From positions 28,098 through 92,097 of the forward strand of contig JAGVTU010000003.1 of NCBI GenBank assembly GCA_019136655.1: a stretch of DNA of 64,000 nt, given 5' to 3'. This document shows, piece by piece, positions 1-64,000 of the stretch (its first letter is position 1; each line of letters begins with the position of its first letter). This DNA comes from Bacteroidota bacterium (GTDB taxonomy: Bacteria; Bacteroidota; Bacteroidia; AKYH767-A; OLB10). The position numbers were made by a program, and so were the translations under genes. The notes beneath the pieces were generated by a model. The model saw only the letters and a program-made list of their open reading frames with translations. It was not told the origin of the DNA and did not search any database.

Positions 1-275
1 TTTTTCTCCCCACCATTTACATGATTTTTGTCATTTTTTCATAAGCTGATTTTTTTTGAAATTGCTTAAGAAACTGCGCATTTTGCAAGGTGAAATGATG
101 ATACATCACTTTTCTCTCTGAAAAACCTTCTTATCCGGTGCTTTTTGTCTTTGTTTTGACACAAACCCTTCATTATTCATGCGTAATGTCGCCTGCAATT
201 AAAGTCAAAAAATATTTAAGATAAATTTGTCCTAAATAAAACAGGTCTTACCTTTGCAACCCCAAAGTAAAGTTT

Positions 276-710
276 ATGTTTTCAAAAGCATGTGAGCACG
301 GAATTAAAGCAATTATTTACATAGCCACTCAGTCGCTGCAAGGGCAAAGGGCAAAAATTGGTGATGTGGCAATAAACTCCGGATCTCCCGGAGCTTTCAC
401 TGCAAAAGTTTTAGGTACACTTACCAAGTATAATATTGTTAATTCATATACCGGCCCTACAGGTGGCTTTGATATGTCGGTGAAACAAATGCGGCAGATA
501 AGAATGAGTGATATTGTAAAGATTATTGATGGCGATAATATTTACAATGGTTGCGGATTAGGCCTCAGCGAATGTAATGAATCAAAACCCTGCCCCATGC
601 ATGACAAGTTCAGTAAAGTGAGAGCGGGAATTAAAGATATGCTTACAAAAACTACTGTTTATGACCTTGCCAAAGGATTGCACGAAGGAAAGACAGTGCT
701 GATCAGATAA
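276..710 (+). CDS. Rrf2 family transcriptional regulator (IscR/NsrR-like, with Cys cluster)
   Basis: N-terminal wHTH resembles Rrf2 (HGIKAIIYIA...). A CGLGLSECNESKPC cysteine cluster is typical of Fe-S-binding Rrf2 regulators. It is the first gene of a co-directional, tightly spaced operon. Confidence 0.75.
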   Translation: MFSKACEHGIKAIIYIATQSLQGQRAKIGDVAINSGSPGAFTAKVLGTLTKYNIVNSYTGPTGGFDMSVKQMRQIRMSDIVKIIDGDNIYNGCGLGLSECNESKPCPMHDKFSKVRAGIKDMLTKTTVYDLAKGLHEGKTVLIR

Positions 711-797
711 CGAAGCAAAACTCACTTCTTGGTATTTTGTTCACTAATAAGATAAAAATTAATAAAAGTAAAAAGCAGTATAATTAAGATAAAAAAT

Positions 798-1034
798 ATG
801 GAGAATAAAGAAATCTGGTTACCATCATTAATTACAGCAACACCGCAGGAAGGACGTGAGTTAGCTATTAAAATGGCAAGAAAATCTATAGCTGCTATTC
901 AAACCGATCCGGAAATTAGAAAACAACTCCGCAGCGATTATGCTAATGACACAGCACAACTGATTGCTTCTGCAAATGTGGTGGCTCTCGAGTTTCAAAC
1001 CATTGCAGTTGCCAATAATTACTGGAAAAAATAA
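798..1034 (+). CDS. hypothetical small protein (78 aa)
   Basis: ORF lying between the Rrf2 gene and the truncated hemoglobin gene on the same strand. No motif recognised. Confidence 0.3.
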   Translation: MENKEIWLPSLITATPQEGRELAIKMARKSIAAIQTDPEIRKQLRSDYANDTAQLIASANVVALEFQTIAVANNYWKK

Positions 1035-1068
1035 TTCTCAGAATAAACCGGGTATATCCCTTTTTTAA

Positions 1069-1464
1069 ATGAGTGAGCTCAAAGACATAACATCCATTGA
1101 CGATATCAGAATTCTGGTAGATACTTTTTACGGCAAAATACGTGAAGATGATTTGCTGAAAGATATTTTTAACAATGTCATTCAGGACCGGTGGCCGCAA
1201 CATCTCGAAAAAATGTATCGTTTCTGGCAAACTGTTTTGTTTGACGAACACACTTATTTTGGTGCTCCATTTGTACCGCATGCGCAGCTTCCTGTAGAAA
1301 AACTTCACTTCGACCGTTGGGTGTCTTTATTCAACGAAACAGTTGATCATTTTTTCAGTGGCGAAAAAGCAACCCGCGCCAAATGGCAGGGCAACAGAAT
1401 GGCAGAAATGTTTCTGATGAAAATACAGTATTACAAAAACAACGCTTCAACACCGCTGCAATGA
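1069..1464 (+). CDS. group III truncated hemoglobin (Ctb-like)
   Basis: Aligns by eye along its whole length with Campylobacter Ctb. Shared segments include FY.K.R.D..L..IFNN.I and H..LP......F..W..LF.E. Confidence 0.75.
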   Translation: MSELKDITSIDDIRILVDTFYGKIREDDLLKDIFNNVIQDRWPQHLEKMYRFWQTVLFDEHTYFGAPFVPHAQLPVEKLHFDRWVSLFNETVDHFFSGEKATRAKWQGNRMAEMFLMKIQYYKNNASTPLQ

Positions 1465-1910
1465 AAATAATTAAACATCCGCAAGTGGTAGTTGCCGTTT
1501 TTATATGGATAGGTTTTGTCAGTGCAATAAGTTTTATGGAGTCATGGCTTAAGTTTCTGGCTCCCGGCATCACCATTCCTCTTGGACTCGGTGTTGGCAG
1601 GTTGGTGTTTGTTGCACTCAACAAGGTTGAGTGGGCGCTTGTACTGTTTATTTTAATCAGTTTGTTGTATGCACGCGAAAATATTTTCGTTATTGGGTAT
1701 GCAACATTTCTGATTCCGTTTTTTATTGTAATCATACAGACATTCTGGTTGCTGCCTGCAATGGATGCAAGAGCACAACTTCAGATTGACGGAACTACTG
1801 TTCCTCCTTCTTATCTGCATATTTATTTCGCAGGTTCCGAAGTTATAAAGGCAACCTGTTTGTTTATATTTGGCATCTCACACTTCAAACCTGTTAAAAA
1901 TTATGAGTAA
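1461..1910 (+). CDS. hypothetical 4-TM membrane protein
   Basis: The in-frame ATG at 1461 overlaps the trHb stop codon (ATGA). Four hydrophobic helices are visible. The track ORF at 1383 is probably over-extended at the 5' end. Confidence 0.45.
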   Translation: MKIIKHPQVVVAVFIWIGFVSAISFMESWLKFLAPGITIPLGLGVGRLVFVALNKVEWALVLFILISLLYARENIFVIGYATFLIPFFIVIIQTFWLLPAMDARAQLQIDGTTVPPSYLHIYFAGSEVIKATCLFIFGISHFKPVKNYE

Positions 1911-2808
1911 AGAAAAAATCTTAAACGACATTGATGGAAAATATCAGCAGCTTGGCGAAAATTCTGAAACCTATCTGAAAGGATTGCTTCAGGCAAAACC
2001 CATCACTTACTGGGATTATATTCAGGTGGACACACTGTTTACCCTGCAAAAAACCAGAACGGATTTTAAAGACGAAGCCATCTTTGTGATGTATCATCAG
2101 GTTACTGAATTGGTGTTGAAAATGATGGTGCACGAACTGCAGCAGCTTGTTTTCGAAGACCTGAAAGAAGAAATATGGATGGATAAACTCAACCGCCTCA
2201 ACCGTTATACTTCCATGCTCATTACCTCATTTGATGTGATGAAATTCGGAATGAACTATGACGACTATAATACTTTCCGCAGTACGCTTGCTCCTGCAAG
2301 TGGTTTTCAGTCGGCCACCTTCCGTTATCTCGAAATTTATTGCACACCGCTTGAAAACCTCATTAACGAAGAAGGTAAAAAACGCCTTCCTGCAAATCCA
2401 ACAGTTGAAGATTATTTTGAAAACATCTACTGGAAAGATGCAGGTACCGACAGAAAAACAGGTAAAAAATCTCTTACCCTTCGTTTGTTCGAAGAAAAAT
2501 ATTTGAACAGTTTTATTGAGTTAGCCAAAAAAGTAAAAGGAAATACGCTGGAAGAAAAAATCAAAAAGTTTCAGAATCCTTCAAAAGAATTTATATCAAA
2601 GCTTAAAGAGTTTGATATCATGTACAATGTGAAGTGGCCTATTGTGCATTTGGAAACTGCTCAGCATTACTTAGACAGCAAAGGCGAAAACAAAGCAGCA
2701 ACCGGTGGCAGCGAATGGAAAAAATATCTGCATCCGAAATATCAGCAACGTAAATTTTTCCCGAAACTATATACCCATGATGAAATAGCCCGTTGGGGAG
2801 AAGAGTAA
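1903..2808 (+). CDS. tryptophan 2,3-dioxygenase (TDO) family heme protein
   Basis: YWDYIQVDTLFTLQ and DEAIFVMYHQVTELVLKMMVHEL match the conserved TDO N-terminal helices (YxxYLxLDxLLxxQ / DELLFIxxHQxxELWFK). The ATG at 1903 overlaps the stop codon of the preceding gene. Confidence 0.65.
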   Translation: MSKEKILNDIDGKYQQLGENSETYLKGLLQAKPITYWDYIQVDTLFTLQKTRTDFKDEAIFVMYHQVTELVLKMMVHELQQLVFEDLKEEIWMDKLNRLNRYTSMLITSFDVMKFGMNYDDYNTFRSTLAPASGFQSATFRYLEIYCTPLENLINEEGKKRLPANPTVEDYFENIYWKDAGTDRKTGKKSLTLRLFEEKYLNSFIELAKKVKGNTLEEKIKKFQNPSKEFISKLKEFDIMYNVKWPIVHLETAQHYLDSKGENKAATGGSEWKKYLHPKYQQRKFFPKLYTHDEIARWGEE

Positions 2809-2828
2809 AAACAATTAAATATAATATC

Positions 2829-3599
2829 ATGGAAGTTAAAGATTTTGAAAAAGCACAGGGACACTGGATTCTTGCAAGAATGGGAAAAAGAGTTTTACGT
2901 CCCGGAGGTAAGGAGCTTACTCAAAAATTAGTTTCTGAATTACATATTTCTTCTGATGATGATGTGGTGGAATTTGCACCTGGGTTAGGTTACACAGCTA
3001 CACTTGCATTAAAAGATCATCCGCATTCTTATACCGGTGTGGATGCTGATGAAGATGCAATCAAATCATTAAAACAAAAAGTAAAAGGACAAAATATTCA
3101 GTTTGTTCTTGGCAATGCAGGAAATACCAGTATTGAAAGTAATTCTAAAGATAAAGTTTGGGGTGAAGCCATGCTTACTATGCATGCCGACCATCGCAAA
3201 TCCGAAATCATAAAAGAAGCATACCGCATTCTTAAAAAAGGAGGCCTGTATGCCATACATGAATTAGGGTTGAAGGATGTGAATGAAAATCTTAAAAGTG
3301 AAATTCAGAGAGACCTGGCAGTTACCATAAAAGTAAATGCCCGCCCACTGACAGAGCAGGAATGGAAAAGTTTACTCGAGAAAGAAGGTTTCACAGTCAG
3401 AAAAATTTATACCAATGAAATGTTGTTGCTCGAGACTAAACGTATTCTGGATGATGAAGGATTTTTCAGAACACTGAAGATTGGTTACAACATTCTGGTG
3501 AACTCATCTGCACGTAAACGCATTACAGAGATGAGAAAATCATTCAGAAAACATCAAAAACACATCAATTCAATTGTTCTGATAGCACAAAAAAGTTAA
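2829..3599 (+). CDS. class I SAM-dependent methyltransferase
   Basis: A VVEFAPGLGYTA motif resembling a Rossmann-fold SAM-binding site. The ATG at 2829 is in frame with the track ORF and avoids overlap with the upstream gene. Confidence 0.6.
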   Translation: MEVKDFEKAQGHWILARMGKRVLRPGGKELTQKLVSELHISSDDDVVEFAPGLGYTATLALKDHPHSYTGVDADEDAIKSLKQKVKGQNIQFVLGNAGNTSIESNSKDKVWGEAMLTMHADHRKSEIIKEAYRILKKGGLYAIHELGLKDVNENLKSEIQRDLAVTIKVNARPLTEQEWKSLLEKEGFTVRKIYTNEMLLLETKRILDDEGFFRTLKIGYNILVNSSARKRITEMRKSFRKHQKHINSIVLIAQKS

Positions 3600-3617
3600 T
3601 TTATAAATATCGTACCA

Positions 3618-4343
3618 ATGAGTATTTCAAAAGAAAGTATCATAGGAGAGTTGGTTGCCAATGATTATCGCACCGCTTCTGTTTTTAAAAAACACAACAT
3701 AGACTTTTGCTGCAATGGCAACAGAAGTATTGCAGACGCCTGTGAGAAAAAGAAAATTGACAGCAATGAACTGATACAGCAACTGGAGCAGGCAATAACT
3801 ACGAACAATGCATCGTCTGTTGACTTTAACTCCTGGCCACTCGACTTGCTGGCTGATTACATTGAGAAAAAACATCATCGCTATGTTGAATCCCGTTCGC
3901 AGGAAATAAAACCATTTCTTGATAAAGTAATTCGTGTGCATGGTGACAGACATCCTGAGCTGATTGAAACAGGAAAACTTTTTAACGAGAGCGTTGGAGA
4001 ACTGGCAATGCACATGAAAAAAGAAGAGCTTATGCTGTTCCCCTTCATTCGCAGAATGGTTCAGGCAGAACAAAACGGAACTTCTGTTCAGGCGCCATTC
4101 GGATCGGTGCAAAACCCCATTAAAGCTATGATGCACGACCATGATGGTGAAGGAGAGCGTTTTCGTAAAATTTCCTCTCTTACCAACAACTATAACCCTC
4201 CTGCAGATGCATGTAATACATACAGAGTAACTTATTCGATGTTAAAAGAATTCGAAGAAGACTTACATTTGCACATTCATTTGGAAAATAACATCTTATT
4301 CCCAAAAGCAATTTCAATGGAGGAAAAATTAGCAACAGTTTAA
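3618..4343 (+). CDS. ric: iron-sulfur cluster repair di-iron protein RIC (YtfE/ScdA family)
   Basis: ScdA_N-like N-terminus (DFCCNGNRSI). The C-terminal half carries hemerythrin-like His/Glu-rich cation-binding segments (HH..E, H..E..LFP, HDHDGE, HLHIHLEN). Confidence 0.75.
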   Translation: MSISKESIIGELVANDYRTASVFKKHNIDFCCNGNRSIADACEKKKIDSNELIQQLEQAITTNNASSVDFNSWPLDLLADYIEKKHHRYVESRSQEIKPFLDKVIRVHGDRHPELIETGKLFNESVGELAMHMKKEELMLFPFIRRMVQAEQNGTSVQAPFGSVQNPIKAMMHDHDGEGERFRKISSLTNNYNPPADACNTYRVTYSMLKEFEEDLHLHIHLENNILFPKAISMEEKLATV

Positions 4344-4382
4344 TCAAAATCAATTTATAACAAATTAAAAATTCAATTAAAA

Positions 4383-4901
4383 ATGAAAAAATCAATTTTA
4401 GTTTTTGCATCTGCAGCTATGTTTTTAGCTGCCTGTAGTTCATCAACCGAGCAAAAAAGCACCGAACCTGCTGCTCCTGCCGAAACAACTACTCCTGAAG
4501 CAGCTCCTGCTCCTGCCCCTGCTGAGCCTGCTGTAGTTACTCTTAACGCAGGTGATGATATGAAGTATGACATTACAGAAATTAAAGTTAAAGCGGGACA
4601 AACAGTGAAACTAACACTGCACCACACAGGTAAATTGCCGGTGTCAGGAATGGGCCATAACTTTGTTTTGTTAGCTTCTGGTGTTGACTTGGCTGAGTTT
4701 GCTCAGGCTGCTCTTAAAGCAAAAGACAGTGAGTATATTCCGGCAGATCTGTCAGATGATATTCTTGCTCATACAAAACTTATCGGTGGTGGCGAAACAA
4801 CAGAAATCGAATTTACTGCTCCTGAAAAAGGTACATATGATTACCTGTGTACTTTCCCGGGACACTATGCTATGATGCAAGGTAAATTTATTGTTGAATA
4901 A
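4383..4901 (+). CDS. azu: azurin (type-1 blue copper protein), lipoprotein-type signal
   Basis: Signal peptide with a lipobox Cys, followed by a Pro/Ala-rich linker. Azurin copper-ligand pattern: GMGHNFVL ... CTFPGHYAMMQG (Gly-His ... Cys-x4-His-x3-Met). Overall alignable with Pseudomonas azurin. Confidence 0.8.
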   Translation: MKKSILVFASAAMFLAACSSSTEQKSTEPAAPAETTTPEAAPAPAPAEPAVVTLNAGDDMKYDITEIKVKAGQTVKLTLHHTGKLPVSGMGHNFVLLASGVDLAEFAQAALKAKDSEYIPADLSDDILAHTKLIGGGETTEIEFTAPEKGTYDYLCTFPGHYAMMQGKFIVE

Positions 4902-4935
4902 TTTTGCGCTGCGATAAAAAGCAAAATTTTCATGA

Positions 4936-4970
4936 CGGGCAAGCAACTGAAAAGGCTTGCCCGTTTTTTT
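4936..4970 (+). terminator. rho-independent terminator after azurin
   Basis: Perfect 9-bp stem CGGGCAAGC / GCTTGCCCG with a 10-nt loop, followed by TTTTTTT. Confidence 0.8.
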
Positions 4971-5080
4971 ATAGCTGTTATTTAAAATAAAAAGTTAGCT
5001 GCAACAATTTTCTTTATCAACTGTTTTGAACAGAAGAAAGATAATAAAGTAAATTTTCATTCTGAATAAAAATAGAATTT

Positions 5081-5425
5081 ATGAAAATTAAACGTGTATA
5101 TGAAAAACCTGAGAAGGAAGATGGCTACCGAATATTGGTTGACAGACTGTGGCCCCGTGGTATCAGTAAAGCCTCTGCTGAAATTGATGAATGGATAAAG
5201 GAAATAGCTCCTTCAACTGAACTGAGAAAATGGTTCAATCACGAACCTGAAAAATTTCCTGAGTTTAAGAAACGATATAAAGAAGAACTCAAAACACAAA
5301 CTGCAGAGCTTAAAAAAATTCACGAACTTTCACAGAAGAAAAAAGTAACCTTATTGTATTCTGCCAAAGACACACAATTCAATCAGGCAGTCGTGTTGCT
5401 GGAAGTGTTGCAGAAACTCAAATAA
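5081..5425 (+). CDS. DUF488 family protein
   Basis: KRVYEKPEKEDGYRILVDRLWPRGISK...DEWIKEIAPSTELRKWF is the signature start of DUF488. Confidence 0.65.
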   Translation: MKIKRVYEKPEKEDGYRILVDRLWPRGISKASAEIDEWIKEIAPSTELRKWFNHEPEKFPEFKKRYKEELKTQTAELKKIHELSQKKKVTLLYSAKDTQFNQAVVLLEVLQKLK

Positions 5426-5456
5426 ATTAAACTAACAAAATTGATTCTGTTTTTCA

Positions 5457-6185
5457 ATGGACGATATACTTCATAACCTTCAGGTCATCAACAGCCGTAT
5501 TGAAGCAGCTTGCAGCAAATCACACCGCGAACGATCGGAAGTAAGATTGCTTCTTGCAACAAAAACGGTAACACCTGAACGCATTATCAAAGCTATGGAA
5601 GCAGGATATAACATGATTGGTGAAAACAAAGTGCAGGAAGTAAAAGAAAAGTACGAAGCCCTGAAAAGTATTCCGCATACAAAACATTTTATCGGACATC
5701 TTCAAAGCAATAAAATTAAGGATGTCATAAGATATGGCGTTACCTGCATTGAAACAATTGACCGCATTGAGCTCGCACAAAAATTACATCAGCGGCTTCT
5801 TTCTGAAAACAAAACAATGGAAGTGTTGATACAGGTGAATACTTCAAATGAAGAGAGTAAGTTCGGAGCAGGTCCTGATGATGCTATAGAACTTACCAAA
5901 CAGGTTTCGCAACTTGAAACATTAAAAATTAAAGGGCTGATGACAATAGGCCTTTTCAGTGCTGAAACTGAAAAAGTACGAAGCTGTTTCAGATTACTTA
6001 AAAATATTCAGCAGCAGATTGTCGCATTAAAAATTCCTCATGTGGAAATGAAAGAACTTTCGATGGGCATGAGTGGCGATCTTGAAACAGCTATTGAAGA
6101 AGGTGCAACCATTGTGCGCGTGGGCACTGCTGTTTTTGGCAAAAGGATTTATCCTGACAGTTATTACTGGAATGAAAACAAATAA
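5457..6185 (+). CDS. yggS: YggS family pyridoxal-phosphate homeostasis protein
   Basis: Matches the YggS/PLPBP family along its length (VRLLLATKTV, IGHLQSNK, ELSMGMSGD) and has the typical length. Confidence 0.8.
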   Translation: MDDILHNLQVINSRIEAACSKSHRERSEVRLLLATKTVTPERIIKAMEAGYNMIGENKVQEVKEKYEALKSIPHTKHFIGHLQSNKIKDVIRYGVTCIETIDRIELAQKLHQRLLSENKTMEVLIQVNTSNEESKFGAGPDDAIELTKQVSQLETLKIKGLMTIGLFSAETEKVRSCFRLLKNIQQQIVALKIPHVEMKELSMGMSGDLETAIEEGATIVRVGTAVFGKRIYPDSYYWNENK

Positions 6186-6188
6186 TTC

Positions 6189-7238
6189 CTACTGATTGCT
6201 TTTCAGATAATCAGTCAAAAATTTTTCAATGAGTCGCGGGTGTGCATATTTTTTCTGAAACTCCTTTATTGTCACTTTGTAAAGTTTTTCTTCTTCCGCT
6301 TTCTTTAATTTACGCTTAAGAACACTTACAATAAAATGTGCTTCTATTTTACGGTGTGTCAGCTGATGAGAGTATGTTTTTGAAATGGTGTAATCACGAA
6401 TCCCTATTTCCTTCAGCTCTTTTTGAAGTTGTTTATCTGAAATTTTTTCTTTCGTTTCTATCAGAGGAAACTCATAAAGATTTTTCCAGATGTCGTTCTC
6501 TCTGCGTTGCTGAATGTAAATTTTATCGTCATGTTTCAGCATCAGATAATAAAACCAGCGTTGCTTAATTTTCTTTTTTTGTTCTTTAACAGGAAATGAT
6601 TTTTGTGTTTGATGCGCATAAGCCATGCAATATGGCTGCAGCGGACACTGATGACATGCAGGGTTTGCAGGCGTACACACCAGCGCACCCAATTCCATCA
6701 TTGCATAATTATATAATGCAGGTCGTTTCCTGTCTCCACATTCATTTGCAATTTGCTCCAATATTTTTTTCCCTTCAGTGGAATTTACTGCCTGTTTCAC
6801 TTCAAACATTCGTGCCAACACACGGTTCACATTTCCATCTACAACAAACACCGGCTGATTGAATACAAAAGATGCAATGGCAGCAGCAGTATATGGCCCT
6901 ATCCCTTTAAGTTTTATCAACTCACTATATTGCTTCGGAAAAACACCATCGTATTTCTCTGCCACTTCACGTGCAGTAGCAAGCAGATTTCTGCCTCTGG
7001 AATAATATCCCAATCCCTGCCATAACTTCAGCACTTCGCCTTCTGACGCTGCAGCAAGAGAATAAACATCAGGATATTGTTCAGTAAATTTATAATAGTA
7101 TGGCAGCCCCTGCTCCACGCGTGTCTGCTGCAGAATAATTTCGCTCAGCCATATTTTATAAGCATCTTTTGTTTCACGAAAAGGAAGGTCGCGTTTATTT
7201 TTCTGATACCACTTTATAAGTGCTGACTGAAATGACAT
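6189..7238 (-). CDS. mutY: A/G-specific adenine DNA glycosylase MutY
   Basis: HhH-GPD domain (ILQQTRVEQ...LKGIGPYTAAAI). 4Fe-4S Cys ligands (CTPANPACHQCP..C). C-terminal NUDIX-like domain. Confidence 0.85.
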   Translation of the reverse strand: MSFQSALIKWYQKNKRDLPFRETKDAYKIWLSEIILQQTRVEQGLPYYYKFTEQYPDVYSLAAASEGEVLKLWQGLGYYSRGRNLLATAREVAEKYDGVFPKQYSELIKLKGIGPYTAAAIASFVFNQPVFVVDGNVNRVLARMFEVKQAVNSTEGKKILEQIANECGDRKRPALYNYAMMELGALVCTPANPACHQCPLQPYCMAYAHQTQKSFPVKEQKKKIKQRWFYYLMLKHDDKIYIQQRRENDIWKNLYEFPLIETKEKISDKQLQKELKEIGIRDYTISKTYSHQLTHRKIEAHFIVSVLKRKLKKAEEEKLYKVTIKEFQKKYAHPRLIEKFLTDYLKSNQ

Positions 7239-7283
7239 GTGCCAAAGAAAACAAAAACATCTGTTATTCCGGTGTTCAGTTAA

Positions 7284-8012
7284 ATGGATTTGTGTTTTTT
7301 CGGTTGTAACAATAATTCCATGTCAGTTCATTTTCTATTTTTGATATTTATCTTTTCGCACTTGTCAACTCCGTTGGTACATCCTCCTTTATTGCTTCGA
7401 AAGCTATATCCCAGTTTGATATGGAAATTGCCAGCTGCAGAAAAAGTTGTTTACCTGACATTTGATGACGGTCCTATTCCTGAAGCAACACCTTTTGTTT
7501 TGGACACACTGAAGCTATTTAATGCGAAGGCAACGTTTTTTTGCCTTGGTAAAAATGTTGCAACTAATCCCGGATTGTATGAACGCATTTTGCAGGAAGG
7601 ACACACTACCGGAAATCACACCTACAATCACCTCAACGGCTGGAAAACATCACTGACGGAATATCTTGACAATATAGAACAATGCAGAACGCTTGTTGAC
7701 TCAACATTGTTCAGACCACCTTACGGAAGAATAAGAAGCAGTCAGATACACAGCTTAAAAAACAACATGCACATTATTATGTGGGATGTGTTGAGTTATG
7801 ATTTTAAACAGGATATTTCTCCCGAACAGTGTGCAGAAAATGTTTTACAGAATGTGGATGCTGGTTCCATTGTTGTTTTTCACGACAGCATTAAAGCTTT
7901 CAAAAATATGTCAGCCACACTTCCGATGGTACTCAAACAACTTTCAGAAAAAGGTTATCGTTTTGAAGCTATTCCGAAAAACCTTCCACTACAATCACAA
8001 TCTCACCCTTAG
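7284..8012 (+). CDS. polysaccharide deacetylase (NodB/CE4) family protein
   Basis: CE4 motifs: VVYLTFDDGP, HTTGNHTYNH, and the FRPPYG region. The first roughly 40 codons of the track ORF do not look protein-like. The true start is probably a downstream alternative codon around 7410. Confidence 0.65.
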   Translation: MDLCFFGCNNNSMSVHFLFLIFIFSHLSTPLVHPPLLLRKLYPSLIWKLPAAEKVVYLTFDDGPIPEATPFVLDTLKLFNAKATFFCLGKNVATNPGLYERILQEGHTTGNHTYNHLNGWKTSLTEYLDNIEQCRTLVDSTLFRPPYGRIRSSQIHSLKNNMHIIMWDVLSYDFKQDISPEQCAENVLQNVDAGSIVVFHDSIKAFKNMSATLPMVLKQLSEKGYRFEAIPKNLPLQSQSHP

Positions 8013-8637
8013 GAGGATGAGCACTGTAATATTGATGCAGTTCGCTCAGGTTACCTCGCTTTTTCTCTTCGTAAATTTTTGAAATTTCTCTCACCACACA
8101 GGCTTTTCTCTCCGCTCCGAAAGTTGAAATAAAATCTTCAAGTGTTTTTATCAGCTTATGTGGCGACTCGTAAAACACCATGGTACGTGTTTCAGTACTC
8201 AGCATTTTCAACTTTGTCTGTCGCCCTTTTTTCACAAGAATAAAACCTTCAAAAACAAAACTGTTGCAGGGAATACCCGACATTACCAGTGCAGGAACAA
8301 AAGCCGTTGGGCCGGGCAGACAGGTAATCTCTAATTCATTTTCAATACAGGCACGGGTGAGCAAAAATCCCGGATCAGAAATTCCGGGCGTTCCTGCATC
8401 GCTAATGAGTGCAATGTTTTTCCCCTCCTGTAGCCAGCGTATAATTTCAGCAACTGCAGCATGCTCGTTGTGCTGATGATGGGCATATACTTTTTTATCT
8501 ATTCCAAAATGGCGAAGCAATACAGAAGCATTTCGTGTATCCTCTGCAAGAATGATATCTGCCATCTTCAATACGGATAATGCACGAAGGGTGATGTCTT
8601 CAAGATTGCCAACCGGTGTGGGAACTAAATAAAGCAT
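7969..8637 (-). CDS. rsmI: 16S rRNA (cytidine1402-2'-O)-methyltransferase RsmI
   Basis: N-terminus MLYLVPTPVGNLEDITLRAL...LAEDTR and a tetrapyrrole-methylase fold, both typical of RsmI. Confidence 0.85.
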   Translation of the reverse strand: MLYLVPTPVGNLEDITLRALSVLKMADIILAEDTRNASVLLRHFGIDKKVYAHHQHNEHAAVAEIIRWLQEGKNIALISDAGTPGISDPGFLLTRACIENELEITCLPGPTAFVPALVMSGIPCNSFVFEGFILVKKGRQTKLKMLSTETRTMVFYESPHKLIKTLEDFISTFGAERKACVVREISKIYEEKKRGNLSELHQYYSAHPPKGEIVIVVEGFSE

Positions 8638-8676
8638 ATTGTTTTATATGCTTCAAAAATAGAGGTTCTTGGGCGA

Positions 8677-9375
8677 TTACTGTTTAACAAATCTGCGATA
8701 AATCAACTTATCGTCCATCAGCTGCAGTTGAAGAATATAGACGCCTTTGTTGAGTTTTTCTATTGGAATAACTGAGCTGGCATCGCCTTTTTTATCCACA
8801 ACCAGCCGTCCTGCTGCATCTAAAATTCTTACGTCCTTAACGTAATTATTTGATGGGGTTTTTATCTCTAAAAATTCCTGGGCAGGATTGGGTGTGATGG
8901 AAATTGCACTTTCGGGTTCTTCATTTACTCCTGATGATATCTGAAAAAATACACAGGTGTAATAAGGATTGTATTTAATGGTTCCTGTTCCCTGACCACC
9001 AACAGGCCACACCACAATTACATTGCTTCCGAGTTTATAATTTACAGGACTGAAAAAATAAGCTGACTGAACAGCAACGGTCAAATCGCTGTTGGGTAAT
9101 ATAGTGAAAGTAGCCCCCGCATTAAGTGAGATTGTATCGGGAGGAAACACCGTGTCTGTCTGCAAGTAGATAAATAACGTACCGATAAAAGCGTTTATCG
9201 AGTCGTAGTTATGAATCGTAAACTGAATATTCAGATAGGCTTGATTGCTGTAAGCTGTATCCGGACACTGAGGATAGTCTGCGGAGATAGCCACCACGCC
9301 TAATGAATCGCTCTGCGCTGATGCGCCTGCAGCCAGCAACAGCACTGTGATGATTGATAGCAGAAGTTTTTTCAT
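8677..9375 (-). CDS. secreted protein with T9SS type-A C-terminal sorting domain
   Basis: Signal peptide. The C-terminal about 70 aa (ITPNPAQEFLEIK...KGVYILQLQL) match the Por-secretion CTD. Confidence 0.7.
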   Translation of the reverse strand: MKKLLLSIITVLLLAAGASAQSDSLGVVAISADYPQCPDTAYSNQAYLNIQFTIHNYDSINAFIGTLFIYLQTDTVFPPDTISLNAGATFTILPNSDLTVAVQSAYFFSPVNYKLGSNVIVVWPVGGQGTGTIKYNPYYTCVFFQISSGVNEEPESAISITPNPAQEFLEIKTPSNNYVKDVRILDAAGRLVVDKKGDASSVIPIEKLNKGVYILQLQLMDDKLIYRRFVKQ

Positions 9376-9476
9376 TGCTCTGTTCTTACGTTTTTAATGA
9401 CTAATTAAAAGTATAAAATGTTCTGTTATCATTATTTATTATTTTTGATTTTTCTTACCCGTTTAAAAGCAATAAA

Positions 9477-10940
9477 ATGGATATCCTCAATCAGATTATT
9501 TGTGGGCTGAATAAAGAGCAGGTACGTTTTTTCAAAATGTATCTAAGCCGTATTGAAACTGAAGACGAGCGAAAAGATGTCGTATTGTTTGACTACATAC
9601 GCAAGAGTAGCGACAACTATGATGATGAAAAAATTTTCAGGCGACTTTATGACGACAATGAAAAGAATTCTTTTTACAGATTAAAAAACAGACTCATGCG
9701 TGAAGTCAACAAAAGCCTCACGCTTCAGCATTTTGATGATGAGCCTGTGGTTTATATTTTCCGTTTGCTGGCACTCGTAAAATTTTATCTGAATAAAAAC
9801 GCACTGAAGCCTGCACATTATTTTCTGCGTAAAGCTGAACAGAAAGCAAAATCTATTGAAAACCTTGAGTTGTTAGACATCATCTATGGTGAGTTTATCA
9901 AACTTGCCAGAGAACAGGTTTCAATAAATCCTGAGGAATATATTTTAAAGCGAAAAGAAAATCTGATGAACCTGAGCCGTATGCGAACCATGGACGACAT
10001 TCTGGCTGCAGTAATTTACCGTCTTAAAGTAACTCAAAATCTTGGCACCACTGACAGCTCTGTTATTCAACTGCTCCAAAAAACCATTGACGATTTTGAT
10101 GATAAATCACTTTCATCAAGTCCTTTGTTTCGTTTCAAAATGTATCAGGGTGTAAGTCAGGTTTTGTTGCAGTCGCATCAGTATGCCCTTCTTGAAAATT
10201 ATCTGCTTAAAACCTATCATTCTTTCAGAGATGAGAAACTGTTCAACAAAAACAATCATGAAACCAAACTGCAGATGTTGATTTATCTTGTCAACTCACT
10301 TTACAAAAACGGCAAACAAAAACTGTCGCTCGAGTATGCAGATGAGTTGCACACTGCCATGAAAGAGTTTGGAAATATGCTTTATGATAAATATTTGTTT
10401 TACTATTATAACACGCTTGTCATCAACTACTCCCGCACAAATAAGCGAAAAGAGTTGGAAGTGCTGACAGAAATGGACAAGAATCCGAAGATAAATTCAA
10501 ACCCTTTCCACCGTCAGTTTATTTTACTCAATATGTCGTTGGCATGGTTCGATCTGAAAGAGTTCAATAAAGCAGCACGTTATCTTTCCAGACTGCAACT
10601 TTTACCTGAATTCAAAGAGGCTGACAGTGCACTGCGTTTGCGAATTGCCGTTACTGAACTGATGATACGTTATGAGCTGAATGATATTGACACATTTAAA
10701 TACAAACACAAACAGTTCAGGAAAGACTATGCTAAAGAGCTCACCTACCCTACAAACGAATCCGAAAAAATTATGGCAGAAATTCTTAATCTGATGACGG
10801 AAGAAAATCCTAAGAAGAATAAATCACTGTTATCGAAGGTAAAGAATATCTCCTCTGCCACACATGCCGATGATGATGCTCAGGGATTGATTCATTATGC
10901 ATCATGGTTAAAAGAAAAATTTCCGGCAGTGTTGGTGTGA
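9477..10940 (+). CDS. hypothetical all-helical (TPR-like) protein, 487 aa
   Basis: Long ORF with no recognisable catalytic motif. Composition is rich in helical repeats. Confidence 0.4.
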   Translation: MDILNQIICGLNKEQVRFFKMYLSRIETEDERKDVVLFDYIRKSSDNYDDEKIFRRLYDDNEKNSFYRLKNRLMREVNKSLTLQHFDDEPVVYIFRLLALVKFYLNKNALKPAHYFLRKAEQKAKSIENLELLDIIYGEFIKLAREQVSINPEEYILKRKENLMNLSRMRTMDDILAAVIYRLKVTQNLGTTDSSVIQLLQKTIDDFDDKSLSSSPLFRFKMYQGVSQVLLQSHQYALLENYLLKTYHSFRDEKLFNKNNHETKLQMLIYLVNSLYKNGKQKLSLEYADELHTAMKEFGNMLYDKYLFYYYNTLVINYSRTNKRKELEVLTEMDKNPKINSNPFHRQFILLNMSLAWFDLKEFNKAARYLSRLQLLPEFKEADSALRLRIAVTELMIRYELNDIDTFKYKHKQFRKDYAKELTYPTNESEKIMAEILNLMTEENPKKNKSLLSKVKNISSATHADDDAQGLIHYASWLKEKFPAVLV

Positions 10941-10984
10941 TCCGATTACAACTTTTTATTGTGTAATAATTCAAAGTGCTAAAT

Positions 10985-13381
10985 TCACACTGCCGCTTCC
11001 AATGAAGTTATTTTTTGTTCGATTACTACAATCAATTTATCAAACATAATCTTGCAATCGTTCAATACAGCAAGAGTAGCTTTCTTATCCTGCCCTTCAA
11101 GCAACAACCATTCAAGGTTTTTAAAAATTTTTGTGAAGTGGTCAAGCTCCAGCTGCCTGAATGATGGAATCATGCGATGCAAATGCGCTGCCGCCTCTGC
11201 ATAGTTTTCTTCTTCAGTAAAACGAAGTGTGTTATCGAGTAACTTGGTATTGCTGCTGACAAATATTTTAAGCATTTTTATAACAAAGTCACTTTTGCCG
11301 TTGGAGGTTTTGTACAAACTGCCCAGGTTGAAACTAAAAACATCCGTTACGATTGCAGACTGTTCTTTATGCCTTTCGATAAGTGGATTCAGAATGGTTG
11401 CAAGCTGTTTGGTGTCGAATGGTTTTAAAAGCACTTCATTCATTCCTGCATCTGCACATTCCTGGCGTGCATCATTCATCATATTTGCTGTTATGCCTAT
11501 CACAGGAAGTGTTTTGCTGATGTGTTCACGGATAAACATTACAGCTTGTCTGCCATTCATTTCAGGCATTTGCACATCCATCAGCACAGCAACAGGGTTG
11601 TTCAGTAAAATCTTTTCTATCGCTTCCTTTCCGTTATGCGCAGTAATTACATCGGCACCTGCCTCTTTCAATGATGCTATTGCCAGTTCGCGGTTCAGGT
11701 CATCATCTTCTGCAATTAAAATATTTTCGTTCAGCAAATATTTCTCTTCTTGTTCGCCAATGGTTGTATGCACGTCAGCAGTTTCCACCTGACGATAGGG
11801 TATGGTAACTGTAATTACAGTACCTTTCTGCAAGCGGCTTTCAATGGCAATATCACCGTAAAGCAATTCAACAATTTTTCCTGTAATAGCTAATCCAAGT
11901 CCTGTACCTCCATAATTTTTTTCAATGTTGTCGGCTTGTTCATACGGATTAAAAATTCGTTGCAGTTTTTCTTCCGGAATGCCGATGCCTGTATCTGAAA
12001 CTTTAAACGAGTACTTGTTCTGTTCAGATTTAAACACCTGCAAATGCACTGTGCCTTCATTGGTAAATTTGATGGCATTGGCAACAATGTTAATCAATAT
12101 CTGTCGAAGGCGTAATGGGTCGCCCTCCACCACATCACGTATTACCGCAGTAGTGTCAGCAGTAAAATTTATATGTTTTTCTGAGGCTTTTTGCGCTAAC
12201 ATGGAATACACATCATTCACTAATGCAGCAACAGAAAAGTTTTCGTTCTTTAACTGAAGTTTGCCTGTTTCAATACGCGACAAATCCAATACATCATTCA
12301 CAATATTCAGCAGATGATCGCCTGCCATATCTATAGTTCTGATATATTGTTTTTGCTCTGTTGTGGCTGAAGTATTCAGCAGTCGCTTGGTAAATCCGGT
12401 GATAGCGCTTAGCGGAGTACGTATTTCATGACTCATGCTTGCCAGAAAATCTTCTTTAAACTTCGCTAACTGTTCTGATTTTGCTTTAGCTTTTTCAAGT
12501 TCGGTTTTATAGCGGTTGGCACGACTTATTCCTGTGAGAATTATAATAGACAGCAGCAAAATAAATACCGAAGCAAACAGCGTAACTGCCATCACGGTTT
12601 GCATCTGTTGCCGCGAATCGTAAACAACTTTTTGTGATTGTATTTCGTTGTTGATTCTTATTTTTCCTTCGAGGTTATTCACCTGTTCCTGCAATTGTTC
12701 TTTCAGGACTTTATCCTGCTCCAACAAATGCAACTCTTTTTCGCTGAGAATAGAAATCTGTTTAACTTCATTTTCCTGCGCTGCAGTAACTGTTTTCTTA
12801 ATACTGCTGAGTTTTTGAGTTTGTAATTCGTTGAGCGAATCCAGTAGAATAGCTTTCTCTTCCAGCTCCCTCATTCGTTTGCCTGAAGAAAACAACCGTT
12901 TGAAAAAACCCTGTTTTGTTGCTGCAACAGAATCACTGTCGGCAGGAATGACAATATCTTTTACATTGCCTGAAATTTTACTCATTGCCTCATTAATGAG
13001 TTGCCGGTACCGAAGGTCAATCAGTTCGTCATACAATTCAAATTTCATTTTAACTGATTTTGAAATGTCATCGAACTCTTTCTCATAACCGGTAAAAAGA
13101 GATTTGAGATGAATCATCTGTGAGTCGGAAGCCGAAACCATGTTATAATAACCGGTCAGATAGTCTTTATTACGCGTGATAGCAAATGAACGTACATCAC
13201 TTTCTGCATTATTTACATTCAGCACAAGCAGGTTTAAATCTGAAATACGAGTATCAGGCTTCTGCAGATTTTCTATTGTATGGCTTAGGGCTGTTGTATT
13301 GCGGAAATTGTACCAGGTCAGAAAAACCGCTGCTGCCAGAGCTACTATCATCAACAGTACTATGTAAAATCTTTTTTGCAT
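10985..13381 (-). CDS. hybrid sensor histidine kinase / response regulator with C-terminal Hpt-like region
   Basis: Two TM segments flank a periplasmic coiled-coil sensor region of about 240 aa. H-box SHEIRTPLSAITGF. HATPase G-boxes (DTGIGI, GGTGLGL). REC domain (LIAEDDDLN...DVQMPEMNG). The C-terminal helical part resembles an Hpt domain. Confidence 0.85.
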   Translation of the reverse strand: MQKRFYIVLLMIVALAAAVFLTWYNFRNTTALSHTIENLQKPDTRISDLNLLVLNVNNAESDVRSFAITRNKDYLTGYYNMVSASDSQMIHLKSLFTGYEKEFDDISKSVKMKFELYDELIDLRYRQLINEAMSKISGNVKDIVIPADSDSVAATKQGFFKRLFSSGKRMRELEEKAILLDSLNELQTQKLSSIKKTVTAAQENEVKQISILSEKELHLLEQDKVLKEQLQEQVNNLEGKIRINNEIQSQKVVYDSRQQMQTVMAVTLFASVFILLLSIIILTGISRANRYKTELEKAKAKSEQLAKFKEDFLASMSHEIRTPLSAITGFTKRLLNTSATTEQKQYIRTIDMAGDHLLNIVNDVLDLSRIETGKLQLKNENFSVAALVNDVYSMLAQKASEKHINFTADTTAVIRDVVEGDPLRLRQILINIVANAIKFTNEGTVHLQVFKSEQNKYSFKVSDTGIGIPEEKLQRIFNPYEQADNIEKNYGGTGLGLAITGKIVELLYGDIAIESRLQKGTVITVTIPYRQVETADVHTTIGEQEEKYLLNENILIAEDDDLNRELAIASLKEAGADVITAHNGKEAIEKILLNNPVAVLMDVQMPEMNGRQAVMFIREHISKTLPVIGITANMMNDARQECADAGMNEVLLKPFDTKQLATILNPLIERHKEQSAIVTDVFSFNLGSLYKTSNGKSDFVIKMLKIFVSSNTKLLDNTLRFTEEENYAEAAAHLHRMIPSFRQLELDHFTKIFKNLEWLLLEGQDKKATLAVLNDCKIMFDKLIVVIEQKITSLEAAV

Positions 13382-13609
13382 ATCGGAATCAAAAATACAA
13401 CCCTGTTTTGTGTCATTCAGAAAATATTTTTCCCATTTTGAAACAAATACTTTCTGAAAATGCTTTTAGAAGGGAATGGTGTAAAACTTTGCAAACTACT
13501 GATATGTAAAATATTGGCATGTTAATAACGAAGGGAACAGACTCTGATTGTTTGCTTTGGCACGTTGTTGTATAGTCTTTAACCGTACAAATTTCAAATT
13601 TCAATCAAA

Positions 13610-14476
13610 ATGAAAAAGTTAATTTTAATAGCGCTGCCGGTAATAGGAATGACTTTATTCGGATGCGAAAACTACAAAGAACAGGCTGCACAGTTAGCAA
13701 AAGAACGTGATTCGCTAATGGCTTTAAATAATGCTGGAACACAAACTATTGATGAGTTTGTAAGTACGCTTACTGAAGTTGAAAACAACCTTGGCAAAAT
13801 CACTGAAAAGCAAAATGCAGTTGCAATGGCCGCTGACCGTAATCCTGAAGGAGCACGTTCATCACGCGAAAGACTGAATGCGCAGATTGAAGAGATCAAC
13901 CGTATGATGTCAGAAAATAAAGCTAAAATTGAAGAGCTTTCTAAAAAACTCGGTGGTGCAAATGCACATGCTGCAAAGTTTAAGAAAATGGTACAATCTC
14001 TTCAGGAGCAACTGACACAGAAAGAACAGGAACTGGTGGCACTGAATGAAAAATTAGGAAACCTGAATGTAGAGCTTACTTCTTTAAAAACGAGCTTTGA
14101 CTCTGTTTCAACAATGAATCAAAATCAGGCTACTACTATTGCTGAACAAACCAACAAAATTCACACTGCTTACTATACTGTTGGTAACTACAAAAAATTG
14201 CGCGACAAACAAGTTCTTTCCAAAAAAGGCGGACTACTTGGTATGGGTAAATCTGCAACTGTTGTTCCAACTATTAAAGACGATAACTTTACACGTATAG
14301 ATTATACTCAGGTAAGCACTATTCCTGTAAACAGCAAAAAAGCAGAGCTGGTAACTACACATCCGGTTGGTTCATATAAAATTGAAAAAGAAAATGACAA
14401 AATCAGTGATATCGTAATTACCGATCCTGAAAAATTCTGGAGTGCGTCAAAATATTTAGTTGTAATGACCAAATAA
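13610..14476 (+). CDS. coiled-coil lipoprotein (hypothetical)
   Basis: Lipoprotein signal (LFGC). A long heptad-like coiled-coil region precedes a C-terminal beta-rich domain. Confidence 0.5.
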   Translation: MKKLILIALPVIGMTLFGCENYKEQAAQLAKERDSLMALNNAGTQTIDEFVSTLTEVENNLGKITEKQNAVAMAADRNPEGARSSRERLNAQIEEINRMMSENKAKIEELSKKLGGANAHAAKFKKMVQSLQEQLTQKEQELVALNEKLGNLNVELTSLKTSFDSVSTMNQNQATTIAEQTNKIHTAYYTVGNYKKLRDKQVLSKKGGLLGMGKSATVVPTIKDDNFTRIDYTQVSTIPVNSKKAELVTTHPVGSYKIEKENDKISDIVITDPEKFWSASKYLVVMTK

Positions 14477-14510
14477 GAACAGAAAATAATTCTTTGGTTT
14501 TAGGTTGGGT

Positions 14511-14538
14511 AGCGGAGTAGAAATGCTCCGCTTTTTTC
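14511..14538 (+). terminator. rho-independent terminator
   Basis: Stem AGCGGAG / CTCCGCT with an 8-nt loop, followed by TTTTTT, about 35 nt after the stop at 14476. Confidence 0.65.
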
Positions 14539-14891
14539 ATGTCCGTATGTTAACCTTTAAACTTGCTTTAACCCCTTGCAAGCGTAATTTCAACCAAACT
14601 AAATTAATTATTGGTAGATGTTTCAACTATAAATTGCAAAGCTTAATGCCTCCGGTTTAATCAGTTGCTTACTTTAAATCTTCTCCATCAAAAAGCTTTA
14701 TTGCTGCAAGATTTTAAACTCCTTATCTATACACATGAGTTGTATAAGCATTAATCATAAAACTACCTATAAGGTTTGCATTAAAAAAATGTTCTGCAAA
14801 ATATTGGAGGTTCTGCCTAAAGCTAAATGCAGTACTGAATTAACAGCTTTGATAAATGTAAAGGCTTAGAATATTTTCAGTGGTATTCCTG

Positions 14892-15827
14892 TTATTTCAG
14901 ATCAACAGAAGTGCCTGCAATCATACTTCCTTCGCAATATACTTCAATGGTATATTTACCGGGAGCAAAAGCTGAACCTTTTTCCCAATAAATACACATA
15001 TTAGTTTCTTTATTGTCGTAATCAAAGGATTCTTTTACTGTATAAAGTGATGCCTGTCCGGCAATGGTAAATGTTTCGGAATTATTGGTCATCACGGAAC
15101 CATCAGGTCCGGTAATTTTTACAAAAACATCTTTTGAACCCGCAGTAGTTACCGTGTTTTCGAGAATAGTAAAGCAAGTTTTGATTTTTTGAGCCGAAGA
15201 AGCCTTGTTGGTTTCCATCTCCTTGCCACTGTTTTTATATCTCACTCCTGCAGATTTGATAGCAGTTGTTTTCAATACTGATGCTGCAGCTACCCGTTTT
15301 GTCAGAACAGAATTTTCCATTTCCAGATTAGAAGATTTATTCTTTTCAACGGTAATCATATTGTTGAGCGATTCGTTTTGTGTAAGAAGTTGTTCATTTA
15401 CTCCTCTCAGTGAATCTAATTGCATCACATATAACTGATTCATTGACTTCAGACGTTCAAGTTCCTGACGTGCTGCTTTCAGTTGTGCTGCATCACCCGA
15501 TTCAATCATTCTTCTTATCTGAGCCATCTTGCTTTTAATCTCCTCATCCTTACTCAGCAATTGTGATTGCAGACTGGAATTCTCCTGATTTATTTTTTCA
15601 AACTCGGCTTTTACACGTTGTAATTCTGCTGACAATGCATCCCGTTCAGCTGAAGTGCTTTCCAAACTGCGCGAAACTTCTTCCAAATGGCTCTTTTTAT
15701 CAAAAAACTGCCATAACAACAGGCCATTTACTCCTAATAAAATAGCAATTACTACAAAAACCAATGCCCTGCGAGAGTTTTGTTCTCTCCTGTCGGCTTT
15801 GGCATATTCACTGTTAGAGTCTTCCAT
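14892..15827 (-). CDS. membrane-anchored coiled-coil protein (hypothetical)
   Basis: Short charged N-terminus, a single TM (ALVFVVIAILLGVNGLLLW), a coiled coil of about 150 aa, and a C-terminal beta-rich domain. Confidence 0.5.
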   Translation of the reverse strand: MEDSNSEYAKADRREQNSRRALVFVVIAILLGVNGLLLWQFFDKKSHLEEVSRSLESTSAERDALSAELQRVKAEFEKINQENSSLQSQLLSKDEEIKSKMAQIRRMIESGDAAQLKAARQELERLKSMNQLYVMQLDSLRGVNEQLLTQNESLNNMITVEKNKSSNLEMENSVLTKRVAAASVLKTTAIKSAGVRYKNSGKEMETNKASSAQKIKTCFTILENTVTTAGSKDVFVKITGPDGSVMTNNSETFTIAGQASLYTVKESFDYDNKETNMCIYWEKGSAFAPGKYTIEVYCEGSMIAGTSVDLK

Positions 15828-16080
15828 TCTGTGGTGAGCAAATTTTTAATGGTGCAAAATAATATAATTTCATGAAACAGGCAATACCTGAATTGAAAAT
15901 TACGGCTATTGATACGTATTTACAGTACTAAGGGTTGCTTACTTCCCTCTCCGGTTCACTGATTTATTTTCAAAATCCTTACAAAAAGGATGAACTAATT
16001 CCTTGGGTCATTCAAATGATATCCATATTTTTACCATTACATAGTTTAAAAGTTATATTTCTGATCTAACTATCAGGCTT

Positions 16081-16764
16081 ATGATTTCCAACCTTGTTAA
16101 CCTGTTTTTCCCTGACAACTGCCCCGGCTGTGGTTATAATTTTCTGCGTGGCGAGGCTGTAATATGTCAGCGCTGCCTTCACCATTTACCCAAAACCAAC
16201 TATCACCTTTATCACGATAATCCGGTGGCTAAAAATTTCTGGGGTAAAGCTAATCTGCATGCAGCTACTTCAGTTTATTATTTTGACAAAGGTGAGTCTC
16301 TTCAGCATTTATTGCACCAACTCAAGTACAGAGGCAATAGCAAAATTGGTGTAGTGCTTGGCCAGCGTGTAGCTATGGAACTGGAGATGGCTGATGAGTT
16401 CAGACGTGCTGATGTAATTGTACCTGTACCGCTACATCCTAAAAAATTACTGCAAAGAGAATATAACCAGAGTGAAGTTATTGCTAAAGGAATGTCTGAT
16501 GTGTGGGGGACACCTGTGCAACCTGCTCTTTTAATTCGTACAAAACATACAGAAACGCAGACTCATAAATCGCGATTCGAGCGTTTTGAAAATGTAAGAG
16601 ATGTTTTTCATCTTGATAACGAAGCTTCCTATGCAGGAAAACATATTCTTATTGTAGATGATGTTATTACCACAGGATCTACCATCCTCTCCTGTGCTGA
16701 TACTTTTACAGATGTTCAGGGTTGCAAAATTTCAGTGGTGTCTGTTGCAGTAGCCCATCGTTGA
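16081..16764 (+). CDS. comF: ComF family protein (phosphoribosyltransferase domain)
   Basis: N-terminal Cys pairs (CPGCG...CQRC). C-terminal PRTase motif ILIVDDVITTGSTI. Confidence 0.65.
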   Translation: MISNLVNLFFPDNCPGCGYNFLRGEAVICQRCLHHLPKTNYHLYHDNPVAKNFWGKANLHAATSVYYFDKGESLQHLLHQLKYRGNSKIGVVLGQRVAMELEMADEFRRADVIVPVPLHPKKLLQREYNQSEVIAKGMSDVWGTPVQPALLIRTKHTETQTHKSRFERFENVRDVFHLDNEASYAGKHILIVDDVITTGSTILSCADTFTDVQGCKISVVSVAVAHR

Positions 16765-16789
16765 AATTCGGATATTTGCCACACGAATT

Positions 16790-17287
16790 ATGGCAGAACA
16801 AATTTATATAGACACTTCTCTTCCCGTAAAAGAGCGTTATGAAGAATTGTTGCCTCAGCTCAAAGCACTGGTTTCGGGTGAGGATGATATGATGGCCAAT
16901 GCTGCCAACATTTGTGCTGCTCTGAAAGAAACATTCGGATGGTTTTGGGTAGGATTTTATTTTGTAAAAGAAAACAACTCCAAAAAACAACTTGTACTCG
17001 GGCCTTTTCAGGGACCGGTAGCATGCACGCGCATTGATTTTGGCAAAGGTGTTTGCGGAACAGCCTGGGTCAACAAGGAAACTTTAATAGTGGATAATGT
17101 AGATTTGTTTCCGGGACATATTGCATGCAACAGTCTTTCAAAATCAGAAATTGTGGTTCCTGTGATAAAGGACAATCAGGTGATTGCAGTGCTCGATATT
17201 GACAGCGAAAATCTTTCGGCATTTAATGATATGGATGCTTTTTATCTCGAAAAAACAGTAAGGCTTTTAACTGATGACATCCGCTGA
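16790..17287 (+). CDS. GAF domain protein (free methionine-R-sulfoxide reductase MsrC/YebR-like)
   Basis: Single GAF fold of 165 aa with FWVGFY..., GKGVCGTA and the conserved Cys. Resembles YebR/fRMsr. Confidence 0.65.
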   Translation: MAEQIYIDTSLPVKERYEELLPQLKALVSGEDDMMANAANICAALKETFGWFWVGFYFVKENNSKKQLVLGPFQGPVACTRIDFGKGVCGTAWVNKETLIVDNVDLFPGHIACNSLSKSEIVVPVIKDNQVIAVLDIDSENLSAFNDMDAFYLEKTVRLLTDDIR

Positions 17288-17297
17288 TTTAAAATTT

Positions 17298-18902
17298 ATG
17301 CAGAGAGTTTTTTTTCAACCGCTGATGTTGTTGGCCATGCTCATGATAGGTGGTTGTGCTTCGGTAGTTGCACCATCTGGCGGACCAAAAGACACTAAAG
17401 CTCCCGAATTGCAGAAAGTATCTCCGGCAGCACTCACCACACATTTCTCAGAAAAAACAATTGTGTTTTATTTCAACGAGTTTATTCAGTTGAAGGATAA
17501 AGAAAAACAGGTTGTCATTTCACCCATAATGAAACCGGCACCTGAAATGACGGTGAAAGGAAAAAAACTGATTGTTACTCTGAAATCTCCACTCAAAGAC
17601 TCGTCAACCTATACCATCAACTTCGGCAATGCCATCTGCGACCTTCATGAGGGAAATGCACTTTCTGATTATACGTATGTGTTTTCTACCGGAAGTTTTG
17701 TGGACACTCTTTCAGTGAAAGGAAATGTGAGCTATGCAGAAAATAACAAACCGGAAAAAGGAGTGTTGGTTATGCTTTATACGGCACAGGATGATTCATT
17801 ACCTTTCTTATCCATGCCTTCCTTTATTACACGAACTGATGATAAAGGAGATTTTAAAATCAACAATATCGGACATGGTCCTTTCAAAATTTTTGCGCTG
17901 AAAGATGCTGACAATAATTACAAATATAATTCGGCAGACGAGCCTGTTGCTTTTCTTTCGTCACCAATAGCAGGTGGCGACAGCAGTGTGATTCATCTGC
18001 AGTTGTTTAAAGAAGAAGAACCCAATCTTTATGTTAAAGAATACAAAGTTTTGAATGCATTATCTGCACGCATTATACTTAACAAACCTTCTGAGGCAGT
18101 CATTCAGCCTCTGGATACAACTTCAAATTCAATCCTCTACACCAACTACAATCTGACACGCGACACAGTAATACTCTGGTTTAATGACACCCTTCAAGAT
18201 ACATTAAAAACCAAAGTCATTAATCAGGGCATTGTGATAGATACAATATCTCTTTACAAAAGCATTCCTGTTAATTTAAAACGTATTGCAGAAAAACTGA
18301 TGGTTACAACCTTGCAGCCAACATACAGCATACCGGGTGAACCGTGGAGGTTTCAAAGTTCAGTTCCACTTTCATCCATCAATATTGATAAAATTAAAAT
18401 TACCATAGACAGCATTAAGTCTGTAGCATTTATTGATTCACTAAGTCCAGTTTCTAAGCAGACGTTTTATTTGAATGCCGGTTCTAAAGAAAAAAGTAAA
18501 TATGATATTACCTTTCTGCCGGGTGCATTAACTGATATTTATCAGACTACAAATGATACAGTGAAGTTTGTTATTTCCACAGCCGCCTTTACCGATTACG
18601 GAAGTTTAAAAATTAAACTGAAAGGACTGAAAAACGGAAGATATGTGCTGCAACTGGTTGATGAAAAAGATAATGCCATCGCTGAAAAAATAATTTCTGC
18701 TGACGGAATTTATCTTTTTGAAAATTTAGCACCTGCAAAGTGCAGAGTAAAACTTATTGAAGACCTTGATGGCAACGGAAAATTCACTACAGGAAATTAT
18801 CTGAAAAATATTCAGCCGGAAAAATGTTATTACTATGGTGAAACCATCACGGTGCGTGCTAACTGGGATATTGAAACCGACTGGAAAGTTAAAATGGAAT
18901 AA
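17298..18902 (+). CDS. Ig-like domain-containing lipoprotein (hypothetical)
   Basis: Signal peptide with lipobox (MLMIGGCAS) at the ATG at 17298. Beta-rich Ig-like N-terminal region. Confidence 0.5.
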   Translation: MQRVFFQPLMLLAMLMIGGCASVVAPSGGPKDTKAPELQKVSPAALTTHFSEKTIVFYFNEFIQLKDKEKQVVISPIMKPAPEMTVKGKKLIVTLKSPLKDSSTYTINFGNAICDLHEGNALSDYTYVFSTGSFVDTLSVKGNVSYAENNKPEKGVLVMLYTAQDDSLPFLSMPSFITRTDDKGDFKINNIGHGPFKIFALKDADNNYKYNSADEPVAFLSSPIAGGDSSVIHLQLFKEEEPNLYVKEYKVLNALSARIILNKPSEAVIQPLDTTSNSILYTNYNLTRDTVILWFNDTLQDTLKTKVINQGIVIDTISLYKSIPVNLKRIAEKLMVTTLQPTYSIPGEPWRFQSSVPLSSINIDKIKITIDSIKSVAFIDSLSPVSKQTFYLNAGSKEKSKYDITFLPGALTDIYQTTNDTVKFVISTAAFTDYGSLKIKLKGLKNGRYVLQLVDEKDNAIAEKIISADGIYLFENLAPAKCRVKLIEDLDGNGKFTTGNYLKNIQPEKCYYYGETITVRANWDIETDWKVKME

Positions 18903-18905
18903 ATC

Positions 18906-19322
18906 ATGCAACAAGAAAAATTTGATTCAGGAAAAGCTCCCGAGCCTGTGGGACTTTATCCTCATGCAAGACGGGTTGGCGATCTTCTTTTTTTATCAGG
19001 TGTGGGACCTCGCGAACGTGGTACAAAAAAAATTCCGGGAGTAACACTTGATGACAAGGGCAACATTTTGTCGTATGACATAGCAGAACAATGTCATTCG
19101 GTTTTTCGCAATGTGAAATATATTCTGGAAGATGCCGGCAGCAGTTGGGAAAAAATTATTGATGTAACAGTTTTTCTTACCAATATGAAAGACGATTTTC
19201 AGGTTTACAATAAATTGTGGGCAGAATATTTCAGCGGGAATCCGCCCTGTCGCACCACAGTGGAAATTAATTGCCTGCCTACGCCCATTGCTATTGAGCT
19301 AAAAGTGATAGCAACTGTTTAA
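18906..19322 (+). CDS. ridA: RidA family protein (YjgF/TdcF)
   Basis: RidA-family signature regions, including the GPCRTTVEI segment, and the typical length. Confidence 0.85.
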   Translation: MQQEKFDSGKAPEPVGLYPHARRVGDLLFLSGVGPRERGTKKIPGVTLDDKGNILSYDIAEQCHSVFRNVKYILEDAGSSWEKIIDVTVFLTNMKDDFQVYNKLWAEYFSGNPPCRTTVEINCLPTPIAIELKVIATV

Positions 19323-19343
19323 TTGTTTTCTGATAACGACCAC

Positions 19344-20342
19344 ATGCATTTAGTTACTGGTGCCACAGGGCTTCTTGGTTCACAACTTACACTCGACCTC
19401 ATGCGTCAGGGTAAGCAGGTGCGTGTGCTGGTACGTAAAAATTCAAACCGTGATTTGCTGAAACATAAATTCAGAAAAGAAGAAAAGTTATACGAAGCTA
19501 TTCAGTTTGCAGAAGGTGATTTGCTTGACTTTTTCAGTCTGGAAGAAGCATTAGATGGAATAACACATGTGTATCATTGTGCTGCACTGGTAAATTTTGC
19601 TCCGGGAAAACGAAAAGAGTTATTTAAAACAAATGCAGAAGGCACTGAAAACTTAGTTAACGTTTGTCTTGAAAAACCTGAAGTGCGATTGGCTTATGTG
19701 AGTTCCGTTGCAACACTGGGTCGTGGAAATTCAGAACAGCAAACCGATGAAAACACTTTATGGGACAGCTCACAGCGAAACAGCGCCTATGCCGAAAGCA
19801 AATATGCAGCAGAGCGCGAAGTGTGGAGAGGAATTACCGAAGGATTGAATGCAGTTATCATCAACCCCTCTGTTATTCTGGGCGAAGGAAACTGGCGTAA
19901 CGATTCTTCTTCGCTTATACGAAAAGTGTATGAAGGTATGCCGTTTTTTACCAAAGGCGTATCGGGGTTTGTAGATGCAAAAGATGTCAGCCGAAGTTTG
20001 ATTGCTTTGATGGAAAGTAATATCCACTCCGAAAGATTTATTGTAAGTGCAGAAAACAAAAGCTATGAGTGGCTGCTGAAAACGATTGCAAAAAATCTGA
20101 ATGTGAGTCCTCCGCGTTTTCATGCAACACCTTTTTTAAGCGGTTTGGCATGGAGAATGGAAAAACTGCGATCACTGTTTAGCGGCAAGCCCACACTCAT
20201 CACCCGTGAAACCACCTACAGTGCTCAGCAGAAATATTTATACAGCCATCAGAAAATATCACAGGCACTGAACTTTTCTTTTACTCCTTTGGAACGCACC
20301 CTCGAAGAGCTGTGTGCTTTGTACCTGCAACAACGCAAATAA
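19344..20342 (+). CDS. NAD-dependent epimerase/dehydratase family (extended SDR)
   Basis: VTGATGLLGSQL Rossmann motif. A YxxxK catalytic dyad (YAESK) is present. The ATG at 19344 is preferred over the TTG at 19323. Confidence 0.75.
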   Translation: MHLVTGATGLLGSQLTLDLMRQGKQVRVLVRKNSNRDLLKHKFRKEEKLYEAIQFAEGDLLDFFSLEEALDGITHVYHCAALVNFAPGKRKELFKTNAEGTENLVNVCLEKPEVRLAYVSSVATLGRGNSEQQTDENTLWDSSQRNSAYAESKYAAEREVWRGITEGLNAVIINPSVILGEGNWRNDSSSLIRKVYEGMPFFTKGVSGFVDAKDVSRSLIALMESNIHSERFIVSAENKSYEWLLKTIAKNLNVSPPRFHATPFLSGLAWRMEKLRSLFSGKPTLITRETTYSAQQKYLYSHQKISQALNFSFTPLERTLEELCALYLQQRK

Positions 20343-20344
20343 AA

Positions 20345-20836
20345 TTATTTTCTCACATAAGCAATGTAATCCATTTGCTCAAAAGTGGTGTGTCCTGCAT
20401 TGCGCAGCATGGTTACCAGTTGTCCGCGATGATAGCTTCCATGATTTACAAAGTGCACAACTATATCTTGGATGCTGTTTGAAAATTCAATTCCCTTGGT
20501 GTTTTTATATGTTATTTTCTGTTGCAAAACTTCTTCCTTCATCGAATGAATTAAATCTCTGAAGGCAACACTGTCATCAATTAACAATTTACATAATGCA
20601 GCAAGATTTTCGGGGTAACCTCCTTCCGGATGACCGCTGTATGGTTCATTCTTCAACCTCATCTGCCACACTTTTCCTGAGTTGTAAATATGTTCAACCG
20701 TTTTTCTGACACTGCTGAAGCTGCTTTTCTGTTCTAAATCAGCAGCAGTATTACCTGCCTGCAACACTGCTTTTGTTATCCGTTCATTGGCCCAAATGTT
20801 ATACGCCAAAAGGTTGATGAGCATTTCTTTGTTCAT
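20345..20836 (-). CDS. DinB family protein
   Basis: Four-helix-bundle DinB/YfiT-like, with conserved His residues (HIYNS...HFVNHGSYHRGQ). Confidence 0.65.
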   Translation of the reverse strand: MNKEMLINLLAYNIWANERITKAVLQAGNTAADLEQKSSFSSVRKTVEHIYNSGKVWQMRLKNEPYSGHPEGGYPENLAALCKLLIDDSVAFRDLIHSMKEEVLQQKITYKNTKGIEFSNSIQDIVVHFVNHGSYHRGQLVTMLRNAGHTTFEQMDYIAYVRK

Positions 20837-20871
20837 GATAATAATTTTTTATCCCCTCTAAATTACAGATA

Positions 20872-21429
20872 TTGTTTATACAATTATCTTTAGGGCAAAA
20901 TTTTAATATGCAGATACTTCCTCCATTACCAGAAAATCTTTCTACATATTACCGTAATTATTTGCGCTATATGAAGGAAGTGGACATGTTGCAGGCTTTG
21001 CAAAATGCGTCTGATGAAATAGAATTTTTTCTGCGTTCGGTTCCTCCCGAAAAAGAGAATTTTGCTTATGGCCCCGGCAAGTGGATGCTGAAAGAAGTTG
21101 TCGGACATTTATGTGATGCAGAGCGCATACTCACTTACCGTGCCTTACGTTTTGCACGCAATGATAAAACACCTTTGGCAGGTTTTGAAGAAAACGATTA
21201 TGTGGCTTTTTCAAATTTAAAATCGCGTACTATGCAAAGTATAGGCATTGAATATCTGATAGTGCGCGAATCGTCCATTGCATTTTTTAATTCGCTTGAC
21301 GAGTCTGACTTTGACAGAGCCGGTGAAGCAAATAATAATAAAGTTACTGTGAGAGATTTGTTGTTTTTTATTATAGCTCATCAACGTCATCACTTTGCTA
21401 TAATTAAAGAACGTTATCTTGGTCATTGA
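20872..21429 (+). CDS. DinB_2 (DUF664)-like protein
   Basis: Motifs HLCDAERI and H.RHH. The likely true start is the M at 20908. Confidence 0.55.
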   Translation: MFIQLSLGQNFNMQILPPLPENLSTYYRNYLRYMKEVDMLQALQNASDEIEFFLRSVPPEKENFAYGPGKWMLKEVVGHLCDAERILTYRALRFARNDKTPLAGFEENDYVAFSNLKSRTMQSIGIEYLIVRESSIAFFNSLDESDFDRAGEANNNKVTVRDLLFFIIAHQRHHFAIIKERYLGH

Positions 21430-21457
21430 TTTTTTATTTACCTCCACTTAAACAGGT

Positions 21458-23584
21458 TTGCCCGCAGTGAAAGCGAACAAGCAGTTTTTTTATAGCATTA
21501 TACTCATCCTCATAGCCTGGTTGGGTTATTATGAAATATCGTTTTTCCGTCATACGCTGAAGTGGGATGTAATTGATCAGTATTATCCGTGGCGCATGTA
21601 TGTGGTACAGTGTCTTCGCAATGGTTTTTGGCCGTTGTGGAATCCTTATGAACAGTTTGGTTATCCCATGCATGCCGATCCGCAAAGTGGTGTGTGGTAT
21701 CCTGTGGTGTGGTTGTTTTCGTTGTTTGGGCCTTACACTCTTTACAGTGTGCAATTGGAATTTATGTTGCACGTGGCTCTGGGTGGTGTTGGAATGTTGC
21801 TGTTTCTTCAAAAAGCAGGCATACAACAGAAGGTGAGTTTTTTTCTTGCTGTATGTTATATGTTTTGTGGTTTATTTATCGGCAATGCACAACACCTCAC
21901 CTTTACAGTTGCTGCCTGCTGGATTCCTTTTATGCTTTATTCTTTTATTCAGCTGACACAAACTCCGGGAGTAAAACATGCTGCACAATTTGCTTTATTC
22001 GGTTATCTGCTGTTGTCGGGAGGATATCCGGCTTTTGCAATTATTTTATTCTATATCCTGATTGCATGCACACTGATTCTGCTGTTTACAAAACGAAATA
22101 ATACCACATGGATAAAACAATTCTTAATTTATTCTTTTGTTGCTGTTGTATTGTTGGTGCTAGCATCTTCTGCCCTGCTTTACAGTGTGTGGCAAAGCTC
22201 TGATTATCTTGCACGTGCTGAAGGTTTAAGTTATAAAGTAGCTTCCTTCGGGCCATATTCACCACAATCGTTGCTATCGTTTTTCTTCCCACTGGCATCG
22301 GCCAAGGAGTTTGCTTTCTTTGATACTGACATCAGCATGTCGTCCACCTATGTTGGGCTGATTGCTTTTGCGGGGTTTGTTGCCTTTTTGTTTTCATCCA
22401 AATCGCGCTGGCAATGGCTGTTACTTGTTGCAACACTGCTTGTTGCACTAACTGCTTTTGGCAAATATACTCCCGTACATAAACTGGTTTATTCATTTGT
22501 GCCGATGATGGATTTGTTCCGGTTTCCGTCAGTGTTTCGTCTTTACATTATTATTGGTGTGTTGATGATGGCAGGATATTATTTTTCTGCAAACTTTAAT
22601 GCTATTACTGTCAGAAAAATATTAGTGGTATTCCTGATTATTATATTTCCGGTTTCTGTTTATTTGTTTTTATCGTCAGGAAATTTTCCTCCATTCACAG
22701 GATGGAATTCTTTTATCACTGCTTTATCACTCAAACAGTCATTTGTTTTTCAGGGATTTTTTCAGTGTCTGGTCATAGGCTTGTTTCTTTTGTTGCTGTA
22801 CAAAAGCAAACAGGATACCAATTTAAGAAAATGGTTATTCGTAGCAGGCATTGCCGAAGTAATGATTGCTGCACAGTTTAATATTCCCATCACTGCTATA
22901 AATGAAAATAAAACAAAACAAACAGCAGAAGAACTACATCAGAATGCTGTTGAAGATTTTCGTCTTCCTGATATCAGACCTATGATTCTGAATAATGATT
23001 CGGGAGGATATGTTTCACCCTTTTGGCGCAATCTTAATTTATTCAAAAAACAACCTGCATGGGATGGTTATAATTCATTTCAGCTTAAAAACTATATCCG
23101 CTTTGTTGATGATGAACGTTTGCGCAACTCACAGCTGCAAAACAACTGGTTGTTTTATTCCGACTCTGTAATTTTCTTTTATGATTCAATTATTGTAGCA
23201 GATGTGCAACACAGAAAATTAGTATTTATCAACGACTCCAACCGCAAAGATATTTCTGTAATTAAACCGGGTGATAATTCTCTTAAGCTTACTGAATTTA
23301 ATCCTGAAATCATTCAGGTACAGACAGAAGTTCATAATGCTACATTACTCACACTTATGCAGCAATATTATCACGGCTGGAAAATTTATGTTGATGGACA
23401 AGAGCGAAAACCGTTTGTAAGTGATTATCTGTTTATGAGTGTTCCACTTAAACAGGGTGACACAAAGGTTGAATTCCGTTATGAAAACAAACCCGTTAAA
23501 ACCGCAGCAAAAGTTTCGTTTGCGACACTGCTGATACTTGCTGCAACATGGATAGGACTTTCTTTTAAAGGCAAGAAAAACTAA
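21458..23584 (+). CDS. YfhO family polytopic membrane protein
   Basis: More than 12 TM helices in a protein of about 700 aa with a C-terminal extracytoplasmic domain. This is the typical YfhO glycosyl-transferase-like architecture. The TTG/GTG start is uncertain. Confidence 0.55.
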   Translation: MPAVKANKQFFYSIILILIAWLGYYEISFFRHTLKWDVIDQYYPWRMYVVQCLRNGFWPLWNPYEQFGYPMHADPQSGVWYPVVWLFSLFGPYTLYSVQLEFMLHVALGGVGMLLFLQKAGIQQKVSFFLAVCYMFCGLFIGNAQHLTFTVAACWIPFMLYSFIQLTQTPGVKHAAQFALFGYLLLSGGYPAFAIILFYILIACTLILLFTKRNNTTWIKQFLIYSFVAVVLLVLASSALLYSVWQSSDYLARAEGLSYKVASFGPYSPQSLLSFFFPLASAKEFAFFDTDISMSSTYVGLIAFAGFVAFLFSSKSRWQWLLLVATLLVALTAFGKYTPVHKLVYSFVPMMDLFRFPSVFRLYIIIGVLMMAGYYFSANFNAITVRKILVVFLIIIFPVSVYLFLSSGNFPPFTGWNSFITALSLKQSFVFQGFFQCLVIGLFLLLLYKSKQDTNLRKWLFVAGIAEVMIAAQFNIPITAINENKTKQTAEELHQNAVEDFRLPDIRPMILNNDSGGYVSPFWRNLNLFKKQPAWDGYNSFQLKNYIRFVDDERLRNSQLQNNWLFYSDSVIFFYDSIIVADVQHRKLVFINDSNRKDISVIKPGDNSLKLTEFNPEIIQVQTEVHNATLLTLMQQYYHGWKIYVDGQERKPFVSDYLFMSVPLKQGDTKVEFRYENKPVKTAAKVSFATLLILAATWIGLSFKGKKN

Positions 23585-23686
23585 CTGGTCTTTATCAGTA
23601 ATTAACAACACGTTTTTTAATCTTAATAAAATGTACATGTTATGTTTCTGTGATGATGACCTATATTTGTCATTCACATTCATCAA

Positions 23687-24715
23687 ATGAAAAATTTTCT
23701 GTTGATATTCTTTCTTCTGTCGTGCATGTCGCTCTCTGCACAAACAGAAATGCACACAACTGCTGAGCCACAATCGCTGGTTAAGTGGATGACTTTGAAA
23801 GAGGCGGAGACACATTACAAAGAAGTACCTAAACCTATAATCATTGATTTTTATACAGAATGGTGTGGCTGGTGTAAGGTGATGATGAAAAACACCTATT
23901 CCAATCCGGGTATTGCATCTTACATCAATGCCAACTTCTACCCTGTGAAATTTGATGCAGAAACAAAAGACACAGTGGAATTTGATGGTGTGAAATATGC
24001 TCCCACAGGAAAGGAAAAACGCGACCCAAATGAGTTTGCAGTAAAAATGCTGAATGGCAAAATGGTTTATCCTTCAACATTGTTTCTGAATAAAGCAGCC
24101 AACTTCAATATGTCGGCACAGGGTTATCTCGAACCACAAAAAATAGAACCTATGCTGGTGTTTGTTCTTGAAAACGCTTTTCGCAGTTCGACATTTGATG
24201 ATTTTAAGAACAATTTCGAAAAAGCATTTTATGATTCAACACAACAGGCACTTTATGAAAAAGTAAAATGGAAAACACCTTTGGAGTCATTTGCAGAAAA
24301 CCAAAAACCCTCCGGGAAAAAACGAATTGTGTTTGTTCATACTGAATGGTGCAACACATGCAGGGTGATGTACCGAACTACTTTTGCCGATTCAAGTCTG
24401 CAAACTTATCTCAACAAGAAATTTGATCTGGTAGATTTTAATCCTGAAAATAAAGATGTGTTGTATTTCGAAGGTAAAAGTTATCAAAACCAACCCACAC
24501 GCGAAATGCCTTTTCATCAATTGGTTTACACCCTCGACCGCAAAGCATTCGCATTACCACAAATGGTTATTTTGGATGACAAAGACGCTATTCTCGATGT
24601 GATTTCATTCTACATTGCACCCGATGTGTTTGATGATATCATTCACTACTATGGTGACGACCGTTATAAGAACACTAAGTGGGAAGATTTTCAGAAAGAA
24701 AGAAAGGGAAAATAG
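23687..24715 (+). CDS. secreted thioredoxin-fold protein with two TRX-like modules
   Basis: Signal peptide. Two thioredoxin-like modules carry CxxC motifs WCGWC and WCNTC. Confidence 0.6.
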   Translation: MKNFLLIFFLLSCMSLSAQTEMHTTAEPQSLVKWMTLKEAETHYKEVPKPIIIDFYTEWCGWCKVMMKNTYSNPGIASYINANFYPVKFDAETKDTVEFDGVKYAPTGKEKRDPNEFAVKMLNGKMVYPSTLFLNKAANFNMSAQGYLEPQKIEPMLVFVLENAFRSSTFDDFKNNFEKAFYDSTQQALYEKVKWKTPLESFAENQKPSGKKRIVFVHTEWCNTCRVMYRTTFADSSLQTYLNKKFDLVDFNPENKDVLYFEGKSYQNQPTREMPFHQLVYTLDRKAFALPQMVILDDKDAILDVISFYIAPDVFDDIIHYYGDDRYKNTKWEDFQKERKGK

Positions 24716-24721
24716 TTTTTT

Positions 24722-25963
24722 TTATTTACGCAGTACAATACGAAATACAGTTCCTTTATCAGGCTCAGAACTTTTCACAAAAATATGTCCGTTGTGATAT
24801 TCTTCAACAATACGTTTGCTAAGAGAAAGGCCCAAACCCCAGCCTCGTGCTTTGGAAGTATAACCCGGCTTAAAGACCGTCTTGAATTTTGATTTAGGAA
24901 TTCCTTTACCTGTATCTGCAATATCAATGTAAACAAACTGCTGCTGATCGAGAAGTGTTACATTGATGGAACCTTCGCCATCCATGGCATCAATTGCATT
25001 TTTAAAAATATTTTCAAGTACCCATTCAAACAGTGGTACATTGAGTGGTGCAAACACCTGATGCGATTGTGCCGTGTCAAATTTGAAAGTAACTTTTGTA
25101 GAAGTGCGTGTGCTGATATAAGTAATGGTATTTTCAATCACCGTATTTACATCTTCTTTTTTCAAAACGGGAGCAGAGCCTATTTTTGAAAAACGCTCAG
25201 TGATGGTGTTCAGTCGGTTGATGTCTTTTTCAAGTTCTGCAAGATGAGCAGGGCTGCTTTCCGTAGATTTCAAATATTCCAGCCAGGCCATGAGGCTGCT
25301 GAGTGGTGTGCCTAACTGATGTGCCGTTTCTTTTGCCATGCCCACCCACACCTGATTTTGTTCGGCCTTGCGCGAAGTGCTGAACGCCAGGTAGCTTACC
25401 AATAAAAACAGGGCAATTATCCCTAACTGAAAATACGGATAGAATCGTAACTGGTAAAGTACCTTAGAGTCTTCGTAATAAATATAATTGTGTTGGTTAT
25501 TGGCAAATTCAATTTCAATAGGTTCATGCTTGCTTTTCATTTTCTGAAGCATACTTTTTAAATACTCATCACTCTGTGCTTTGGTTGTGTCCAGATTGAT
25601 ATGAGAAATTATTTTGCCTTCAGCATCGGTAAGTATAGCTGGTACAGTGTTGTTGTCCTGCAGCACCATCAGCGAAAAACTGATATCACCTGCTTCCACC
25701 GAAATATCGGCTAACTGTTTAGAAGCTTCTGCCCACAACTGTACTTTCTTGCGCTCCTCATCACTTAACTTGGTAACCAGATTATTGGTGTACCATAAGG
25801 AAGCAAGCCCTATGAGCATCGCTGCTGCCAGTAGCAACAGTTTCCATCGCTGTTTTTGTGTATAAATATTCACCCTCAGGTTAAACGAAAATATATCCGG
25901 GTAAAAATTCTTTCGATAGTAGGATGAATTACGAGTTTGATGCTGCAATAGTATAAATTTCAA
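24722..25963 (-). CDS. sensor histidine kinase (two TM)
   Basis: H-box HQLGTPLSSL. HATPase motifs (DTGKGIP, GWGLGLSLS). Confidence 0.8.
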   Translation of the reverse strand: MKFILLQHQTRNSSYYRKNFYPDIFSFNLRVNIYTQKQRWKLLLLAAAMLIGLASLWYTNNLVTKLSDEERKKVQLWAEASKQLADISVEAGDISFSLMVLQDNNTVPAILTDAEGKIISHINLDTTKAQSDEYLKSMLQKMKSKHEPIEIEFANNQHNYIYYEDSKVLYQLRFYPYFQLGIIALFLLVSYLAFSTSRKAEQNQVWVGMAKETAHQLGTPLSSLMAWLEYLKSTESSPAHLAELEKDINRLNTITERFSKIGSAPVLKKEDVNTVIENTITYISTRTSTKVTFKFDTAQSHQVFAPLNVPLFEWVLENIFKNAIDAMDGEGSINVTLLDQQQFVYIDIADTGKGIPKSKFKTVFKPGYTSKARGWGLGLSLSKRIVEEYHNGHIFVKSSEPDKGTVFRIVLRK

Positions 25964-26068
25964 CTATATAATCCAATAAATTCACGCGTAAGGTGCATTT
26001 AAATACTTTTTTTAGGTCCCCATGCAACCTCGGTTTCTATTTTTGCATCTTTAAGAATAAGAGCACGG

Positions 26069-26596
26069 ATGCTAAATGATGAACTCATACAACAATGTAA
26101 AGCGGGAGATGGCAGGGCACAGAGAAAAGTGTATGAGCTTACAGCATCAAAAATGATGGGGGTTTGCCTGCGTTACTCCAGAGACGAAGAAGAGGCGAAA
26201 GATTTAATGCAGGACGGATACATCAAGGTGTTCAGACAAATGGCCACTTTTCGTGGCGAGGGTTCTTTGGAAGGATGGATTAAAAAGGTAATCATCAACA
26301 CTGCGCTGGAAAACCTGCGCAAAAAGAAGTTGAGTTTTGAGTCGTTTGACAATCAGCCTGTTGAAATTAACGAAACAGCAATAAAAGACTCAGGACTGGA
26401 AGCAAAAGATTTACTGAAAATTATTCGGTCGCTTCCTGATGGTTATCGAACGGTGTTTAACCTTTTTGCAATTGAAGGTTACACACATCAGGAAATAGCC
26501 GAACAGTTGGGCATTTCCACCGGAACATCCAAATCGCAATTTGCACGGGCAAGACAACTCCTGCAAAAATTATTGACAGAAGAAAAAATTAAATAA
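26069..26596 (+). CDS. RNA polymerase ECF sigma-70 factor
   Basis: Regions 2 and 4 of sigma-70 (DLMQDGYIKVF...; GYTHQEIAEQLGISTGTSKSQ). 175 aa. Confidence 0.8.
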   Translation: MLNDELIQQCKAGDGRAQRKVYELTASKMMGVCLRYSRDEEEAKDLMQDGYIKVFRQMATFRGEGSLEGWIKKVIINTALENLRKKKLSFESFDNQPVEINETAIKDSGLEAKDLLKIIRSLPDGYRTVFNLFAIEGYTHQEIAEQLGISTGTSKSQFARARQLLQKLLTEEKIK

Positions 26597-26613
26597 TTCC
26601 CATCAGGGATAAA

Positions 26614-27516
26614 ATGAAAGAAGAAAAAAACATAGAGCAACTTTTTAAAGACGCTTTCAGCAATTTCGAGGCGCCTGTTGACCCTGCTTTATGGCAAAAT
26701 ATTGAAACCGCTGTTTCTTCTAACCCGGTAAATCCTGCTGATAAAGTACTTTCTACAACAGCAAATAAAGTGCTGGTGGTGAAAACTCTTTCAATGATTG
26801 CAGGTGTTGCATTGATTACAGCAGGAATATTACACTATTTCAACCGACCTGAAAAAACAGAAACGAAACCATCAGTTCCGGTTACGAAAGAAATAATCAC
26901 ACCTGCTGTTCAGCCAAAAACAGAACAAAAAGTAACCGAAACCGACCCGATACATCCTGCAGAAAAAAATAAAACAGTACAACCTGCAGAGAAAGAAATA
27001 AAGACAGAGAAAGAATCTAACATAGTTACTCCTGCTGTAAAAAAGGAAACTCCTGCTGTTGTAAATACTATCAGCAATCATCAGGAGAATACAACTGTCA
27101 ACCTGCAGGATAATAATGCTGTAAAATCAGAGTCAGTTAAAAAAACTGTTGCCCCTGCAACTCCCGCAGTAACTGAGAATAAAGTTACCGAAGCCCCAAA
27201 ACAAAACACTGTTGCAAAACCGGAAACAGTGGCTGTACCCGGACTTGGCAATACGATTTTTACTCCCAACGGTGATGGTATTGGCGATGTGTTTGAGTTT
27301 GACGACAGCTACCTGACAGAGGTAAACGTAAAAATATACAACTCCAAAAACTACAAGTTGGTGTATGAGTGGAATCAGACAGGAGGAAGCTGGGATGGAA
27401 AACTAAGGAATGGAAACGATGCCGATGAAGGAATTTATATCGTCATGATAAACGGAAAGGGTGTTGACGGAAATACATATAAATCTACCATCAAATTACA
27501 GTTAAGAAGAAATTAA
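26614..27516 (+). CDS. anti-sigma-like single-TM protein ending in a T9SS type-B (gliding-motility CHU_C) sorting domain
   Basis: Lies 17 nt after the sigma gene. One TM (IAGVALITAGILHYF). A Pro/Thr/Lys-rich linker. C-terminal FTPNGDGIGDVFEF...IYIVMINGKG matches the CHU_C/type-B CTD. Confidence 0.5.
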   Translation: MKEEKNIEQLFKDAFSNFEAPVDPALWQNIETAVSSNPVNPADKVLSTTANKVLVVKTLSMIAGVALITAGILHYFNRPEKTETKPSVPVTKEIITPAVQPKTEQKVTETDPIHPAEKNKTVQPAEKEIKTEKESNIVTPAVKKETPAVVNTISNHQENTTVNLQDNNAVKSESVKKTVAPATPAVTENKVTEAPKQNTVAKPETVAVPGLGNTIFTPNGDGIGDVFEFDDSYLTEVNVKIYNSKNYKLVYEWNQTGGSWDGKLRNGNDADEGIYIVMINGKGVDGNTYKSTIKLQLRRN

Positions 27517-27553
27517 AAATTAAAATAAGTATAACAATCAAATCAAAATCATC

Positions 27554-30500
27554 ATGTTTAAAAATCTAATACGAATAATGGCTTTGTGTCTTATAGGTAT
27601 TATGCTAAAACCGGAAACGGGTAATGCCTCACACATTGCAGCGGGTGACATATCGTACACCTATACGGGAAGTCCGAATACCTTCCTGATTAAATTGCGT
27701 TTGTATCGCGATTGTGCGGGGGTAACCATGAGCACATCAGAAAGTATTTGTTACACATCTGCTTCCTGCAATATTAACCAAACTCTGACGGTGACATTGT
27801 TACCGGGTTCAGGTCTGGAAATTCCTCCAACACCTTGTGTTCCTGCACAGGGACCATCCACTTGCAGTGGTGGTACTGCATATGGGGTTCAGGAGTACAT
27901 TTATCAGGCTGTACTGGTGATGCCTGCACAGTGTCAGGATTGGAAATTTCAGTGGGAAGTTTGCTGCCGAAATGGAAATATTACGAATCTGGTTAATCCG
28001 GACTTTTATGGTATGTATCTGGAAGCAACTATGAATAACCTTGATTATCCAACTAACAGTTCTCCATTTTTTAACACCATTCCTGTTACTCAGTTTTGTG
28101 TTAATAATCAGTTTTATTTTGATCAGGGAGCTATTGATCCAGACAATGATTCATTGAAGTTTGTATTGATTGATGCTCAGGATGCTTCAGGAGGTTGTCC
28201 TATGACTCCAACCAACCTGGCATATGTCTCACCATTATCAGGAATAAATCCTGTAGCGTCTGTTAATGGAACAACCATTAATCAATATACCGGTGTAATT
28301 TCATTCCTTCCCAATGTTCTTCAAACTCCAGTGATTGCATTACGTTGTTTTGAATATGACCGAACAACAGGAGCCCTGAAAAGTATAGTGAAACGGGAGC
28401 TGCAGATAAATATCGTAGCAACCTGTATCATCTCTACTCCGGGATTCGACAGTACATTGGCTTCAACCGGTTTGAATCTTGTGACCGGTGTTAACAATGT
28501 TAGTTGTGATGATACTGTATTTTATATTGTTATAGATCCTCCTGTTCAGTGTGGTTCGATTGTTCCATCTGATATTCGCGTACTTGACCCAAATGGTGTT
28601 CCTAACCCTGTAGTATCTGCATCAGGAGTTAATTGTGTGAATGGTTTAACAGACTCTATCAGAGTTGCTGTTCTAAATCCGATACATATTGGTACATCTT
28701 CGTTGTTTACAAAAATCGGCAATGACGGAAATACGTTCCTTAGTGAATGTGGTTCGCCTATGAATGAGTTTGATACCTTGTTTATTACGCTATATGATTC
28801 ATCAAATTATGCATTTAATCTCACCGATACATTAGACTGCAGCTTTGATCAGATAAACATCACAAGTAATCAGTTGATAGATTGTTTTACAATAGCTGCT
28901 GACGGAAGTGATTTTATTGTTGTTGATGCCAATGGTGTTAATGTTCCTGTTACAGGCGCTACTTGTGTTGGCGTCAACGGAAGTCATTTTGGTACACAAT
29001 TTATACTTACTACTGTTCCAACCAGTAACGTAGTAAGTCCATTGACGGTTATCGTACAAAACGGTAGCGACCTGAATACGATGGCCAACGGATGCGGCAC
29101 CATGGTGCTGTCAAATGATACCATAGGAACCATTTATGTAAGAAGTCAGCTGGATATAGATTTGGGTACAGACGTAACTGTTTGCTCCAGCGATCCTACT
29201 CCTCAGCTTGATGCAGGATTCTTTGCAGGAGCTACTTATGACTGGACATTAAACGGAACTTCTTTAGGACAAAATGCACAAACTATTCCTGCAAATGCTA
29301 CAGGTCAGTATATAGTAACTGTACAATCATCCGCATCATGTATTGGAACAGATACTGTTGAGGTAAATATTATTGCTGCTCCTGCAGTGAATTTGGGCAA
29401 CGATGTTCACCTCTGTGCAACCGATCCGTTCCCAACATTGGATGCCGGTAACCCGGGAGCAACATATCAGTGGTATCAGAACACTACTGCTATCCCCGGA
29501 GCAACATCACAACAATACACGCCAACTGCTGCAGGTACTTATTTTGTAGAAGTAAGTGTTGGAGCTTCATGCCTTGGCCGCGATACAGTAGAAGTAACCG
29601 TTGAACAACAGTTAAGCATCACCATGAGCGATTTAAGTTATTGCAGTGGCAATGCTGTAACATTACAATCCAGTTCACCAAATACAGGAGTAAATTATAG
29701 CTGGACTCTTGATGGAACTCCAATTGCAGGTCAAAACGGAAGTTCAGTTCCTGTAACAGGTTCCGGTGTTTATCAGGTTACTATCACTGCAGGTTCTTGT
29801 TCTGCCAATGCTTCTGCCAATGTAACAGAAGTAGAACAGCCTTCAGCAACTTTAACAGATATATCACAATGCGACAACGTAACAGCACCTGTGCTTGATC
29901 CTGGTTATGCACCGGCTGCAGGCAACAATACCGTATTCAGCTGGACATACAATGGAAACAGTGTTGGCGGAAATGATCCTACATTAAATACTGCTGCCAC
30001 CGGAGCCGGAAACTACAGTGTTACTATCACTAACACAATTAATGGTTATTCATGTACAGCCAATGCCTCTATGGAATTAACCATTAACGCTGCACCTGCA
30101 GTTGGTTTAGGTAATGATATTACACAATGTATGGGTGATAACCCTGCTACTCTTGCCACTGCAAATGGCACAGGATATACCTTTGAGTGGACATTAAACG
30201 GTAATGTAATTGGAGATGCTACTGACTCCAGCATTACTGCCACAAGCGCAGGAACATATGCAGTTATTGTTACTAATGCTAACGGATGTACAAGTACTGA
30301 CAATGCTGTTGTAAGTATTAATGCTTTACCATCTCCACTTATTCAGGATGATATGCAGCGTCAGGACAGTATTCCTTTCTGCGTGACACAAAACCCTGCA
30401 CCTGTTTTAGCACTGGTGAATAATGCCTTCATCCAAAGTTATCAGTGGACATTAAATGGTGATGACATCACTACCAATGCCAATGTAACCGTTACTGCTG

Positions 30501-30838
30501 TTGGTGAATATCAGGTTACTGTAATTGACTCCAATGGATGCCGCAACTCTGATGTAATTCAGATAATAGAAGCTCCTTGTGAAGTTGAAGTATTTAACGT
30601 TATCACGCCTAACAGTGATGGCAAAAACGATGTGTTTGAAGTAAAAAATCTGCTTGATTTCCCAGTACGTAAACTGACCGTGTTCAACCGCTGGGGTAAG
30701 AAAGTTTACAGTGCCAACCCATATAACAACGACTGGGATGGTGGTAATCTTGCTGCCGGTGTATATTACTTCATTTTGGAATACGATAACGGAATTAAGT
30801 CTGAAACCAAGAAAGGTTCTTTCAACCTTATCCGCTAA
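27554..30838 (+). CDS. large cell-surface protein with six tandem Ig-like repeats and T9SS type-B C-terminal sorting domain
   Basis: Signal peptide. N-terminal conserved HIAAGDISY...LYRDC module. Six repeats of about 79 aa, each with a conserved Cys pair. C-terminal VITPNSDGKNDVFEV...GVYYFILEY CTD. Confidence 0.7.
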   Translation: MFKNLIRIMALCLIGIMLKPETGNASHIAAGDISYTYTGSPNTFLIKLRLYRDCAGVTMSTSESICYTSASCNINQTLTVTLLPGSGLEIPPTPCVPAQGPSTCSGGTAYGVQEYIYQAVLVMPAQCQDWKFQWEVCCRNGNITNLVNPDFYGMYLEATMNNLDYPTNSSPFFNTIPVTQFCVNNQFYFDQGAIDPDNDSLKFVLIDAQDASGGCPMTPTNLAYVSPLSGINPVASVNGTTINQYTGVISFLPNVLQTPVIALRCFEYDRTTGALKSIVKRELQINIVATCIISTPGFDSTLASTGLNLVTGVNNVSCDDTVFYIVIDPPVQCGSIVPSDIRVLDPNGVPNPVVSASGVNCVNGLTDSIRVAVLNPIHIGTSSLFTKIGNDGNTFLSECGSPMNEFDTLFITLYDSSNYAFNLTDTLDCSFDQINITSNQLIDCFTIAADGSDFIVVDANGVNVPVTGATCVGVNGSHFGTQFILTTVPTSNVVSPLTVIVQNGSDLNTMANGCGTMVLSNDTIGTIYVRSQLDIDLGTDVTVCSSDPTPQLDAGFFAGATYDWTLNGTSLGQNAQTIPANATGQYIVTVQSSASCIGTDTVEVNIIAAPAVNLGNDVHLCATDPFPTLDAGNPGATYQWYQNTTAIPGATSQQYTPTAAGTYFVEVSVGASCLGRDTVEVTVEQQLSITMSDLSYCSGNAVTLQSSSPNTGVNYSWTLDGTPIAGQNGSSVPVTGSGVYQVTITAGSCSANASANVTEVEQPSATLTDISQCDNVTAPVLDPGYAPAAGNNTVFSWTYNGNSVGGNDPTLNTAATGAGNYSVTITNTINGYSCTANASMELTINAAPAVGLGNDITQCMGDNPATLATANGTGYTFEWTLNGNVIGDATDSSITATSAGTYAVIVTNANGCTSTDNAVVSINALPSPLIQDDMQRQDSIPFCVTQNPAPVLALVNNAFIQSYQWTLNGDDITTNANVTVTAVGEYQVTVIDSNGCRNSDVIQIIEAPCEVEVFNVITPNSDGKNDVFEVKNLLDFPVRKLTVFNRWGKKVYSANPYNNDWDGGNLAAGVYYFILEYDNGIKSETKKGSFNLIR
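29150..30575 (+). repeat. six tandem repeats of about 237 bp (about 79-aa Ig-like units) inside the 27554-30838 CDS
   Basis: Each unit has the pattern LG(N/T)D..C...P.LDAG.....Y.W..NG..I......T.TA.G.Y.V.V....C...D.V.V. Confidence 0.7.
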
Positions 30839-30861
30839 GTCACTTTTTGTTTCTATTTTTG

Positions 30862-30900
30862 CAAGAGCGTATTCAATAATGAGTACGCTCTTGTTTTTTG
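30862..30900 (+). terminator. rho-independent terminator
   Basis: 10-bp perfect stem CAAGAGCGTA / TACGCTCTTG followed by TTTTTT. Confidence 0.8.
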
Positions 30901-30913
30901 TTTCAATTCATTT

Positions 30914-31867
30914 ATGAAAGTTACCGAACATTTACGTCAGTCAAAGAAAACGCTGTTCAGCATTGAAGTTCTGCCTCCATTGAAAGGTAAAAGCATTCAG
31001 TCTATCTTCAATGCTATTGACCCACTGATGGAGTTTAAGCCCCCCTTTGTTGATGTAACGTATCACCGCGAAGAGTTTGTATATAAGAAACGAGAAGGTG
31101 GTTATCTGGAAAAAATTTCTATTCGCAAACGCCCTGGTACTGTTGGAATTTGTGCGGCTATTATGAATCATTATCAGGTTGATGCAGTTCCACATATTAT
31201 TTGTGGAGGTTTTTCAAAAGAAGAAACAGAAAATGCTCTGATAGACTTAAATTTTTTGGGTATTGACAATGTGCTGTTACTGCGTGGCGATTCAGAAAAA
31301 CATGAACAACATTTTACACCTGAACCCGGTGGTCACAACTATGCGATAGATCTGGTGAATCAGGTTGTGAATATGAACCGAGGTGTTTTTTTGGATGATG
31401 ATTTGAAGGGTGTGGAACCAACTTCTTTCTGCATTGGTGTTGCCGGTTATCCCGAAAAACATTTCGAAGCTCCCAATCTGAATACCGATATTTCCCATCT
31501 CAAAAAGAAAGTTGATGCCGGAGCAGAATATATCGTTACTCAAATGTTTTTTGATAATGAAAAATTCTTTGCCTTCGTAAAAAAATGCCGCGATGCGGGT
31601 ATTTCCGTTCCAATTATTCCAGGTCTTAAACCACTCTCTACCCGGAAACAATTAACCATACTTCCTAAAACATTTCATATAGATATTCCGGAGACATTAT
31701 ACTCAGAAGTGGAAAAATGTTCGGACGACACTGCAGTAAAAACCCTTGGAATTGAATGGGCTGTTCAACAATCAAAAGAGTTGATAAAATTTGGCGTACC
31801 ATGTCTTCACTTTTACACCATGGGTAATCCCGAAAATATCAGACTCATTGCATCACAAATATTTTAG
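30914..31867 (+). CDS. metF: methylenetetrahydrofolate reductase [NAD(P)H]
   Basis: LFSIEVLPP ... the typical MTHFR TIM-barrel, 317 aa. Confidence 0.85.
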   Translation: MKVTEHLRQSKKTLFSIEVLPPLKGKSIQSIFNAIDPLMEFKPPFVDVTYHREEFVYKKREGGYLEKISIRKRPGTVGICAAIMNHYQVDAVPHIICGGFSKEETENALIDLNFLGIDNVLLLRGDSEKHEQHFTPEPGGHNYAIDLVNQVVNMNRGVFLDDDLKGVEPTSFCIGVAGYPEKHFEAPNLNTDISHLKKKVDAGAEYIVTQMFFDNEKFFAFVKKCRDAGISVPIIPGLKPLSTRKQLTILPKTFHIDIPETLYSEVEKCSDDTAVKTLGIEWAVQQSKELIKFGVPCLHFYTMGNPENIRLIASQIF

Positions 31868-31980
31868 ATCAGGCATTTTAGTTGTGAGCGATACAAAATC
31901 ATATACATGTAAGAATATAATGACACTAAAACTTTTAATTTTTGCAGGTGTTAAGCAATATATTTTGTAATATCTAATAC

Positions 31981-32868
31981 GTGAACAGGTTTTCAATTAA
32001 GGACATTGAAATACTGACAGGCATCAAGCCTCATACTATCAGGATATGGGAGCAACGTTACGGTATTTTGCAACCACAACGCACAGCCACCAACATACGA
32101 TATTATTCTGACAATGATTTAAAGCTGATGCTGAATGTATCGTTGTTGAATAAGATGGGTTATAAAATTTCTAAGATAACCTGCCTTAGTGCTGACGAAA
32201 TTGAAAACAAAGTAAGGAGCATGGCCGAGAGTGCCTGCGATGCCGATATCAATCTTGGTGTCCTGCTCAATTGTCTGGTAAGCCTCGATGAAGAAGCCTT
32301 TGAAAGTCTCCTCAACAAAAACCTGAATTGCATTGGCCTTGAAATGACAATGAACAATATCATTTTTCCTTTTCTGAAACGCATAGGTATGTTGTGGCTT
32401 GGCGGAAGTATTGCACCTGCATTTGAACATTTTTTTACAAATCTTGTACGACAGAAACTCATTGCTGCCATAGATAAACAGGAGAGAAAAATTGGTCCGA
32501 ATTCAAAAAACTTTCTTCTTTTCCTTCCACCCAACGAACCACATGAACTTGGTTTGCTCTATGCGCACTATTTAATCCGTTCGCGTGGTCACCGGTCAAT
32601 TTATATGGGATTAAATTTGCCTGTTCAGCATATCTTATGCGCTAACGAAATGTACAAACCCGATTATGTACTTACAGCACTGACTACTTGTGTAAAAATT
32701 AAAGCAGTAGAAGAGTTTGTTCAACATATCTCAAAAGCTTTTTCTCAGAGTAAAATTCTCATTTCAGGAACACAGGCATTAAACCGTTGTTTCCAAATAC
32801 CACATAATGCACGTCTGGTAACCGACTTTGAAGATTTTATATTTTTGCTTGAAAATAAAACCGGCTGA
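31981..32868 (+). CDS. MerR family transcriptional regulator with C-terminal B12-binding-like domain
   Basis: MerR HTH (FSIKDIEILTGIKPHTIRIWEQRYG). The C-terminal region resembles a cobalamin-binding Rossmann-like domain. GTG start. Confidence 0.6.
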   Translation: MNRFSIKDIEILTGIKPHTIRIWEQRYGILQPQRTATNIRYYSDNDLKLMLNVSLLNKMGYKISKITCLSADEIENKVRSMAESACDADINLGVLLNCLVSLDEEAFESLLNKNLNCIGLEMTMNNIIFPFLKRIGMLWLGGSIAPAFEHFFTNLVRQKLIAAIDKQERKIGPNSKNFLLFLPPNEPHELGLLYAHYLIRSRGHRSIYMGLNLPVQHILCANEMYKPDYVLTALTTCVKIKAVEEFVQHISKAFSQSKILISGTQALNRCFQIPHNARLVTDFEDFIFLLENKTG

Positions 32869-32883
32869 CAACAGTTTTTTCGA

Positions 32884-33177
32884 ATGCCACTTTCTGAACT
32901 GACAAGTCAACATCCGTATTTGTTAATTGATTTTTACGCTGACTGGTGTGAGCCCTGTAAGTGGCTTAATCCGGTGCTGGAAGAATTAAAAACAAAACTG
33001 CCTCAACTGCATATTCATAAAGTAAATGTAGATGAGCAAACAGCGATTGCTCAAAATTTTGATGTTCGCAGCGTACCTGTACTGGTGTTGTTTGTAAATG
33101 GAAAAGTAGTTTGGCGTATGAACGGATTTAAATATGCCCGAGAGTTGGCAGACGAACTTAAAGCTTATATGAAATAA
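32884..33177 (+). CDS. thioredoxin with atypical CEPC active site
   Basis: Thioredoxin fold of 97 aa. The active site reads WCEPC instead of the canonical WCGPC. Confidence 0.75.
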   Translation: MPLSELTSQHPYLLIDFYADWCEPCKWLNPVLEELKTKLPQLHIHKVNVDEQTAIAQNFDVRSVPVLVLFVNGKVVWRMNGFKYARELADELKAYMK

Positions 33178-33261
33178 TCTTTTTGTTTATAAGTTTTGTC
33201 ATTGTGCTGAAGTTACAGACATACAGTTGCTGTTAACTGCTACTTTTACACACCTTCAACT

Positions 33262-35547
33262 ATGGCAAAAAAGAAAATCACATTATCAAAAAATCAATGG
33301 GCTGAAATTAAAAAAGAGCTTTATGGGGTGTTTATTAAGCAGCCAAATGCTTCCTTCAATTACAAACAGGCCTGGCGCAAAGCCGAAATAAATCTGAGTG
33401 ATGAAATTATTACTCAGCTATTATTTGCCGACAAAAAATATGTAGATGACCATTTGCAGCAAATATTGATAGAATTGACTGAATCGGGAGAGTTGATTGA
33501 AACACAACCTTACCGTTATAAACTTTTGCCTTCTGTAAAATTTGTAGTAGGTGTTATAGAGATTTCATCCAAAGGAGAGGGATATGTCATAAACAAAGAA
33601 TTTAAAGAAGATATACAGATTCCTGCGCGGCTGACTGCTAATGCGCTCAATGGCGATACAGTGAAAATTAGTTTGCTAGCACACCGTGAAGGAAGACGCC
33701 AACAGGGAGAGGTTGTTGAAATTATTAAACGTGCGCGACTTGAATTTGCCGGTACGCTACAGCACAGCGGCAGTTATGCATTTGTAGTCTGTGATGACAG
33801 CAAAATGCATACTGATGTTTTTGTTCCCGGAAAAAATCTGAACGGAGCCCGAAATGGTGATAAAGTAATTGTACGCATTACCGAATGGGACAGCGATGCA
33901 AGAAACCCTGTTGGAGAAATTATCAGGCTGCTTGGAACTCCCGGAGAGCATTTTGCAGAGATGAATGCCATTATAGTTGAGTATGGCTTGCCCGAAACAT
34001 TTCCTGAAGAAGTAGAAAAAGAAGCTAAAAAAATTTCTGATAAAATCAGTAACGAAGAAATTAAAAAAAGGCGCGACTTTCGTAAAATACTCACCTTTAC
34101 TATTGACCCTGTTGATGCGAAAGATTTTGATGATGCGCTTTCAATTAAAAAGTTGCCGTCCGGTAACTGGGAAATAGGCGTACATATTGCTGATGTTTCG
34201 CACTTTGTAAAACCAGGCACTGCGATGGAAGCCGAAGCATATAAACGTGCCACCTCTATTTATCTTGTTGACAGAGTGATTCCCATGTTACCGGAAAAAT
34301 TATCCAACATGGTTTGTTCGCTAAGGCCTAATGAAGAAAAGCTTTGCTTCTCTGCGGTTTTTGAAATGAATAATCGTGCTGAAGTAATTTCAGAGTGGTA
34401 TGGAAAAACCATCATCAATTCTGACAAAAGATTTACTTACGAAGAAGCTCAGGAAATTATTGAAACCGGAAAAGGTGATTATAGCGAGGAGCTGTTAACT
34501 TTTAATCAACTTGCAAAGTTGCTTCGCAAAGAAAGGTTGAAAAACGGAGCCATCAGTTTCGAAAAATCAGAAGTAAAATTTCGCCTTGACGACAAAGGAA
34601 ACCCTACAGGTATTTATCTTAAAGAAAGCAAGGACTCCAATAAACTAATTGAAGAGTTTATGTTGCTTGCAAACAGAAAAGTGGCGGAGTTTATAGGAAA
34701 AAATAATGAGTCAGGAAAGAAGAAAAAAACCGAGTCAAAAACATTTGTTTACCGAATACACGATGTTCCTGTAGAAGAAAAGCTAAGTGACTTTAAATCA
34801 TTTGCTGCTCAATTTGGCTACCGCATTAACAATTCATCCGGAAAGGAAGCTGCACACTCCATAAACAAAATGCTTACTGATGTGAATGGAAAAAAAGAAC
34901 AAAGCATGCTTGAGCAGTTAGCCATCAGAAGTATGGCAAAGGCTGCTTATTCAACAGATAACATTGGACATTATGGTTTAGCTTTTGAATACTATACGCA
35001 TTTCACTTCACCCATCAGACGTTACCCGGATGTGATGGTGCACCGTTTGTTAGAGCTTTATATGGCCGGAGGAAAGAGTGTGTCTAAAGATGAGTATGAG
35101 GAAAAATGCAAACACAGTACCGAACAGGAAATTAATGCTGCTGACGCAGAACGTTCTTCCATTAAGTATAAACAGGTACAATACATTGCTGAACGGAAGA
35201 ATGAAATTTTTAAAGGTGTAATTTCAGGTGTTACAGATTGGGGAATTTATGTAGAGCTGGAAGGAAATAAATGTGAGGGGATGATACGGCTTCGTGATAT
35301 GAATGATGATTATTACGAGTTGGATCAAAAGAATTTTTGCATCGTTGGTAATCGCACACGAAAAAAATACACCTTGGGTGACGAACTGCTTGTTGCCGTA
35401 AAAAACACAGACATAATTCGCAAGCAGATTGATTTCATCATTTATGATGAAAACAGACAACATGAAATTAATCCGTTTAAGAGGAGTGACAAGCAAAGAA
35501 ATTCAAAGAAGTTTAAAGGCTCACCAAAACGAAAAGGGAGAAGGTAA
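33262..35547 (+). CDS. rnr: ribonuclease R
   Basis: Cold-shock/OB domains. RNB catalytic domain (FTIDPVDAKDFDDA...). C-terminal S1 domain and a Lys/Arg tail. Confidence 0.9.
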   Translation: MAKKKITLSKNQWAEIKKELYGVFIKQPNASFNYKQAWRKAEINLSDEIITQLLFADKKYVDDHLQQILIELTESGELIETQPYRYKLLPSVKFVVGVIEISSKGEGYVINKEFKEDIQIPARLTANALNGDTVKISLLAHREGRRQQGEVVEIIKRARLEFAGTLQHSGSYAFVVCDDSKMHTDVFVPGKNLNGARNGDKVIVRITEWDSDARNPVGEIIRLLGTPGEHFAEMNAIIVEYGLPETFPEEVEKEAKKISDKISNEEIKKRRDFRKILTFTIDPVDAKDFDDALSIKKLPSGNWEIGVHIADVSHFVKPGTAMEAEAYKRATSIYLVDRVIPMLPEKLSNMVCSLRPNEEKLCFSAVFEMNNRAEVISEWYGKTIINSDKRFTYEEAQEIIETGKGDYSEELLTFNQLAKLLRKERLKNGAISFEKSEVKFRLDDKGNPTGIYLKESKDSNKLIEEFMLLANRKVAEFIGKNNESGKKKKTESKTFVYRIHDVPVEEKLSDFKSFAAQFGYRINNSSGKEAAHSINKMLTDVNGKKEQSMLEQLAIRSMAKAAYSTDNIGHYGLAFEYYTHFTSPIRRYPDVMVHRLLELYMAGGKSVSKDEYEEKCKHSTEQEINAADAERSSIKYKQVQYIAERKNEIFKGVISGVTDWGIYVELEGNKCEGMIRLRDMNDDYYELDQKNFCIVGNRTRKKYTLGDELLVAVKNTDIIRKQIDFIIYDENRQHEINPFKRSDKQRNSKKFKGSPKRKGRR

Positions 35548-35580
35548 GTAAATTCCTCAGGATTTTTTACTTTTAGCGCA

Positions 35581-36354
35581 ATGGAAAATATTAAAGTTAT
35601 AGAGCGAAGAGGAGCAAAAAAAATAATCTCCATCTTTTTTAAGTTTCTAATGACAGATACGATAAACTCATTTTTGTTACTCTTAAAAAAGAACCGGAAA
35701 TACTCTTTTGATGATGCTAAATATCACGGAATTAATTTAGGAAGTAGCACAACCTCTCCTCAGGGTTGGATAGGAATCAGTGGAGGTGTTACTATTCTTT
35801 TGCTGAATATGCCGGCCTTTGTATTGCGCATGATTTATCCTTTTTCAAGCAGAAGTAAAAAAACTCCTTTTAGTGAATTTTATAAAAAAGTAAAATCATC
35901 TCGCATATTACATCATAATTTGTTTTATGGTATTCCTTTTAAGAATGCTGCTGTTTCAAATGTTTTCACAAGTCATTTTTTTGAGCACCTTTCTTATAAT
36001 TCAGCCGTATATATGGTTAAGGAATCTTATCGTGTTTTAAAACCAGGTGGTATGATTCATGTTGTAGTACCAAGTTTAGAAAGCGATGTGAATAAATTAA
36101 AACAAGCTACAGAAGAATATGATAAAGGTAATCCAGATGCAGCAAGGGCATTGTTAACAGAACCTTATGTTGACTTAACTGATCCATTCAGCCATCATCG
36201 CTTTATGTACGATTTTGATGATATGAAAATATTGCTCGAAAAAGCGGGATTTAAAAACATAAGACAGGTAGAACGTTATAAAGGGGCAATGCCAAATATT
36301 CAACCTCTTGAAAACAGGCCCGGGCTAATTGTTGAAGCTGTAAAAGAATTATAG
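35581..36354 (+). CDS. class I SAM-dependent methyltransferase (Methyltransf_11-like)
   Basis: LKPGGMIHVVVP is the motif that follows the SAM-binding region in this family. Confidence 0.6.
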   Translation: MENIKVIERRGAKKIISIFFKFLMTDTINSFLLLLKKNRKYSFDDAKYHGINLGSSTTSPQGWIGISGGVTILLLNMPAFVLRMIYPFSSRSKKTPFSEFYKKVKSSRILHHNLFYGIPFKNAAVSNVFTSHFFEHLSYNSAVYMVKESYRVLKPGGMIHVVVPSLESDVNKLKQATEEYDKGNPDAARALLTEPYVDLTDPFSHHRFMYDFDDMKILLEKAGFKNIRQVERYKGAMPNIQPLENRPGLIVEAVKEL

Positions 36355-36366
36355 AAATTAATTTTC

Positions 36367-36942
36367 TTATTTCCTATAAAAGTTCATTTCGTCAATATAG
36401 TCTGCTACTTTTTCAGGCATCATAAAACGCACATCTTTTTTTGATTTGATAGCATTGCGAATGAATGTTGATGATATTTCCATCAACGGTGCTTCTATAA
36501 ATTTTACTTTAGGATGATTCTTAAAATCACCTCCGTCAAACCCGGGACGAGGATATATGTAGATGGAATAATACTCCAGTATCTGCTCATAGTTTTTCCA
36601 CTTATGAAAAGTATGCAGATTGTCACTTCCCATAATTAATACAAACTCATGCTGCGGGTATTTTTCCTGAAGGTGTGTAAGTGTGTTAATGGTGTAAGAT
36701 GGTTTGGGTAAACCAAATTCAATTTTTGAAGCTTTCATTTTGCGATAGTCGCCAATTGCCAACTCCACCAGCTGCAATCTTTGAAAATCGTTTAGCAAAC
36801 TTCCTGCCGGCTTGAGTGGGTTATGTGGCGAAACAACAAACCATACCTGATTCAAATCTGAAAACTCTGTAAAAAAATTTGCAATAACCATGTGGCCATT
36901 GTGCACGGGATTAAACGATCCGAAAAACAAACCGGTTTTCAT
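36367..36942 (-). CDS. nadD: nicotinate-nucleotide adenylyltransferase
   Basis: GLFFGSFNPVHNGH (HxGH nucleotidyltransferase motif), 191 aa. Confidence 0.9.
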   Translation of the reverse strand: MKTGLFFGSFNPVHNGHMVIANFFTEFSDLNQVWFVVSPHNPLKPAGSLLNDFQRLQLVELAIGDYRKMKASKIEFGLPKPSYTINTLTHLQEKYPQHEFVLIMGSDNLHTFHKWKNYEQILEYYSIYIYPRPGFDGGDFKNHPKVKFIEAPLMEISSTFIRNAIKSKKDVRFMMPEKVADYIDEMNFYRK

Positions 36943-36945
36943 CTT

Positions 36946-38472
36946 TCAGTTTACTCTGATGTTATCAATTCTTGTTTCTCTGTCGGCATTGTACTGAACG
37001 GTAAGAATCAAGTTTCCATTATCATCATACGTTTTCCAAATACCGTTGCGCATGCCATGTTGGTAGTTTCTTATTTCACGTAATTTTCCATTTTCATTGT
37101 AATAGAGATGTTCTCCTTCTTCCAAACCGTCTGCATATTTACCTGAAAAAGCCTGTTTGCCGTTTCTATAGGTTTGATGCCACATCCCAAATTTTCTTCC
37201 ATCGCGGTATTCACCTTCGGCAATATATTCTCCATTATTATATTTCCACAGTCCCTCTTTATTGCCTTCAATGTATTTTCCGGTGGCTATCAGCTGCAGC
37301 GAATCGTTGTACTCATTCGAGATGCCATTTTCTTTCCCTTTGTCGAATGTTTCATCTCTGCGCAAATTTCCATTTTCAAAATACCATTTCCATTCTCCCT
37401 GCGGCAATCCGTTTTCATAGTTTCCGGTTTGTTGCACACTGTTGTTTTTAAATAAGTATTTCCAGGTACCTGTTTTCTTTCCATTTTTATATTCTCCTTC
37501 GGCACGTAAAGTTCCGTCATCATAAAAATATTTCCACCAACCCTGCCTTTGATAATTATCATCCATCATTCCTTCACCGGCAAGTTTATTATCCTGATAT
37601 AATTTTGCAGATGTTACTTTTCCGTTTTCATCAAAAAATTTTTCTGTACCCTCTTTCTTACCATCAATCACATTTACTATTGATTTGAGTTTTCCATTCG
37701 GGTAAAAGTTTCTTTCAAGTTCCAGCTTAGCGGTATTTTGTTTTTCGACAACAGGTTCTCCGTTTTTATATTTCTCGTTTTTTGTCAGCGTGCCATTCTC
37801 AGAATATTCTTTATAGAAACCATTCAGTTTATCATCAAGATACTGTGCTTCGCTTTTAACCTTTTCGTTTGGATAAAATGTTTTCCATACACCTTGTTTT
37901 AATCCAAACTTATCAATACGGTTTATTCGCTCAACATTTTTTACATATCCTTCGCTGTAATGTGTAATGGTTACAATTCGCCCGTCTTCGGCATATTCTT
38001 TTGCAATACCTTCCTCCACTCCGTTCTTAAACGGTATTTCAGAAATTACTTTTCCATTTTCGCCATATTCCTTAAACCATCCTTCGCGTATATTGTCTTT
38101 TAACTGCTCTTCTGTTTTAAGTTTGCCATCAGCATAAAAAGTACGTTGCAGTCCATTCTTTTTTCCATCAGAATAGTTAAACTCTGAAACAAGTACGCCT
38201 GCATCTGAATAAAATTTCCACAGGCCTTCAGGTTGATTATTTTTTCTTTCACCTTCTGATTTCAGTTTTTCATTTTCATAATATGATTTCCAAATTCCTT
38301 CAGGTTTACCGTTTACAAATTTGCCTTCGCTGCTTTTTTTTCCGTTTGGATAATAAAAAACTTTATATCCATCGGTAATAATGGTATCCGTCTGGCCGAA
38401 GCCTGACATCTGAAAAAGCAAAAACAAAATAATCAGGGAACTTTTATATCCCATATTTAGCCGATATTTCAA
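36946..38472 (-). CDS. MORN-repeat (YwqK family) periplasmic protein
   Basis: Signal peptide. About 20 tandem repeats of about 23 aa with the pattern G.WK.YYENGKLK.EG.YKNGK. Translationally coupled to nadA upstream by a 29-nt overlap, and its stop lies 1 nt before the nadD start codon. Confidence 0.7.
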
Positions 38473-39442
38473 GCATTCGTTTCAGTGGTCTCAGTGCGTC
38501 TTCGCGCAGATGCTCAGGAATGGTTATTTCAGGTACCTCGTTTTTCATACATAAATATACTTTTTCAAGTGTATTCAGTTTCATATACGGACAGTCGTTG
38601 CATGCACAACTGTTATCAGGCGGAGCAGGAATAAATGTTTTGTCAGGCGATGCTTTCTGCATCTGATATAAAATTCCTGTTTCAGTTGCTACAATAAATT
38701 CTTTTGCAGGATTTGTTTGTGTGTATTTAAGTAATCCTGTTGTGGAGCCAATAAAATCAGCATGGCTCAAAACTTGTTCTTCACATTCAGGATGAGCAAT
38801 TACAAGTGCATTGGGATGTTGTTCTTTCAGTTTAACAATTTTTTGCTCTGAAAAAATTTCATGCACTATGCAACTGCCATTCCACAGCACCATTGGACGA
38901 CCTGTTTTTTTAGTGATATATGCACCCAGATTTCTGTCGGGAGCAAAAACTATTTTCTGATCAGGTGGCAACGTTTCAATTATTTTAGAAACATTGCTTG
39001 ATGTACAAATGATATCACTCAGTGCTTTTATCTCTGCCGAACAGTTGATATAAGATATTACAATATGATCGGGATACTTAGCTAAAAATGCTTTAAAATC
39101 TTTTGGAGAGCAACTGTCGGCTAAAGAGCATCCTGCATTTAGGTCAGGTATAACAACTTTTTTTGTTGGGTTAAGCAGTTTAGCTGTTTCAGCCATGAAA
39201 TGAACTCCGGCAAACACAATAATGTCAGCATCTGTTTTTTCAGCTTTTTGTGCCAAGGCCAAACTGTCTCCAATGAAGTCAGCCACATCCTGAATGTCTG
39301 AATCCTGATAATAATGCGCCAGAAGAACTGCATTCTTCTCTTTTTTCAACCGCTCTATTTCTGCAAATAAATCCACTGTTGGCAATACTTGTTCGGGCAA
39401 ATATCCATATTTCTTAACCAGTGTGGCAGTATCCGTACTCAT
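38444..39442 (-). CDS. nadA: quinolinate synthase
   Basis: Type-2 NadA of about 330 aa with conserved Cys residues and typical fold segments. Confidence 0.9.
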
Positions 39443-39924
39443 GATTTAAAACAACAATACAATAATTAATAAATTAAAATTTAAATATATATTATTTCTA
39501 TTTATCCGGTTGATAGCTTGTATAACTTTTACAGTACTCTCTTGTTTTAAAACTTATTATTGGTTGGTCAACAATTTATTGTTTGGTTATACCATGTTAA
39601 AGAAATGATTTTTAAAGATATGTAAATATATATTAACAACGGTTAATAACCTTTATTGTTTGTAAATATCAGTTGATAAAATGAAACTTCAGGTGAATTA
39701 ATCAGTGCAAAGTTCGTGAAAAAATAAGCTCCCTTAAATTTTGAATTTCTTAAAAAGTACTTAAGGTAGTTTTGATTTGAACAAAGCAATCTAAAACTTT
39801 AAAATTCTTTCAACAGAAAATTAAAATATAAACAGGATAGTTGTTAATTTTACGCTGAATTAAAAGGCTAAATATCAGTACAAAAAAATTTAGCTGTTCA
39901 TAATGGTTTATAACGTAAAATAAG

Positions 39925-40353
39925 ATGCAAAAAATAGTAATTGGCAGCGATCATGCAGGTTTTGAAATGAAGGAAAAGATTAAAAAATCCTTTGCTTCTA
40001 AATATGAGTTTACAGATAAAGGAACATACAGTGCTGATTCTGTTGACTATCCTGATTATGCACACCAAGTGGCAGAAGCTGTAGTTTCCGGGAGTTTTGA
40101 AAAAGGAATTTTGCTATGCGGCAGTGGCAATGGTGTGGCAATGGCTGCCAACAAACACCACGGTATCAGAGCTGCACTTTGCTGGACTCCTGAAATTGCA
40201 AGTCTTGCCCGGCAACATAATGATGCCAACATTCTTTGCATTCCCGCACGGTTTGTAGATGAAAAAACAGCTTTTGAAATGATTGAAAGATTTTTTGATA
40301 TTTCATTCGAAGGAGGAAGACATCTCAAGCGTGTTGAAAAAATTGACTGTTAA
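39925..40353 (+). CDS. rpiB: ribose 5-phosphate isomerase B
   Basis: IGSDHAGFEMKE ... LCGSGNGVAMAANK is the canonical RpiB/LacAB motif pair. Confidence 0.9.
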   Translation: MQKIVIGSDHAGFEMKEKIKKSFASKYEFTDKGTYSADSVDYPDYAHQVAEAVVSGSFEKGILLCGSGNGVAMAANKHHGIRAALCWTPEIASLARQHNDANILCIPARFVDEKTAFEMIERFFDISFEGGRHLKRVEKIDC

Positions 40354-40365
40354 CAAGCCATATAA

Positions 40366-41070
40366 ATGAAAAAGCTAATTCTGATAATTTTAATTTTTGT
40401 TGCAGTAAAAACAGAAGCACAACGCCAAGACATTGCCAGAGATTCTGTAATGAAAACAAGTCATTTCAATGTATCTCTTATGGGCGGATTAAGCTGGCGT
40501 GTGGCACAAACAGACCCTGCAGCAAACAAAATTGAGAAGGCATATATTAAAGACCTGAAAAGCGGAAAGAGTTTTTCCATTGCAGCACGATACTTTTTTA
40601 AAAAGAAATTTGGTGTTGGGCTTAAATTTAACACACATCTGTCTAAAGTGCAGTTTAACGACCTTTACATGGAGTATAACGGTCAGAATTATTATGGCAG
40701 TTTATCAGATGACATAGCCATCAATTCTTACGCAGCTGTTTTCAGCGGGCGGATTTATAACCGTTCTCACTCAGGCTGTTTTACTTTTGACGGAGGGCTG
40801 GCATTTATGACCTACCGCGATAATGCACGAATTGCTCAAAACAAAATTCTTGTAGAAGGATTGACAGCAGGTATCAATTTATCTGCAGGTTATGCACTCT
40901 CACTCACCAGAAATATAGCAGTAACGTTGGGGTTTGATTATGTTATGGGAACTTTAACAGAATATGATCAGACTGAAAACGGAGTTAAAAGCCGCATTAC
41001 TCTTGACGAAAATCAGGCTCAGGGGTTAACTCACATTGATGTGATGGCGGGACTCATCATTAGTTTCTGA
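40366..41070 (+). CDS. outer-membrane beta-barrel protein (hypothetical)
   Basis: Signal peptide. Alternating amphipathic beta strands. C-terminal aromatic residue (ISF). Confidence 0.5.
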   Translation: MKKLILIILIFVAVKTEAQRQDIARDSVMKTSHFNVSLMGGLSWRVAQTDPAANKIEKAYIKDLKSGKSFSIAARYFFKKKFGVGLKFNTHLSKVQFNDLYMEYNGQNYYGSLSDDIAINSYAAVFSGRIYNRSHSGCFTFDGGLAFMTYRDNARIAQNKILVEGLTAGINLSAGYALSLTRNIAVTLGFDYVMGTLTEYDQTENGVKSRITLDENQAQGLTHIDVMAGLIISF

Positions 41071-41089
41071 TTTGTACCTTAAGGTAATT

Positions 41090-41857
41090 CTAAAAATCTT
41101 TCCTGATAAATTTACGGATAGCAGCAATTGTCGGAACAATAATCCACACAATTAATATTGCAAAAATTACAACCGATCCTTTTTGTGAGCCCAAAAACTC
41201 TTTGAACAATGCACCGCTGTAGCCCATTAGTGCAGAGTAATCGGTGTGAATCAAAATTAAAATACGTGAAATATCAACGGGGTTGAACGAACTGAGCACA
41301 ATGATTAATTTTTCAATAGGATAATCGCTGAACTGAAACATGATTAACAGCAGAATACCATCGTAAAGAATTGAAAAAAACAACCAAATGAAAATAGCCA
41401 TACCAATTCCTTTGGCTTTATCTCTGGTAATGACAGAACCAAAAAATGCAAGTGATGTGAAAATAAGCGTGAGCAATGCACCTGTTATAATAAACAACAA
41501 GCCAATTTTATCGGGAGAATAAATTAAAACAGGAATTCCTGCACCTACAATAAATGCAGTAACCAGTGATAATGATACTGCTGCATAAATACTGGTGATT
41601 AATTTTTTTCTGGAAATGGGTTGCGCCACCAGCAGCTCAATAAACTCACCTGAATTGAAAATATAAATGGTGCTGTAAATTAAACTTACCAAAGGCACTA
41701 TAAACAGAATAATATTAAGCAGACTTAAAATACCTTTTGTGGTATTGTTATCCAGATTAAAAATGCCGAAACAGGTTAAAAACAAAAAGAGCAAATAAGT
41801 AAGCACAACCTTACTTTTCAGTATATCAATGGTAACGTACTTGACAATCTTATTCAT
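41090..41857 (-). CDS. nosY: ABC-2 type permease, NosY-like
   Basis: 6-TM permease overlapping the upstream NosF ATPase by 4 nt. Last gene of the nos cluster. Confidence 0.65.
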   Translation of the reverse strand: MNKIVKYVTIDILKSKVVLTYLLFLFLTCFGIFNLDNNTTKGILSLLNIILFIVPLVSLIYSTIYIFNSGEFIELLVAQPISRKKLITSIYAAVSLSLVTAFIVGAGIPVLIYSPDKIGLLFIITGALLTLIFTSLAFFGSVITRDKAKGIGMAIFIWLFFSILYDGILLLIMFQFSDYPIEKLIIVLSSFNPVDISRILILIHTDYSALMGYSGALFKEFLGSQKGSVVIFAILIVWIIVPTIAAIRKFIRKDF

Positions 41858-42561
41858 AAGGTTTTTAAAATTGAAGTAATTACTTTTGAAACAGACTTTT
41901 CACCGGTGCGGTGCTGAAGTTCTTCAATGCCTGAGTGAAACACCAGATTACCTTCGCGCAGATACATTATTTCTGATACCAACTCATCCAACTCACTGAG
42001 TATATGCGAAGTGATGAGAATAATTTTTCCTTTGCTTCGTTCGTGTTTGATTTTTTCTTTCAGTATTTCAGAAGATAAAGGATCAAGGCCGGCAGTAGGT
42101 TCATCCAGAATAATTATTTCAGGAGAAAACAAAAATGCAAGACAGGCACTTACCTTTTGAGTGGTACCACCCGACAGTGTGCCCATACGTTTGGAGAATA
42201 AAGCTTTCAAGCCGAAAGCTTCCATCAGTTCAGTGTCAGCACTGCTCAAGGCTGTTTTTCTTATTTCAAGAATCATATCGAACACCTGCTGAATGGTCAT
42301 ATTCTGTGGATAACGACCTATCTGTGGCATATATCCAATGATGTTGCGGTATTTATAATCTCCTTTGATAGACTGATTGTTTATTTCAATCGTTCCCGAA
42401 TCCGGAATCAGCATTCCGAGCAGACATTTGATAAAAGTAGTTTTGCCGGAAGCGTTAGGACCCAGTAGTGCTACAGAATTACTTTTCTTTATCTGAACAG
42501 AAATATCCTTAAGCACATGCAGCTTACCGAATTTCTTGTTAACGTTTTTTATATCTATCAC
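41854..42561 (-). CDS. nosF: ABC transporter ATP-binding protein, NosF-like
   Basis: Walker A (GPNASGKTT), signature motif LSGGTTQK, Walker B (IILDEP). Sits between nosD and nosY. Confidence 0.8.
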   Translation of the reverse strand: MIDIKNVNKKFGKLHVLKDISVQIKKSNSVALLGPNASGKTTFIKCLLGMLIPDSGTIEINNQSIKGDYKYRNIIGYMPQIGRYPQNMTIQQVFDMILEIRKTALSSADTELMEAFGLKALFSKRMGTLSGGTTQKVSACLAFLFSPEIIILDEPTAGLDPLSSEILKEKIKHERSKGKIILITSHILSELDELVSEIMYLREGNLVFHSGIEELQHRTGEKSVSKVITSILKTL

Positions 42562-43859
42562 ATCTTTACCGGTTTTATCAGAGGAGTGTTGTCAACCAGG
42601 TTTTCAGGAGTGATACTTGGAATGATTTTTTCGCTCTGATCGAGTAGAAAAACTATAAAACTTCTCAAAAATACGGATGCTACGGGAATATTTTCAATGA
42701 CCATGCTGAATAAACTGATTGGGCGGTAAGGAACATCACCAACACCATCACGTTTTAAGTCATAACCATCATATTTATCCCAGAAGTTTCCGTTAAAATT
42801 ATTTAATACAAGGCTTCCATTGGTTGCAACATCAAATGTGTTTTCAAAAAAATTATTGTTGTTAACATTATTGTTATTACAACTTGCCTGTATGCGGATG
42901 GCATATCCATTTCTCAGAAATTTATTGTTGGTTACATCTATTCTGTTAGTACCTTCCAGATAAATACCAATGGTATTTTGTTCAAAAACATTATCTCTGA
43001 TGATACCGTCATTTATTTCTTTCAGTAGCAGCCCATATGTAGATTCACCCTGATTAAACAGAAAGTGATTCTTAAACATGTGGATATTATTTGAAAACAT
43101 TACTGCCACACCTGCACCATTTTTTTCGAATGTATTGTTAATGTATTCATCGTTGTTTGAAAACATAAAGTGTAACCCATAACGAATGTTACTCTTGCAA
43201 TAATTATCAGTGATGGTGGAATGTTGAACAAATTCAAAATAAATACCATCCCGATGACCCGTAATATTGTTATTTGCTATTTTAGCATAACTGTTCTTCC
43301 AGAGATGAATGCCATTTCCGGTTGTTTGTTCGTCATTACCCGGAACACCTCTTATCTGGTTGTATGTAATACTAAAATTGTCGCATCCTGCAATGTAAAT
43401 GGCAAAATGTGTATTAAGAATGGTATTTTTTGTAATTAAGAACTGACGGCTGTCAATTACTTTAATGGCGGCTAGATCTTTTAATGACGAAAATCCTGAA
43501 TACTGAAATGTAAGTCCTGAGACAACCACACCGGCAACATCTTTTATAGTAAGAATTTCATAAGTGCCCTCACCATCCAGCACCGGATTGTTTTTACCCA
43601 GAAGGGTAATTTTTTTCTTTATTACAATATTTTTTTCTTTGTAAATACCGCCATTTACCACAATGGTATCTCCATCTTTGGCAATGTCAACAGCATTTTT
43701 TATGGTGGTTATTTTATCACGGCCCGAAACGTTGATCACTTCTGCATGAAGTGGCAACATGAAAAATAAAAAAACAACAGAAAAGAAAAGACAGCGTATC
43801 CAACTAAGGAAATGCAGCCAAAACCTTTTCCCAATTACAAATTTCTCCACCGTATTCAT
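42558..43859 (-). CDS. nosD: nitrous oxide reductase maturation protein NosD (periplasmic right-handed beta-helix)
   Basis: Repeated parallel-beta-helix units (N.I....GI.L). Size and position match NosD. Confidence 0.8.
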   Translation of the reverse strand: MNTVEKFVIGKRFWLHFLSWIRCLFFSVVFLFFMLPLHAEVINVSGRDKITTIKNAVDIAKDGDTIVVNGGIYKEKNIVIKKKITLLGKNNPVLDGEGTYEILTIKDVAGVVVSGLTFQYSGFSSLKDLAAIKVIDSRQFLITKNTILNTHFAIYIAGCDNFSITYNQIRGVPGNDEQTTGNGIHLWKNSYAKIANNNITGHRDGIYFEFVQHSTITDNYCKSNIRYGLHFMFSNNDEYINNTFEKNGAGVAVMFSNNIHMFKNHFLFNQGESTYGLLLKEINDGIIRDNVFEQNTIGIYLEGTNRIDVTNNKFLRNGYAIRIQASCNNNNVNNNNFFENTFDVATNGSLVLNNFNGNFWDKYDGYDLKRDGVGDVPYRPISLFSMVIENIPVASVFLRSFIVFLLDQSEKIIPSITPENLVDNTPLIKPVKM

Positions 43860-44235
43860 TTAAAAGCTTCCGAGCGTTTTCTTCTGATGAAAAAGCAGCA
43901 AACCCACTATTCATCGGAGTGCGAATATCGGCACTTTTCAGAAAAACGGCATTTGCTGCTTCTAACAAATCAGTCTTATCAAAATAATTTACAACTAAAA
44001 CATGACTATACTGTACTTCTTTATTTTCAGGCAAAGCTTTCCACTGTATCATGCAGTTTACATCGTCAAACTTATAAATACGGCCTTTATTGGTAATCAA
44101 CTCTGCACCAAAACGTGTATCTGCTACAGGCATTTTACAGTGATGGCAACTGTCTTTTCCGGCAACAAGGGGTTCCGGTTTCTGCGCACAAGAGGTAAAT
44201 ACCAATACAAATAACAGCAAGAACAATTTTTTCAT
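43804..44235 (-). CDS. nosL: copper chaperone lipoprotein NosL
   Basis: Lipoprotein signal (FTSC). CHHCKMPV metal-binding motif. 143 aa, immediately upstream of nosD. Confidence 0.6.
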   Translation of the reverse strand: MKKLFLLLFVLVFTSCAQKPEPLVAGKDSCHHCKMPVADTRFGAELITNKGRIYKFDDVNCMIQWKALPENKEVQYSHVLVVNYFDKTDLLEAANAVFLKSADIRTPMNSGFAAFSSEENARKLLNEYGGEICNWEKVLAAFP

Positions 44236-44813
44236 TACGCTGCTTTATGTTTTCGCCATTCGATAAACCAAACAACAGCCGCAATGACTACAGAGCCTGC
44301 AACAATATAACCTCCCAAATCGGGCATTGAAAATGCATCAAAATTCAACAATTGTTTATGACCAATAATTGGAGGCTGATACGACATGCCCGGAACCTGA
44401 ATAGGAGCATCAGGGCTCAGGTTATGTCCATAGTCGTAAGTCCACTGATAAAAATCGTACATTGCTAAAACACCTCCTAATGCAGAAACAATCAGGTAGC
44501 TGAATAAGAGTTTGCGACTTCCGGTAATTGCAACCAGCAAACCATAAATAATGAATGCCGCTACAATATAAACAAGGTATGAAAATTCCGGAAACATATC
44601 AACACTTATTTTTTTCATTCCGATATAATGATTCAAACCATTGATGATATCAACATCACCGGTAAGTTTATTAAACCATATATTCATCATTAACCCTTCC
44701 GGATATTGTGGCGCGAACAAATCTATCCGCCAGATAGGAGTGAAATAAGAAATAATAATAGCTAAAGAACATAAAGCGATTATTACTCTGGAAAGGCCAC
44801 TTAGCTTTTGCAT
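44235..44813 (-). CDS. 4-TM membrane protein, NosB-like
   Basis: Integral membrane protein in the slot that NosB occupies in clade-II nos clusters. Confidence 0.4.
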   Translation of the reverse strand: MQKLSGLSRVIIALCSLAIIISYFTPIWRIDLFAPQYPEGLMMNIWFNKLTGDVDIINGLNHYIGMKKISVDMFPEFSYLVYIVAAFIIYGLLVAITGSRKLLFSYLIVSALGGVLAMYDFYQWTYDYGHNLSPDAPIQVPGMSYQPPIIGHKQLLNFDAFSMPDLGGYIVAGSVVIAAVVWFIEWRKHKAA

Positions 44814-44836
44814 ATAAAGGATGTTATTTTGAATTA

Positions 44837-45406
44837 TTAATTACCGGGAGGTAGCAATACGGCATCTACAACATGAATAATACCATTTGCTGCTGGAATA
44901 GTGGCTATTATATTTGCCTGATTATTTACCATTATCTTTCCATCTTTAACAGAAAGGCTAATGTTTTTTGAATTAGCCTGATTGATACTTTGTCCATCAG
45001 AGAACATTTCAGGCTTAAATACTCCAACAGAAACATGGTACTCCAATATATCCTGAAGCTTTGCTTTGTTTTCTGGTTTCATAAGGTCTTCCACAGTTCC
45101 TTTTGGTAATTTATTGAAAGCATCGTTGGTGGGTGCAAATACAGTAAATGGTCCTGCATTTGATAATACTGTTACCAGTTCAGCCTGTTTGAGCGCAGCT
45201 ACCAATGTTGAATGGTCAGCCGAACCAACGGCAATTTTAACAACATCTTTTTGAGAATCATTATCCTGAACCGCTTCTTGTCCTCCTGCAGGAGATTCCT
45301 GAGCAGTGGTGCTTTCACCGTTTGTTTTATTTTCAGCTGCGGGAGGGTTGCATGCATATACCAATGCTGCAATCATTACTAAATAAAATAATTTATACTT
45401 TCTCAT
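44837..45406 (-). CDS. fasciclin (FAS1) domain lipoprotein
   Basis: Lipoprotein signal (VYAC). FAS1 motifs TVFAPTNDAF and HVVDAVLLP. Confidence 0.75.
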   Translation of the reverse strand: MRKYKLFYLVMIAALVYACNPPAAENKTNGESTTAQESPAGGQEAVQDNDSQKDVVKIAVGSADHSTLVAALKQAELVTVLSNAGPFTVFAPTNDAFNKLPKGTVEDLMKPENKAKLQDILEYHVSVGVFKPEMFSDGQSINQANSKNISLSVKDGKIMVNNQANIIATIPAANGIIHVVDAVLLPPGN

Positions 45407-45469
45407 TGTGTTTTGGTATTATTCGCCTCATTGCTATGTTAACATAGCAATGAGGCGAAGGTTTATTAA

Positions 45470-47461
45470 TTATAGTTTATCATCTTCAGATTTTGGCTGA
45501 TTAGTTCCTGTGCTGAAATGTAAAGGAACATTGTTATTAGGAGCACTGATTCGGATATAACCTTGCATTTCCTGATGCAAAGCTGAACAGAAGTCGGTAC
45601 AATAAATTGGATAAACACCAACTTTCTCAGGCTTCCAAACAAGTGTTTGTGTTTCGCCCGGCATAATAAGCAATTCAGCATTGTTAGCACCCTTTACAGC
45701 AAACCCATGTGGTACGTCCCAATCTTGTTCCAAATTAGTAACGTGGAAGTAAACTACATCACCCAACTTCACGCCTTCAATGTTATCAGGAGTAAGATGT
45801 GAGCGTATTGCAGTCATATAAATATGCACTTCGTTGCCTTTACGTTCAACTTTGGCTTCTTTATCGCCCATGGTTACATAAGGATGTTTATTTTCTTCAA
45901 TTTTATAAAACTTAACAGAGTTCTTCGACACTATATCAGCAGGAATTGCTTCAGCGTAGTGAGGCTCGCCTATAGTTGGGAAGTCAAGTATCATTTTCAT
46001 TTTGTCACCACTGATATCATACAACTGAGCACTCTGACATAATTCAGGTCCTGTTGGCAGATAACGGTCTTTGGTAATTTTGTTGTAAGCTATTAGATAT
46101 TTACCCCATGGCTTTTTGGTAGGCCCACCGGGTACACTCAGGTGTCCAACAGAGTAATAAGTAGGAGCACGATCTAATACCTGAAGGTCGCTCACACGCC
46201 ACTTAACAACTTCAGAAGATACGAACATAGAAGTATAAGCATTACCGTTAGCATCAAACTCTGTGTGCAATGGTCCTAAGCCAGGTTTTTTAACTTCACC
46301 ATGTAATACGGCATCATATTTTAACACCGGAATACCCGCATAGTCACCTTCAAATGTTTTCTTATCTATAGCATCCAGCATTTTAGTGAATGAGAACACA
46401 GGAATAACTGCAGCAAGTTTTCCACTACCTACAATATATTCTCCTGTTGGGTCGGTATCACATCCATGCGGGTTTTTGGGACAAGGCATGAAATAAACCA
46501 TGTCAGGACAATCTTTTGGGTCGAGCATAATCACTTCTTTCTCCATTACTGAAGTTGCAGTATGAGTATGTTCGTCAAAGGTATTGTGAGCATAATTTAC
46601 ACTTTTCTTAATACCTTTTCCGGCTTTTACATATTCTTCTGCTTTTTTCCAGTTAACAGCCATAATGAAGTCTTTATCATTTTTGGCAGAGTTTACTTCA
46701 AGAAGTGTGTTTGCTCTTTCTGTATTATAACAACTTACAAAAAACCATCCGTGAGATTTTCCTTTTCCTGCTCTTGCCAGGTCAAAGTCAACACCCGGTA
46801 ACAGAATCTGAAATGCAAGGTTCATTTTACCTGTTTCTTTATCAACACCGATTAAGCTAATGGTAGCTTTAAAGTTATCTTTATACGTATTGATAGGCAC
46901 ATCATTATTATTATCAGACATTGGCACGGCAAAACGAGTTCCTGCAATAACATACTCTGAATTCTCTGTAATAAATGGAGAGGAGTGGTTACCTGCACTG
47001 TTAGGAATTTCAATAATTTCAGCCGTTTTGAAAGACTTCATATCAATTCTTGCAATACGCGGAGTATTGTTTCCGTTTCCAAAAGCCCATCTTCCATCAT
47101 GCACACCATCAGTCTCTGATAAGGCAATATGATGTAAGTCGTCCCAAGGAACAAATCCATGAGAAGTGTTGAGCATAGGCTTTGTTTCTTCGCTGTAACC
47201 GTAGCCTTTTTCTGGATCTACAGAAAATACAGGGATAACTCTAAAAAGCCTTCCTGAAGGAATACCATAAACTGACATTTGGCCGCTGAAACCTCCGGAA
47301 ACGAAGTTGTAAAACTCATCGTATTTTCCGGGAGCCACATAAACCTTTTGAGCAGCGTCTCCTGACGTAGTAGTACTTACGTTTTTGGGTTTACAGGAGA
47401 AGACGGTTGTTGCAAACGCTATTGCAAGCAGCGATAACGTTTTTAATTCTGATTGTCTCAT
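45470..47461 (-). CDS. nosZ: nitrous-oxide reductase NosZ, Sec-dependent (clade II)
   Basis: Sec/lipoprotein-type signal, not Tat. Seven-bladed propeller region with His-rich CuZ ligand segments. C-terminal cupredoxin CuA site CTDFCSALHQEM (C-x2-FC-x3-H-x2-M). Confidence 0.9.
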   Translation of the reverse strand: MRQSELKTLSLLAIAFATTVFSCKPKNVSTTTSGDAAQKVYVAPGKYDEFYNFVSGGFSGQMSVYGIPSGRLFRVIPVFSVDPEKGYGYSEETKPMLNTSHGFVPWDDLHHIALSETDGVHDGRWAFGNGNNTPRIARIDMKSFKTAEIIEIPNSAGNHSSPFITENSEYVIAGTRFAVPMSDNNNDVPINTYKDNFKATISLIGVDKETGKMNLAFQILLPGVDFDLARAGKGKSHGWFFVSCYNTERANTLLEVNSAKNDKDFIMAVNWKKAEEYVKAGKGIKKSVNYAHNTFDEHTHTATSVMEKEVIMLDPKDCPDMVYFMPCPKNPHGCDTDPTGEYIVGSGKLAAVIPVFSFTKMLDAIDKKTFEGDYAGIPVLKYDAVLHGEVKKPGLGPLHTEFDANGNAYTSMFVSSEVVKWRVSDLQVLDRAPTYYSVGHLSVPGGPTKKPWGKYLIAYNKITKDRYLPTGPELCQSAQLYDISGDKMKMILDFPTIGEPHYAEAIPADIVSKNSVKFYKIEENKHPYVTMGDKEAKVERKGNEVHIYMTAIRSHLTPDNIEGVKLGDVVYFHVTNLEQDWDVPHGFAVKGANNAELLIMPGETQTLVWKPEKVGVYPIYCTDFCSALHQEMQGYIRISAPNNNVPLHFSTGTNQPKSEDDKL

Positions 47462-47489
47462 ATTATATTTATATATTTAATTCCTAAAT

Positions 47490-47984
47490 TTATTTTACTC
47501 CGTCATTTTCGCGCATAAACTCATACACATGACGGGCATCATCATCTGTCAATCCCTGATTGGGCATACGCACCAAGCATTCCTCTAATAAACCCTGTGC
47601 AATTGCATCGGTATCGAGCATTTCATCAGGATTTGTAGAGAAGTTCATAATCCACTCTGCAGTACGTTTTTTAGTAACATCTTTCCATCCCGGTCCAACA
47701 AGCTTTTCGTCTGTGAGACGGTGACAGGCAGAACATTTTACATCATAAATTTTCTTTCCGGCATCTGCCATTTGTTTATCAAGGGTAGGACTTACTTCAA
47801 CATTTGTAAATTTACCTACACCTTTATTTTCATCCGAAGCTTGTACTTCTTCGGCTTCTTTTACCAACTCTTTTGAATCAGTTGGTTCTTCTTTTTTTTG
47901 TTCGTTGCTTCCACAAGCATAAAATGCTATGATTGCAGTAAGAACAACCATGGTTTTAAGTGTTAAATTTTTAATGGATTTCAT
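47490..47984 (-). CDS. mono-heme c-type cytochrome (nos-associated)
   Basis: Signal peptide. A single CSACH heme-binding motif. Immediately upstream of nosZ, as in clade-II clusters. Confidence 0.75.
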   Translation of the reverse strand: MKSIKNLTLKTMVVLTAIIAFYACGSNEQKKEEPTDSKELVKEAEEVQASDENKGVGKFTNVEVSPTLDKQMADAGKKIYDVKCSACHRLTDEKLVGPGWKDVTKKRTAEWIMNFSTNPDEMLDTDAIAQGLLEECLVRMPNQGLTDDDARHVYEFMRENDGVK

Positions 47985-48056
47985 ATTTAATCTGATTTAT
48001 ATTAATGACGGTACAAAAGTAAAAAAGAGATTAAGTGCGCACATATATAACAAGGA

Positions 48057-48090
48057 TGATAATTATCAACAAATAATTTGATAATTATCT
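48057..48090 (-). promoter_or_regulatory. two tandem copies of the 12-bp palindrome TGATAATTATCA (second copy 11/12), 22 bp centre to centre, upstream of the cytochrome c-nosZ operon
   Basis: 48057-48068 is TGATAATTATCA, a perfect palindrome. 48079-48090 is TGATAATTATCT. On the minus strand a Bacteroidota -7 box TACTTTTG (48014-48021) lies about 30 nt upstream of the cytochrome c ATG. The palindromes sit about 35-75 nt upstream of that box. Confidence 0.5.
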
Positions 48091-48170
48091 GATTGCACAC
48101 CCCCAATACATCCTAAATGACCGATTTTGAAGTATTCAAAAAATATTGAACAAAATGCAGCTATTTTTCA

Positions 48171-48551
48171 CTAACAACTAATACGGTAAACAATCCATGT
48201 ATAAAAGAAAGACAACACCAATGAACCAACAACAAGTATTGTAGCTCTTACAACATCTTTTTTATGGCAATGATGGTCGTCCACATTTTCAAGATTACCC
48301 AATTCTTTAAAATTATATAGACTGAAAAACGCAAAAAGGATACAAAACCGGGTAAGAACTTCAATGAATAAAACGATGGTTGCAAAAGTGGCAATCATCA
48401 ATAAAACGGCCAACCACTTAGCACAGGCCAAACGCACTGCAATGGTCAGCAATACGGAAATAAAAAGAAATAAGAACAGGAATTTCTGCCTTACCCTAAC
48501 TTCTTTTTCGCCTATATTACAACATCCTGCAAGATAGCCTTTGTCCGACAT
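48171..48551 (-). CDS. hypothetical small membrane protein (possibly DUF2892-like)
   Basis: Two or three TM helices. N-terminal NIGEKEVRVRQ weakly resembles the YgaP/DUF2892 NIGxxDRxxR motif. CC and HHCH cysteine/histidine clusters. Confidence 0.35.
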   Translation of the reverse strand: MSDKGYLAGCCNIGEKEVRVRQKFLFLFLFISVLLTIAVRLACAKWLAVLLMIATFATIVLFIEVLTRFCILFAFFSLYNFKELGNLENVDDHHCHKKDVVRATILVVGSLVLSFFYTWIVYRISC

Positions 48552-48670
48552 GCATTATGATTTTTATCCCATTAAACATAATATATGTGTAGTTGTTTGC
48601 TGATAAATAATTTTTAAAGTCAAAAATATAGCCTTTGACTTTTTTATTTTCACGGCCAAAATCAGATTGA

Positions 48671-50050
48671 ATGAAATATTTTCTGGCAGTATTACTGTTT
48701 TTTTCCTTTTCGGTTTCGTCTCAGGCACAGAGTGAAGACTCACTCGTTATCCGTAAAATATTTGAAGAAGCATTGCAAAACGGCAAAGCTTATGATCATC
48801 TGAAAGTGCTTTGCAAAACCATTGGACACAGGCTGAGTGGCACACCTCAGGCAGCAGAGGCGGTAAAATGGGCCGAAAAAGCAATGACAGATTTTGGTGC
48901 CGACACTGTTTTTAAGCAGGATGTAATGGTGCCACACTGGGACAGAGGTGCAAAAGAAAAAGCAGAAATATTTCCATCCAAATCCAGAAATATTATCCCA
49001 TTAAATGTGCTTGCTCTTGGAGGCAGCGTGGGTACTGATAACGGACCACTGCTGACGCAGGTAATTGAAGTAAAATCACTGGCATCACTGGACAGCATTC
49101 CGGCAAAAGAAATAAAAGGAAAAATTGTTTTTCTGAATGAGCACATGGATGCAAAATATGTGAACACTTTTGAAGCATACGATCATGCATTTATGATTCG
49201 CTGGGCCTGTGCCCTTAAAACAGCTCCTTTGGGTGCAGTTGCAGTTATCATTCGCTCGGTGAATCCATCACTCGATGATTTTCCGCATACTGGAGTGATG
49301 AGCTATGCTGACAGTATCAAAAAAATTCCTGCATGTGCTATCAGCACCAACGAAGCTGATAAACTTTCTGCACTTTTAAAGAAAGACCCTTCATTGAAAA
49401 TAAAACTTGAAATGCACTGCCGCACACTTCCTGATGTAGCATCGCACAATGTTGTTGGTCAGCTAAACGGAACTACATTTAAAGATCAATACCTCGTAGT
49501 TGGCGGGCATCTTGATTCATGGGATACGGGCGAAGGTGCTCATGATGATGGTGCAGGAGTGGTACAGTCTATGGAAGTTTTGAATCTGCTTAAAAAAGCA
49601 GGAGTAGTACCTAAACACAATATTCGTGCAGTTGCTTTTATGAATGAGGAGAACGGAAACCGTGGCGGAATAAAATATGCAGAACTGGCACAGCAGAACA
49701 ATGAGAAACACATTGCAGCTATTGAATCTGATGCAGGAGGATTTACACCAAGAGGATTTTTTATGAAAGGGGACTCGCTGCAGAGAGAAAAAATATTAGC
49801 CTGGAAACCGCTGTTTGCTCCTTATTTTATTCATAGTTTTGAGCTGGAAGGAGGAGGTGTGGATATTGGCCCTCTCAGAAAAAAACAAAATACTTTTTTA
49901 ATGGGATTACTTCCGGATACACAGCGCTACTTCGACATTCATCACAGCCCCAATGATGTTTTTGAAAACGTTAACCGGAGAGAACTTGAACTTGGTGCTG
50001 CCACCATGGCTGCAATGATATATCTGATTGATAAATACGGTTTGGAATAA
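48671..50050 (+). CDS. M28 family metallopeptidase
   Basis: Signal peptide. Zn-ligand region VGGHLDSWDTGEGAHDDGAGV and NEENG, typical of M28 aminopeptidases. Confidence 0.75.
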   Translation: MKYFLAVLLFFSFSVSSQAQSEDSLVIRKIFEEALQNGKAYDHLKVLCKTIGHRLSGTPQAAEAVKWAEKAMTDFGADTVFKQDVMVPHWDRGAKEKAEIFPSKSRNIIPLNVLALGGSVGTDNGPLLTQVIEVKSLASLDSIPAKEIKGKIVFLNEHMDAKYVNTFEAYDHAFMIRWACALKTAPLGAVAVIIRSVNPSLDDFPHTGVMSYADSIKKIPACAISTNEADKLSALLKKDPSLKIKLEMHCRTLPDVASHNVVGQLNGTTFKDQYLVVGGHLDSWDTGEGAHDDGAGVVQSMEVLNLLKKAGVVPKHNIRAVAFMNEENGNRGGIKYAELAQQNNEKHIAAIESDAGGFTPRGFFMKGDSLQREKILAWKPLFAPYFIHSFELEGGGVDIGPLRKKQNTFLMGLLPDTQRYFDIHHSPNDVFENVNRRELELGAATMAAMIYLIDKYGLE

Positions 50051-50062
50051 TTGTAAGGCACT

Positions 50063-51220
50063 ATGTTGAAAGAAGCAGATTTCAAAAAAGCAACATCCGA
50101 AGTCTTAAAAGAGGGAAAGACAAGACAGCGTTTTGAGCAGGCCATTCAAAAGCAGAATCAAAGAAAGAAAAATTACGATACACTTTTTTCTGATTTTGAT
50201 CTTGCATCCAAACGTGCTGCATACATTCGGTGGAAAGCTATTGAAAGTCTCGACAAACTGCTGATAGCTTTTGAAGCCAATTGCATCAAATCAGGAATAA
50301 AGGTTTTGTGGGCACTCGACAGCGAACAGGCATTACAGGAAATTAATTCCGTTGCACAAAAACACAACCTTTCTCATATTGACATTCAATCGCGATTGCA
50401 GGAAGAGCTTAATCTTCCACTTTCCGAAATTGGTTATGGCAAAAAATTAGCAGTGCGCGATGTTGCTTTTATCAGCGCTGAACCTTCAGGAATTATTTGT
50501 CGCAACACAACAAATAATCTGATACAGGAGTCTGCTTCAAATGATGTGGTGCTTTACATAGCTCCTATAGACAGTATGCTGACATCACTTCACGATGCAG
50601 AAGTGTTACTCGGAATTTTATCTGCCGGCCCTGATGACCAAAACATAAAAAATAACTTACGCATTATTACTTCTGCTAACGAAAGTAACGGAGCTGTGTA
50701 TGTGCTGTTGGTGGACAACGGAAGAAGCACCCTACTCGAAAATATTAAACTGCGTCAGTTGTTGCGATGTATTCACAGTGGGGCATGCAACGAATCAAGT
50801 GCAGTAGTTCACAGCATTGGTTTTACGGGCGGCAACAGACAGGAGTATGGCCCTTTGCTTTATGCCAAAGCTCCCGCTATTGGAGGGTACAGAGATTTTG
50901 GACATTACGCCTATAACACTCCTTTATGCGGACAGTGCAATGTGGTTTGTCCGGTTAGGGTTGATTTTACAGATATTTTCTTAGAGCACCGCCACGTGAT
51001 GGTTCAGCAAAAACTGCGGCCGCAAAAAGAACGCTTATTTTATATGGTTTGGAAAAAAACCATGCTCAAGCGCGAGTTTATGAACTGGAAAGCCGTTAAC
51101 CCGATGCGATATTCTATAGAAACACTTTTTCTGAAATCAAAAACAGGTATTCGCAAACTTCCTGAAGCAGCACACGTATCGTTCAATCAGCAGTGGCGCG
51201 AACGAATGGGAATGAAATAA
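50063..51220 (+). CDS. LutB/LldF-like LUD-domain iron-sulfur protein (shorter than canonical LutB)
   Basis: The N-terminus aligns by eye with the LutB N-terminus (..KR.A.F.DF..W....IK...L..LD.LL..FE.N....G..V.WA.D..EA...I). A CGQCNVVCP ferredoxin-like motif is present. At 385 aa it is shorter than the about 470 aa of LutB. Confidence 0.45.
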   Translation: MLKEADFKKATSEVLKEGKTRQRFEQAIQKQNQRKKNYDTLFSDFDLASKRAAYIRWKAIESLDKLLIAFEANCIKSGIKVLWALDSEQALQEINSVAQKHNLSHIDIQSRLQEELNLPLSEIGYGKKLAVRDVAFISAEPSGIICRNTTNNLIQESASNDVVLYIAPIDSMLTSLHDAEVLLGILSAGPDDQNIKNNLRIITSANESNGAVYVLLVDNGRSTLLENIKLRQLLRCIHSGACNESSAVVHSIGFTGGNRQEYGPLLYAKAPAIGGYRDFGHYAYNTPLCGQCNVVCPVRVDFTDIFLEHRHVMVQQKLRPQKERLFYMVWKKTMLKREFMNWKAVNPMRYSIETLFLKSKTGIRKLPEAAHVSFNQQWRERMGMK

Positions 51221-51224
51221 TCAC

Positions 51225-52274
51225 TCACTTTTTAGAATCAGAAAGCAATTGCTTTAAGTCAGGGCGCAACCTGCTTTTGAATACGGCATGAGCATTTTCT
51301 TTCTTCTTGCCTTTGCGTAATTTTTTCTGCTCTTCTAAAGGAAGATTGATGATGGTCTGACATTCAACAGTGCAACATCCCTGATATTTCTCTCTGCATT
51401 CATTGCATTGTATAAAAAGCAGATGACAATCATCATTGGCACAGTTCACATGTGTGTCGCATAAGGCACCACACTGATGGCAGGTGCTCACAATTTCATC
51501 GCTGATGCGTTCACCCATGCGCTCATCAAAAACAAAATTTTTTCCGTGATATTTATTTTCAAGCTCTCCGGATTTAATGTCTCTTGCATATTGAATGATT
51601 CCACCATAAAGCTGGTTCACATCTTTGTATCCATGATGTTTAAAATAAGCACTTGCTTTCTCACATCTGATACCTCCCGTGCAGTACAACAGAATTTTTT
51701 TATCCTTATCATCCTTCGTCATTTCAATGGCTTTTGGAAGTGCATCGCGAAAAGTGTCTGCATCAGGCTTCAATGCGTTTTCAAAATAACCTACTTCACT
51801 TTCGTAATGATTGCGCATATCCACCACAATGGTGTCGGGATGGCCGAGAGCTTCGTTAAATTCTTTTGCCGACAAATGTTTGCCCACATTGCTTACATCA
51901 AATGCATTGTCATCAAGTCCGTCAGCCACAATTTTATTTTTTATGCGGACAATAAGTTTATAAAACGATTTACCGTCATCTTCCACTGCAATCTTCAGCG
52001 GAACATCTTTAAGATATTCGTTTTGGTTAAGGTATTCTGTAAATTTATTCCAGTTGTGTTCAGGAACACTAACCTGTGCATTCACTCCTTCTGAAGCTAT
52101 ATAAATACGTCCGAAGACCTGAAGGTCTGTAAAATCAATAAAAAGCTGATTTCTGAAATTTTCAACATCTCCCAACTTTAAATAGCGGTAGAAAGAAACG
52201 GTGATACGTTTAAAAGTTTCTTCCGCCAATTGTTTTTTAAGGAGCTGTTTACTTACAAGGTTTCGTAATTGCAT
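51225..52274 (-). CDS. trhO: rhodanese-related tRNA uridine(34) hydroxylase TrhO (YceA/UPF0176)
   Basis: The N-terminal UPF0176 region, including the GRIYIASEGVNAQ segment. Rhodanese active site CTGGIRCEKA. C-terminal Cys-rich tail. Confidence 0.8.
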   Translation of the reverse strand: MQLRNLVSKQLLKKQLAEETFKRITVSFYRYLKLGDVENFRNQLFIDFTDLQVFGRIYIASEGVNAQVSVPEHNWNKFTEYLNQNEYLKDVPLKIAVEDDGKSFYKLIVRIKNKIVADGLDDNAFDVSNVGKHLSAKEFNEALGHPDTIVVDMRNHYESEVGYFENALKPDADTFRDALPKAIEMTKDDKDKKILLYCTGGIRCEKASAYFKHHGYKDVNQLYGGIIQYARDIKSGELENKYHGKNFVFDERMGERISDEIVSTCHQCGALCDTHVNCANDDCHLLFIQCNECREKYQGCCTVECQTIINLPLEEQKKLRKGKKKENAHAVFKSRLRPDLKQLLSDSKK

Positions 52275-52396
52275 GTTACGTGTTGTAATTAAATTAACTC
52301 GGCTGCAAAAGTAATAAAAACAAAATTCTCACAAAGGATTATCTCTTAATAACACTTACATTTGTACATAAAAAGCCATCCTGTAACAAAAAATCA

Positions 52397-53380
52397 ATGA
52401 GCAACGGAAAGTTTGTCATCTCTCTCGACTTTGAACTGATGTGGGGTGTAAGAGACAAAAAAAGCAAAACCACTTACGGTGAAAACATTCTTGGCGTACA
52501 TCAGGCATTGCCACTCATGCTCAAGATGTTTCGCGACTATGATATAAAAGCTACTTTTTCTACGGTTGGGTTTTTATTTTTCGAAACAAAAAAAGATTTA
52601 TTAAACAACCTACCCAATATTAAACCTGCATATAACGATTCCAACATCTCTCCCTACAATGGATATTTTGATGAGTTAGGCGATGATTATAAAAAAGACA
52701 AATACAATTTTGCTACAGACCTGCTTCGTGAAATTCAAAAATATCCTGAACAGGAAATAGGTACTCACACTTTTTCGCATTATTACTGCCTCGAGCCCGG
52801 CCAAACTCCTGAAGCTTTCAGAGATGATTTGAACAAAGCTATTGACATTGCCGAAAAACAAAACATCAGACTTACATCACTGGTGTTTCCGCGAAATCAG
52901 TTCAACAACCGGTACCTGAAAGTGTGCAGCGATTTGGGAATTGTATGTTACCGTGGCAATGAACACTCGTGGTTGTATGATGCAAAAAATGCAGCGAGCG
53001 AAAGTTATTTTAGAAGAGCACTGAGGCTGATGGATGCTTACGTCAACATCTCAGGGCACAATTGTTATTCGGATGAATATATGAGAAGCAAAACACCTTA
53101 CGATATTCCTTCGAGCAGATTCTTAAGACCTTTTTCCAAAAAGCTGGCTGCACTGGATGGTTTAAGACTGAAAAGAATTACTTCAGGTATGAGCTATGCC
53201 GCAAAAAACAATCTTACCTATCATTTGTGGTGGCATCCTCATAACTTTGGTACTGACCAAAAAGAAAACTTTAATTTTTTGGAAAAAATACTGAAACATT
53301 ATTCCAAATTAAATAAGGAATACAATTTGCAGAGCATCACTATGACAGAGCTTGCATTGCAACTGCGCAAACAGGTATAA
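52397..53380 (+). CDS. polysaccharide deacetylase-like protein (PEP-CTERM-locus-type subfamily resemblance)
   Basis: N-terminal SLDFELMWG resembles the D.ED(W/Y)F motif. Conserved His pairs (HTFSHYY; HLWWHPHNF). Followed immediately by a FemAB/GNAT-like gene. Confidence 0.5.
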   Translation: MSNGKFVISLDFELMWGVRDKKSKTTYGENILGVHQALPLMLKMFRDYDIKATFSTVGFLFFETKKDLLNNLPNIKPAYNDSNISPYNGYFDELGDDYKKDKYNFATDLLREIQKYPEQEIGTHTFSHYYCLEPGQTPEAFRDDLNKAIDIAEKQNIRLTSLVFPRNQFNNRYLKVCSDLGIVCYRGNEHSWLYDAKNAASESYFRRALRLMDAYVNISGHNCYSDEYMRSKTPYDIPSSRFLRPFSKKLAALDGLRLKRITSGMSYAAKNNLTYHLWWHPHNFGTDQKENFNFLEKILKHYSKLNKEYNLQSITMTELALQLRKQV

Positions 53381-53381
53381 C

Positions 53382-54320
53382 ATGAGTCAGGAAATAGAAT
53401 TTAGCAGAATAGAACCACAAGACACACCACGACTGCACGAACTGGCACTGAAGAATGATGGCAATGTTAGTCTCACTCCCGAAAACTTTGATCACTGGTA
53501 TTTTCGCAATCCTTCAAAATCTAATTCACTGTGGAAAGTAGTTTGCAATGGAGAAACGGAAGGATATGCCACCACCAATAATTTTAAATATGTGATTGAA
53601 GGAAAAGAATACCTCATCGCTTTACCTCAGAATGTGCTTACCTCTGAAAAAGTAAGAGGCGGAGGGCTGTTTGGCAAGCTATATTACCTCACCGAAAAAG
53701 ATAATCTGGAAGAAAAAGGCGTGGACATGTTTCTGACATCAACAGGTACAATGAGCACTGATATTTTTCTTAAAAAGTTTGGTTATGTCAGAGGATATTT
53801 GCCTTCTGTACTTGTGAAATTTGCAAGCCCGCGCGCATTGTTTTCACGTGGAAACTTTTCGCTCATTCAGGATGTAAACAGCTTGTCGTTTGAAACCTCT
53901 TATCAGATAGAAAATGCACGTATAAAAAACATGGAGTATCTGAAGTGGAGATATGCTCAGTGTAACAAAAAGGTTTTGCGTGTGATTTCTGTTTCAGTAA
54001 AAAATGAAATAGTAGGATATGCATTCTTAATAGTACGAAAAATGTATGGTTTACCAACTTTGATGTTAGCAGATATGATTTGCAAGCGCGAAGAAAACAT
54101 TGCTGATATTATTGATGCCTGTCATGTGTTTGCCACACGCAACATGTTTGCTGCCGTCATTATGCTTGAGTTGGATTATAACTGCAGACGCAGAGGTATA
54201 AACGTAACCATGAAAAACCATCTGAACTTTTTGTCGAAGGGAAAGACTCCTGAAGAAACGAAATGGCTGAGCACACGCAAGCTCAATTATTTTTTTGGCG
54301 ATCTGGACTTTTTCTGGTAG
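53382..54320 (+). CDS. FemAB-like / GNAT-fold acyltransferase (hypothetical)
   Basis: Two-lobed GNAT-like architecture of about 310 aa, similar to the FemAB-related proteins that pair with deacetylases in exopolysaccharide loci. The ATG at 53382 is preferred over the track start inside the upstream gene. Confidence 0.45.
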   Translation: MSQEIEFSRIEPQDTPRLHELALKNDGNVSLTPENFDHWYFRNPSKSNSLWKVVCNGETEGYATTNNFKYVIEGKEYLIALPQNVLTSEKVRGGGLFGKLYYLTEKDNLEEKGVDMFLTSTGTMSTDIFLKKFGYVRGYLPSVLVKFASPRALFSRGNFSLIQDVNSLSFETSYQIENARIKNMEYLKWRYAQCNKKVLRVISVSVKNEIVGYAFLIVRKMYGLPTLMLADMICKREENIADIIDACHVFATRNMFAAVIMLELDYNCRRRGINVTMKNHLNFLSKGKTPEETKWLSTRKLNYFFGDLDFFW

Positions 54321-54331
54321 TGAAATATTTT

Positions 54332-55444
54332 TTAAAACACATCCCAGTCGGTAAGTGTTGCCAGCCAGTTGTTTTTGTCTAAACAATCATCATCCTGATA
54401 TTTTAATTTTCGCACCAAAAGGTTTAATGGTCGCGGATTAAATCGCTCAGGAATACGAATGAAACCACTTCGTTTCTTTTTAAGAAATGTATGGCAGTTG
54501 AACGATGTAAAAATCATTGCAATATCTTTTCCGAAAATCTCTTTGGCATTTTTTCTGACAGTATGAATCAGCCTTATCATGTCATCTTCTTTTTCAAATG
54601 CAAAATCCATCATCAGCAAAGCCTGTGCGCCTAACATTTCATCAGTTTTAAAAATAGCCGAGGCTGTAATTTTGTTTCCTTCTCGCACTGAAATAATGCG
54701 GTGTGCAGCAGTTGGCTTAAGTTGATAACGCCATTTCATATAATCAAAATCTTTTTGCAGATGAAATGTAAAAGGTTTTGCAAAATGGTCGTAAAATTCA
54801 CTCAGAACTTCCGTTATTTTTTCTGAAATCAGAAGATTTTCTTTTGGAAAGGATTTAGCGCGTGCAAGACTACCATACAACCTGAGTATTGCACTTCCCA
54901 CAAAAACAAAAAGCGGATTTTTTGTTTTGGCTTTTATCAGCAATGAAGCTTTCACCGGCATAAGGTAAGTATCATACACTGCTACTTTGTGGTATCCGTT
55001 GTATTTGATGAAGGTATGTATGCTTTTGTTATTCGGAAAAGTATAAGCAATATCAATGTCGTGATTCAACATATCATCATTGGCATAGCATGCAAGCTGA
55101 CGAAACAATCCACGTCCGCGCTCGCTCGCACTCATTGCCACATCCTGCACCATGGCAAATTTTTTTTCCCAACCATGAATTCTGCCGTGATAAACAGGAA
55201 CATGATAATAACCTACAATTTTATCACTGTTGTTATAAGCCACATATATCAGTGACTGCTTTGCAGGCAAATCACGATATTGCCACTTCCAAAGTTTATC
55301 AGTGAATACATCAGCATTATGCGAATCGCCTTCGCGGAGGATAATTTTTATCTGCTCCAGCAAAGCTTCTGCATCATCGCCTACATCAATCCTGCAAAAC
55401 CTGTAAGCTGATGTTTGGGATTTCTCCTTTTCGCTCATACTCAT
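54332..55444 (-). CDS. FemAB-like / GNAT-fold acyltransferase (hypothetical), paralog-like partner of the second deacetylase
   Basis: GNAT-like core (YVAYNNSDKIVGYYHV...VQDVAMSASERGRGLFRQL). About 370 aa. Overlaps the 3' end of the upstream deacetylase gene. Confidence 0.45.
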   Translation of the reverse strand: MSMSEKEKSQTSAYRFCRIDVGDDAEALLEQIKIILREGDSHNADVFTDKLWKWQYRDLPAKQSLIYVAYNNSDKIVGYYHVPVYHGRIHGWEKKFAMVQDVAMSASERGRGLFRQLACYANDDMLNHDIDIAYTFPNNKSIHTFIKYNGYHKVAVYDTYLMPVKASLLIKAKTKNPLFVFVGSAILRLYGSLARAKSFPKENLLISEKITEVLSEFYDHFAKPFTFHLQKDFDYMKWRYQLKPTAAHRIISVREGNKITASAIFKTDEMLGAQALLMMDFAFEKEDDMIRLIHTVRKNAKEIFGKDIAMIFTSFNCHTFLKKKRSGFIRIPERFNPRPLNLLVRKLKYQDDDCLDKNNWLATLTDWDVF

Positions 55445-56246
55445 TTACAAGACTGGTTACGGTATCAAATTGAAGATGGGACAATAATTTTTGGGTGTTG
55501 CTATAAGTTTTTTTCAGATTGGCATAATGCGTGAGCATGGCTTTTCGCTCAAATTTTACATGCGGATGTTCAGGATCGTATTCCCATGGATGTATGTAAA
55601 ACATATTGGGAAGATTATTCTTTAAACGTTGCTTCATTCCATTCAGCGTAAAGGAATAAGGAAATATTCTAAAATACGCTCCACCAACAGCCCATTTTTT
55701 TCTTAGGAATGAAAAACGTGAAACTGGAAATTCTATCAGATTGTTTTCTTTAATTCTGAAAACAGAATCGGGACAGGAAGAAATACCATAACGCCATGTT
55801 TTTATGGGCGAAATGGAACAATCAATTTTATAACCTTCTTCGGCAAGAATGTCGAGTGCCCACAAACTTTTGGAAGTGATTGAAAAAAATGGAGAGCGGT
55901 GTGTGGTAACTTCTTTCCCTGTTAACTGCTCAATAATATTTTTCGTTTGTCTTATTTCATTACGGAATTCATCAGGAGTCTGGTTATAAACTTTTTCATG
56001 AGAGTAGCCGTGCGAACCCAGTTCATGGCCTGCTGCAGCAACTTCTTTTATCAAATGTGGATAAGTTTCTGCAATCCATCCCAGGGTAAAAAATGTTGCT
56101 TTGCTGTTGGAGGCGTTCAGAAGTTCCAGCACTCGGTAAAAACCTTTTTCTATTCTTCGTTCATATTTATGCCAGTCGCTGAAAGGAAGCTCAATGCCCT
56201 GATACCAGTCTTCAAAATCAACAGTGAAACTATTCTTGCTCATCAC
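55386..56246 (-). CDS. polysaccharide deacetylase (CE4/PEP-CTERM-locus type)
   Basis: FTVDFEDWYQ N-terminus. ATFFTLGWIAE...GHELGSHGYSH CE4 motifs. Confidence 0.7.
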   Translation of the reverse strand: MMSKNSFTVDFEDWYQGIELPFSDWHKYERRIEKGFYRVLELLNASNSKATFFTLGWIAETYPHLIKEVAAAGHELGSHGYSHEKVYNQTPDEFRNEIRQTKNIIEQLTGKEVTTHRSPFFSITSKSLWALDILAEEGYKIDCSISPIKTWRYGISSCPDSVFRIKENNLIEFPVSRFSFLRKKWAVGGAYFRIFPYSFTLNGMKQRLKNNLPNMFYIHPWEYDPEHPHVKFERKAMLTHYANLKKTYSNTQKLLSHLQFDTVTSLVNEYERKGEIPNISLQVLQD

Positions 56247-56422
56247 ATTTTATAAAAAAACAAACGTACAGCATTTATTTTATATTCAGAAGTGATAGAT
56301 CGAAACAATAGAAAATGTTGGGAGTGGTAATAATTTTTCGCGCTGCAAAATGGGCTTTAACCATAAATTAACCAAATTCGCACAATGAATTATTTTGTTT
56401 TACATCTGAAAAATTAAAATAT

Positions 56423-58963
56423 ATGAAACGGAGTAAATTTCTGACAGCGTTAGTTATCACAGCATTTGTTATTGCATCGTGCAAAAGCACCAAGGAAACA
56501 ACAGTGGAAACGCATTACCTTCCGGAGATAGAAGTAAAGCCTGCCTTTGAAGGTTATCAGGCTAGCACTACTATTCTTACTGATTTGCAACACATCAGGT
56601 TGCAGGTGCGCCCCGACTGGAGTAAGAAATATCTCTACGGTAAAATTGAGATTACCGCCAAACCGCATTTCAATCCGCAAAACACGCTTATACTTAATGC
56701 TCGTGGAATGGATATAAATGAAGTGGCGTTGATGACTTCCTCAGGAAGCAAAAACAAATTGACTTATGATTATCAAAACGACTCACTTACCATAACTCTC
56801 GACAAAACCTATAAGAATACAGAGCCTTATACAGTGTATATTGACTATGTAGCCAAGCCTGATGAATTGAAAAAAACAAGTGGAAGCGCAGCCATATCCA
56901 ACGACAAAGGACTTTATTTTATTAATGCAGATGGTAAAGACCCTAACAAACCTACGCAACTATGGACACAGGGCGAAACACAAAGTAACTCTGTTTGGTT
57001 TCCAACCATTGACAGGCCCAACCAGCGATTTACTCAGGAGATAAGCATCACTACTGAGGACAAATATGTTACTCTAAGCAACGGTGTGCTAACTTCATCC
57101 ATGAAAAATGCAGACGGCACACGCACCGACACATGGAAACAATCGCTCACTGCTGCACCTTATCTCACTATGATGGCTGTGGGTCCATTTAAAGTGGTTA
57201 AAGACAAATGGCGCAATTTGGAAGTGAACTACTACGTAGATGCCGAGTATGAACCTTATGCACGCGATATATTTGGCAATACTCCGGAAATGCTTGAGTT
57301 TTTTTCAAAGAAACTGGGAGTAGATTATCCCTGGGAAAAATTTTCGCAGGCTGTGGTGCACGATTATGTAAGCGGAGCCATGGAAAATACTACTGCCGTA
57401 ATTCACGGTGGACAACTGCAACGCACTTCACGCGAATTGCTTGATGCAAACAATGAAGAAACTATTTCGCATGAGTTGTTTCATCACTGGTTTGGCGACC
57501 TTGTTACATGCGAATCGTGGAGCAACATTCCGTTGAATGAATCATTTGCAACTTATGGTGAGTATTTGTGGAATGAATATAAATACGGACGCGATGAAGC
57601 GGATTACAGCGGTATGAATGACCTGAACCAGTACCTAGCTGAAGCACGATACAAGCAGGTTGATTTGATAAGGTATCATTACAATAATGAGTTGGAAATG
57701 TTTGATCGCCATAGCTACTCGAAAGGAGGTCGCATATTGCACATGCTTCGCAAATATGTTGGTGATGATGCTTTTTTTGCTTCGCTGAAGAAATATCTCA
57801 ACGATAATAAATTTCAGCCTGTGGAAGCACATGAACTGCGCCTTGCTTTTGAAGCAGTGACAGGAGAAGATTTAAACTGGTTTTTTAATGAGTGGTTTTT
57901 TGCAAAAGGTCATCCTGATATTGAAATAAGTTATCAGTGGAACGATACCATAAAAAAAGAGACCGTAATCATTGAGCAGAAACAAAGCTTGAAAGAAACT
58001 CCACTGTACAAACTTCCGCTGGCAATAGATATTTACGAAGGAGGAAAAGTAAGACGCGAAGAAGTAACATTGACACAGGAAAAAGAAATTTTATTTTTTG
58101 ACTGTAACACCAAACCGGATTTGGTAAATGTGGATGCTGAGAAACAATTGTTATGTGTTAAGAAAGATAATCATACAACAGAAGAGTGGATTTTTCAGTA
58201 CAATCATGCTCCATTGTTTTTAGACAGATATGAAGCCATATCCAAACTTGCCAAAGGTTATGAAGGAGGAAGCGCATCTGCAGCAACCCTGAAAAAAGCA
58301 TTGCTTGATAAACATTTTGCCATAAGAATACTTGCGCTTAAAAATATTGGTGCTGCTGCTAAAACAGACAGTACCATTAAACCAATGATAGCACGCCTGG
58401 TGCAACACGATAAAAAATCGGATGTACGCGAAGAAGCACTTGTAATGATGCATGAATTGTATGACGATGCATCGCTTGACAATGCTGCAATGAACGACTC
58501 GTCATATGCAGTGATGACAACGGCACTGGATTATTACATAGAAAAAAACCCAACGCAGATAACCATGCTGAAAAAATATGAGAGCGACAACAATAATACA
58601 TTGCGTTACGCTCTCAGTAATATTTATGCTGATTATGGTGATGATGAACAGTTTGATTTTATGAAATCGGCTTTGGAGAAAGCATCAGGATTTGGGAAAT
58701 TTGGACTGATACAAACCATGGGAAAATATCTGGAGCGCTGCTCACCTGATAAGATAGACGAAGGAGCGAAGTTGCTTGCTTCAACGGTACAAAACTCCGG
58801 CTCTAAATTTATGACCATGCAAATAAAGAGTACGTTTGGACGTGTTGGAAAATTTGTGGATGGAAAGGCGAAAGAGTTTGAAAACAAACCGGAGGCTGAA
58901 CAGTATAAAAAAATTTCTGCTTATATAAAAGAACAACTGGCTGAGATTAAAAAGAAAGAGTAA
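56423..58963 (+). CDS. M1 family metallopeptidase (aminopeptidase N-like) with C-terminal HEAT-like repeats
   Basis: Lipoprotein-type signal. GAMEN motif. HELFHHWFGD...(18 aa)...E zinc-binding HExxH-E. Confidence 0.85.
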   Translation: MKRSKFLTALVITAFVIASCKSTKETTVETHYLPEIEVKPAFEGYQASTTILTDLQHIRLQVRPDWSKKYLYGKIEITAKPHFNPQNTLILNARGMDINEVALMTSSGSKNKLTYDYQNDSLTITLDKTYKNTEPYTVYIDYVAKPDELKKTSGSAAISNDKGLYFINADGKDPNKPTQLWTQGETQSNSVWFPTIDRPNQRFTQEISITTEDKYVTLSNGVLTSSMKNADGTRTDTWKQSLTAAPYLTMMAVGPFKVVKDKWRNLEVNYYVDAEYEPYARDIFGNTPEMLEFFSKKLGVDYPWEKFSQAVVHDYVSGAMENTTAVIHGGQLQRTSRELLDANNEETISHELFHHWFGDLVTCESWSNIPLNESFATYGEYLWNEYKYGRDEADYSGMNDLNQYLAEARYKQVDLIRYHYNNELEMFDRHSYSKGGRILHMLRKYVGDDAFFASLKKYLNDNKFQPVEAHELRLAFEAVTGEDLNWFFNEWFFAKGHPDIEISYQWNDTIKKETVIIEQKQSLKETPLYKLPLAIDIYEGGKVRREEVTLTQEKEILFFDCNTKPDLVNVDAEKQLLCVKKDNHTTEEWIFQYNHAPLFLDRYEAISKLAKGYEGGSASAATLKKALLDKHFAIRILALKNIGAAAKTDSTIKPMIARLVQHDKKSDVREEALVMMHELYDDASLDNAAMNDSSYAVMTTALDYYIEKNPTQITMLKKYESDNNNTLRYALSNIYADYGDDEQFDFMKSALEKASGFGKFGLIQTMGKYLERCSPDKIDEGAKLLASTVQNSGSKFMTMQIKSTFGRVGKFVDGKAKEFENKPEAEQYKKISAYIKEQLAEIKKKE

Positions 58964-59251
58964 GCCGGTGATGCGTTAAAGGGAACGATTGTATGCTTAT
59001 TGTTATAGCATCAACAATCAATTGCATGTTAATATTTAACACCCGGCATCCCGCAGTATTACGCGACTGTTGGGTGGTTAATGTAATCCCTATATGATTA
59101 ACAATTTCAGTTTATAATCAGAGGTTCTTATGTTGTGTGAGTACTCTTGTCTCAGTTGAAAGGTTAGAGATACGCCCGTTAACCCACTCTGTTTTTTTAT
59201 AAATTTGCTTGCATAATATTGAACGGCAACACAGCGACAATAGCACTAGAA

Positions 59252-60169
59252 ATGAAAAAATATCCAATAACAACTTTCGTGATTTTTGCCATGTTAATAT
59301 CCTGGGCAGGTTGGATACCATTCGCTGCTACACAAGCCGGTTTATGGACTGTCAAAGTGCCTGCAGAGCTGGTTTGGCTTGCAGAATTTGGACCAACATT
59401 GTCAGCATTTATTGTTACATGGTTGGTTTATAGCAAAACAGGCATCAGTAATTTAATGAAGAGATTGTTGATGTGGAAGGTAAATTACAAATGGTATTTG
59501 TTGGCGATTTTTATAACTCCGGTTTTTATTTTGTTAAGCATTGGTATTGATATTTTATTTTTCGGAACAAAGTACGACTGGTCTTTATTGAATGATTGGG
59601 ACAAAAATTTCATTACTCGTACGGAAGCATTTACTCCTTCATTAGGATTGATTTCCGGAATTGTTTCGTTTATGAAAACAGGAACCCTTGCAACAGCATT
59701 GATGTTTCTGTTGCTTGCCCTCACCAATGGTGGATTATCAGAAGAAGTAGGATGGCGAGGTTTTGCTTTGAAGGAATTTCAGCGCAAGCCATATAATATA
59801 TTACTTACAAGTTTGTTTGTTGCAATTCTTTGGGCAGTATGGCATACTGGTACATTATTCTGGAAAACCATGATGACATCCAGCTTCAGCGAAGGACTGT
59901 TGTTTGCATTTACTTATTTGTTGCAATATCTGTTGTTAATATTTCCTCTATCGGTAATTTATACAGTTTTGGTCAATGGAACAGGAGGCAGTATTTTTCT
60001 TGCAATTATTCTGCATGCATTTTACAATATTTCAATTTCAGTTATTACGGCAGCTTTCCCTGGTTTTCCAATGTTAACATTTGTGATTTGTATGTTGGTG
60101 TTTTCCATCATCCTTATTGTAGCATTATGGAGAAACAATACATACAATAAGTGTTTACAGTCAGTATAA
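59252..60169 (+). CDS. CPBP family intramembrane metalloprotease (CAAX protease/Abi)
   Basis: EEVGWRGF motif 1, FWAVWH motif 2, and a conserved His in the HAFYN region. Polytopic. The ATG at 59252 is preferred over the TTG at 59219. Confidence 0.7.
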   Translation: MKKYPITTFVIFAMLISWAGWIPFAATQAGLWTVKVPAELVWLAEFGPTLSAFIVTWLVYSKTGISNLMKRLLMWKVNYKWYLLAIFITPVFILLSIGIDILFFGTKYDWSLLNDWDKNFITRTEAFTPSLGLISGIVSFMKTGTLATALMFLLLALTNGGLSEEVGWRGFALKEFQRKPYNILLTSLFVAILWAVWHTGTLFWKTMMTSSFSEGLLFAFTYLLQYLLLIFPLSVIYTVLVNGTGGSIFLAIILHAFYNISISVITAAFPGFPMLTFVICMLVFSIILIVALWRNNTYNKCLQSV

Positions 60170-60374
60170 TTAGAGTCTTATTATCATGGAAAGAACCAAC
60201 TGTATTTAACACAGGGTATCAAGCAGTATAGCTGAGTGATTAATGTATAGCCATAAATGGTGATGTTATTAATTACATTTTCTCTCCACCTGATATGGTG
60301 AACTATAAAAAAATAATGCCGGTTCGCTTCTGCGCACATTCTGCAATTTTATCTTTGCATTATTATTTTAGAAA

Positions 60375-61916
60375 ATGCAACGAAGAATAAGAACACGTTT
60401 TGCGCCAAGCCCTACCGGCCCGCTGCACATGGGTGGTGTGCGCACTGCATTATATGCTTATCTGTTTGCCAAAAAAAATGGCGGAGATTTTTTATTGAGA
60501 ATTGAAGATACCGATCAGAACCGTTTTGTTCCCGGTGCTGAAGATTATATTATTGAAGCGTTGCACTGGTGCGGAATACATATTGATGAAGGTGTTTCCG
60601 TAGGAGGGCCACATGCTCCCTATCGGCAGAGTGAGCGGAAAGAAAAATACCGTCAGTATGCATTGCAGCTGATAGAGTCAGGTCATGCCTATTATGCATT
60701 TGATACGGCAGCTGAGCTGGAACAACAGCGTAAAATCGCAGAAGAGAAAAAACAAACATTTGCCTACGGCAGTGCCACCAGAATGAACCTGAAAAACTCT
60801 CTTACACTCAGTGCTGACGAAACTCAAAAACTGCTGGATGACGGTGTGCCTCATGTCATACGTTTGAAAGTGCCTGCTGATGAAACCATCGTTTTTACTG
60901 ATCTCATTCGTGGTGAAGTGCAGTTTAATTCATCACTTGTTGATGATAAGGTACTGCTCAAGAGTGATGGCATGCCAACCTATCATCTCGCCCACATTGT
61001 GGACGACTATCAGATGGAAATTACGCATGCCATTCGTGGTGAAGAGTGGTTACCATCTGCACCGGCACATATTCTTACGTATCAGTATCTGAACTGGCAA
61101 GATAAGATGCCTCAGTATGCACATTTGCCATTGTTGCTGAAACCGGATGGCAAAGGAAAACTCAGCAAACGCGATGGCGACAGGCTTGGATTTCCTGTTT
61201 TTCCTCTGGAGTGGAAGGATCCCTTCAGCGGAGAAATTTCAAATGGCTATCGCGAAAAAGGATATTACCCCGAAGCGTTTATCAATATGCTTGCAATGCT
61301 GGGATGGAATCCCGGTACGGAACAGGAACTGTTTACCATGGATGAACTTGTGCAAGCATTTTCATTCGACCATGTGCATAAAGCAGGAGCACGTTTCGAT
61401 CCTGAAAAAGCAGTATGGTACAATGCACAGTGGCTGCAAAGGCAGAATGATGATGACTTGGCTGAACGATTAAGTAAATATGTTCAGCAGCATTTTAAAC
61501 TTTCAGAAGGCCATCATTGTCTCGAAAAAGTCTATCTCAAAGAATGTGTTCGATTGCTAAAACCACGTATTCAGTTTGAGCAGGAGATGATTGCCAAAGG
61601 CGAGTATCTTTTTGTAGCACCAACTGAATATGACAATGCAGTCATCAGCAAACGATGGAAGCCTGCACTGCAACCATTCTATAATAATTTACTCTCGGCT
61701 TGGGAAGAAGTTAAAACATTTGATGCTGCTGAAGCAGAACAGACTTTTAAAAACACTGCAGAAAAAAATAACCTGAAACCGGGCGAGGCGTTGCAACTTA
61801 CCAGAGTATTTGTGAGCGGACAGGCTCAGGGAGTAGATTTATTTCCTATGATTGCATTGCTGGGCAAAACGGAAGTATTGCAGCGTGTGAAATCAGCTTT
61901 GAGCAAAATGAGTTAA
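60375..61916 (+). CDS. gltX: glutamate--tRNA ligase
   Basis: RFAPSPTGPLHMGG (HIGH-class motif). KLSKRDG (KMSKS). 513 aa. Confidence 0.95.
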   Translation: MQRRIRTRFAPSPTGPLHMGGVRTALYAYLFAKKNGGDFLLRIEDTDQNRFVPGAEDYIIEALHWCGIHIDEGVSVGGPHAPYRQSERKEKYRQYALQLIESGHAYYAFDTAAELEQQRKIAEEKKQTFAYGSATRMNLKNSLTLSADETQKLLDDGVPHVIRLKVPADETIVFTDLIRGEVQFNSSLVDDKVLLKSDGMPTYHLAHIVDDYQMEITHAIRGEEWLPSAPAHILTYQYLNWQDKMPQYAHLPLLLKPDGKGKLSKRDGDRLGFPVFPLEWKDPFSGEISNGYREKGYYPEAFINMLAMLGWNPGTEQELFTMDELVQAFSFDHVHKAGARFDPEKAVWYNAQWLQRQNDDDLAERLSKYVQQHFKLSEGHHCLEKVYLKECVRLLKPRIQFEQEMIAKGEYLFVAPTEYDNAVISKRWKPALQPFYNNLLSAWEEVKTFDAAEAEQTFKNTAEKNNLKPGEALQLTRVFVSGQAQGVDLFPMIALLGKTEVLQRVKSALSKMS

Positions 61917-61988
61917 ATATTTTCCGGAAGAATACAACAGGTTTTTCAACTTAAATTCAATGGCGAAACAAGTTGAAGAAAAAATTAC

Positions 61989-63587
61989 TCAATATGGATT
62001 AGCAAGAATTATACTGCTGTATGGTCCAATAGTAAGTTTCAAAGTATTGCTGTTGTATAATGTTTCGCGCGAAGTCTGAAAAATAACCTTCATTAGTAAC
62101 TTATCCTTTTCATTCAGTGTGACTGTTATTGGTGTTGCTGTTATGTTATTCACTACTAAATATTGCTGCATATTGTAATTGCGGTAATAAGCCAACAACC
62201 CTTTGCCACAGAGTTCCGATTTTTCAAACGATCCAAACTTCAGTGCAGGAGAATTATTGCGTATTTGTATCATTCTGACATAGTGGTTGTAAAGCGAAGT
62301 GTCCTCCGGAATTTGCATATAGGCAGGAACAACAGTTTTGTCGGTGCTGTATTTTGGTTTCTCCCAGCGTGGACGCATGTTATCTGTTTTCTCACTGTAA
62401 AATAACATGGGCTCTCTGATGTATTCATCAGGTTTCATTCCTCTCATTCCTATTTCTTCGCCATAATAAATATAAGGAATTCCCGGAAGAGTTAACAAAA
62501 TGGTTGCAGCAATTCGTGCTTTTGGAAAACTGTTATTCAGTTCACTCATCACTCTGTTCTGATCGTGATTTGTCAGAAAAATAATATCCTTATAATCTTT
62601 GTTTGCAACGGAATAGTGCGAGATTATTTTTTCCATTTTATTGGTAAATCCTGATGCATCTTCTTTCTTAAGCGACTGAACAACCTCATCAGCCAGAGTA
62701 AAATCAAAACAGGCATCCAGCGGTTTTAAATAAGGCGCAACCATGTCGAATGAATTATTTACTTCTCCTGCAAGAAAAACAGATTTATTGAGATTTTTAA
62801 CGTAAGCTGAAATCATTGTCCAGAATCCGATGTTCTTGTTTACATCATTAAAAATATGCTGTGCTGCATCTAATCTGAAACCGTCCACACCTTTATCCAA
62901 CCAGAATTTTAAAATACGTTTAGCCTCCTCCACAACTTTTGGATTGTCGTAGTTCCAGTCGGGCATTTCAGGACTGAAAAAACCATAGTAATACGATTTG
63001 CCAATATTTTTTCCTTTAGCATCTTTAGGCAAATGCCATTGCGATTTTTCATTTGCGGGCGGATGGTCTGTCCAGATAAAATAATTTCTGTATTCGCTGT
63101 TTACATCTTTTGCTGCATTCACAAACCAGGGATGTCTGTTGCTGCAATGATTGAGAGGAATGTCGAGAATTACTTTGAAACCCTGATCATGCGCATCTTT
63201 TATAAAGTAAGAAAACGATTCCGTGGTTCCGTATTCCGGTGACAAAGAATAATAGTCTGTTACATCGTATTTATGGTAAGATGGAGAAGCAAAAACCGGA
63301 CTTATAAGAATAGCTTCCACACCCAGTTTTTTGAGATAATCCCATCGGGCTGTGATGCCCTTTAGGTCGCCAATGCCGTCACCGTTGCCATCGCAAAACG
63401 AACGAACGAAAATATGATAGGTTACCGATTGTGGCCAGTGGGCATTGGAGGGTTCTTTGGTTAGGGTTGCCTGATTTTGACCTTGTGTTGCCGTCATCGA
63501 AAACAATAAAATAATAAAGAGAATAAACTTATTCATTGTGAAATTTAAAAGGAACAGCGATATTAAACAAAAAGTATGAGCAGTCAA
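61989..63587 (-). CDS. GH13 alpha-amylase family glycoside hydrolase (secreted)
   Basis: Signal peptide, likely from the internal MNKFILFIILLF. GH13 catalytic regions GDGIGDLKGI, GFKVILDIPLNH and GFRLDAA. Confidence 0.8.
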   Translation of the reverse strand: MTAHTFCLISLFLLNFTMNKFILFIILLFSMTATQGQNQATLTKEPSNAHWPQSVTYHIFVRSFCDGNGDGIGDLKGITARWDYLKKLGVEAILISPVFASPSYHKYDVTDYYSLSPEYGTTESFSYFIKDAHDQGFKVILDIPLNHCSNRHPWFVNAAKDVNSEYRNYFIWTDHPPANEKSQWHLPKDAKGKNIGKSYYYGFFSPEMPDWNYDNPKVVEEAKRILKFWLDKGVDGFRLDAAQHIFNDVNKNIGFWTMISAYVKNLNKSVFLAGEVNNSFDMVAPYLKPLDACFDFTLADEVVQSLKKEDASGFTNKMEKIISHYSVANKDYKDIIFLTNHDQNRVMSELNNSFPKARIAATILLTLPGIPYIYYGEEIGMRGMKPDEYIREPMLFYSEKTDNMRPRWEKPKYSTDKTVVPAYMQIPEDTSLYNHYVRMIQIRNNSPALKFGSFEKSELCGKGLLAYYRNYNMQQYLVVNNITATPITVTLNEKDKLLMKVIFQTSRETLYNSNTLKLTIGPYSSIILANPY

Positions 63588-63596
63588 TGATTAGCT

Positions 63597-63968
63597 TTGC
63601 AGCAAATTAAGTTTTCTATGCAACAACTGCTCATTTCAGGAATAGAATTATATGCCTTTCACGGATGCCTGCCCGAAGAGCGAATCATTGGCACATATTA
63701 TACGGTTGATGTTTGTTTTACCGGAAATTTTGATGCCGCCATTGCATCAGACAACCTTTCAACGGCTGTAGATTATGTAAGAGTGAGTGAAATAGTGAAG
63801 GCTGAAATGCTGATACCCTCCAACCTTATTGAGCATGTAGGCGGCCGCATACTCAGGTCGTTGCGTGTTGAATTTCCTTCCTGCGAAAAAATTAAAGTGT
63901 CTGTGGCTAAAAAAAATCCGCCTTCTCATATAGGTTTTAATAAAGCTGTATTTGTGATAGAAGGATAA
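63597..63968 (+). CDS. folB: dihydroneopterin aldolase
   Basis: FolB-family motifs (GIELYAFHGCLPEER; DYVRVSE) in a protein of about 120 aa. Confidence 0.8.
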   Translation: MQQIKFSMQQLLISGIELYAFHGCLPEERIIGTYYTVDVCFTGNFDAAIASDNLSTAVDYVRVSEIVKAEMLIPSNLIEHVGGRILRSLRVEFPSCEKIKVSVAKKNPPSHIGFNKAVFVIEG

Positions 63969-64000
63969 TTATTCAATTTAAAGTAACAATCGCCCTCAAA

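What the first reader, a model, noticed from the sequence alone, without database searches (positions are those of the whole stretch)
48014..48090. Tandem TGATAATTATCA palindromes upstream of a -7 TAnnTTTG box: candidate nos operator
Two copies of a 12-bp palindrome (one perfect, one 11/12) are spaced 22 bp apart, which is two helical turns. On the transcribed minus strand they lie about 35-75 nt upstream of TACTTTTG, which precedes the cytochrome c ATG by about 30 nt. This is the classic geometry of a dimeric activator or repressor site. The half-site GATAAT/ATTATC resembles Fur-box hexamers, so metal (Fe or Cu) or redox control of N2O reductase expression is conceivable. The inverted ATCAA-N8-TTGAT orientation is not a canonical FNR/NnrR box.
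Basis: seen in the sequence. Interest (0 to 1): 0.55.

Follow-up and report, generated by a model that had tools for sequence, protein, structure and literature searches.

The report
FNR-type operator pair before nos operon
The two palindromes are real and are best read as binding sites for a Crp/Fnr-family regulator in the promoter of the nitrous-oxide-reductase operon of an uncultured Bacteroidota bacterium; this is an expected kind of control, but apparently not yet described for this phylum.

Summary
TGATAATTATCA lies at 48057-48068 and TGATAATTATCT at 48079-48090, 22 bp apart. Both sit in the 186-nt gap upstream of the minus-strand operon cytochrome c-nosZ-fasciclin-hyp-nosL-nosD-nosF-nosY, and 35-69 nt upstream of a Bacteroidota -7 box (TACTTTTG, 48021-48014).

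The Fur-like reading is not supported. With one flanking base on each side the boxes read TTGATAATTATCAT and CAGATAATTATCAA, which are FNR-type boxes (TTGAT-N4-ATCAA).

- **Conservation:** 60 of 67 related nos promoters carry a perfect TGAY-N4-RTCA box, against 12% of control windows. The central four bases vary freely.
- **Spacing:** 35 of 74 promoters have two boxes exactly 22 bp apart. The proximal box usually lies 22 nt before TAnnTTTG, a class-II-like position near -41.
- **Regulators:** Crp/Fnr genes with an FNR-like recognition helix often lie next to these operons.
- **Second palindrome:** AAAGACA-N4-TGTCTTT tracks neighbouring Rrf2 genes instead. It is absent from this nos promoter.
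- **This lineage:** the proximal box and an unusual 34-nt spacer to the -7 box are conserved. Only half of the distal box is conserved.

The cognate regulator is not in the window, and the signal and the transcription start are inferred. I rate it a new member of a known kind, of moderate interest.

The parts
48056..48069 (-). Proximal Crp/Fnr-type box, TTGATAATTATCAT on the transcribed strand (core TGATAATTATCA, 48057-48068)
   Evidence: The core TGAy-N4-ATCA is invariant in the window's own lineage (L089, L091-L094) while N4 changes from AATT to ATCA or AACA. The same box type is present in 60 of 67 related nos promoters.
48078..48091 (-). Distal box, CAGATAATTATCAA (core AGATAATTATCA, 7/8 of TGAY-N4-RTCA), 22 bp upstream of the proximal box
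   Evidence: The 22-bp tandem spacing is found in 35 of 74 related promoters and almost never at other spacings. In the window's lineage only the promoter-proximal half (AAtTATCAA) is invariant, so this site may be auxiliary or partly a relic.
48014..48021 (-). -7 promoter box TACTTTTG (Bacteroidota TAnnTTTG type)
   Evidence: TA..TTTG is invariant in the lineage alignment. There are 34 nt between the proximal 14-mer and this box, the same in L089 and L091-L094. Most other relatives have 22 nt.
47992..48005 (-). Conserved 5' leader element TTAATATAAATCAG, a degenerate third box-like dyad (TTAAT-N4-ATCAG) between the -7 box and the ATG
   Evidence: It scores 2 mismatches to TTGAT-N4-ATCAA. TTAAT..AAATCA is invariant in six sequences of the lineage. 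Its function was not tested.
47490..47984 (-). First gene of the operon: c-type cytochrome (164 aa)
   Evidence: Pfam Cytochrom_C, E = 2.7e-09. A homologue lies directly upstream of nosZ in 77 of 80 related loci.
45470..47461 (-). nosZ (663 aa), nitrous oxide reductase; the context is that of clade II Sec-type Bacteroidota nos clusters
   Evidence: Pfam nos_propeller. It is 72-83% identical to NosZ of Bacteroidota genomes.
41090..45406 (-). Rest of the nos operon: fasciclin-domain protein, 192-aa membrane protein, nosL, nosD, nosF (ABC ATPase), nosY (ABC-2 permease)
   Evidence: Pfam hits. The same gene order occurs in related loci.

Best explanation
The two palindromes are binding sites for a homodimeric Crp/Fnr-family transcription factor, of the FNR-box type TTGAT-N4-ATCAA. 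They lie in the promoter of the cytochrome c-nosZ-nosLDFY operon.

Shown:
- The sites exist and are of the FNR-box type.
- The half-sites, the tandem 22-bp spacing and a fixed distance to the -7 box are conserved across many Bacteroidota nos promoters.
- Crp/Fnr genes with an FNR-like recognition helix are frequent neighbours of these operons.

Inferred:
- A regulator encoded elsewhere in this genome binds the proximal box, probably with a second dimer on the distal box on the same DNA face (22 bp is about two turns).
- It recruits RNA polymerase to a promoter that has a good -7 box but no recognisable -33 element.
- This switches the operon on under low oxygen and/or nitrogen oxides.

In this lineage the boxes sit 12 bp further from the -7 box than in most relatives. 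Assuming a start about 12 nt after the T of TAnnTTTG, their centres are near -53 and -75 instead of near -41 and -63. The distal box has lost half of its conservation. This fits the loss of the divergent regulator gene that the distal box serves in relatives.
For: 1. Box type: the proximal site matches TTGAT-N4-ATCAA at 9/10 positions and the distal at 8/10.
2. Conservation: a perfect TGAY-N4-RTCA box occurs in the cytochrome c/nosZ promoter zone of 60 of 67 related loci, against 157 of 1351 (11.6%) control windows. N4 varies.
3. Unbiased dyad enrichment puts TATG-N8-CATA, ATGA-N6-TCAT and TGAT-N4-ATCA (one motif in three registers) at the top, 13- to 30-fold over controls.
4. Tandem geometry: 35 of 74 loci have two boxes at exactly 22 bp, against 2 or fewer at any other spacing from 14 to 32. 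Controls reach the same score in 1.0% of windows.
5. Promoter geometry: the proximal 14-mer is followed by exactly 22 nt and then TAnnTTTG in 19 loci. In 14 of 16 loci with a divergent rrf2 gene, a reverse -7 box lies 21-22 nt from the distal box. This is a symmetric bidirectional promoter with one box per promoter.
6. Close-range footprint: in L089 and L091-L094 (cytochrome c 88% and 65-67% identical) the proximal core, the 34-nt spacer and the -7 box are kept while the surrounding sequence diverges.
7. Regulators: about 30 of 80 loci carry a Crp/Fnr gene within 6 kb, about 20 of them divergent and adjacent. These proteins have cNMP_binding plus HTH_Crp_2 domains. Their recognition helix is RVETVIR or TATETTIR, with E and R as in FNR VETISR and no CRP-type Arg before the Glu. 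The L004 protein aligns with FNR including CxxC...C and the central Cys.
8. Regulon: 20 of 21 further tandem boxes in the loci are intergenic. They lie upstream of a CuA-type haem-copper oxidase subunit II, ScdA, rrf2, crp-like genes and Hsp20.
9. Context: FNR, DNR and NnrR boxes at nosZ are established in Proteobacteria (PMC1274295). Crp/Fnr Nss regulators are implicated for clade II nosZ in Campylobacterota (PMC11539149). Oxygen lowers clade II nosZ transcripts in a community where the likely main N2O sinks were Bacteroidota (Cloacibacterium) (PMC11879220).
Against: - No Crp/Fnr gene lies in the 64-kb window.
- The one found 3.3 kb beyond its left edge in the same organism has a CRP-like helix (SREVISR). 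It sits next to its own GTGAC-N4-GTCAC box upstream of an OsmC-rhodanese-thioredoxin operon, so it is probably a different paralogue.
- The 34-nt spacer puts the boxes at a position that is neither the classical class II nor a classical class I position. The transcription start is unknown.
- The left half of the distal box is not conserved in L091-L094.
- Single boxes are not enriched window-wide.
- There is no binding or expression data. Activation rather than repression, and the signal, rest on analogy. Only one of the adjacent regulators (L004) has FNR-like cysteines.
Confidence: 0.68

Rival explanations
1. The boxes are operators of an Rrf2-family (NsrR-like) repressor, for example the one encoded at 276-710, which would repress nos until NO or nitrite appears.
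For: In 14-16 related loci an rrf2 gene is divergently transcribed from the same intergenic region as the tandem boxes. A box overlapping the -33 region would also suit a repressor. Clade II nos clusters have been noted to be enriched in Rrf2 neighbours (PMC6264515). The window encodes an Rrf2 regulator.
Against: A different palindrome, AAAGACA-N4-TGTCTTT, placed on the predicted start site, co-occurs with Rrf2 neighbours. It is missing at that position from the loci that have a Crp neighbour instead. It emerges as a separate motif in the unbiased scan. The window's own rrf2 promoter carries that second type, AAGATAAATTTGTCCT at 218-233, the only perfect match in the window, and has no TGAY-N4-RTCA box near its -7 box. 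Boxes occur equally in promoters with a Crp neighbour and no Rrf2. A 5-4-5 dyad is the Crp/Fnr geometry.
Confidence: 0.1
2. The boxes are Fur-family (iron or other metal) operators, as the first reader suggested from the GATAAT/ATTATC hexamers.
For: With a 3-nt offset the proximal region GGATGATAATTATCA matches the Bacillus-type 7-1-7 Fur box TGATAATNATTATCA at 12 of 14 positions. NosZ is a copper enzyme, so metal control is conceivable.
Against: The match to the classical 19-bp Fur box is only 14 of 19, and 11 sites in the window do as well. The resemblance depends on the central AATT, which is not conserved. Among 40 orthologous box regions only 1 reaches 2 mismatches to the 7-1-7 box and 34 have 4-6; all have 6-10 mismatches to the 19-mer. 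In the nearest lineage the proximal box is TGACATCAATCA. The conserved positions are TGAy and rTCA.
Confidence: 0.03
3. The sites are bound by some other, uncharacterised dimeric regulator, or act as repressor sites rather than activator sites, or the distal box is only a decaying relic of an ancestral bidirectional promoter.
For: The cognate factor was not identified in this genome. The 34-nt spacer is atypical. The left half of the distal box is lost in L091-L094, and the divergent gene it serves elsewhere is absent here. L091-L094 have a TTTG -33 element 20 nt before the -7 box, so their promoter could be active without an activator.
Against: The motif type, the neighbouring regulators' recognition helices and the regulon content all point to Crp/Fnr. 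The proximal box is strictly conserved at a fixed distance from the -7 box in the lineage. In the window and L089 the -33 position has no TTTG, as expected for an activator-dependent promoter.
Confidence: 0.15
4. It is a chance AT-rich palindrome duplication with no function.
For: The window is AT-rich. An identical 16-mer (TTGATAATTATCATCC) also occurs inside a MORN-repeat coding region at 37549-37564. Single boxes are not enriched window-wide.
Against: Position, spacing and half-sites are conserved across dozens of species and in the close lineage. None of 100 shuffles reaches the observed count of near matches.
Confidence: 0.03

Closest known systems
FNR box / class II FNR-dependent promoters (E. 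coli FNR, TTGAT-N4-ATCAA centred near -41.5)
   Same: It has the same 5-4-5 dyad and the same half-site core (TGAT/ATCA), with variable central bases. In most relatives the box centre lies 29.5 nt before the T of the -7 box, which is about -41 if transcription starts about 12 nt later. Neighbouring regulators keep the Glu and Arg of the FNR recognition helix.
   Different: The promoter is the Bacteroidota -33/-7 type (TAnnTTTG), not -35/-10. The family consensus flank is aTGAy...rTCAt rather than TTGAT...ATCAA. Boxes come in 22-bp tandems. In this window the boxes are 12 bp further upstream. Only one adjacent regulator (L004) has FNR-like cysteines. All adjacent regulators score below every NCBIfam equivalog cutoff.
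DNR / NnrR / NNR / FixK2 control of nosZ in denitrifying Proteobacteria
   Same: A Crp/Fnr-type activator with an FNR-like box upstream of nos (and nir, nor) genes (PMC1274295; PMC5582078 by title and abstract). Here the same box type also precedes a haem-copper oxidase subunit II, ScdA and regulator genes next to nos in relatives.
   Different: This is a different phylum, with a clade II Sec-type nos cluster that has a cytochrome c first gene and no nosR. The regulators are not orthologues of DNR or NnrR by family score. The signal is unknown.
NssA/NssB/NssC (Crp/Fnr) regulation of clade II nos in Wolinella and Nitrosophilus
   Same: A clade II nosZ is proposed to be under Crp/Fnr-type regulators with a TTGA-N6-TCAA consensus, identical in core to TGAy-N4-rTCA (PMC11539149).
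   Different: Those are Campylobacterota. There is no evidence of orthology, and no tandem 22-bp architecture or Rrf2 co-operator is reported there.
Fur box (GATAATGATAATCATTATC; 7-1-7 TGATAATnATTATCA)
   Same: GATAAT/ATTATC hexamers are present in this window's copies, with 12 of 14 positions matching the 7-1-7 form at an offset.
   Different: The dyad spacing differs, and the hexamers are not conserved in orthologous sites. The resemblance is incidental.
NsrR/Rrf2 operators
   Same: Rrf2 genes neighbour many Bacteroidota nos operons (PMC6264515).
   Different: The motif that tracks Rrf2 is a separate 7-4-7 palindrome, AAAGACA-N4-TGTCTTT, on the start site. It is present in the window only at the rrf2 gene's own promoter.

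Membership tests
Crp/Fnr-family operator (FNR-type box) | 14-bp dyad with 5-4-5 geometry matching TTGAT-N4-ATCAA | tested here: met
   The proximal box matches at 9/10 positions and the distal at 8/10. The core TGAY-N4-RTCA scores 8/8 and 7/8.
Crp/Fnr-family operator (FNR-type box) | Half-sites conserved and central bases free in orthologous promoters | tested here: met
   60 of 67 promoters carry a perfect core, against 11.6% of controls. N4 is variable. It is the top motif in the unbiased dyad scan.
Crp/Fnr-family operator (FNR-type box) | Fixed activator position relative to the core promoter (class II near -41.5, or class I one or more turns upstream) | tested here: inconclusive
   Relatives have a 22-nt spacer to TAnnTTTG in 19 loci, which is class-II-like. 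The window and its lineage have a conserved 34-nt spacer, 12 bp further. No transcription start is mapped.
Crp/Fnr-family operator (FNR-type box) | A cognate Crp/Fnr regulator with a matching recognition helix in the same genome | tested here: inconclusive
   None lies in the window. The paralogue 3.3 kb outside has a CRP-like helix and its own GTGAC box. Relatives have adjacent regulators with an FNR-like E..R helix.
Crp/Fnr-family operator (FNR-type box) | Protein binding and regulatory effect demonstrated | not testable with these tools
   This needs EMSA, DAP-seq or reporter assays.
Fur box | 19-bp GATAATGATAATCATTATC or 7-1-7 TGATAATnATTATCA, conserved in orthologous promoters | tested here: not met
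   The window scores 14/19 and 12/14. Of 40 orthologous sites, 34 have 4-6 mismatches of 14, and all have 6-10 of 19.
Rrf2/NsrR operator | The motif co-occurs with the regulator gene and is present in the regulator's own promoter | tested here: not met
   The motif that co-occurs with Rrf2 is AAAGACA-N4-TGTCTTT. The window's rrf2 promoter has AAGATAAATTTGTCCT and no TGAY-N4-RTCA box near its -7 box.
Bacteroidota sigma-A promoter (-33 TTTG / -7 TAnnTTTG) | TAnnTTTG a short distance upstream of the gene, with a TTTG -33 element about 19-21 nt upstream | tested here: inconclusive
   The -7 box is perfect and conserved. A -33 TTTG is present in L091-L094 but not in the window or L089. The consensus itself is from my own knowledge of Bacteroides and Flavobacterium promoter studies.

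The most novel reading that the evidence does not exclude
Bacteroidota nos operons may share an undescribed two-part control module. One part is a pair of Crp/Fnr boxes 22 bp apart that forms a symmetric bidirectional class-II-like promoter with a divergent rrf2 or crp gene. The other part is an Rrf2 operator placed on the nos transcription start. The lineage of this window would then have rewired the module: the divergent regulator and the Rrf2 operator are gone, and the boxes are shifted 12 bp upstream of the -7 box. N2O reduction in this organism would no longer be gated by NO sensing and would respond to a single Crp/Fnr signal with a different activation geometry.
Probability: 0.3. Interest if true: 0.55.

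Novelty: new member of a known kind. Interest (0 to 1): 0.4.

Why it matters
Bacteroidota with clade II nosZ are among the main biological sinks of the greenhouse gas N2O in soils and wastewater. What switches their nosZ on is largely unknown, because regulation has been worked out in Proteobacteria. A conserved and precisely positioned cis-element, together with candidate regulators next to it in relatives, turns that question into concrete experiments: which Crp/Fnr paralogue binds, which signal it senses, and which lineages also have the Rrf2 gate. It also gives a motif for predicting nos regulons in metagenome-assembled genomes. The mechanism itself, an FNR-type box before nos, is what a specialist would expect.

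Tried and rejected
- **Fur box.** The window alone gives a tempting 12/14 match at an offset, but orthologous sites do not keep it.
- **Rrf2 operator.** Rejected as the main reading, because a different palindrome tracks Rrf2 and marks the window's own rrf2 promoter.
- **Cognate regulator in the window.** tblastn with two nos-adjacent Crp-type proteins found nothing. The paralogue just outside the window looks like a different specificity class.
- **Same-species contigs.** L081-L088 carry an essentially identical promoter (one base differs in one contig, outside the boxes), so they give no footprint.
- **Alternative core promoters.** The position 22 nt after the proximal box reads TAATCTCT, a poor -7 box. 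A possible TTTG (48073-48070), 20 nt, TATATATG (48049-48042) promoter that would embed the proximal box is not conserved in L089 or L091-L094.
- **RNA element.** No Rfam match lies in the intergenic region, and no terminator-like site was found.
- **Sigma-70 scan.** It gives only chance-level hits and does not apply to this phylum.
- **MORN gene copy.** The identical 16-mer at 37549-37564 lies in coding sequence, so I treated it as coincidence without further test.
- **Literature.** Five of the seven successful searches, the ones aimed at this phylum, found no description of this element in Bacteroidota. Subscription-only papers and RegPrecise could not be searched.

Full report
**What is there**

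On the plus strand the region reads ATGATAATTATCAA (48056-48069), caaataat, TTGATAATTATCTG (48078-48091). Together they form a larger perfect inverted repeat, GATAATTATCAA-N8-TTGATAATTATC.

All neighbouring genes are on the minus strand:
- a 126-aa membrane ORF with no family match (48171-48551);
- a c-type cytochrome (47490-47984);
- nosZ (45470-47461);
- a fasciclin-domain protein, a 192-aa membrane protein, nosL, nosD, an ABC ATPase and an ABC-2 permease.

The boxes lie in the 186-nt gap before the cytochrome gene. Read on the transcribed strand the layout is as follows.

| Element | Sequence |
|---|---|
| Distal box | CAGATAATTATCAA |
| Spacer | 8 nt |
| Proximal box | TTGATAATTATCAT |
| Spacer | 34 nt |
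| -7 box | TACTTTTG |
| Leader | 29 nt |
| Start codon | ATG |

The observation and its geometry are therefore correct. Near matches to the 12-mer are more frequent than in shuffles: 16 against 6.9, with 0 of 100 shuffles reaching 16. There are only four hits at 0-1 mismatch in the window.

**What kind of site it is**

With one flanking base on each side, each palindrome is an FNR-type box (TTGAT-N4-ATCAA), matching at 9/10 and 8/10 positions.

I fetched 80 loci encoding NosZ proteins 72-83% identical, from one-genome-per-species Bacteroidota assemblies: Chitinophagaceae, Saprospiraceae, Sphingobacteriales and Flavobacterium. The window's own species is not among them.

- **Single box.** A perfect TGAY-N4-RTCA lies in the zone upstream of the cytochrome gene in 60 of 67 loci with enough upstream sequence. 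It occurs in 157 of 1351 (11.6%) control 600-nt windows.
- **Central bases.** The four central bases vary freely: AAAT, TAAT, GCAT, TGTA and others.
- **Unbiased scan.** A scan of all 4-mer dyads with spacers 0-10 ranks TATG-N8-CATA, ATGA-N6-TCAT and TGAT-N4-ATCA first, 13- to 30-fold over controls. These are three registers of one motif, tATGAy-N4-rTCATa. Next come ATCA-N10-TGAT, which is the tandem arrangement, and a second, separate palindrome.

**Architecture in relatives**

Two boxes at exactly 22 bp occur in 35 of 74 promoters. Any other spacing from 14 to 32 bp is found in at most two, and control windows reach the same score in 1.0%.

In 19 loci the proximal 14-mer is followed by exactly 22 nt and then TAnnTTTG. 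In 14 of 16 loci with a divergently transcribed rrf2 gene, a reverse -7 box (CAAAnnTA) lies 21-22 nt on the other side of the distal box. This is a symmetric bidirectional promoter with one box per promoter.

The box centre is 29.5 nt from the T of the -7 box. That is about -41 if transcription starts about 12 nt after that T. This start position is my own knowledge of Bacteroides and Flavobacterium promoters and is not measured here. It corresponds to the classical class II position of FNR and CRP.

**Which regulator**

About 30 of the 80 loci carry a Crp/Fnr-family gene within 6 kb upstream of nosZ, and about 20 of these are divergent and directly adjacent.

- **Domains.** Representatives have cNMP_binding and HTH_Crp_2 domains. 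They score below every NCBIfam equivalog cutoff, so they are family members but not FNR, CRP or FixK proper.
- **Recognition helix.** It reads RVETVIR or TATETTIR. Compared with FNR VETISR and CRP RETVGR (reference segments from my own knowledge), they keep the Glu and Arg and lack the CRP-type Arg before the Glu. This fits a TGA-type rather than a GTGA-type half-site.
- **FNR-like cysteines.** The regulator of L004, one of the closest NosZ relatives, aligns with Aliivibrio FNR from the CxxC motif through the central Cys. The others lack these cysteines, so the signal cannot be generalised.
- **Regulon.** Of 21 further tandem boxes elsewhere in the loci, 20 are intergenic. They precede a CuA-type haem-copper oxidase subunit II just after nosY, ScdA, rrf2, crp-like genes, Hsp20 and OsmC. 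This is a respiratory and nitrosative-stress flavoured set.

**The Rrf2 alternative**

Rrf2 neighbours of clade II nos clusters have been noted before (PMC6264515), so I tested this rival explicitly. The second enriched palindrome, AAAGACA-N4-TGTCTTT, sits immediately after the -7 box, on the predicted start site.

- **Co-occurrence with Rrf2.** The palindrome is found together with an Rrf2 gene within 3.5 kb in 16 loci. There are 3 loci with Rrf2 only and 36 with neither. The 12 palindrome-only cases are mostly off-position matches.
- **Crp-neighbour loci.** The palindrome is absent at that position from loci whose neighbour is a Crp gene.
- **The window's rrf2 gene (276-710).** Its own promoter carries AAGATAAATTTGTCCT at 218-233. 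This is the only perfect match to AAGAYA-N4-TRTCYT in 64 kb, and it overlaps the -33 region of that gene's TACCTTTG box.
- **The nos promoter here.** It has no such site.

The simplest assignment is Rrf2 to the 7-4-7 palindrome and Crp/Fnr to the 5-4-5 boxes.

**The window's own lineage**

Same-species contigs have an essentially identical promoter, with a single difference in one contig outside the boxes. A metagenome scan with the cytochrome found closer relatives: L089 and L090 (88% identical) and L091-L094 (65-67%). All have the 126-aa ORF upstream and the same promoter plan.

- **Invariant:** the proximal core TGAy....ATCAt, with N4 changing from AATT to ATCA or AACA; the 34-nt spacer; TA..TTTG; a leader element TTAAT..AAATCA; and the right half of the distal box (AAtTATCAA).
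- **Not conserved:** the left half of the distal box.
- **-33 element:** L091-L094 have a TTTG 20 nt before the -7 box. The window and L089 do not.

In this lineage the proximal box is therefore clearly under constraint, at a position 12 bp further from the -7 box than in most relatives. L051 has a similar 33-nt spacer. The distal box may be auxiliary, or partly a relic of the ancestral bidirectional promoter, because the divergent regulator gene is absent here.

**Regulator in this organism**

No Crp/Fnr gene is in the window. Contigs of the same organism that extend past the left edge show a 209-aa Crp/Fnr gene 3.3 kb outside. Its helix is CRP-like (SREVISR). A GTGACTAAAGTCAC box lies 22 nt before a cACCTTTG box upstream of the adjacent OsmC-rhodanese-thioredoxin operon. 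This paralogue shows that the same promoter grammar operates in this genome, but it is probably not the nos regulator.

One more box of the nos type, ATGATTTTTGTCAT, lies at window 21-34. It is in the intergenic region upstream of the operon rrf2-HTHP-globin-Trp-dioxygenase-like-methyltransferase-ScdA-cupredoxin.

**Fur**

In the window alone the proximal region matches the 7-1-7 Fur box at 12/14 with a 3-nt offset, and the 19-mer at 14/19. This depends on the central AATT. Among 40 orthologous box regions, 34 have 4-6 mismatches of 14 to the 7-1-7 box, and all have 6-10 of 19 to the 19-mer. All are within 1-3 of 10 of the FNR consensus.

**Model**

*Shown:* an FNR-type dyad pair in the nos promoter; phylum-wide conservation of half-sites, tandem spacing and distance to the -7 box; frequent adjacent Crp/Fnr genes with an FNR-like helix.

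*Inferred:* a Crp/Fnr paralogue encoded elsewhere binds the proximal box, probably with a second dimer at the distal box on the same helix face. It activates a promoter lacking a -33 element under low oxygen and/or N-oxides. Community data show that higher oxygen lowers clade II nosZ transcripts in a system where Bacteroidota (Cloacibacterium) were the likely main N2O sinks (PMC11879220). FNR, DNR and NnrR boxes at nosZ are established in Proteobacteria (PMC1274295), and Crp/Fnr Nss regulators are implicated in Campylobacterota (PMC11539149).

*Unresolved:* the transcription start, activation versus repression at the unusual 34-nt spacing, the signal, and the identity of the regulator.

**Novelty and verdict**

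Seven literature searches ran. The five aimed at this phylum found no description of this element or of the two-motif architecture for Bacteroidota nos promoters. Subscription journals and regulon databases could not be checked.

The kind of element is well known, so I rate it a new member of a known kind. Interest is moderate, 0.4. The mechanism is expected, but it makes regulation of an environmentally important N2O sink directly testable.

Noticed in passing
window 218-233 (+), promoter of the rrf2 gene at 276-710: AAGATAAATTTGTCCT is the only perfect match in the window to AAGAYA-N4-TRTCYT. It overlaps the -33 region of the rrf2 gene's TACCTTTG box. It has the same 7-4-7 geometry and half-site as the AAAGACA-N4-TGTCTTT palindrome found on the nos start site in relatives with a neighbouring rrf2 gene. 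It is a likely Rrf2 (NsrR-like) operator.
   Followed up: partly
L002, L005, L008, L011, L013, L016, L018, L020, L021, L025, L026, L047 and others, about 10 nt after the nos -7 box: A conserved palindrome AAAGACA-N4-TGTCTTT sits at the predicted transcription start of the cytochrome c-nosZ operon. It co-occurs with a divergent or nearby rrf2 gene and is absent from the window's nos promoter.
   Followed up: partly
window 21-34 (+): A further box of the nos type, ATGATTTTTGTCAT, lies in the intergenic region upstream of the operon rrf2-HTHP-truncated globin-Trp-dioxygenase-like-methyltransferase-ScdA-cupredoxin (276-4901). It is about 215 nt from the rrf2 -7 box, and only a weak TGAAATTG follows it at 22 nt.
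   Followed up: partly
L139:1447-2111 (same organism, 2.6-3.3 kb left of window position 1): A 209-aa Crp/Fnr paralogue with a CRP-like recognition helix (SREVISR) is followed by GTGACTAAAGTCAC placed 22 nt before cACCTTTG, upstream of an OsmC-DUF6132-rhodanese-thioredoxin operon. The promoter grammar is the same but the half-site differs (GTGAC).
   Followed up: partly
window 37549-37564 (+): TTGATAATTATCATCC, identical over 16 nt to the proximal nos box plus two flanking bases, lies inside the coding region of a MORN-repeat protein (36946-38472, minus strand). I treated it as coincidence.
   Followed up: no
window 47992-48005 (-): The leader element TTAATATAAATCAG lies between the -7 box and the ATG. 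TTAAT..AAATCA is invariant in the six-sequence lineage alignment. It resembles a degenerate third box, or it may be a translation-initiation region.
   Followed up: partly
window 48171-48551 (-): A 126-aa predicted membrane protein with an N-terminal CC and an HHCH motif has no Pfam or NCBIfam match. It is conserved directly upstream of the nos promoter in L089-L094 and in same-species contigs. No terminator-like site separates it from the nos promoter.
   Followed up: no
window 48032-48045: A GC-rich palindrome TATGTGCGCACTTA lies in the spacer between the proximal box and the -7 box. It is not conserved in L089.
   Followed up: partly
L013, L018, L026 (about 3.3-4.9 kb upstream of nosZ); L010: Receiver-domain-Crp fusion regulators of 345-353 aa (REC plus cNMP-binding plus HTH) are encoded near nos clusters. 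This is an unusual architecture for the Crp/Fnr family.
   Followed up: no
L013:13302-13337, L014, L026 (just after nosY); L039, L026, L047, L044: Tandem 22-bp boxes also precede a CuA-type haem-copper oxidase subunit II gene, ScdA, Hsp20 genes and an OsmC/NadA divergent pair. This suggests a wider regulon.
   Followed up: partly
L031, L096, L099, L101-L110 and others: In more distant Bacteroidota the box 22 nt before the -7 box (often TAATCTTG) is a variant, tATGAyTnnACGCATAAA. Canonical ATGAy-N4-rTCAT boxes lie further upstream, giving two or three boxes per promoter.
   Followed up: no

What the first reader, a model, noticed from the sequence alone, without database searches (positions are those of the whole stretch)
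52397..56246. Two convergent deacetylase + FemAB/GNAT-like gene pairs: a candidate sugar N-deacetylation / re-acylation module
The unit on the + strand (52397-54320) and the unit on the - strand (54332-56246) each pair a polysaccharide-deacetylase-family protein (D.E.W motif N-terminus) with an acyltransferase-fold protein of about 320-370 aa. They meet tail to tail with an 11-bp gap. Within each pair the genes overlap, by 29 nt and 59 nt if the track starts are used. Deacetylase plus FemAB-like pairs are known from PEP-CTERM/exopolysaccharide loci. There the inferred chemistry is exposure of a sugar amine followed by aminoacyl or acyl transfer. Here the module is duplicated and stands alone, without glycosyltransferases or exporters. 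It may therefore modify an existing envelope polymer such as peptidoglycan, LPS or a capsule, possibly with two different acyl or aminoacyl groups. I am not aware of a named system with this shape.
Basis: partly seen in the sequence, partly recalled or inferred. Interest (0 to 1): 0.5.

Follow-up and report, generated by a model that had tools for sequence, protein, structure and literature searches.

The report
Two sugar deacetylase–acyltransferase gene cassettes
Two independent two-gene cassettes sit tail to tail here, each pairing an enzyme that probably strips the acetyl group from an amino sugar with one that probably puts a different acyl group on, a modular and uncharacterised variant of a known way bacteria customise surface sugars.

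Summary
The four genes are real and convergent with an 11-bp gap. Two starts need correcting. B1 starts at ATG 53382, so it does not overlap A1. B2 starts at 55438, giving a 53-nt overlap with A2.

A1 and A2 are cytoplasmic CE4 deacetylases of the HpPgdA/PuuE-like subgroup. A2 just passes the TIGR03006 cut-off. B1 and B2 belong to one superfamily (hhalign 99.9%). They are tandem-GNAT proteins of the Eis/N-myristoyltransferase type, not FemAB-like.

The pairs are old paralogs (23–25% identity) and separate cassettes. A syntenic sister genome has A1–B1 but lacks A2–B2. An A2-like deacetylase lies next to the B2 homolog in 35 of 36 species' loci, often inside polysaccharide loci.

Partners swap. 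A1 homologs are followed by a formyltransferase in 42 of 67 metagenomic loci, by a B-type GNAT in 5, and in some by methyltransferases. B1-like proteins also pair with YdjC deacetylases. This supports "expose the sugar amine, then decorate it" on a cytoplasmic glycan precursor. Substrate and acyl donor are unknown.

A named precedent exists: VimE/VimA of the Wbp/Vim pathway, plus NodB/NodA. I rate this a new variant of a known kind, of moderate interest.

The parts
52357..52364 (+). Candidate Bacteroidota-type -7 promoter box (TACATTTG = TAnnTTTG), 33 nt upstream of the A1 start
   Evidence: Read directly and listed. The motif is not enriched window-wide (66 found, 88 expected), so this is only a candidate.
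52397..53380 (+). A1: cytoplasmic CE4-fold de-N-acetylase, 327 aa, divergent subfamily lacking the second Asp of the canonical DD motif
53382..54320 (+). B1: tandem-GNAT N-acyltransferase, 312 aa, short form of the B superfamily
   Evidence: ATG start 1 nt after the A1 stop. Homologs are 311-317 aa, and only 33 were found. hhalign against the B2 family gives 99.9%, E 6e-37, over 310 columns. Invariant R92/G95 (RGxGLF), K132, W189-R190-Y191, and a conserved C-terminal GDLDxFW. Public annotation is 'hypothetical protein'.
54321..54331 (.). 11-bp spacer between the convergent stop codons of B1 and B2
   Evidence: No terminator-like hairpin lies in the spacer. The only two terminator-like sites are one hairpin at 54267-54286, read on both strands, inside the 3' end of B1.
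54332..55438 (-). B2: tandem-GNAT N-acyltransferase, 368 aa, Eis/NMT-like, with a ~45-aa hydrophobic or amphipathic insertion between the two GNAT domains
55386..55438 (-). 53-nt out-of-frame overlap between the end of A2 and the start of B2 (translational coupling)
   Evidence: The identical 53-nt overlap occurs in L014, L016, L018 and L033. Overlaps of 32 nt occur in 12 loci and of 41 nt in 3 loci. Strand 1 of the B2 model lies within the overlap.
55386..56243 (-). A2: cytoplasmic CE4 de-N-acetylase with the DUF3473 C-terminal extension, 285 aa, TIGR03006 type
   Evidence: PF01522 E 3e-23, PF11959 E 9e-31, TIGR03006 278.6 bits against a cut-off of 276.2. Invariant D9, E11, H78, H82, R116, H218, with D12 nearly invariant. 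PDB sequence hits are to peptidoglycan deacetylases, HpPgdA and PuuE. No signal peptide.
56261..56268 (-). Candidate Bacteroidota-type -7 promoter box (TACGTTTG), 18 nt upstream of the A2 ATG
   Evidence: A candidate only.
54344..56355 (.). About 2.0-kb indel carrying the whole A2-B2 cassette and its upstream region, relative to a syntenic sister genome
   Evidence: blastn of the window against L007: window 48173-54343 matches L007 4769-10959 (77% identity), and window 56356-58821 matches L007 11128-13593 (79%). tblastn finds no trace of A2 or B2 in L006 or L007.

Best explanation
The region holds two separately inherited, translationally coupled two-gene cassettes: A1 then B1 on the + strand, and A2 then B2 on the - strand.

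Proposed mechanism:
1. In each cassette a soluble cytoplasmic CE4 metallo-deacetylase of the HpPgdA/PuuE-like subgroup removes the N-acetyl group from an amino sugar. The sugar is carried on a biosynthetic intermediate, either nucleotide-linked or undecaprenyl-phosphate-linked.
2. The partner, an Eis/N-myristoyltransferase-like tandem-GNAT enzyme with a GNAT-type (putative CoA-binding) loop, re-acylates the exposed amine from an acyl-CoA. The group transferred is something other than acetyl.
3. The net effect is an 'N-acetyl swap' that diversifies a surface glycan (O-antigen, capsule or exopolysaccharide) made by genes located elsewhere in this genome.
4. Having two cassettes implies two different sites or two different acyl groups.

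Shown here: the genes, their folds, the conserved catalytic residues, cytoplasmic location, conserved pairing, partner swapping and the independence of the two cassettes.

Inferred: the order of the two reactions, the identity of the sugar, and the acyl donor.
For: 1. Pairing. Of 36 species-representative loci with a B2 homolog, 33 have an A2-like deacetylase directly upstream on the same strand and 2 have one nearby. The remaining locus is cut by a contig end. Most pairs overlap by 29-53 nt or by 1-4 nt.

2. Non-homologous deacetylases pair with the same acyltransferase superfamily. These are A1-type CE4, A2-type CE4/DUF3473, and YdjC (L011 in Hymenobacter metallilatus, and L016). The coupling is therefore functional and not just inherited.

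3. The A1 deacetylase keeps 50-70% identity while its downstream partner changes. Among 67 metagenomic loci with room downstream, the partner is Formyl_trans_N in 42 and a B-family GNAT in 5. Others include SAM methyltransferases (L056, L060, L108) and a NodU-like carbamoyltransferase (L113). A constant amine-exposing enzyme with variable amine-decorating enzymes fits 'deacetylate, then decorate'. A methyl group cannot be a transient protecting group for a CE4 enzyme to remove.

4. The deacetylase gene comes first in every pair type.

5. Catalytic residues are conserved. A2 has D9-x-E11-D12, H78/H82, R116 and H218. A1 has D11-x-E13, H124/H128 and H276/H280. B1 and B2 have RGxGLF and a conserved C-terminus.

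7. Context elsewhere is often glycan biosynthesis. GT4, WecA-like, Wza, Wzx, DegT and AsnB/WbpS-like genes flank the homologs.

8. All four proteins are cytoplasmic.

9. Published precedent for the same logic exists in VimE/VimA (PMC7468200) and in NodB, on whose deacetylation the later Nod decorations depend (PMC5080398).
Against: - No biochemical data exist for any of the four families. Literature searches for DUF3473 and for TIGR03006 returned nothing relevant.
- In this window there are no glycosyltransferase, flippase or sugar-nucleotide genes nearby, so the substrate is unknown.
- A1 lacks the canonical metal-binding second Asp of CE4 motif 1. It could have a different chemistry, since PuuE-type relatives are metal-independent amidohydrolases.
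- The commonest partner of A1 is a formyltransferase. That is also the ArnA/ArnD combination, in which acylation precedes de-acylation.
- Only 11 of 122 neighbouring genes of the A2-B2 pairs are GT4 glycosyltransferases, and many loci look like housekeeping context.
- The exact four-gene arrangement is confined to one species-level clade.
Confidence: 0.55

Rival explanations
1. Arn-like transient protection. The acyltransferase (or formyltransferase) acts first on a nucleotide amino sugar. After transfer to the lipid carrier, the CE4 enzyme removes that group. The final glycan then carries a free, positively charged amine, as with ArnA formyltransferase and ArnD deformylase in lipid A Ara4N modification.
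Against: A1 homologs also pair with SAM methyltransferases, and a CE4 enzyme cannot remove a methyl group. The same highly conserved A1 would need to remove formyl in one genome and a GNAT-installed acyl group in another. No ArnC-like or ArnT-like transferase genes accompany the cassettes in the window. ArnD is far from the best structural match.
Confidence: 0.15
2. A Wbp/Vim-type amino-acid transfer. A2 acts like VimE, and B2 (and B1) act like VimA/FemAB. They would put an amino acid from aminoacyl-tRNA on the exposed amine, for example to build a linking sugar for type IX secretion cargo.
For: A2 passes the TIGR03006 cut-off. That deacetylase family accompanies TIGR03019/VimA-like genes (PMC7468200). 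WbpS-like AsnB genes lie near A2-B2 homologs in L003 and L005. The organism has type IX cargo: a CHU_C-domain protein at 27554-30838. Por_Secre_tail proteins make up 6 of 122 neighbours.
Against: B1, B2 and four homologs give no TIGR03019 hit, and no other FemAB-type NCBIfam hit, at E<=10; B1 and B2 also gave no PF13480 or PF02388 hit in the Pfam scan at E<=0.1. The fold search puts B2 with Eis and NMT, with no Fem protein in the top 60. Both keep the GNAT RGxGLF loop. From my own knowledge, Fem-type aminoacyl transferases lack this loop. No wbp genes are in the window.
Confidence: 0.08
3. Amino-sugar salvage or detoxification. The deacetylase and the GNAT act on free or imported amino sugars or chito-oligosaccharides, or on aminoglycoside-like compounds (an Eis-like resistance role), rather than on glycan biosynthetic intermediates.
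For: Structural neighbours of B2 include Eis aminoglycoside acetyltransferases and free-glucosamine N-acetyltransferases. The YdjC partner resembles chitin disaccharide deacetylase. The window context is housekeeping and not glycan biosynthesis.
Against: No transporters, glycosidases or kinases are linked to the pairs. Where context is informative it is biosynthetic: GTs, Wzx, Wza, DegT and AsnB. Deacetylation followed by re-acetylation would be futile in catabolism. Formyl- and methyl-transferase partners do not fit salvage.
Confidence: 0.1
4. Long-chain N-acylation. B1 or B2 transfers a fatty or hydroxy-fatty acyl chain, as N-myristoyltransferase or NodA does. The product would be a lipo-amino-sugar or lipo-oligosaccharide rather than a short-acyl glycan decoration.
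For: NMT scores as well as Eis in both fold searches. B2 has a hydrophobic insertion (residues ~164-194, highest KD 1.39) that could contact membrane or lipid. In L011 a MaoC-type (R)-enoyl-CoA hydratase lies directly upstream of the YdjC-B1-like pair.
Against: TM-scores of ~0.6 and 10-14% identity show only a shared tandem-GNAT architecture. Nothing tested here measures the size of the acyl pocket. This rival is a sub-variant of the best explanation and not exclusive of it.
Confidence: 0.1

Closest known systems
Wbp/Vim pathway of Porphyromonas gingivalis and Tannerella forsythia (VimE, VimA, WbpS)
   Same: A Bacteroidota pathway in which a CE4 deacetylase (VimE) is proposed to remove the 2-N-acetyl group of a di-N-acetyl uronic acid. 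An acyltransferase-fold protein (VimA) then loads the free amine, and an AsnB-like amidotransferase (WbpS) is often nearby (PMC7468200). A2 belongs to the deacetylase family (TIGR03006) that accompanies VimA-like genes. AsnB-like genes flank A2-B2 homologs in L003 and L005.
   Different: The partner here is not VimA/TIGR03019/FemAB-like, by sequence or by fold. It is an Eis/NMT-like tandem GNAT that keeps a GNAT-type RGxGLF loop, so acyl-CoA is the likely donor rather than an amino acid. No wbp, vimF or wbpS genes are in the window. There are two cassettes instead of one. Direct comparison with VimE and VimA sequences was not possible with these tools.
PEP-CTERM/XrtA exopolysaccharide loci: TIGR03006 deacetylase with TIGR03019 FemAB-family protein
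   Same: A2 scores 278.6 bits against TIGR03006, whose cut-off is 276.2. A deacetylase is paired with a two-domain acyltransferase-fold protein of about 350 aa.
   Different: B2 does not hit TIGR03019. No exosortase or PEP-CTERM genes are in the window. The carriers are mostly Bacteroidota, with some Acidobacteriota.
Nod factor tailoring: NodB, NodA, NodS, NodU
   Same: A cytoplasmic CE4 deacetylase exposes one sugar amine, which is then N-acylated (NodA) and N-methylated (NodS), with carbamoylation by NodU. All later additions depend on the mono-deacetylation (PMC5080398). The set of A1 partners (acyl-, formyl-, methyl- and carbamoyl-transferases) mirrors this toolkit.
   Different: A1 and A2 are not NodB orthologs. 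A2 scores 51.9 bits against the NodB model, whose cut-off is 240. B1 and B2 gave no match to a NodA family in the Pfam or NCBIfam scans. No chitin-oligosaccharide synthase (NodC) is linked.
Eis-family acetyltransferases and N-myristoyltransferase (tandem GNAT enzymes)
ArnA formyltransferase and ArnD deformylase (lipid A Ara4N pathway)
   Same: A formyl-THF-dependent sugar N-formyltransferase works with a CE4-fold de-N-acylase. This is the same combination as the commonest A1 cassette elsewhere.
   Different: The order of reactions is the opposite of the one favoured here. No ArnB-, ArnC- or ArnT-like genes are present. In this window the partner is a GNAT and not a formyltransferase.

Membership tests
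Carbohydrate esterase family 4 (NodB homology domain, PF01522) | Sequence match above the Pfam gathering score | tested here: met
   A1 scores 35 bits and A2 82.5 bits against a cut-off of 23.1.
Carbohydrate esterase family 4 (NodB homology domain, PF01522) | Distorted (beta/alpha) barrel fold | tested here: met
Carbohydrate esterase family 4 (NodB homology domain, PF01522) | Motif 2 His-x-x-x-His metal ligands and a motif 5 catalytic His | tested here: met
   A1 has H124, H128, H276 and H280 invariant. A2 has H78, H82 and H218 invariant.
Carbohydrate esterase family 4 (NodB homology domain, PF01522) | Motif 1 Asp-Asp pair (catalytic base plus metal ligand) | tested here: inconclusive
   A2 has D9-F-E11-D12, a plausible E-D variant, with D12 only nearly invariant. 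A1 has D11-F-E13-L14 and lacks the second acidic residue in every homolog. D11 may substitute, but this was not tested.
TIGR03006, XrtA-system polysaccharide deacetylase | Score above the curated equivalog cut-off | tested here: met
   A2 scores 278.6 bits against 276.2, a marginal pass. A1 scores 17.2 bits and is not a member.
TIGR03006, XrtA-system polysaccharide deacetylase | Genomic association with exosortase XrtA, PEP-CTERM proteins and a TIGR03019 FemAB partner | tested here: not met
   The partner is B2, which has no TIGR03019 hit at E<=10. No exosortase is among the window ORFs examined. The rest of the genome was not available.
FemAB / VimA family (PF02388, PF13480, TIGR03019) | Sequence match to a Fem-type profile | tested here: not met
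   B1 and B2 gave no such hit in Pfam (E<=0.1) or NCBIfam (E<=0.1). B1, B2 and four homologs gave none in NCBIfam at E<=10. Ten distant superfamily members gave none in Pfam at E<=0.01.
FemAB / VimA family (PF02388, PF13480, TIGR03019) | Closest structural neighbours are Fem-type aminoacyl transferases | tested here: not met
FemAB / VimA family (PF02388, PF13480, TIGR03019) | Aminoacyl-tRNA as donor | not testable with these tools
   Only indirect evidence is available. The retained RGxGLF GNAT-type loop argues for acyl-CoA.
GNAT superfamily, tandem-GNAT (Eis/NMT-like) architecture | N-terminal GNAT domain with a Q/R-x-x-G-x-G/A-type CoA loop | tested here: met
   B2 hits PF13527 at E 4e-9. 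R107-G108 in B2 and R92/G95 in B1 are invariant.
GNAT superfamily, tandem-GNAT (Eis/NMT-like) architecture | Second GNAT-like domain packed against the first | tested here: met
   The B2 model has two alpha/beta domains. 282-310 residues align to Eis-like and NMT chains. PF00583 hits the C-terminal half of distant members. B1 aligns end to end with B2.
GNAT superfamily, tandem-GNAT (Eis/NMT-like) architecture | Eis-specific third domain (SCP2-type C-terminal domain, as I recall it) | tested here: not met
GNAT superfamily, tandem-GNAT (Eis/NMT-like) architecture | C-terminal carboxylate placed in the active site | not testable with these tools
   The C-terminal residues are conserved: B2 has W365, D366 and V367 invariant before the terminal F368, and B1 has G-D-L-D-x-F-W. 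Model coordinates could not be inspected.
Wbp/Vim linking-sugar pathway | VimE-type CE4 next to a VimA-type transferase, with wbpA/B/E/D and often wbpS | tested here: inconclusive
   A2 is of the deacetylase type associated with VimA-like genes (PMC7468200). AsnB-like genes occur in homolog loci. The transferase is a different family, and no wbp genes were seen among the window ORFs scanned.
NodB/NodA | NodB equivalog score and a NodA-family partner | tested here: not met
   A2 scores 51.9 bits against the NodB cut-off of 240. B1 and B2 gave no match to a NodA family in either the Pfam or the NCBIfam scan.

The most novel reading that the evidence does not exclude
These cassettes are examples of a widespread, unrecognised 'N-acetyl swap' toolkit. 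Interchangeable cytoplasmic de-N-acetylases (two CE4 subfamilies and YdjC) are each translationally coupled to an interchangeable amine-decorating enzyme: a new Eis/NMT-like tandem-GNAT clade, formyltransferases or methyltransferases. Together they set the N-substituent of amino sugars in Bacteroidota surface glycans. The B family would then be a new class of sugar N-acyltransferase, possibly using hydroxy-acyl or longer acyl-CoA donors. The A2-B2 type could be an acyl-CoA-dependent counterpart of VimE/VimA that tailors the sugar anchoring type IX secretion cargo in environmental Bacteroidota.
Probability: 0.3. Interest if true: 0.6.

Novelty: new variant of a known kind. Interest (0 to 1): 0.45.

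Why it matters
N-acyl groups on amino sugars (acetyl, formyl, hydroxybutyryl, aminoacyl) shape the antigenicity, charge and phage or immune recognition of bacterial surface glycans. For 2-amino sugars that start out N-acetylated, the enzymes that exchange the acetyl group are, to my knowledge, mostly unknown outside NodB/NodA, LpxC/LpxD and the recently proposed VimE/VimA step.

This analysis gives a testable rule: a cytoplasmic deacetylase immediately followed by an amine-modifying enzyme. It also assigns a likely role to several poorly annotated families. These are DUF3473 deacetylases, a 327-aa CE4 subfamily with more than 8000 homologs, and a tandem-GNAT superfamily with 2669 cluster representatives at E<=1e-10. 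B1 is currently annotated as 'hypothetical protein'.

The rule points to cultured strains where it could be tested by glycan chemistry: Hymenobacter metallilatus, Chryseobacterium turcicum and Flavobacterium terrisoli. For this window itself the finding is not a new principle, and the substrate remains unknown.

Tried and rejected
1. FemAB membership of B1 and B2. Rejected on profile searches and fold searches.

2. Recent tandem or inverted duplication. Rejected. A1 and A2 are 23% identical and B1 and B2 are 25% identical. The two pairs have different distributions, and the sister genome lacks one pair.

3. A1 as the ortholog of the extra deacetylase next to A2-B2 in the nearest B2-carrying genome (L001). 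Rejected, because there is no significant similarity. That locus carries a third deacetylase type paired with a formyltransferase.

4. Mobile-element insertion signature for the A2-B2 indel. No convincing target duplication or terminal repeats were found. The only candidate is a 30-nt, 70%-identical AT-rich direct repeat at 54276-54305 and 56379-56408. About 18 nt past the B1 stop are still similar in the sister genome, so gain versus loss is unresolved. GC content is the same as the surroundings.

5. Sigma-70 promoter and intrinsic terminator scans. Neither exceeded shuffled expectation. TAnnTTTG boxes lie upstream of both cassettes, but the motif is not enriched in the window.

6. Literature searches. 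DUF3473 returned nothing, TIGR03006 returned one irrelevant paper, and deacetylase + formyltransferase + Flavobacterium returned nothing. The Bordetella wbmS paper held no functional information.

8. Direct comparison with P. gingivalis VimA and VimE.

Full report
**What is in the sequence**

- A1 is at 52397-53380 on the + strand (327 aa).
- B1 follows on the same strand.
- B2 and A2 lie on the - strand.
- The stop codons of B1 and B2 are 11 bp apart, at 54321-54331.

Two starts need correction.
- All B1 homologs are 311-317 aa and begin at the ATG at 53382, one base after the A1 stop. The reported 29-nt overlap comes from an upstream TTG and is not real.
- B2 homologs begin at the position of the second ATG, 55438. 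This gives a 53-nt out-of-frame overlap with A2.
- The same 53-nt overlap is found in L014, L016, L018 and L033. Related clades have 32-nt overlaps (12 loci) or 41-nt overlaps (3 loci).
- The first beta strand of the B2 model (residues 13-17) is encoded upstream of the A2 stop codon, so the overlap is genuine.
- A2 most likely starts at ATG 56243.

The exact proteins are in public MAG records. They are annotated 'polysaccharide deacetylase family protein', 'hypothetical protein' (B1) and 'DUF3473 domain-containing protein'. The source clade includes Bacteroidetes bacterium OLB10 and CHB6.

**The deacetylases**

A2 matches PF01522 (E 3e-23) and DUF3473 (E 9e-31). It just passes the curated cut-off of TIGR03006, 'XrtA system polysaccharide deacetylase', at 278.6 bits against 276.2. 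In an alignment of 25 homologs, D9, E11, H78, H82, R116 and H218 are invariant and D12 is nearly invariant. This is a complete CE4-type catalytic set with an E-D variant of motif 1.

A1 is a much more divergent CE4 protein (PF01522 E 1.6e-8).
- It belongs to a very large family. More than 8000 homologs were scored. The 120 best hits are 63-83% identical and come from Flavobacterium, Chryseobacterium, Saprospiraceae and Daejeonella, among others.
- Its AlphaFold model (pLDDT 88.7) is a CE4 barrel.
- D11, E13, H124, H128, H276 and H280 are invariant. The position of the canonical second Asp is Leu in the whole family.

A1 and A2 are only 23% identical. Neither has a signal peptide or a hydrophobic segment, so both act in the cytoplasm.

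**The acyltransferases**

B2 has an N-terminal Acetyltransf_9 domain (E 4e-9). B1 gives only a faint hit. The two are 25% identical over 266 residues (E 5e-16). Their family profiles align end to end with 99.9% probability (E 6e-37).

Shared conserved features are:
- an RGxGLF loop, the GNAT-type segment that binds CoA in canonical GNATs;
- a conserved Lys;
- a W-R motif;
- the extreme C-terminus, 'DWDVF' in B2 and 'GDLDxFW' in B1.

**Two cassettes, not one duplicated module**

A sister genome (L006/L007) is 77-79% identical at the DNA level and syntenic from the M28 peptidase to gltX. It has A1-B1 in the same place but nothing corresponding to window 54344-56355, and no trace of A2 or B2. Boundary alignments do not settle whether this is a gain or a loss, and no insertion signature was found.

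The exact four-gene arrangement recurs only in contigs of the same species-level clade: L015, L050, and consecutive accession numbers in several MAGs.

Other double cassettes do occur:
- A2-B2-YdjC-B1-like in tandem in L016;
- a third CE4 type plus a formyltransferase directly upstream of A2-B2 in L001/L014;
- two deacetylase-formyltransferase pairs in L088.

**Conserved pairing and partner swapping**

In one genome per species, 36 loci encode a B2 relative.
- In 33 of them an A2-like deacetylase lies directly upstream on the same strand.
- In 2 it lies nearby.
- One locus is cut by a contig end.

B1-like proteins pair with A1 in L006-L010, L053 and L058. They also pair with a YdjC-family deacetylase, a different deacetylase family, in Hymenobacter metallilatus (L011) and in L016.

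A1 homologs, in turn, keep 50-70% identity while the gene immediately downstream changes. Among 67 metagenomic loci with room downstream:
- 42 have a Formyl_trans_N protein related to sugar N-formyltransferases, PurN and ArnA;
- 5 have a B-family GNAT;
- 20 have none of the tested partners.

I scanned the downstream gene in eight of those 20 loci:
- SAM methyltransferases in three (L056, L060, L108);
- a NodU-like carbamoyltransferase in one (L113);
- a UDP-galactopyranose mutase in one (L074);
- unrelated housekeeping genes in the other three.

In every pair type the deacetylase gene comes first.

**Genomic context**

In this window the neighbours are housekeeping genes and a nos cluster. Elsewhere the pairs often sit in glycan loci:
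- GT4 glycosyltransferases, Wza, RmlC, a WecA-like transferase and an AsnB-like amidotransferase in L003;
- DegT aminotransferases, GT2, GT4 and AsnB in L005;
- Wzx and several glycosyltransferases in L011 and L013.

I took a census of 122 genes flanking the A2-B2 pairs in 27 loci, up to the three nearest on each side. Glycosyltransferase group 1 was the commonest family (11 genes). WecA-like transferases and NAD-dependent epimerases followed with 5 each, then Asn_synthase with 3. Many neighbours were unrelated to glycans.

**Mechanism**

The simplest account is a two-step exchange on a cytoplasmic glycan intermediate. The deacetylase exposes an amine, and the coupled enzyme decorates it. In this window the decorating enzyme is a tandem GNAT, presumably using an acyl-CoA other than acetyl-CoA.

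Several lines of evidence point the same way:
- a constant deacetylase with variable amine-directed partners;
- three unrelated deacetylase types serving one acyltransferase superfamily;
- the invariable gene order;
- translational coupling;
- the cytoplasmic location of all four proteins.

The reaction order, the sugar and the acyl donor are inferred and not shown.

The main rival is the ArnA/ArnD logic, in which acylation comes first and de-acylation later. It is weakened by the methyltransferase partners and by the need for one conserved A1 enzyme to remove different groups in different genomes. It cannot be excluded for the formyltransferase cassettes.

A Fem/VimA-type amino-acid transfer is disfavoured by the fold and by the retained GNAT-type loop. 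A salvage or resistance role is disfavoured by the context.

**Comparison with what is known**

The closest named system is the Wbp/Vim pathway of P. gingivalis and T. forsythia.
- VimE, a CE4 protein, is proposed to remove the 2-N-acetyl group of a di-N-acetyl uronic acid.
- VimA, which matches TIGR03019, adds serine or glycine.
- WbpS, an AsnB-like amidotransferase, forms the uronamide.
- The product is the sugar to which type IX secretion cargo is attached.
- The authors also noted vimA-like genes next to polysaccharide deacetylases and AsnB-like genes in PEP-CTERM loci (PMC7468200).

A2 is of the deacetylase type found in such loci. Its partner here belongs to a different family.

Nod factor tailoring follows the same logic. 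[quoted passage not shown]

I found no publication on the A1, A2 (DUF3473) or B families themselves.

**Verdict**

- The deacetylate-then-reacylate idea is the best explanation, at about 0.55 confidence.
- The acyltransferases are Eis/NMT-like and not FemAB-like.
- The two pairs are independent cassettes and not a duplication.
- The likely target is a cytoplasmic precursor and not a mature wall polymer.
- A named precedent exists.

This is a new variant of a known kind. Its interest is moderate and lies mainly in the modular partner-swapping pattern and in giving testable roles to large uncharacterised families.

Noticed in passing
L012 8001-9744; L013 8001-9747; L052-L128 (metagenome loci): The A1-type deacetylase is most often followed by a ~256-aa Formyl_trans_N protein that overlaps or abuts it: 42 of 67 loci with room downstream. 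These include Chryseobacterium turcicum and Flavobacterium terrisoli. The formyltransferase is closest to sugar N-formyltransferases, PurN and ArnA. This pair seems uncharacterised and may make N-formyl hexosamines.
   Followed up: partly
L056 1256-2056; L060 1456-2244; L108 3909-4796; L113 1635-3350: Some A1 homologs are followed by class I SAM methyltransferases (L060 also gives a weak NodS hit). One is followed by a NodU-like carbamoyltransferase. Together these echo the Nod-factor tailoring set.
   Followed up: partly
L011 8708-10954 (Hymenobacter metallilatus): A MaoC-type (R)-specific enoyl-CoA hydratase gene lies directly upstream of a YdjC deacetylase and B1-like GNAT pair inside an exopolysaccharide locus. 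This hints that the acyl donor could be a 3-hydroxyacyl-CoA.
   Followed up: no
L016 7456-11195: A MAG (Bacteroidia SMAG_U7891) carries A2-like, B2-like, YdjC and B1-like genes in one co-directional run. This is a second kind of double cassette.
   Followed up: partly
L088 512-2351 and 5001-6490: Two different deacetylase-formyltransferase pairs lie about 2.6 kb apart on one metagenomic contig.
   Followed up: no
L015 about 1338-1341 (Bacteroidetes bacterium OLB10): The B2 ortholog in the OLB10 MAG is split by a frameshift near residue 241. This is either a pseudogene or an assembly error.
   Followed up: no
window 54881-54950 (B2 residues ~164-194): B2 has a ~45-residue insertion relative to B1 between the two GNAT domains. 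It is predicted helical with lower confidence and is the most hydrophobic stretch of the protein (KD 1.39). It may be a membrane- or lipid-contact element.
   Followed up: no
window 41090-47461: A nitrous oxide reductase cluster lies on the - strand. It includes a NosZ-type protein with the nos_propeller domain (45470-47461) and NosD (42558-43859). The syntenic sister locus also has NosL, cytochrome c and fasciclin genes.
   Followed up: partly
window 58822-60338 (ORF 59219-60169): A 316-aa multi-pass membrane ORF between the M1 peptidase and gltX has no counterpart in the syntenic sister genome L007. By eye it looks like a CPBP-type intramembrane protease, but this was not tested. It is a second small indel close to the A2-B2 one.
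   Followed up: no
window 21458-23584 and 27554-30838: There is a YfhO-like membrane protein gene and a 1094-aa CHU_C-domain (type IX secretion cargo) protein gene. These are the only envelope- or glycan-related genes among the ten large ORFs scanned in the rest of the window. Both lie more than 20 kb from the cassettes.
   Followed up: no
window 54276-54305 and 56379-56408: A 30-nt AT-rich direct repeat (70% identity) lies near both edges of the A2-B2 indel. It is probably chance, but it is the only candidate boundary repeat.
   Followed up: no
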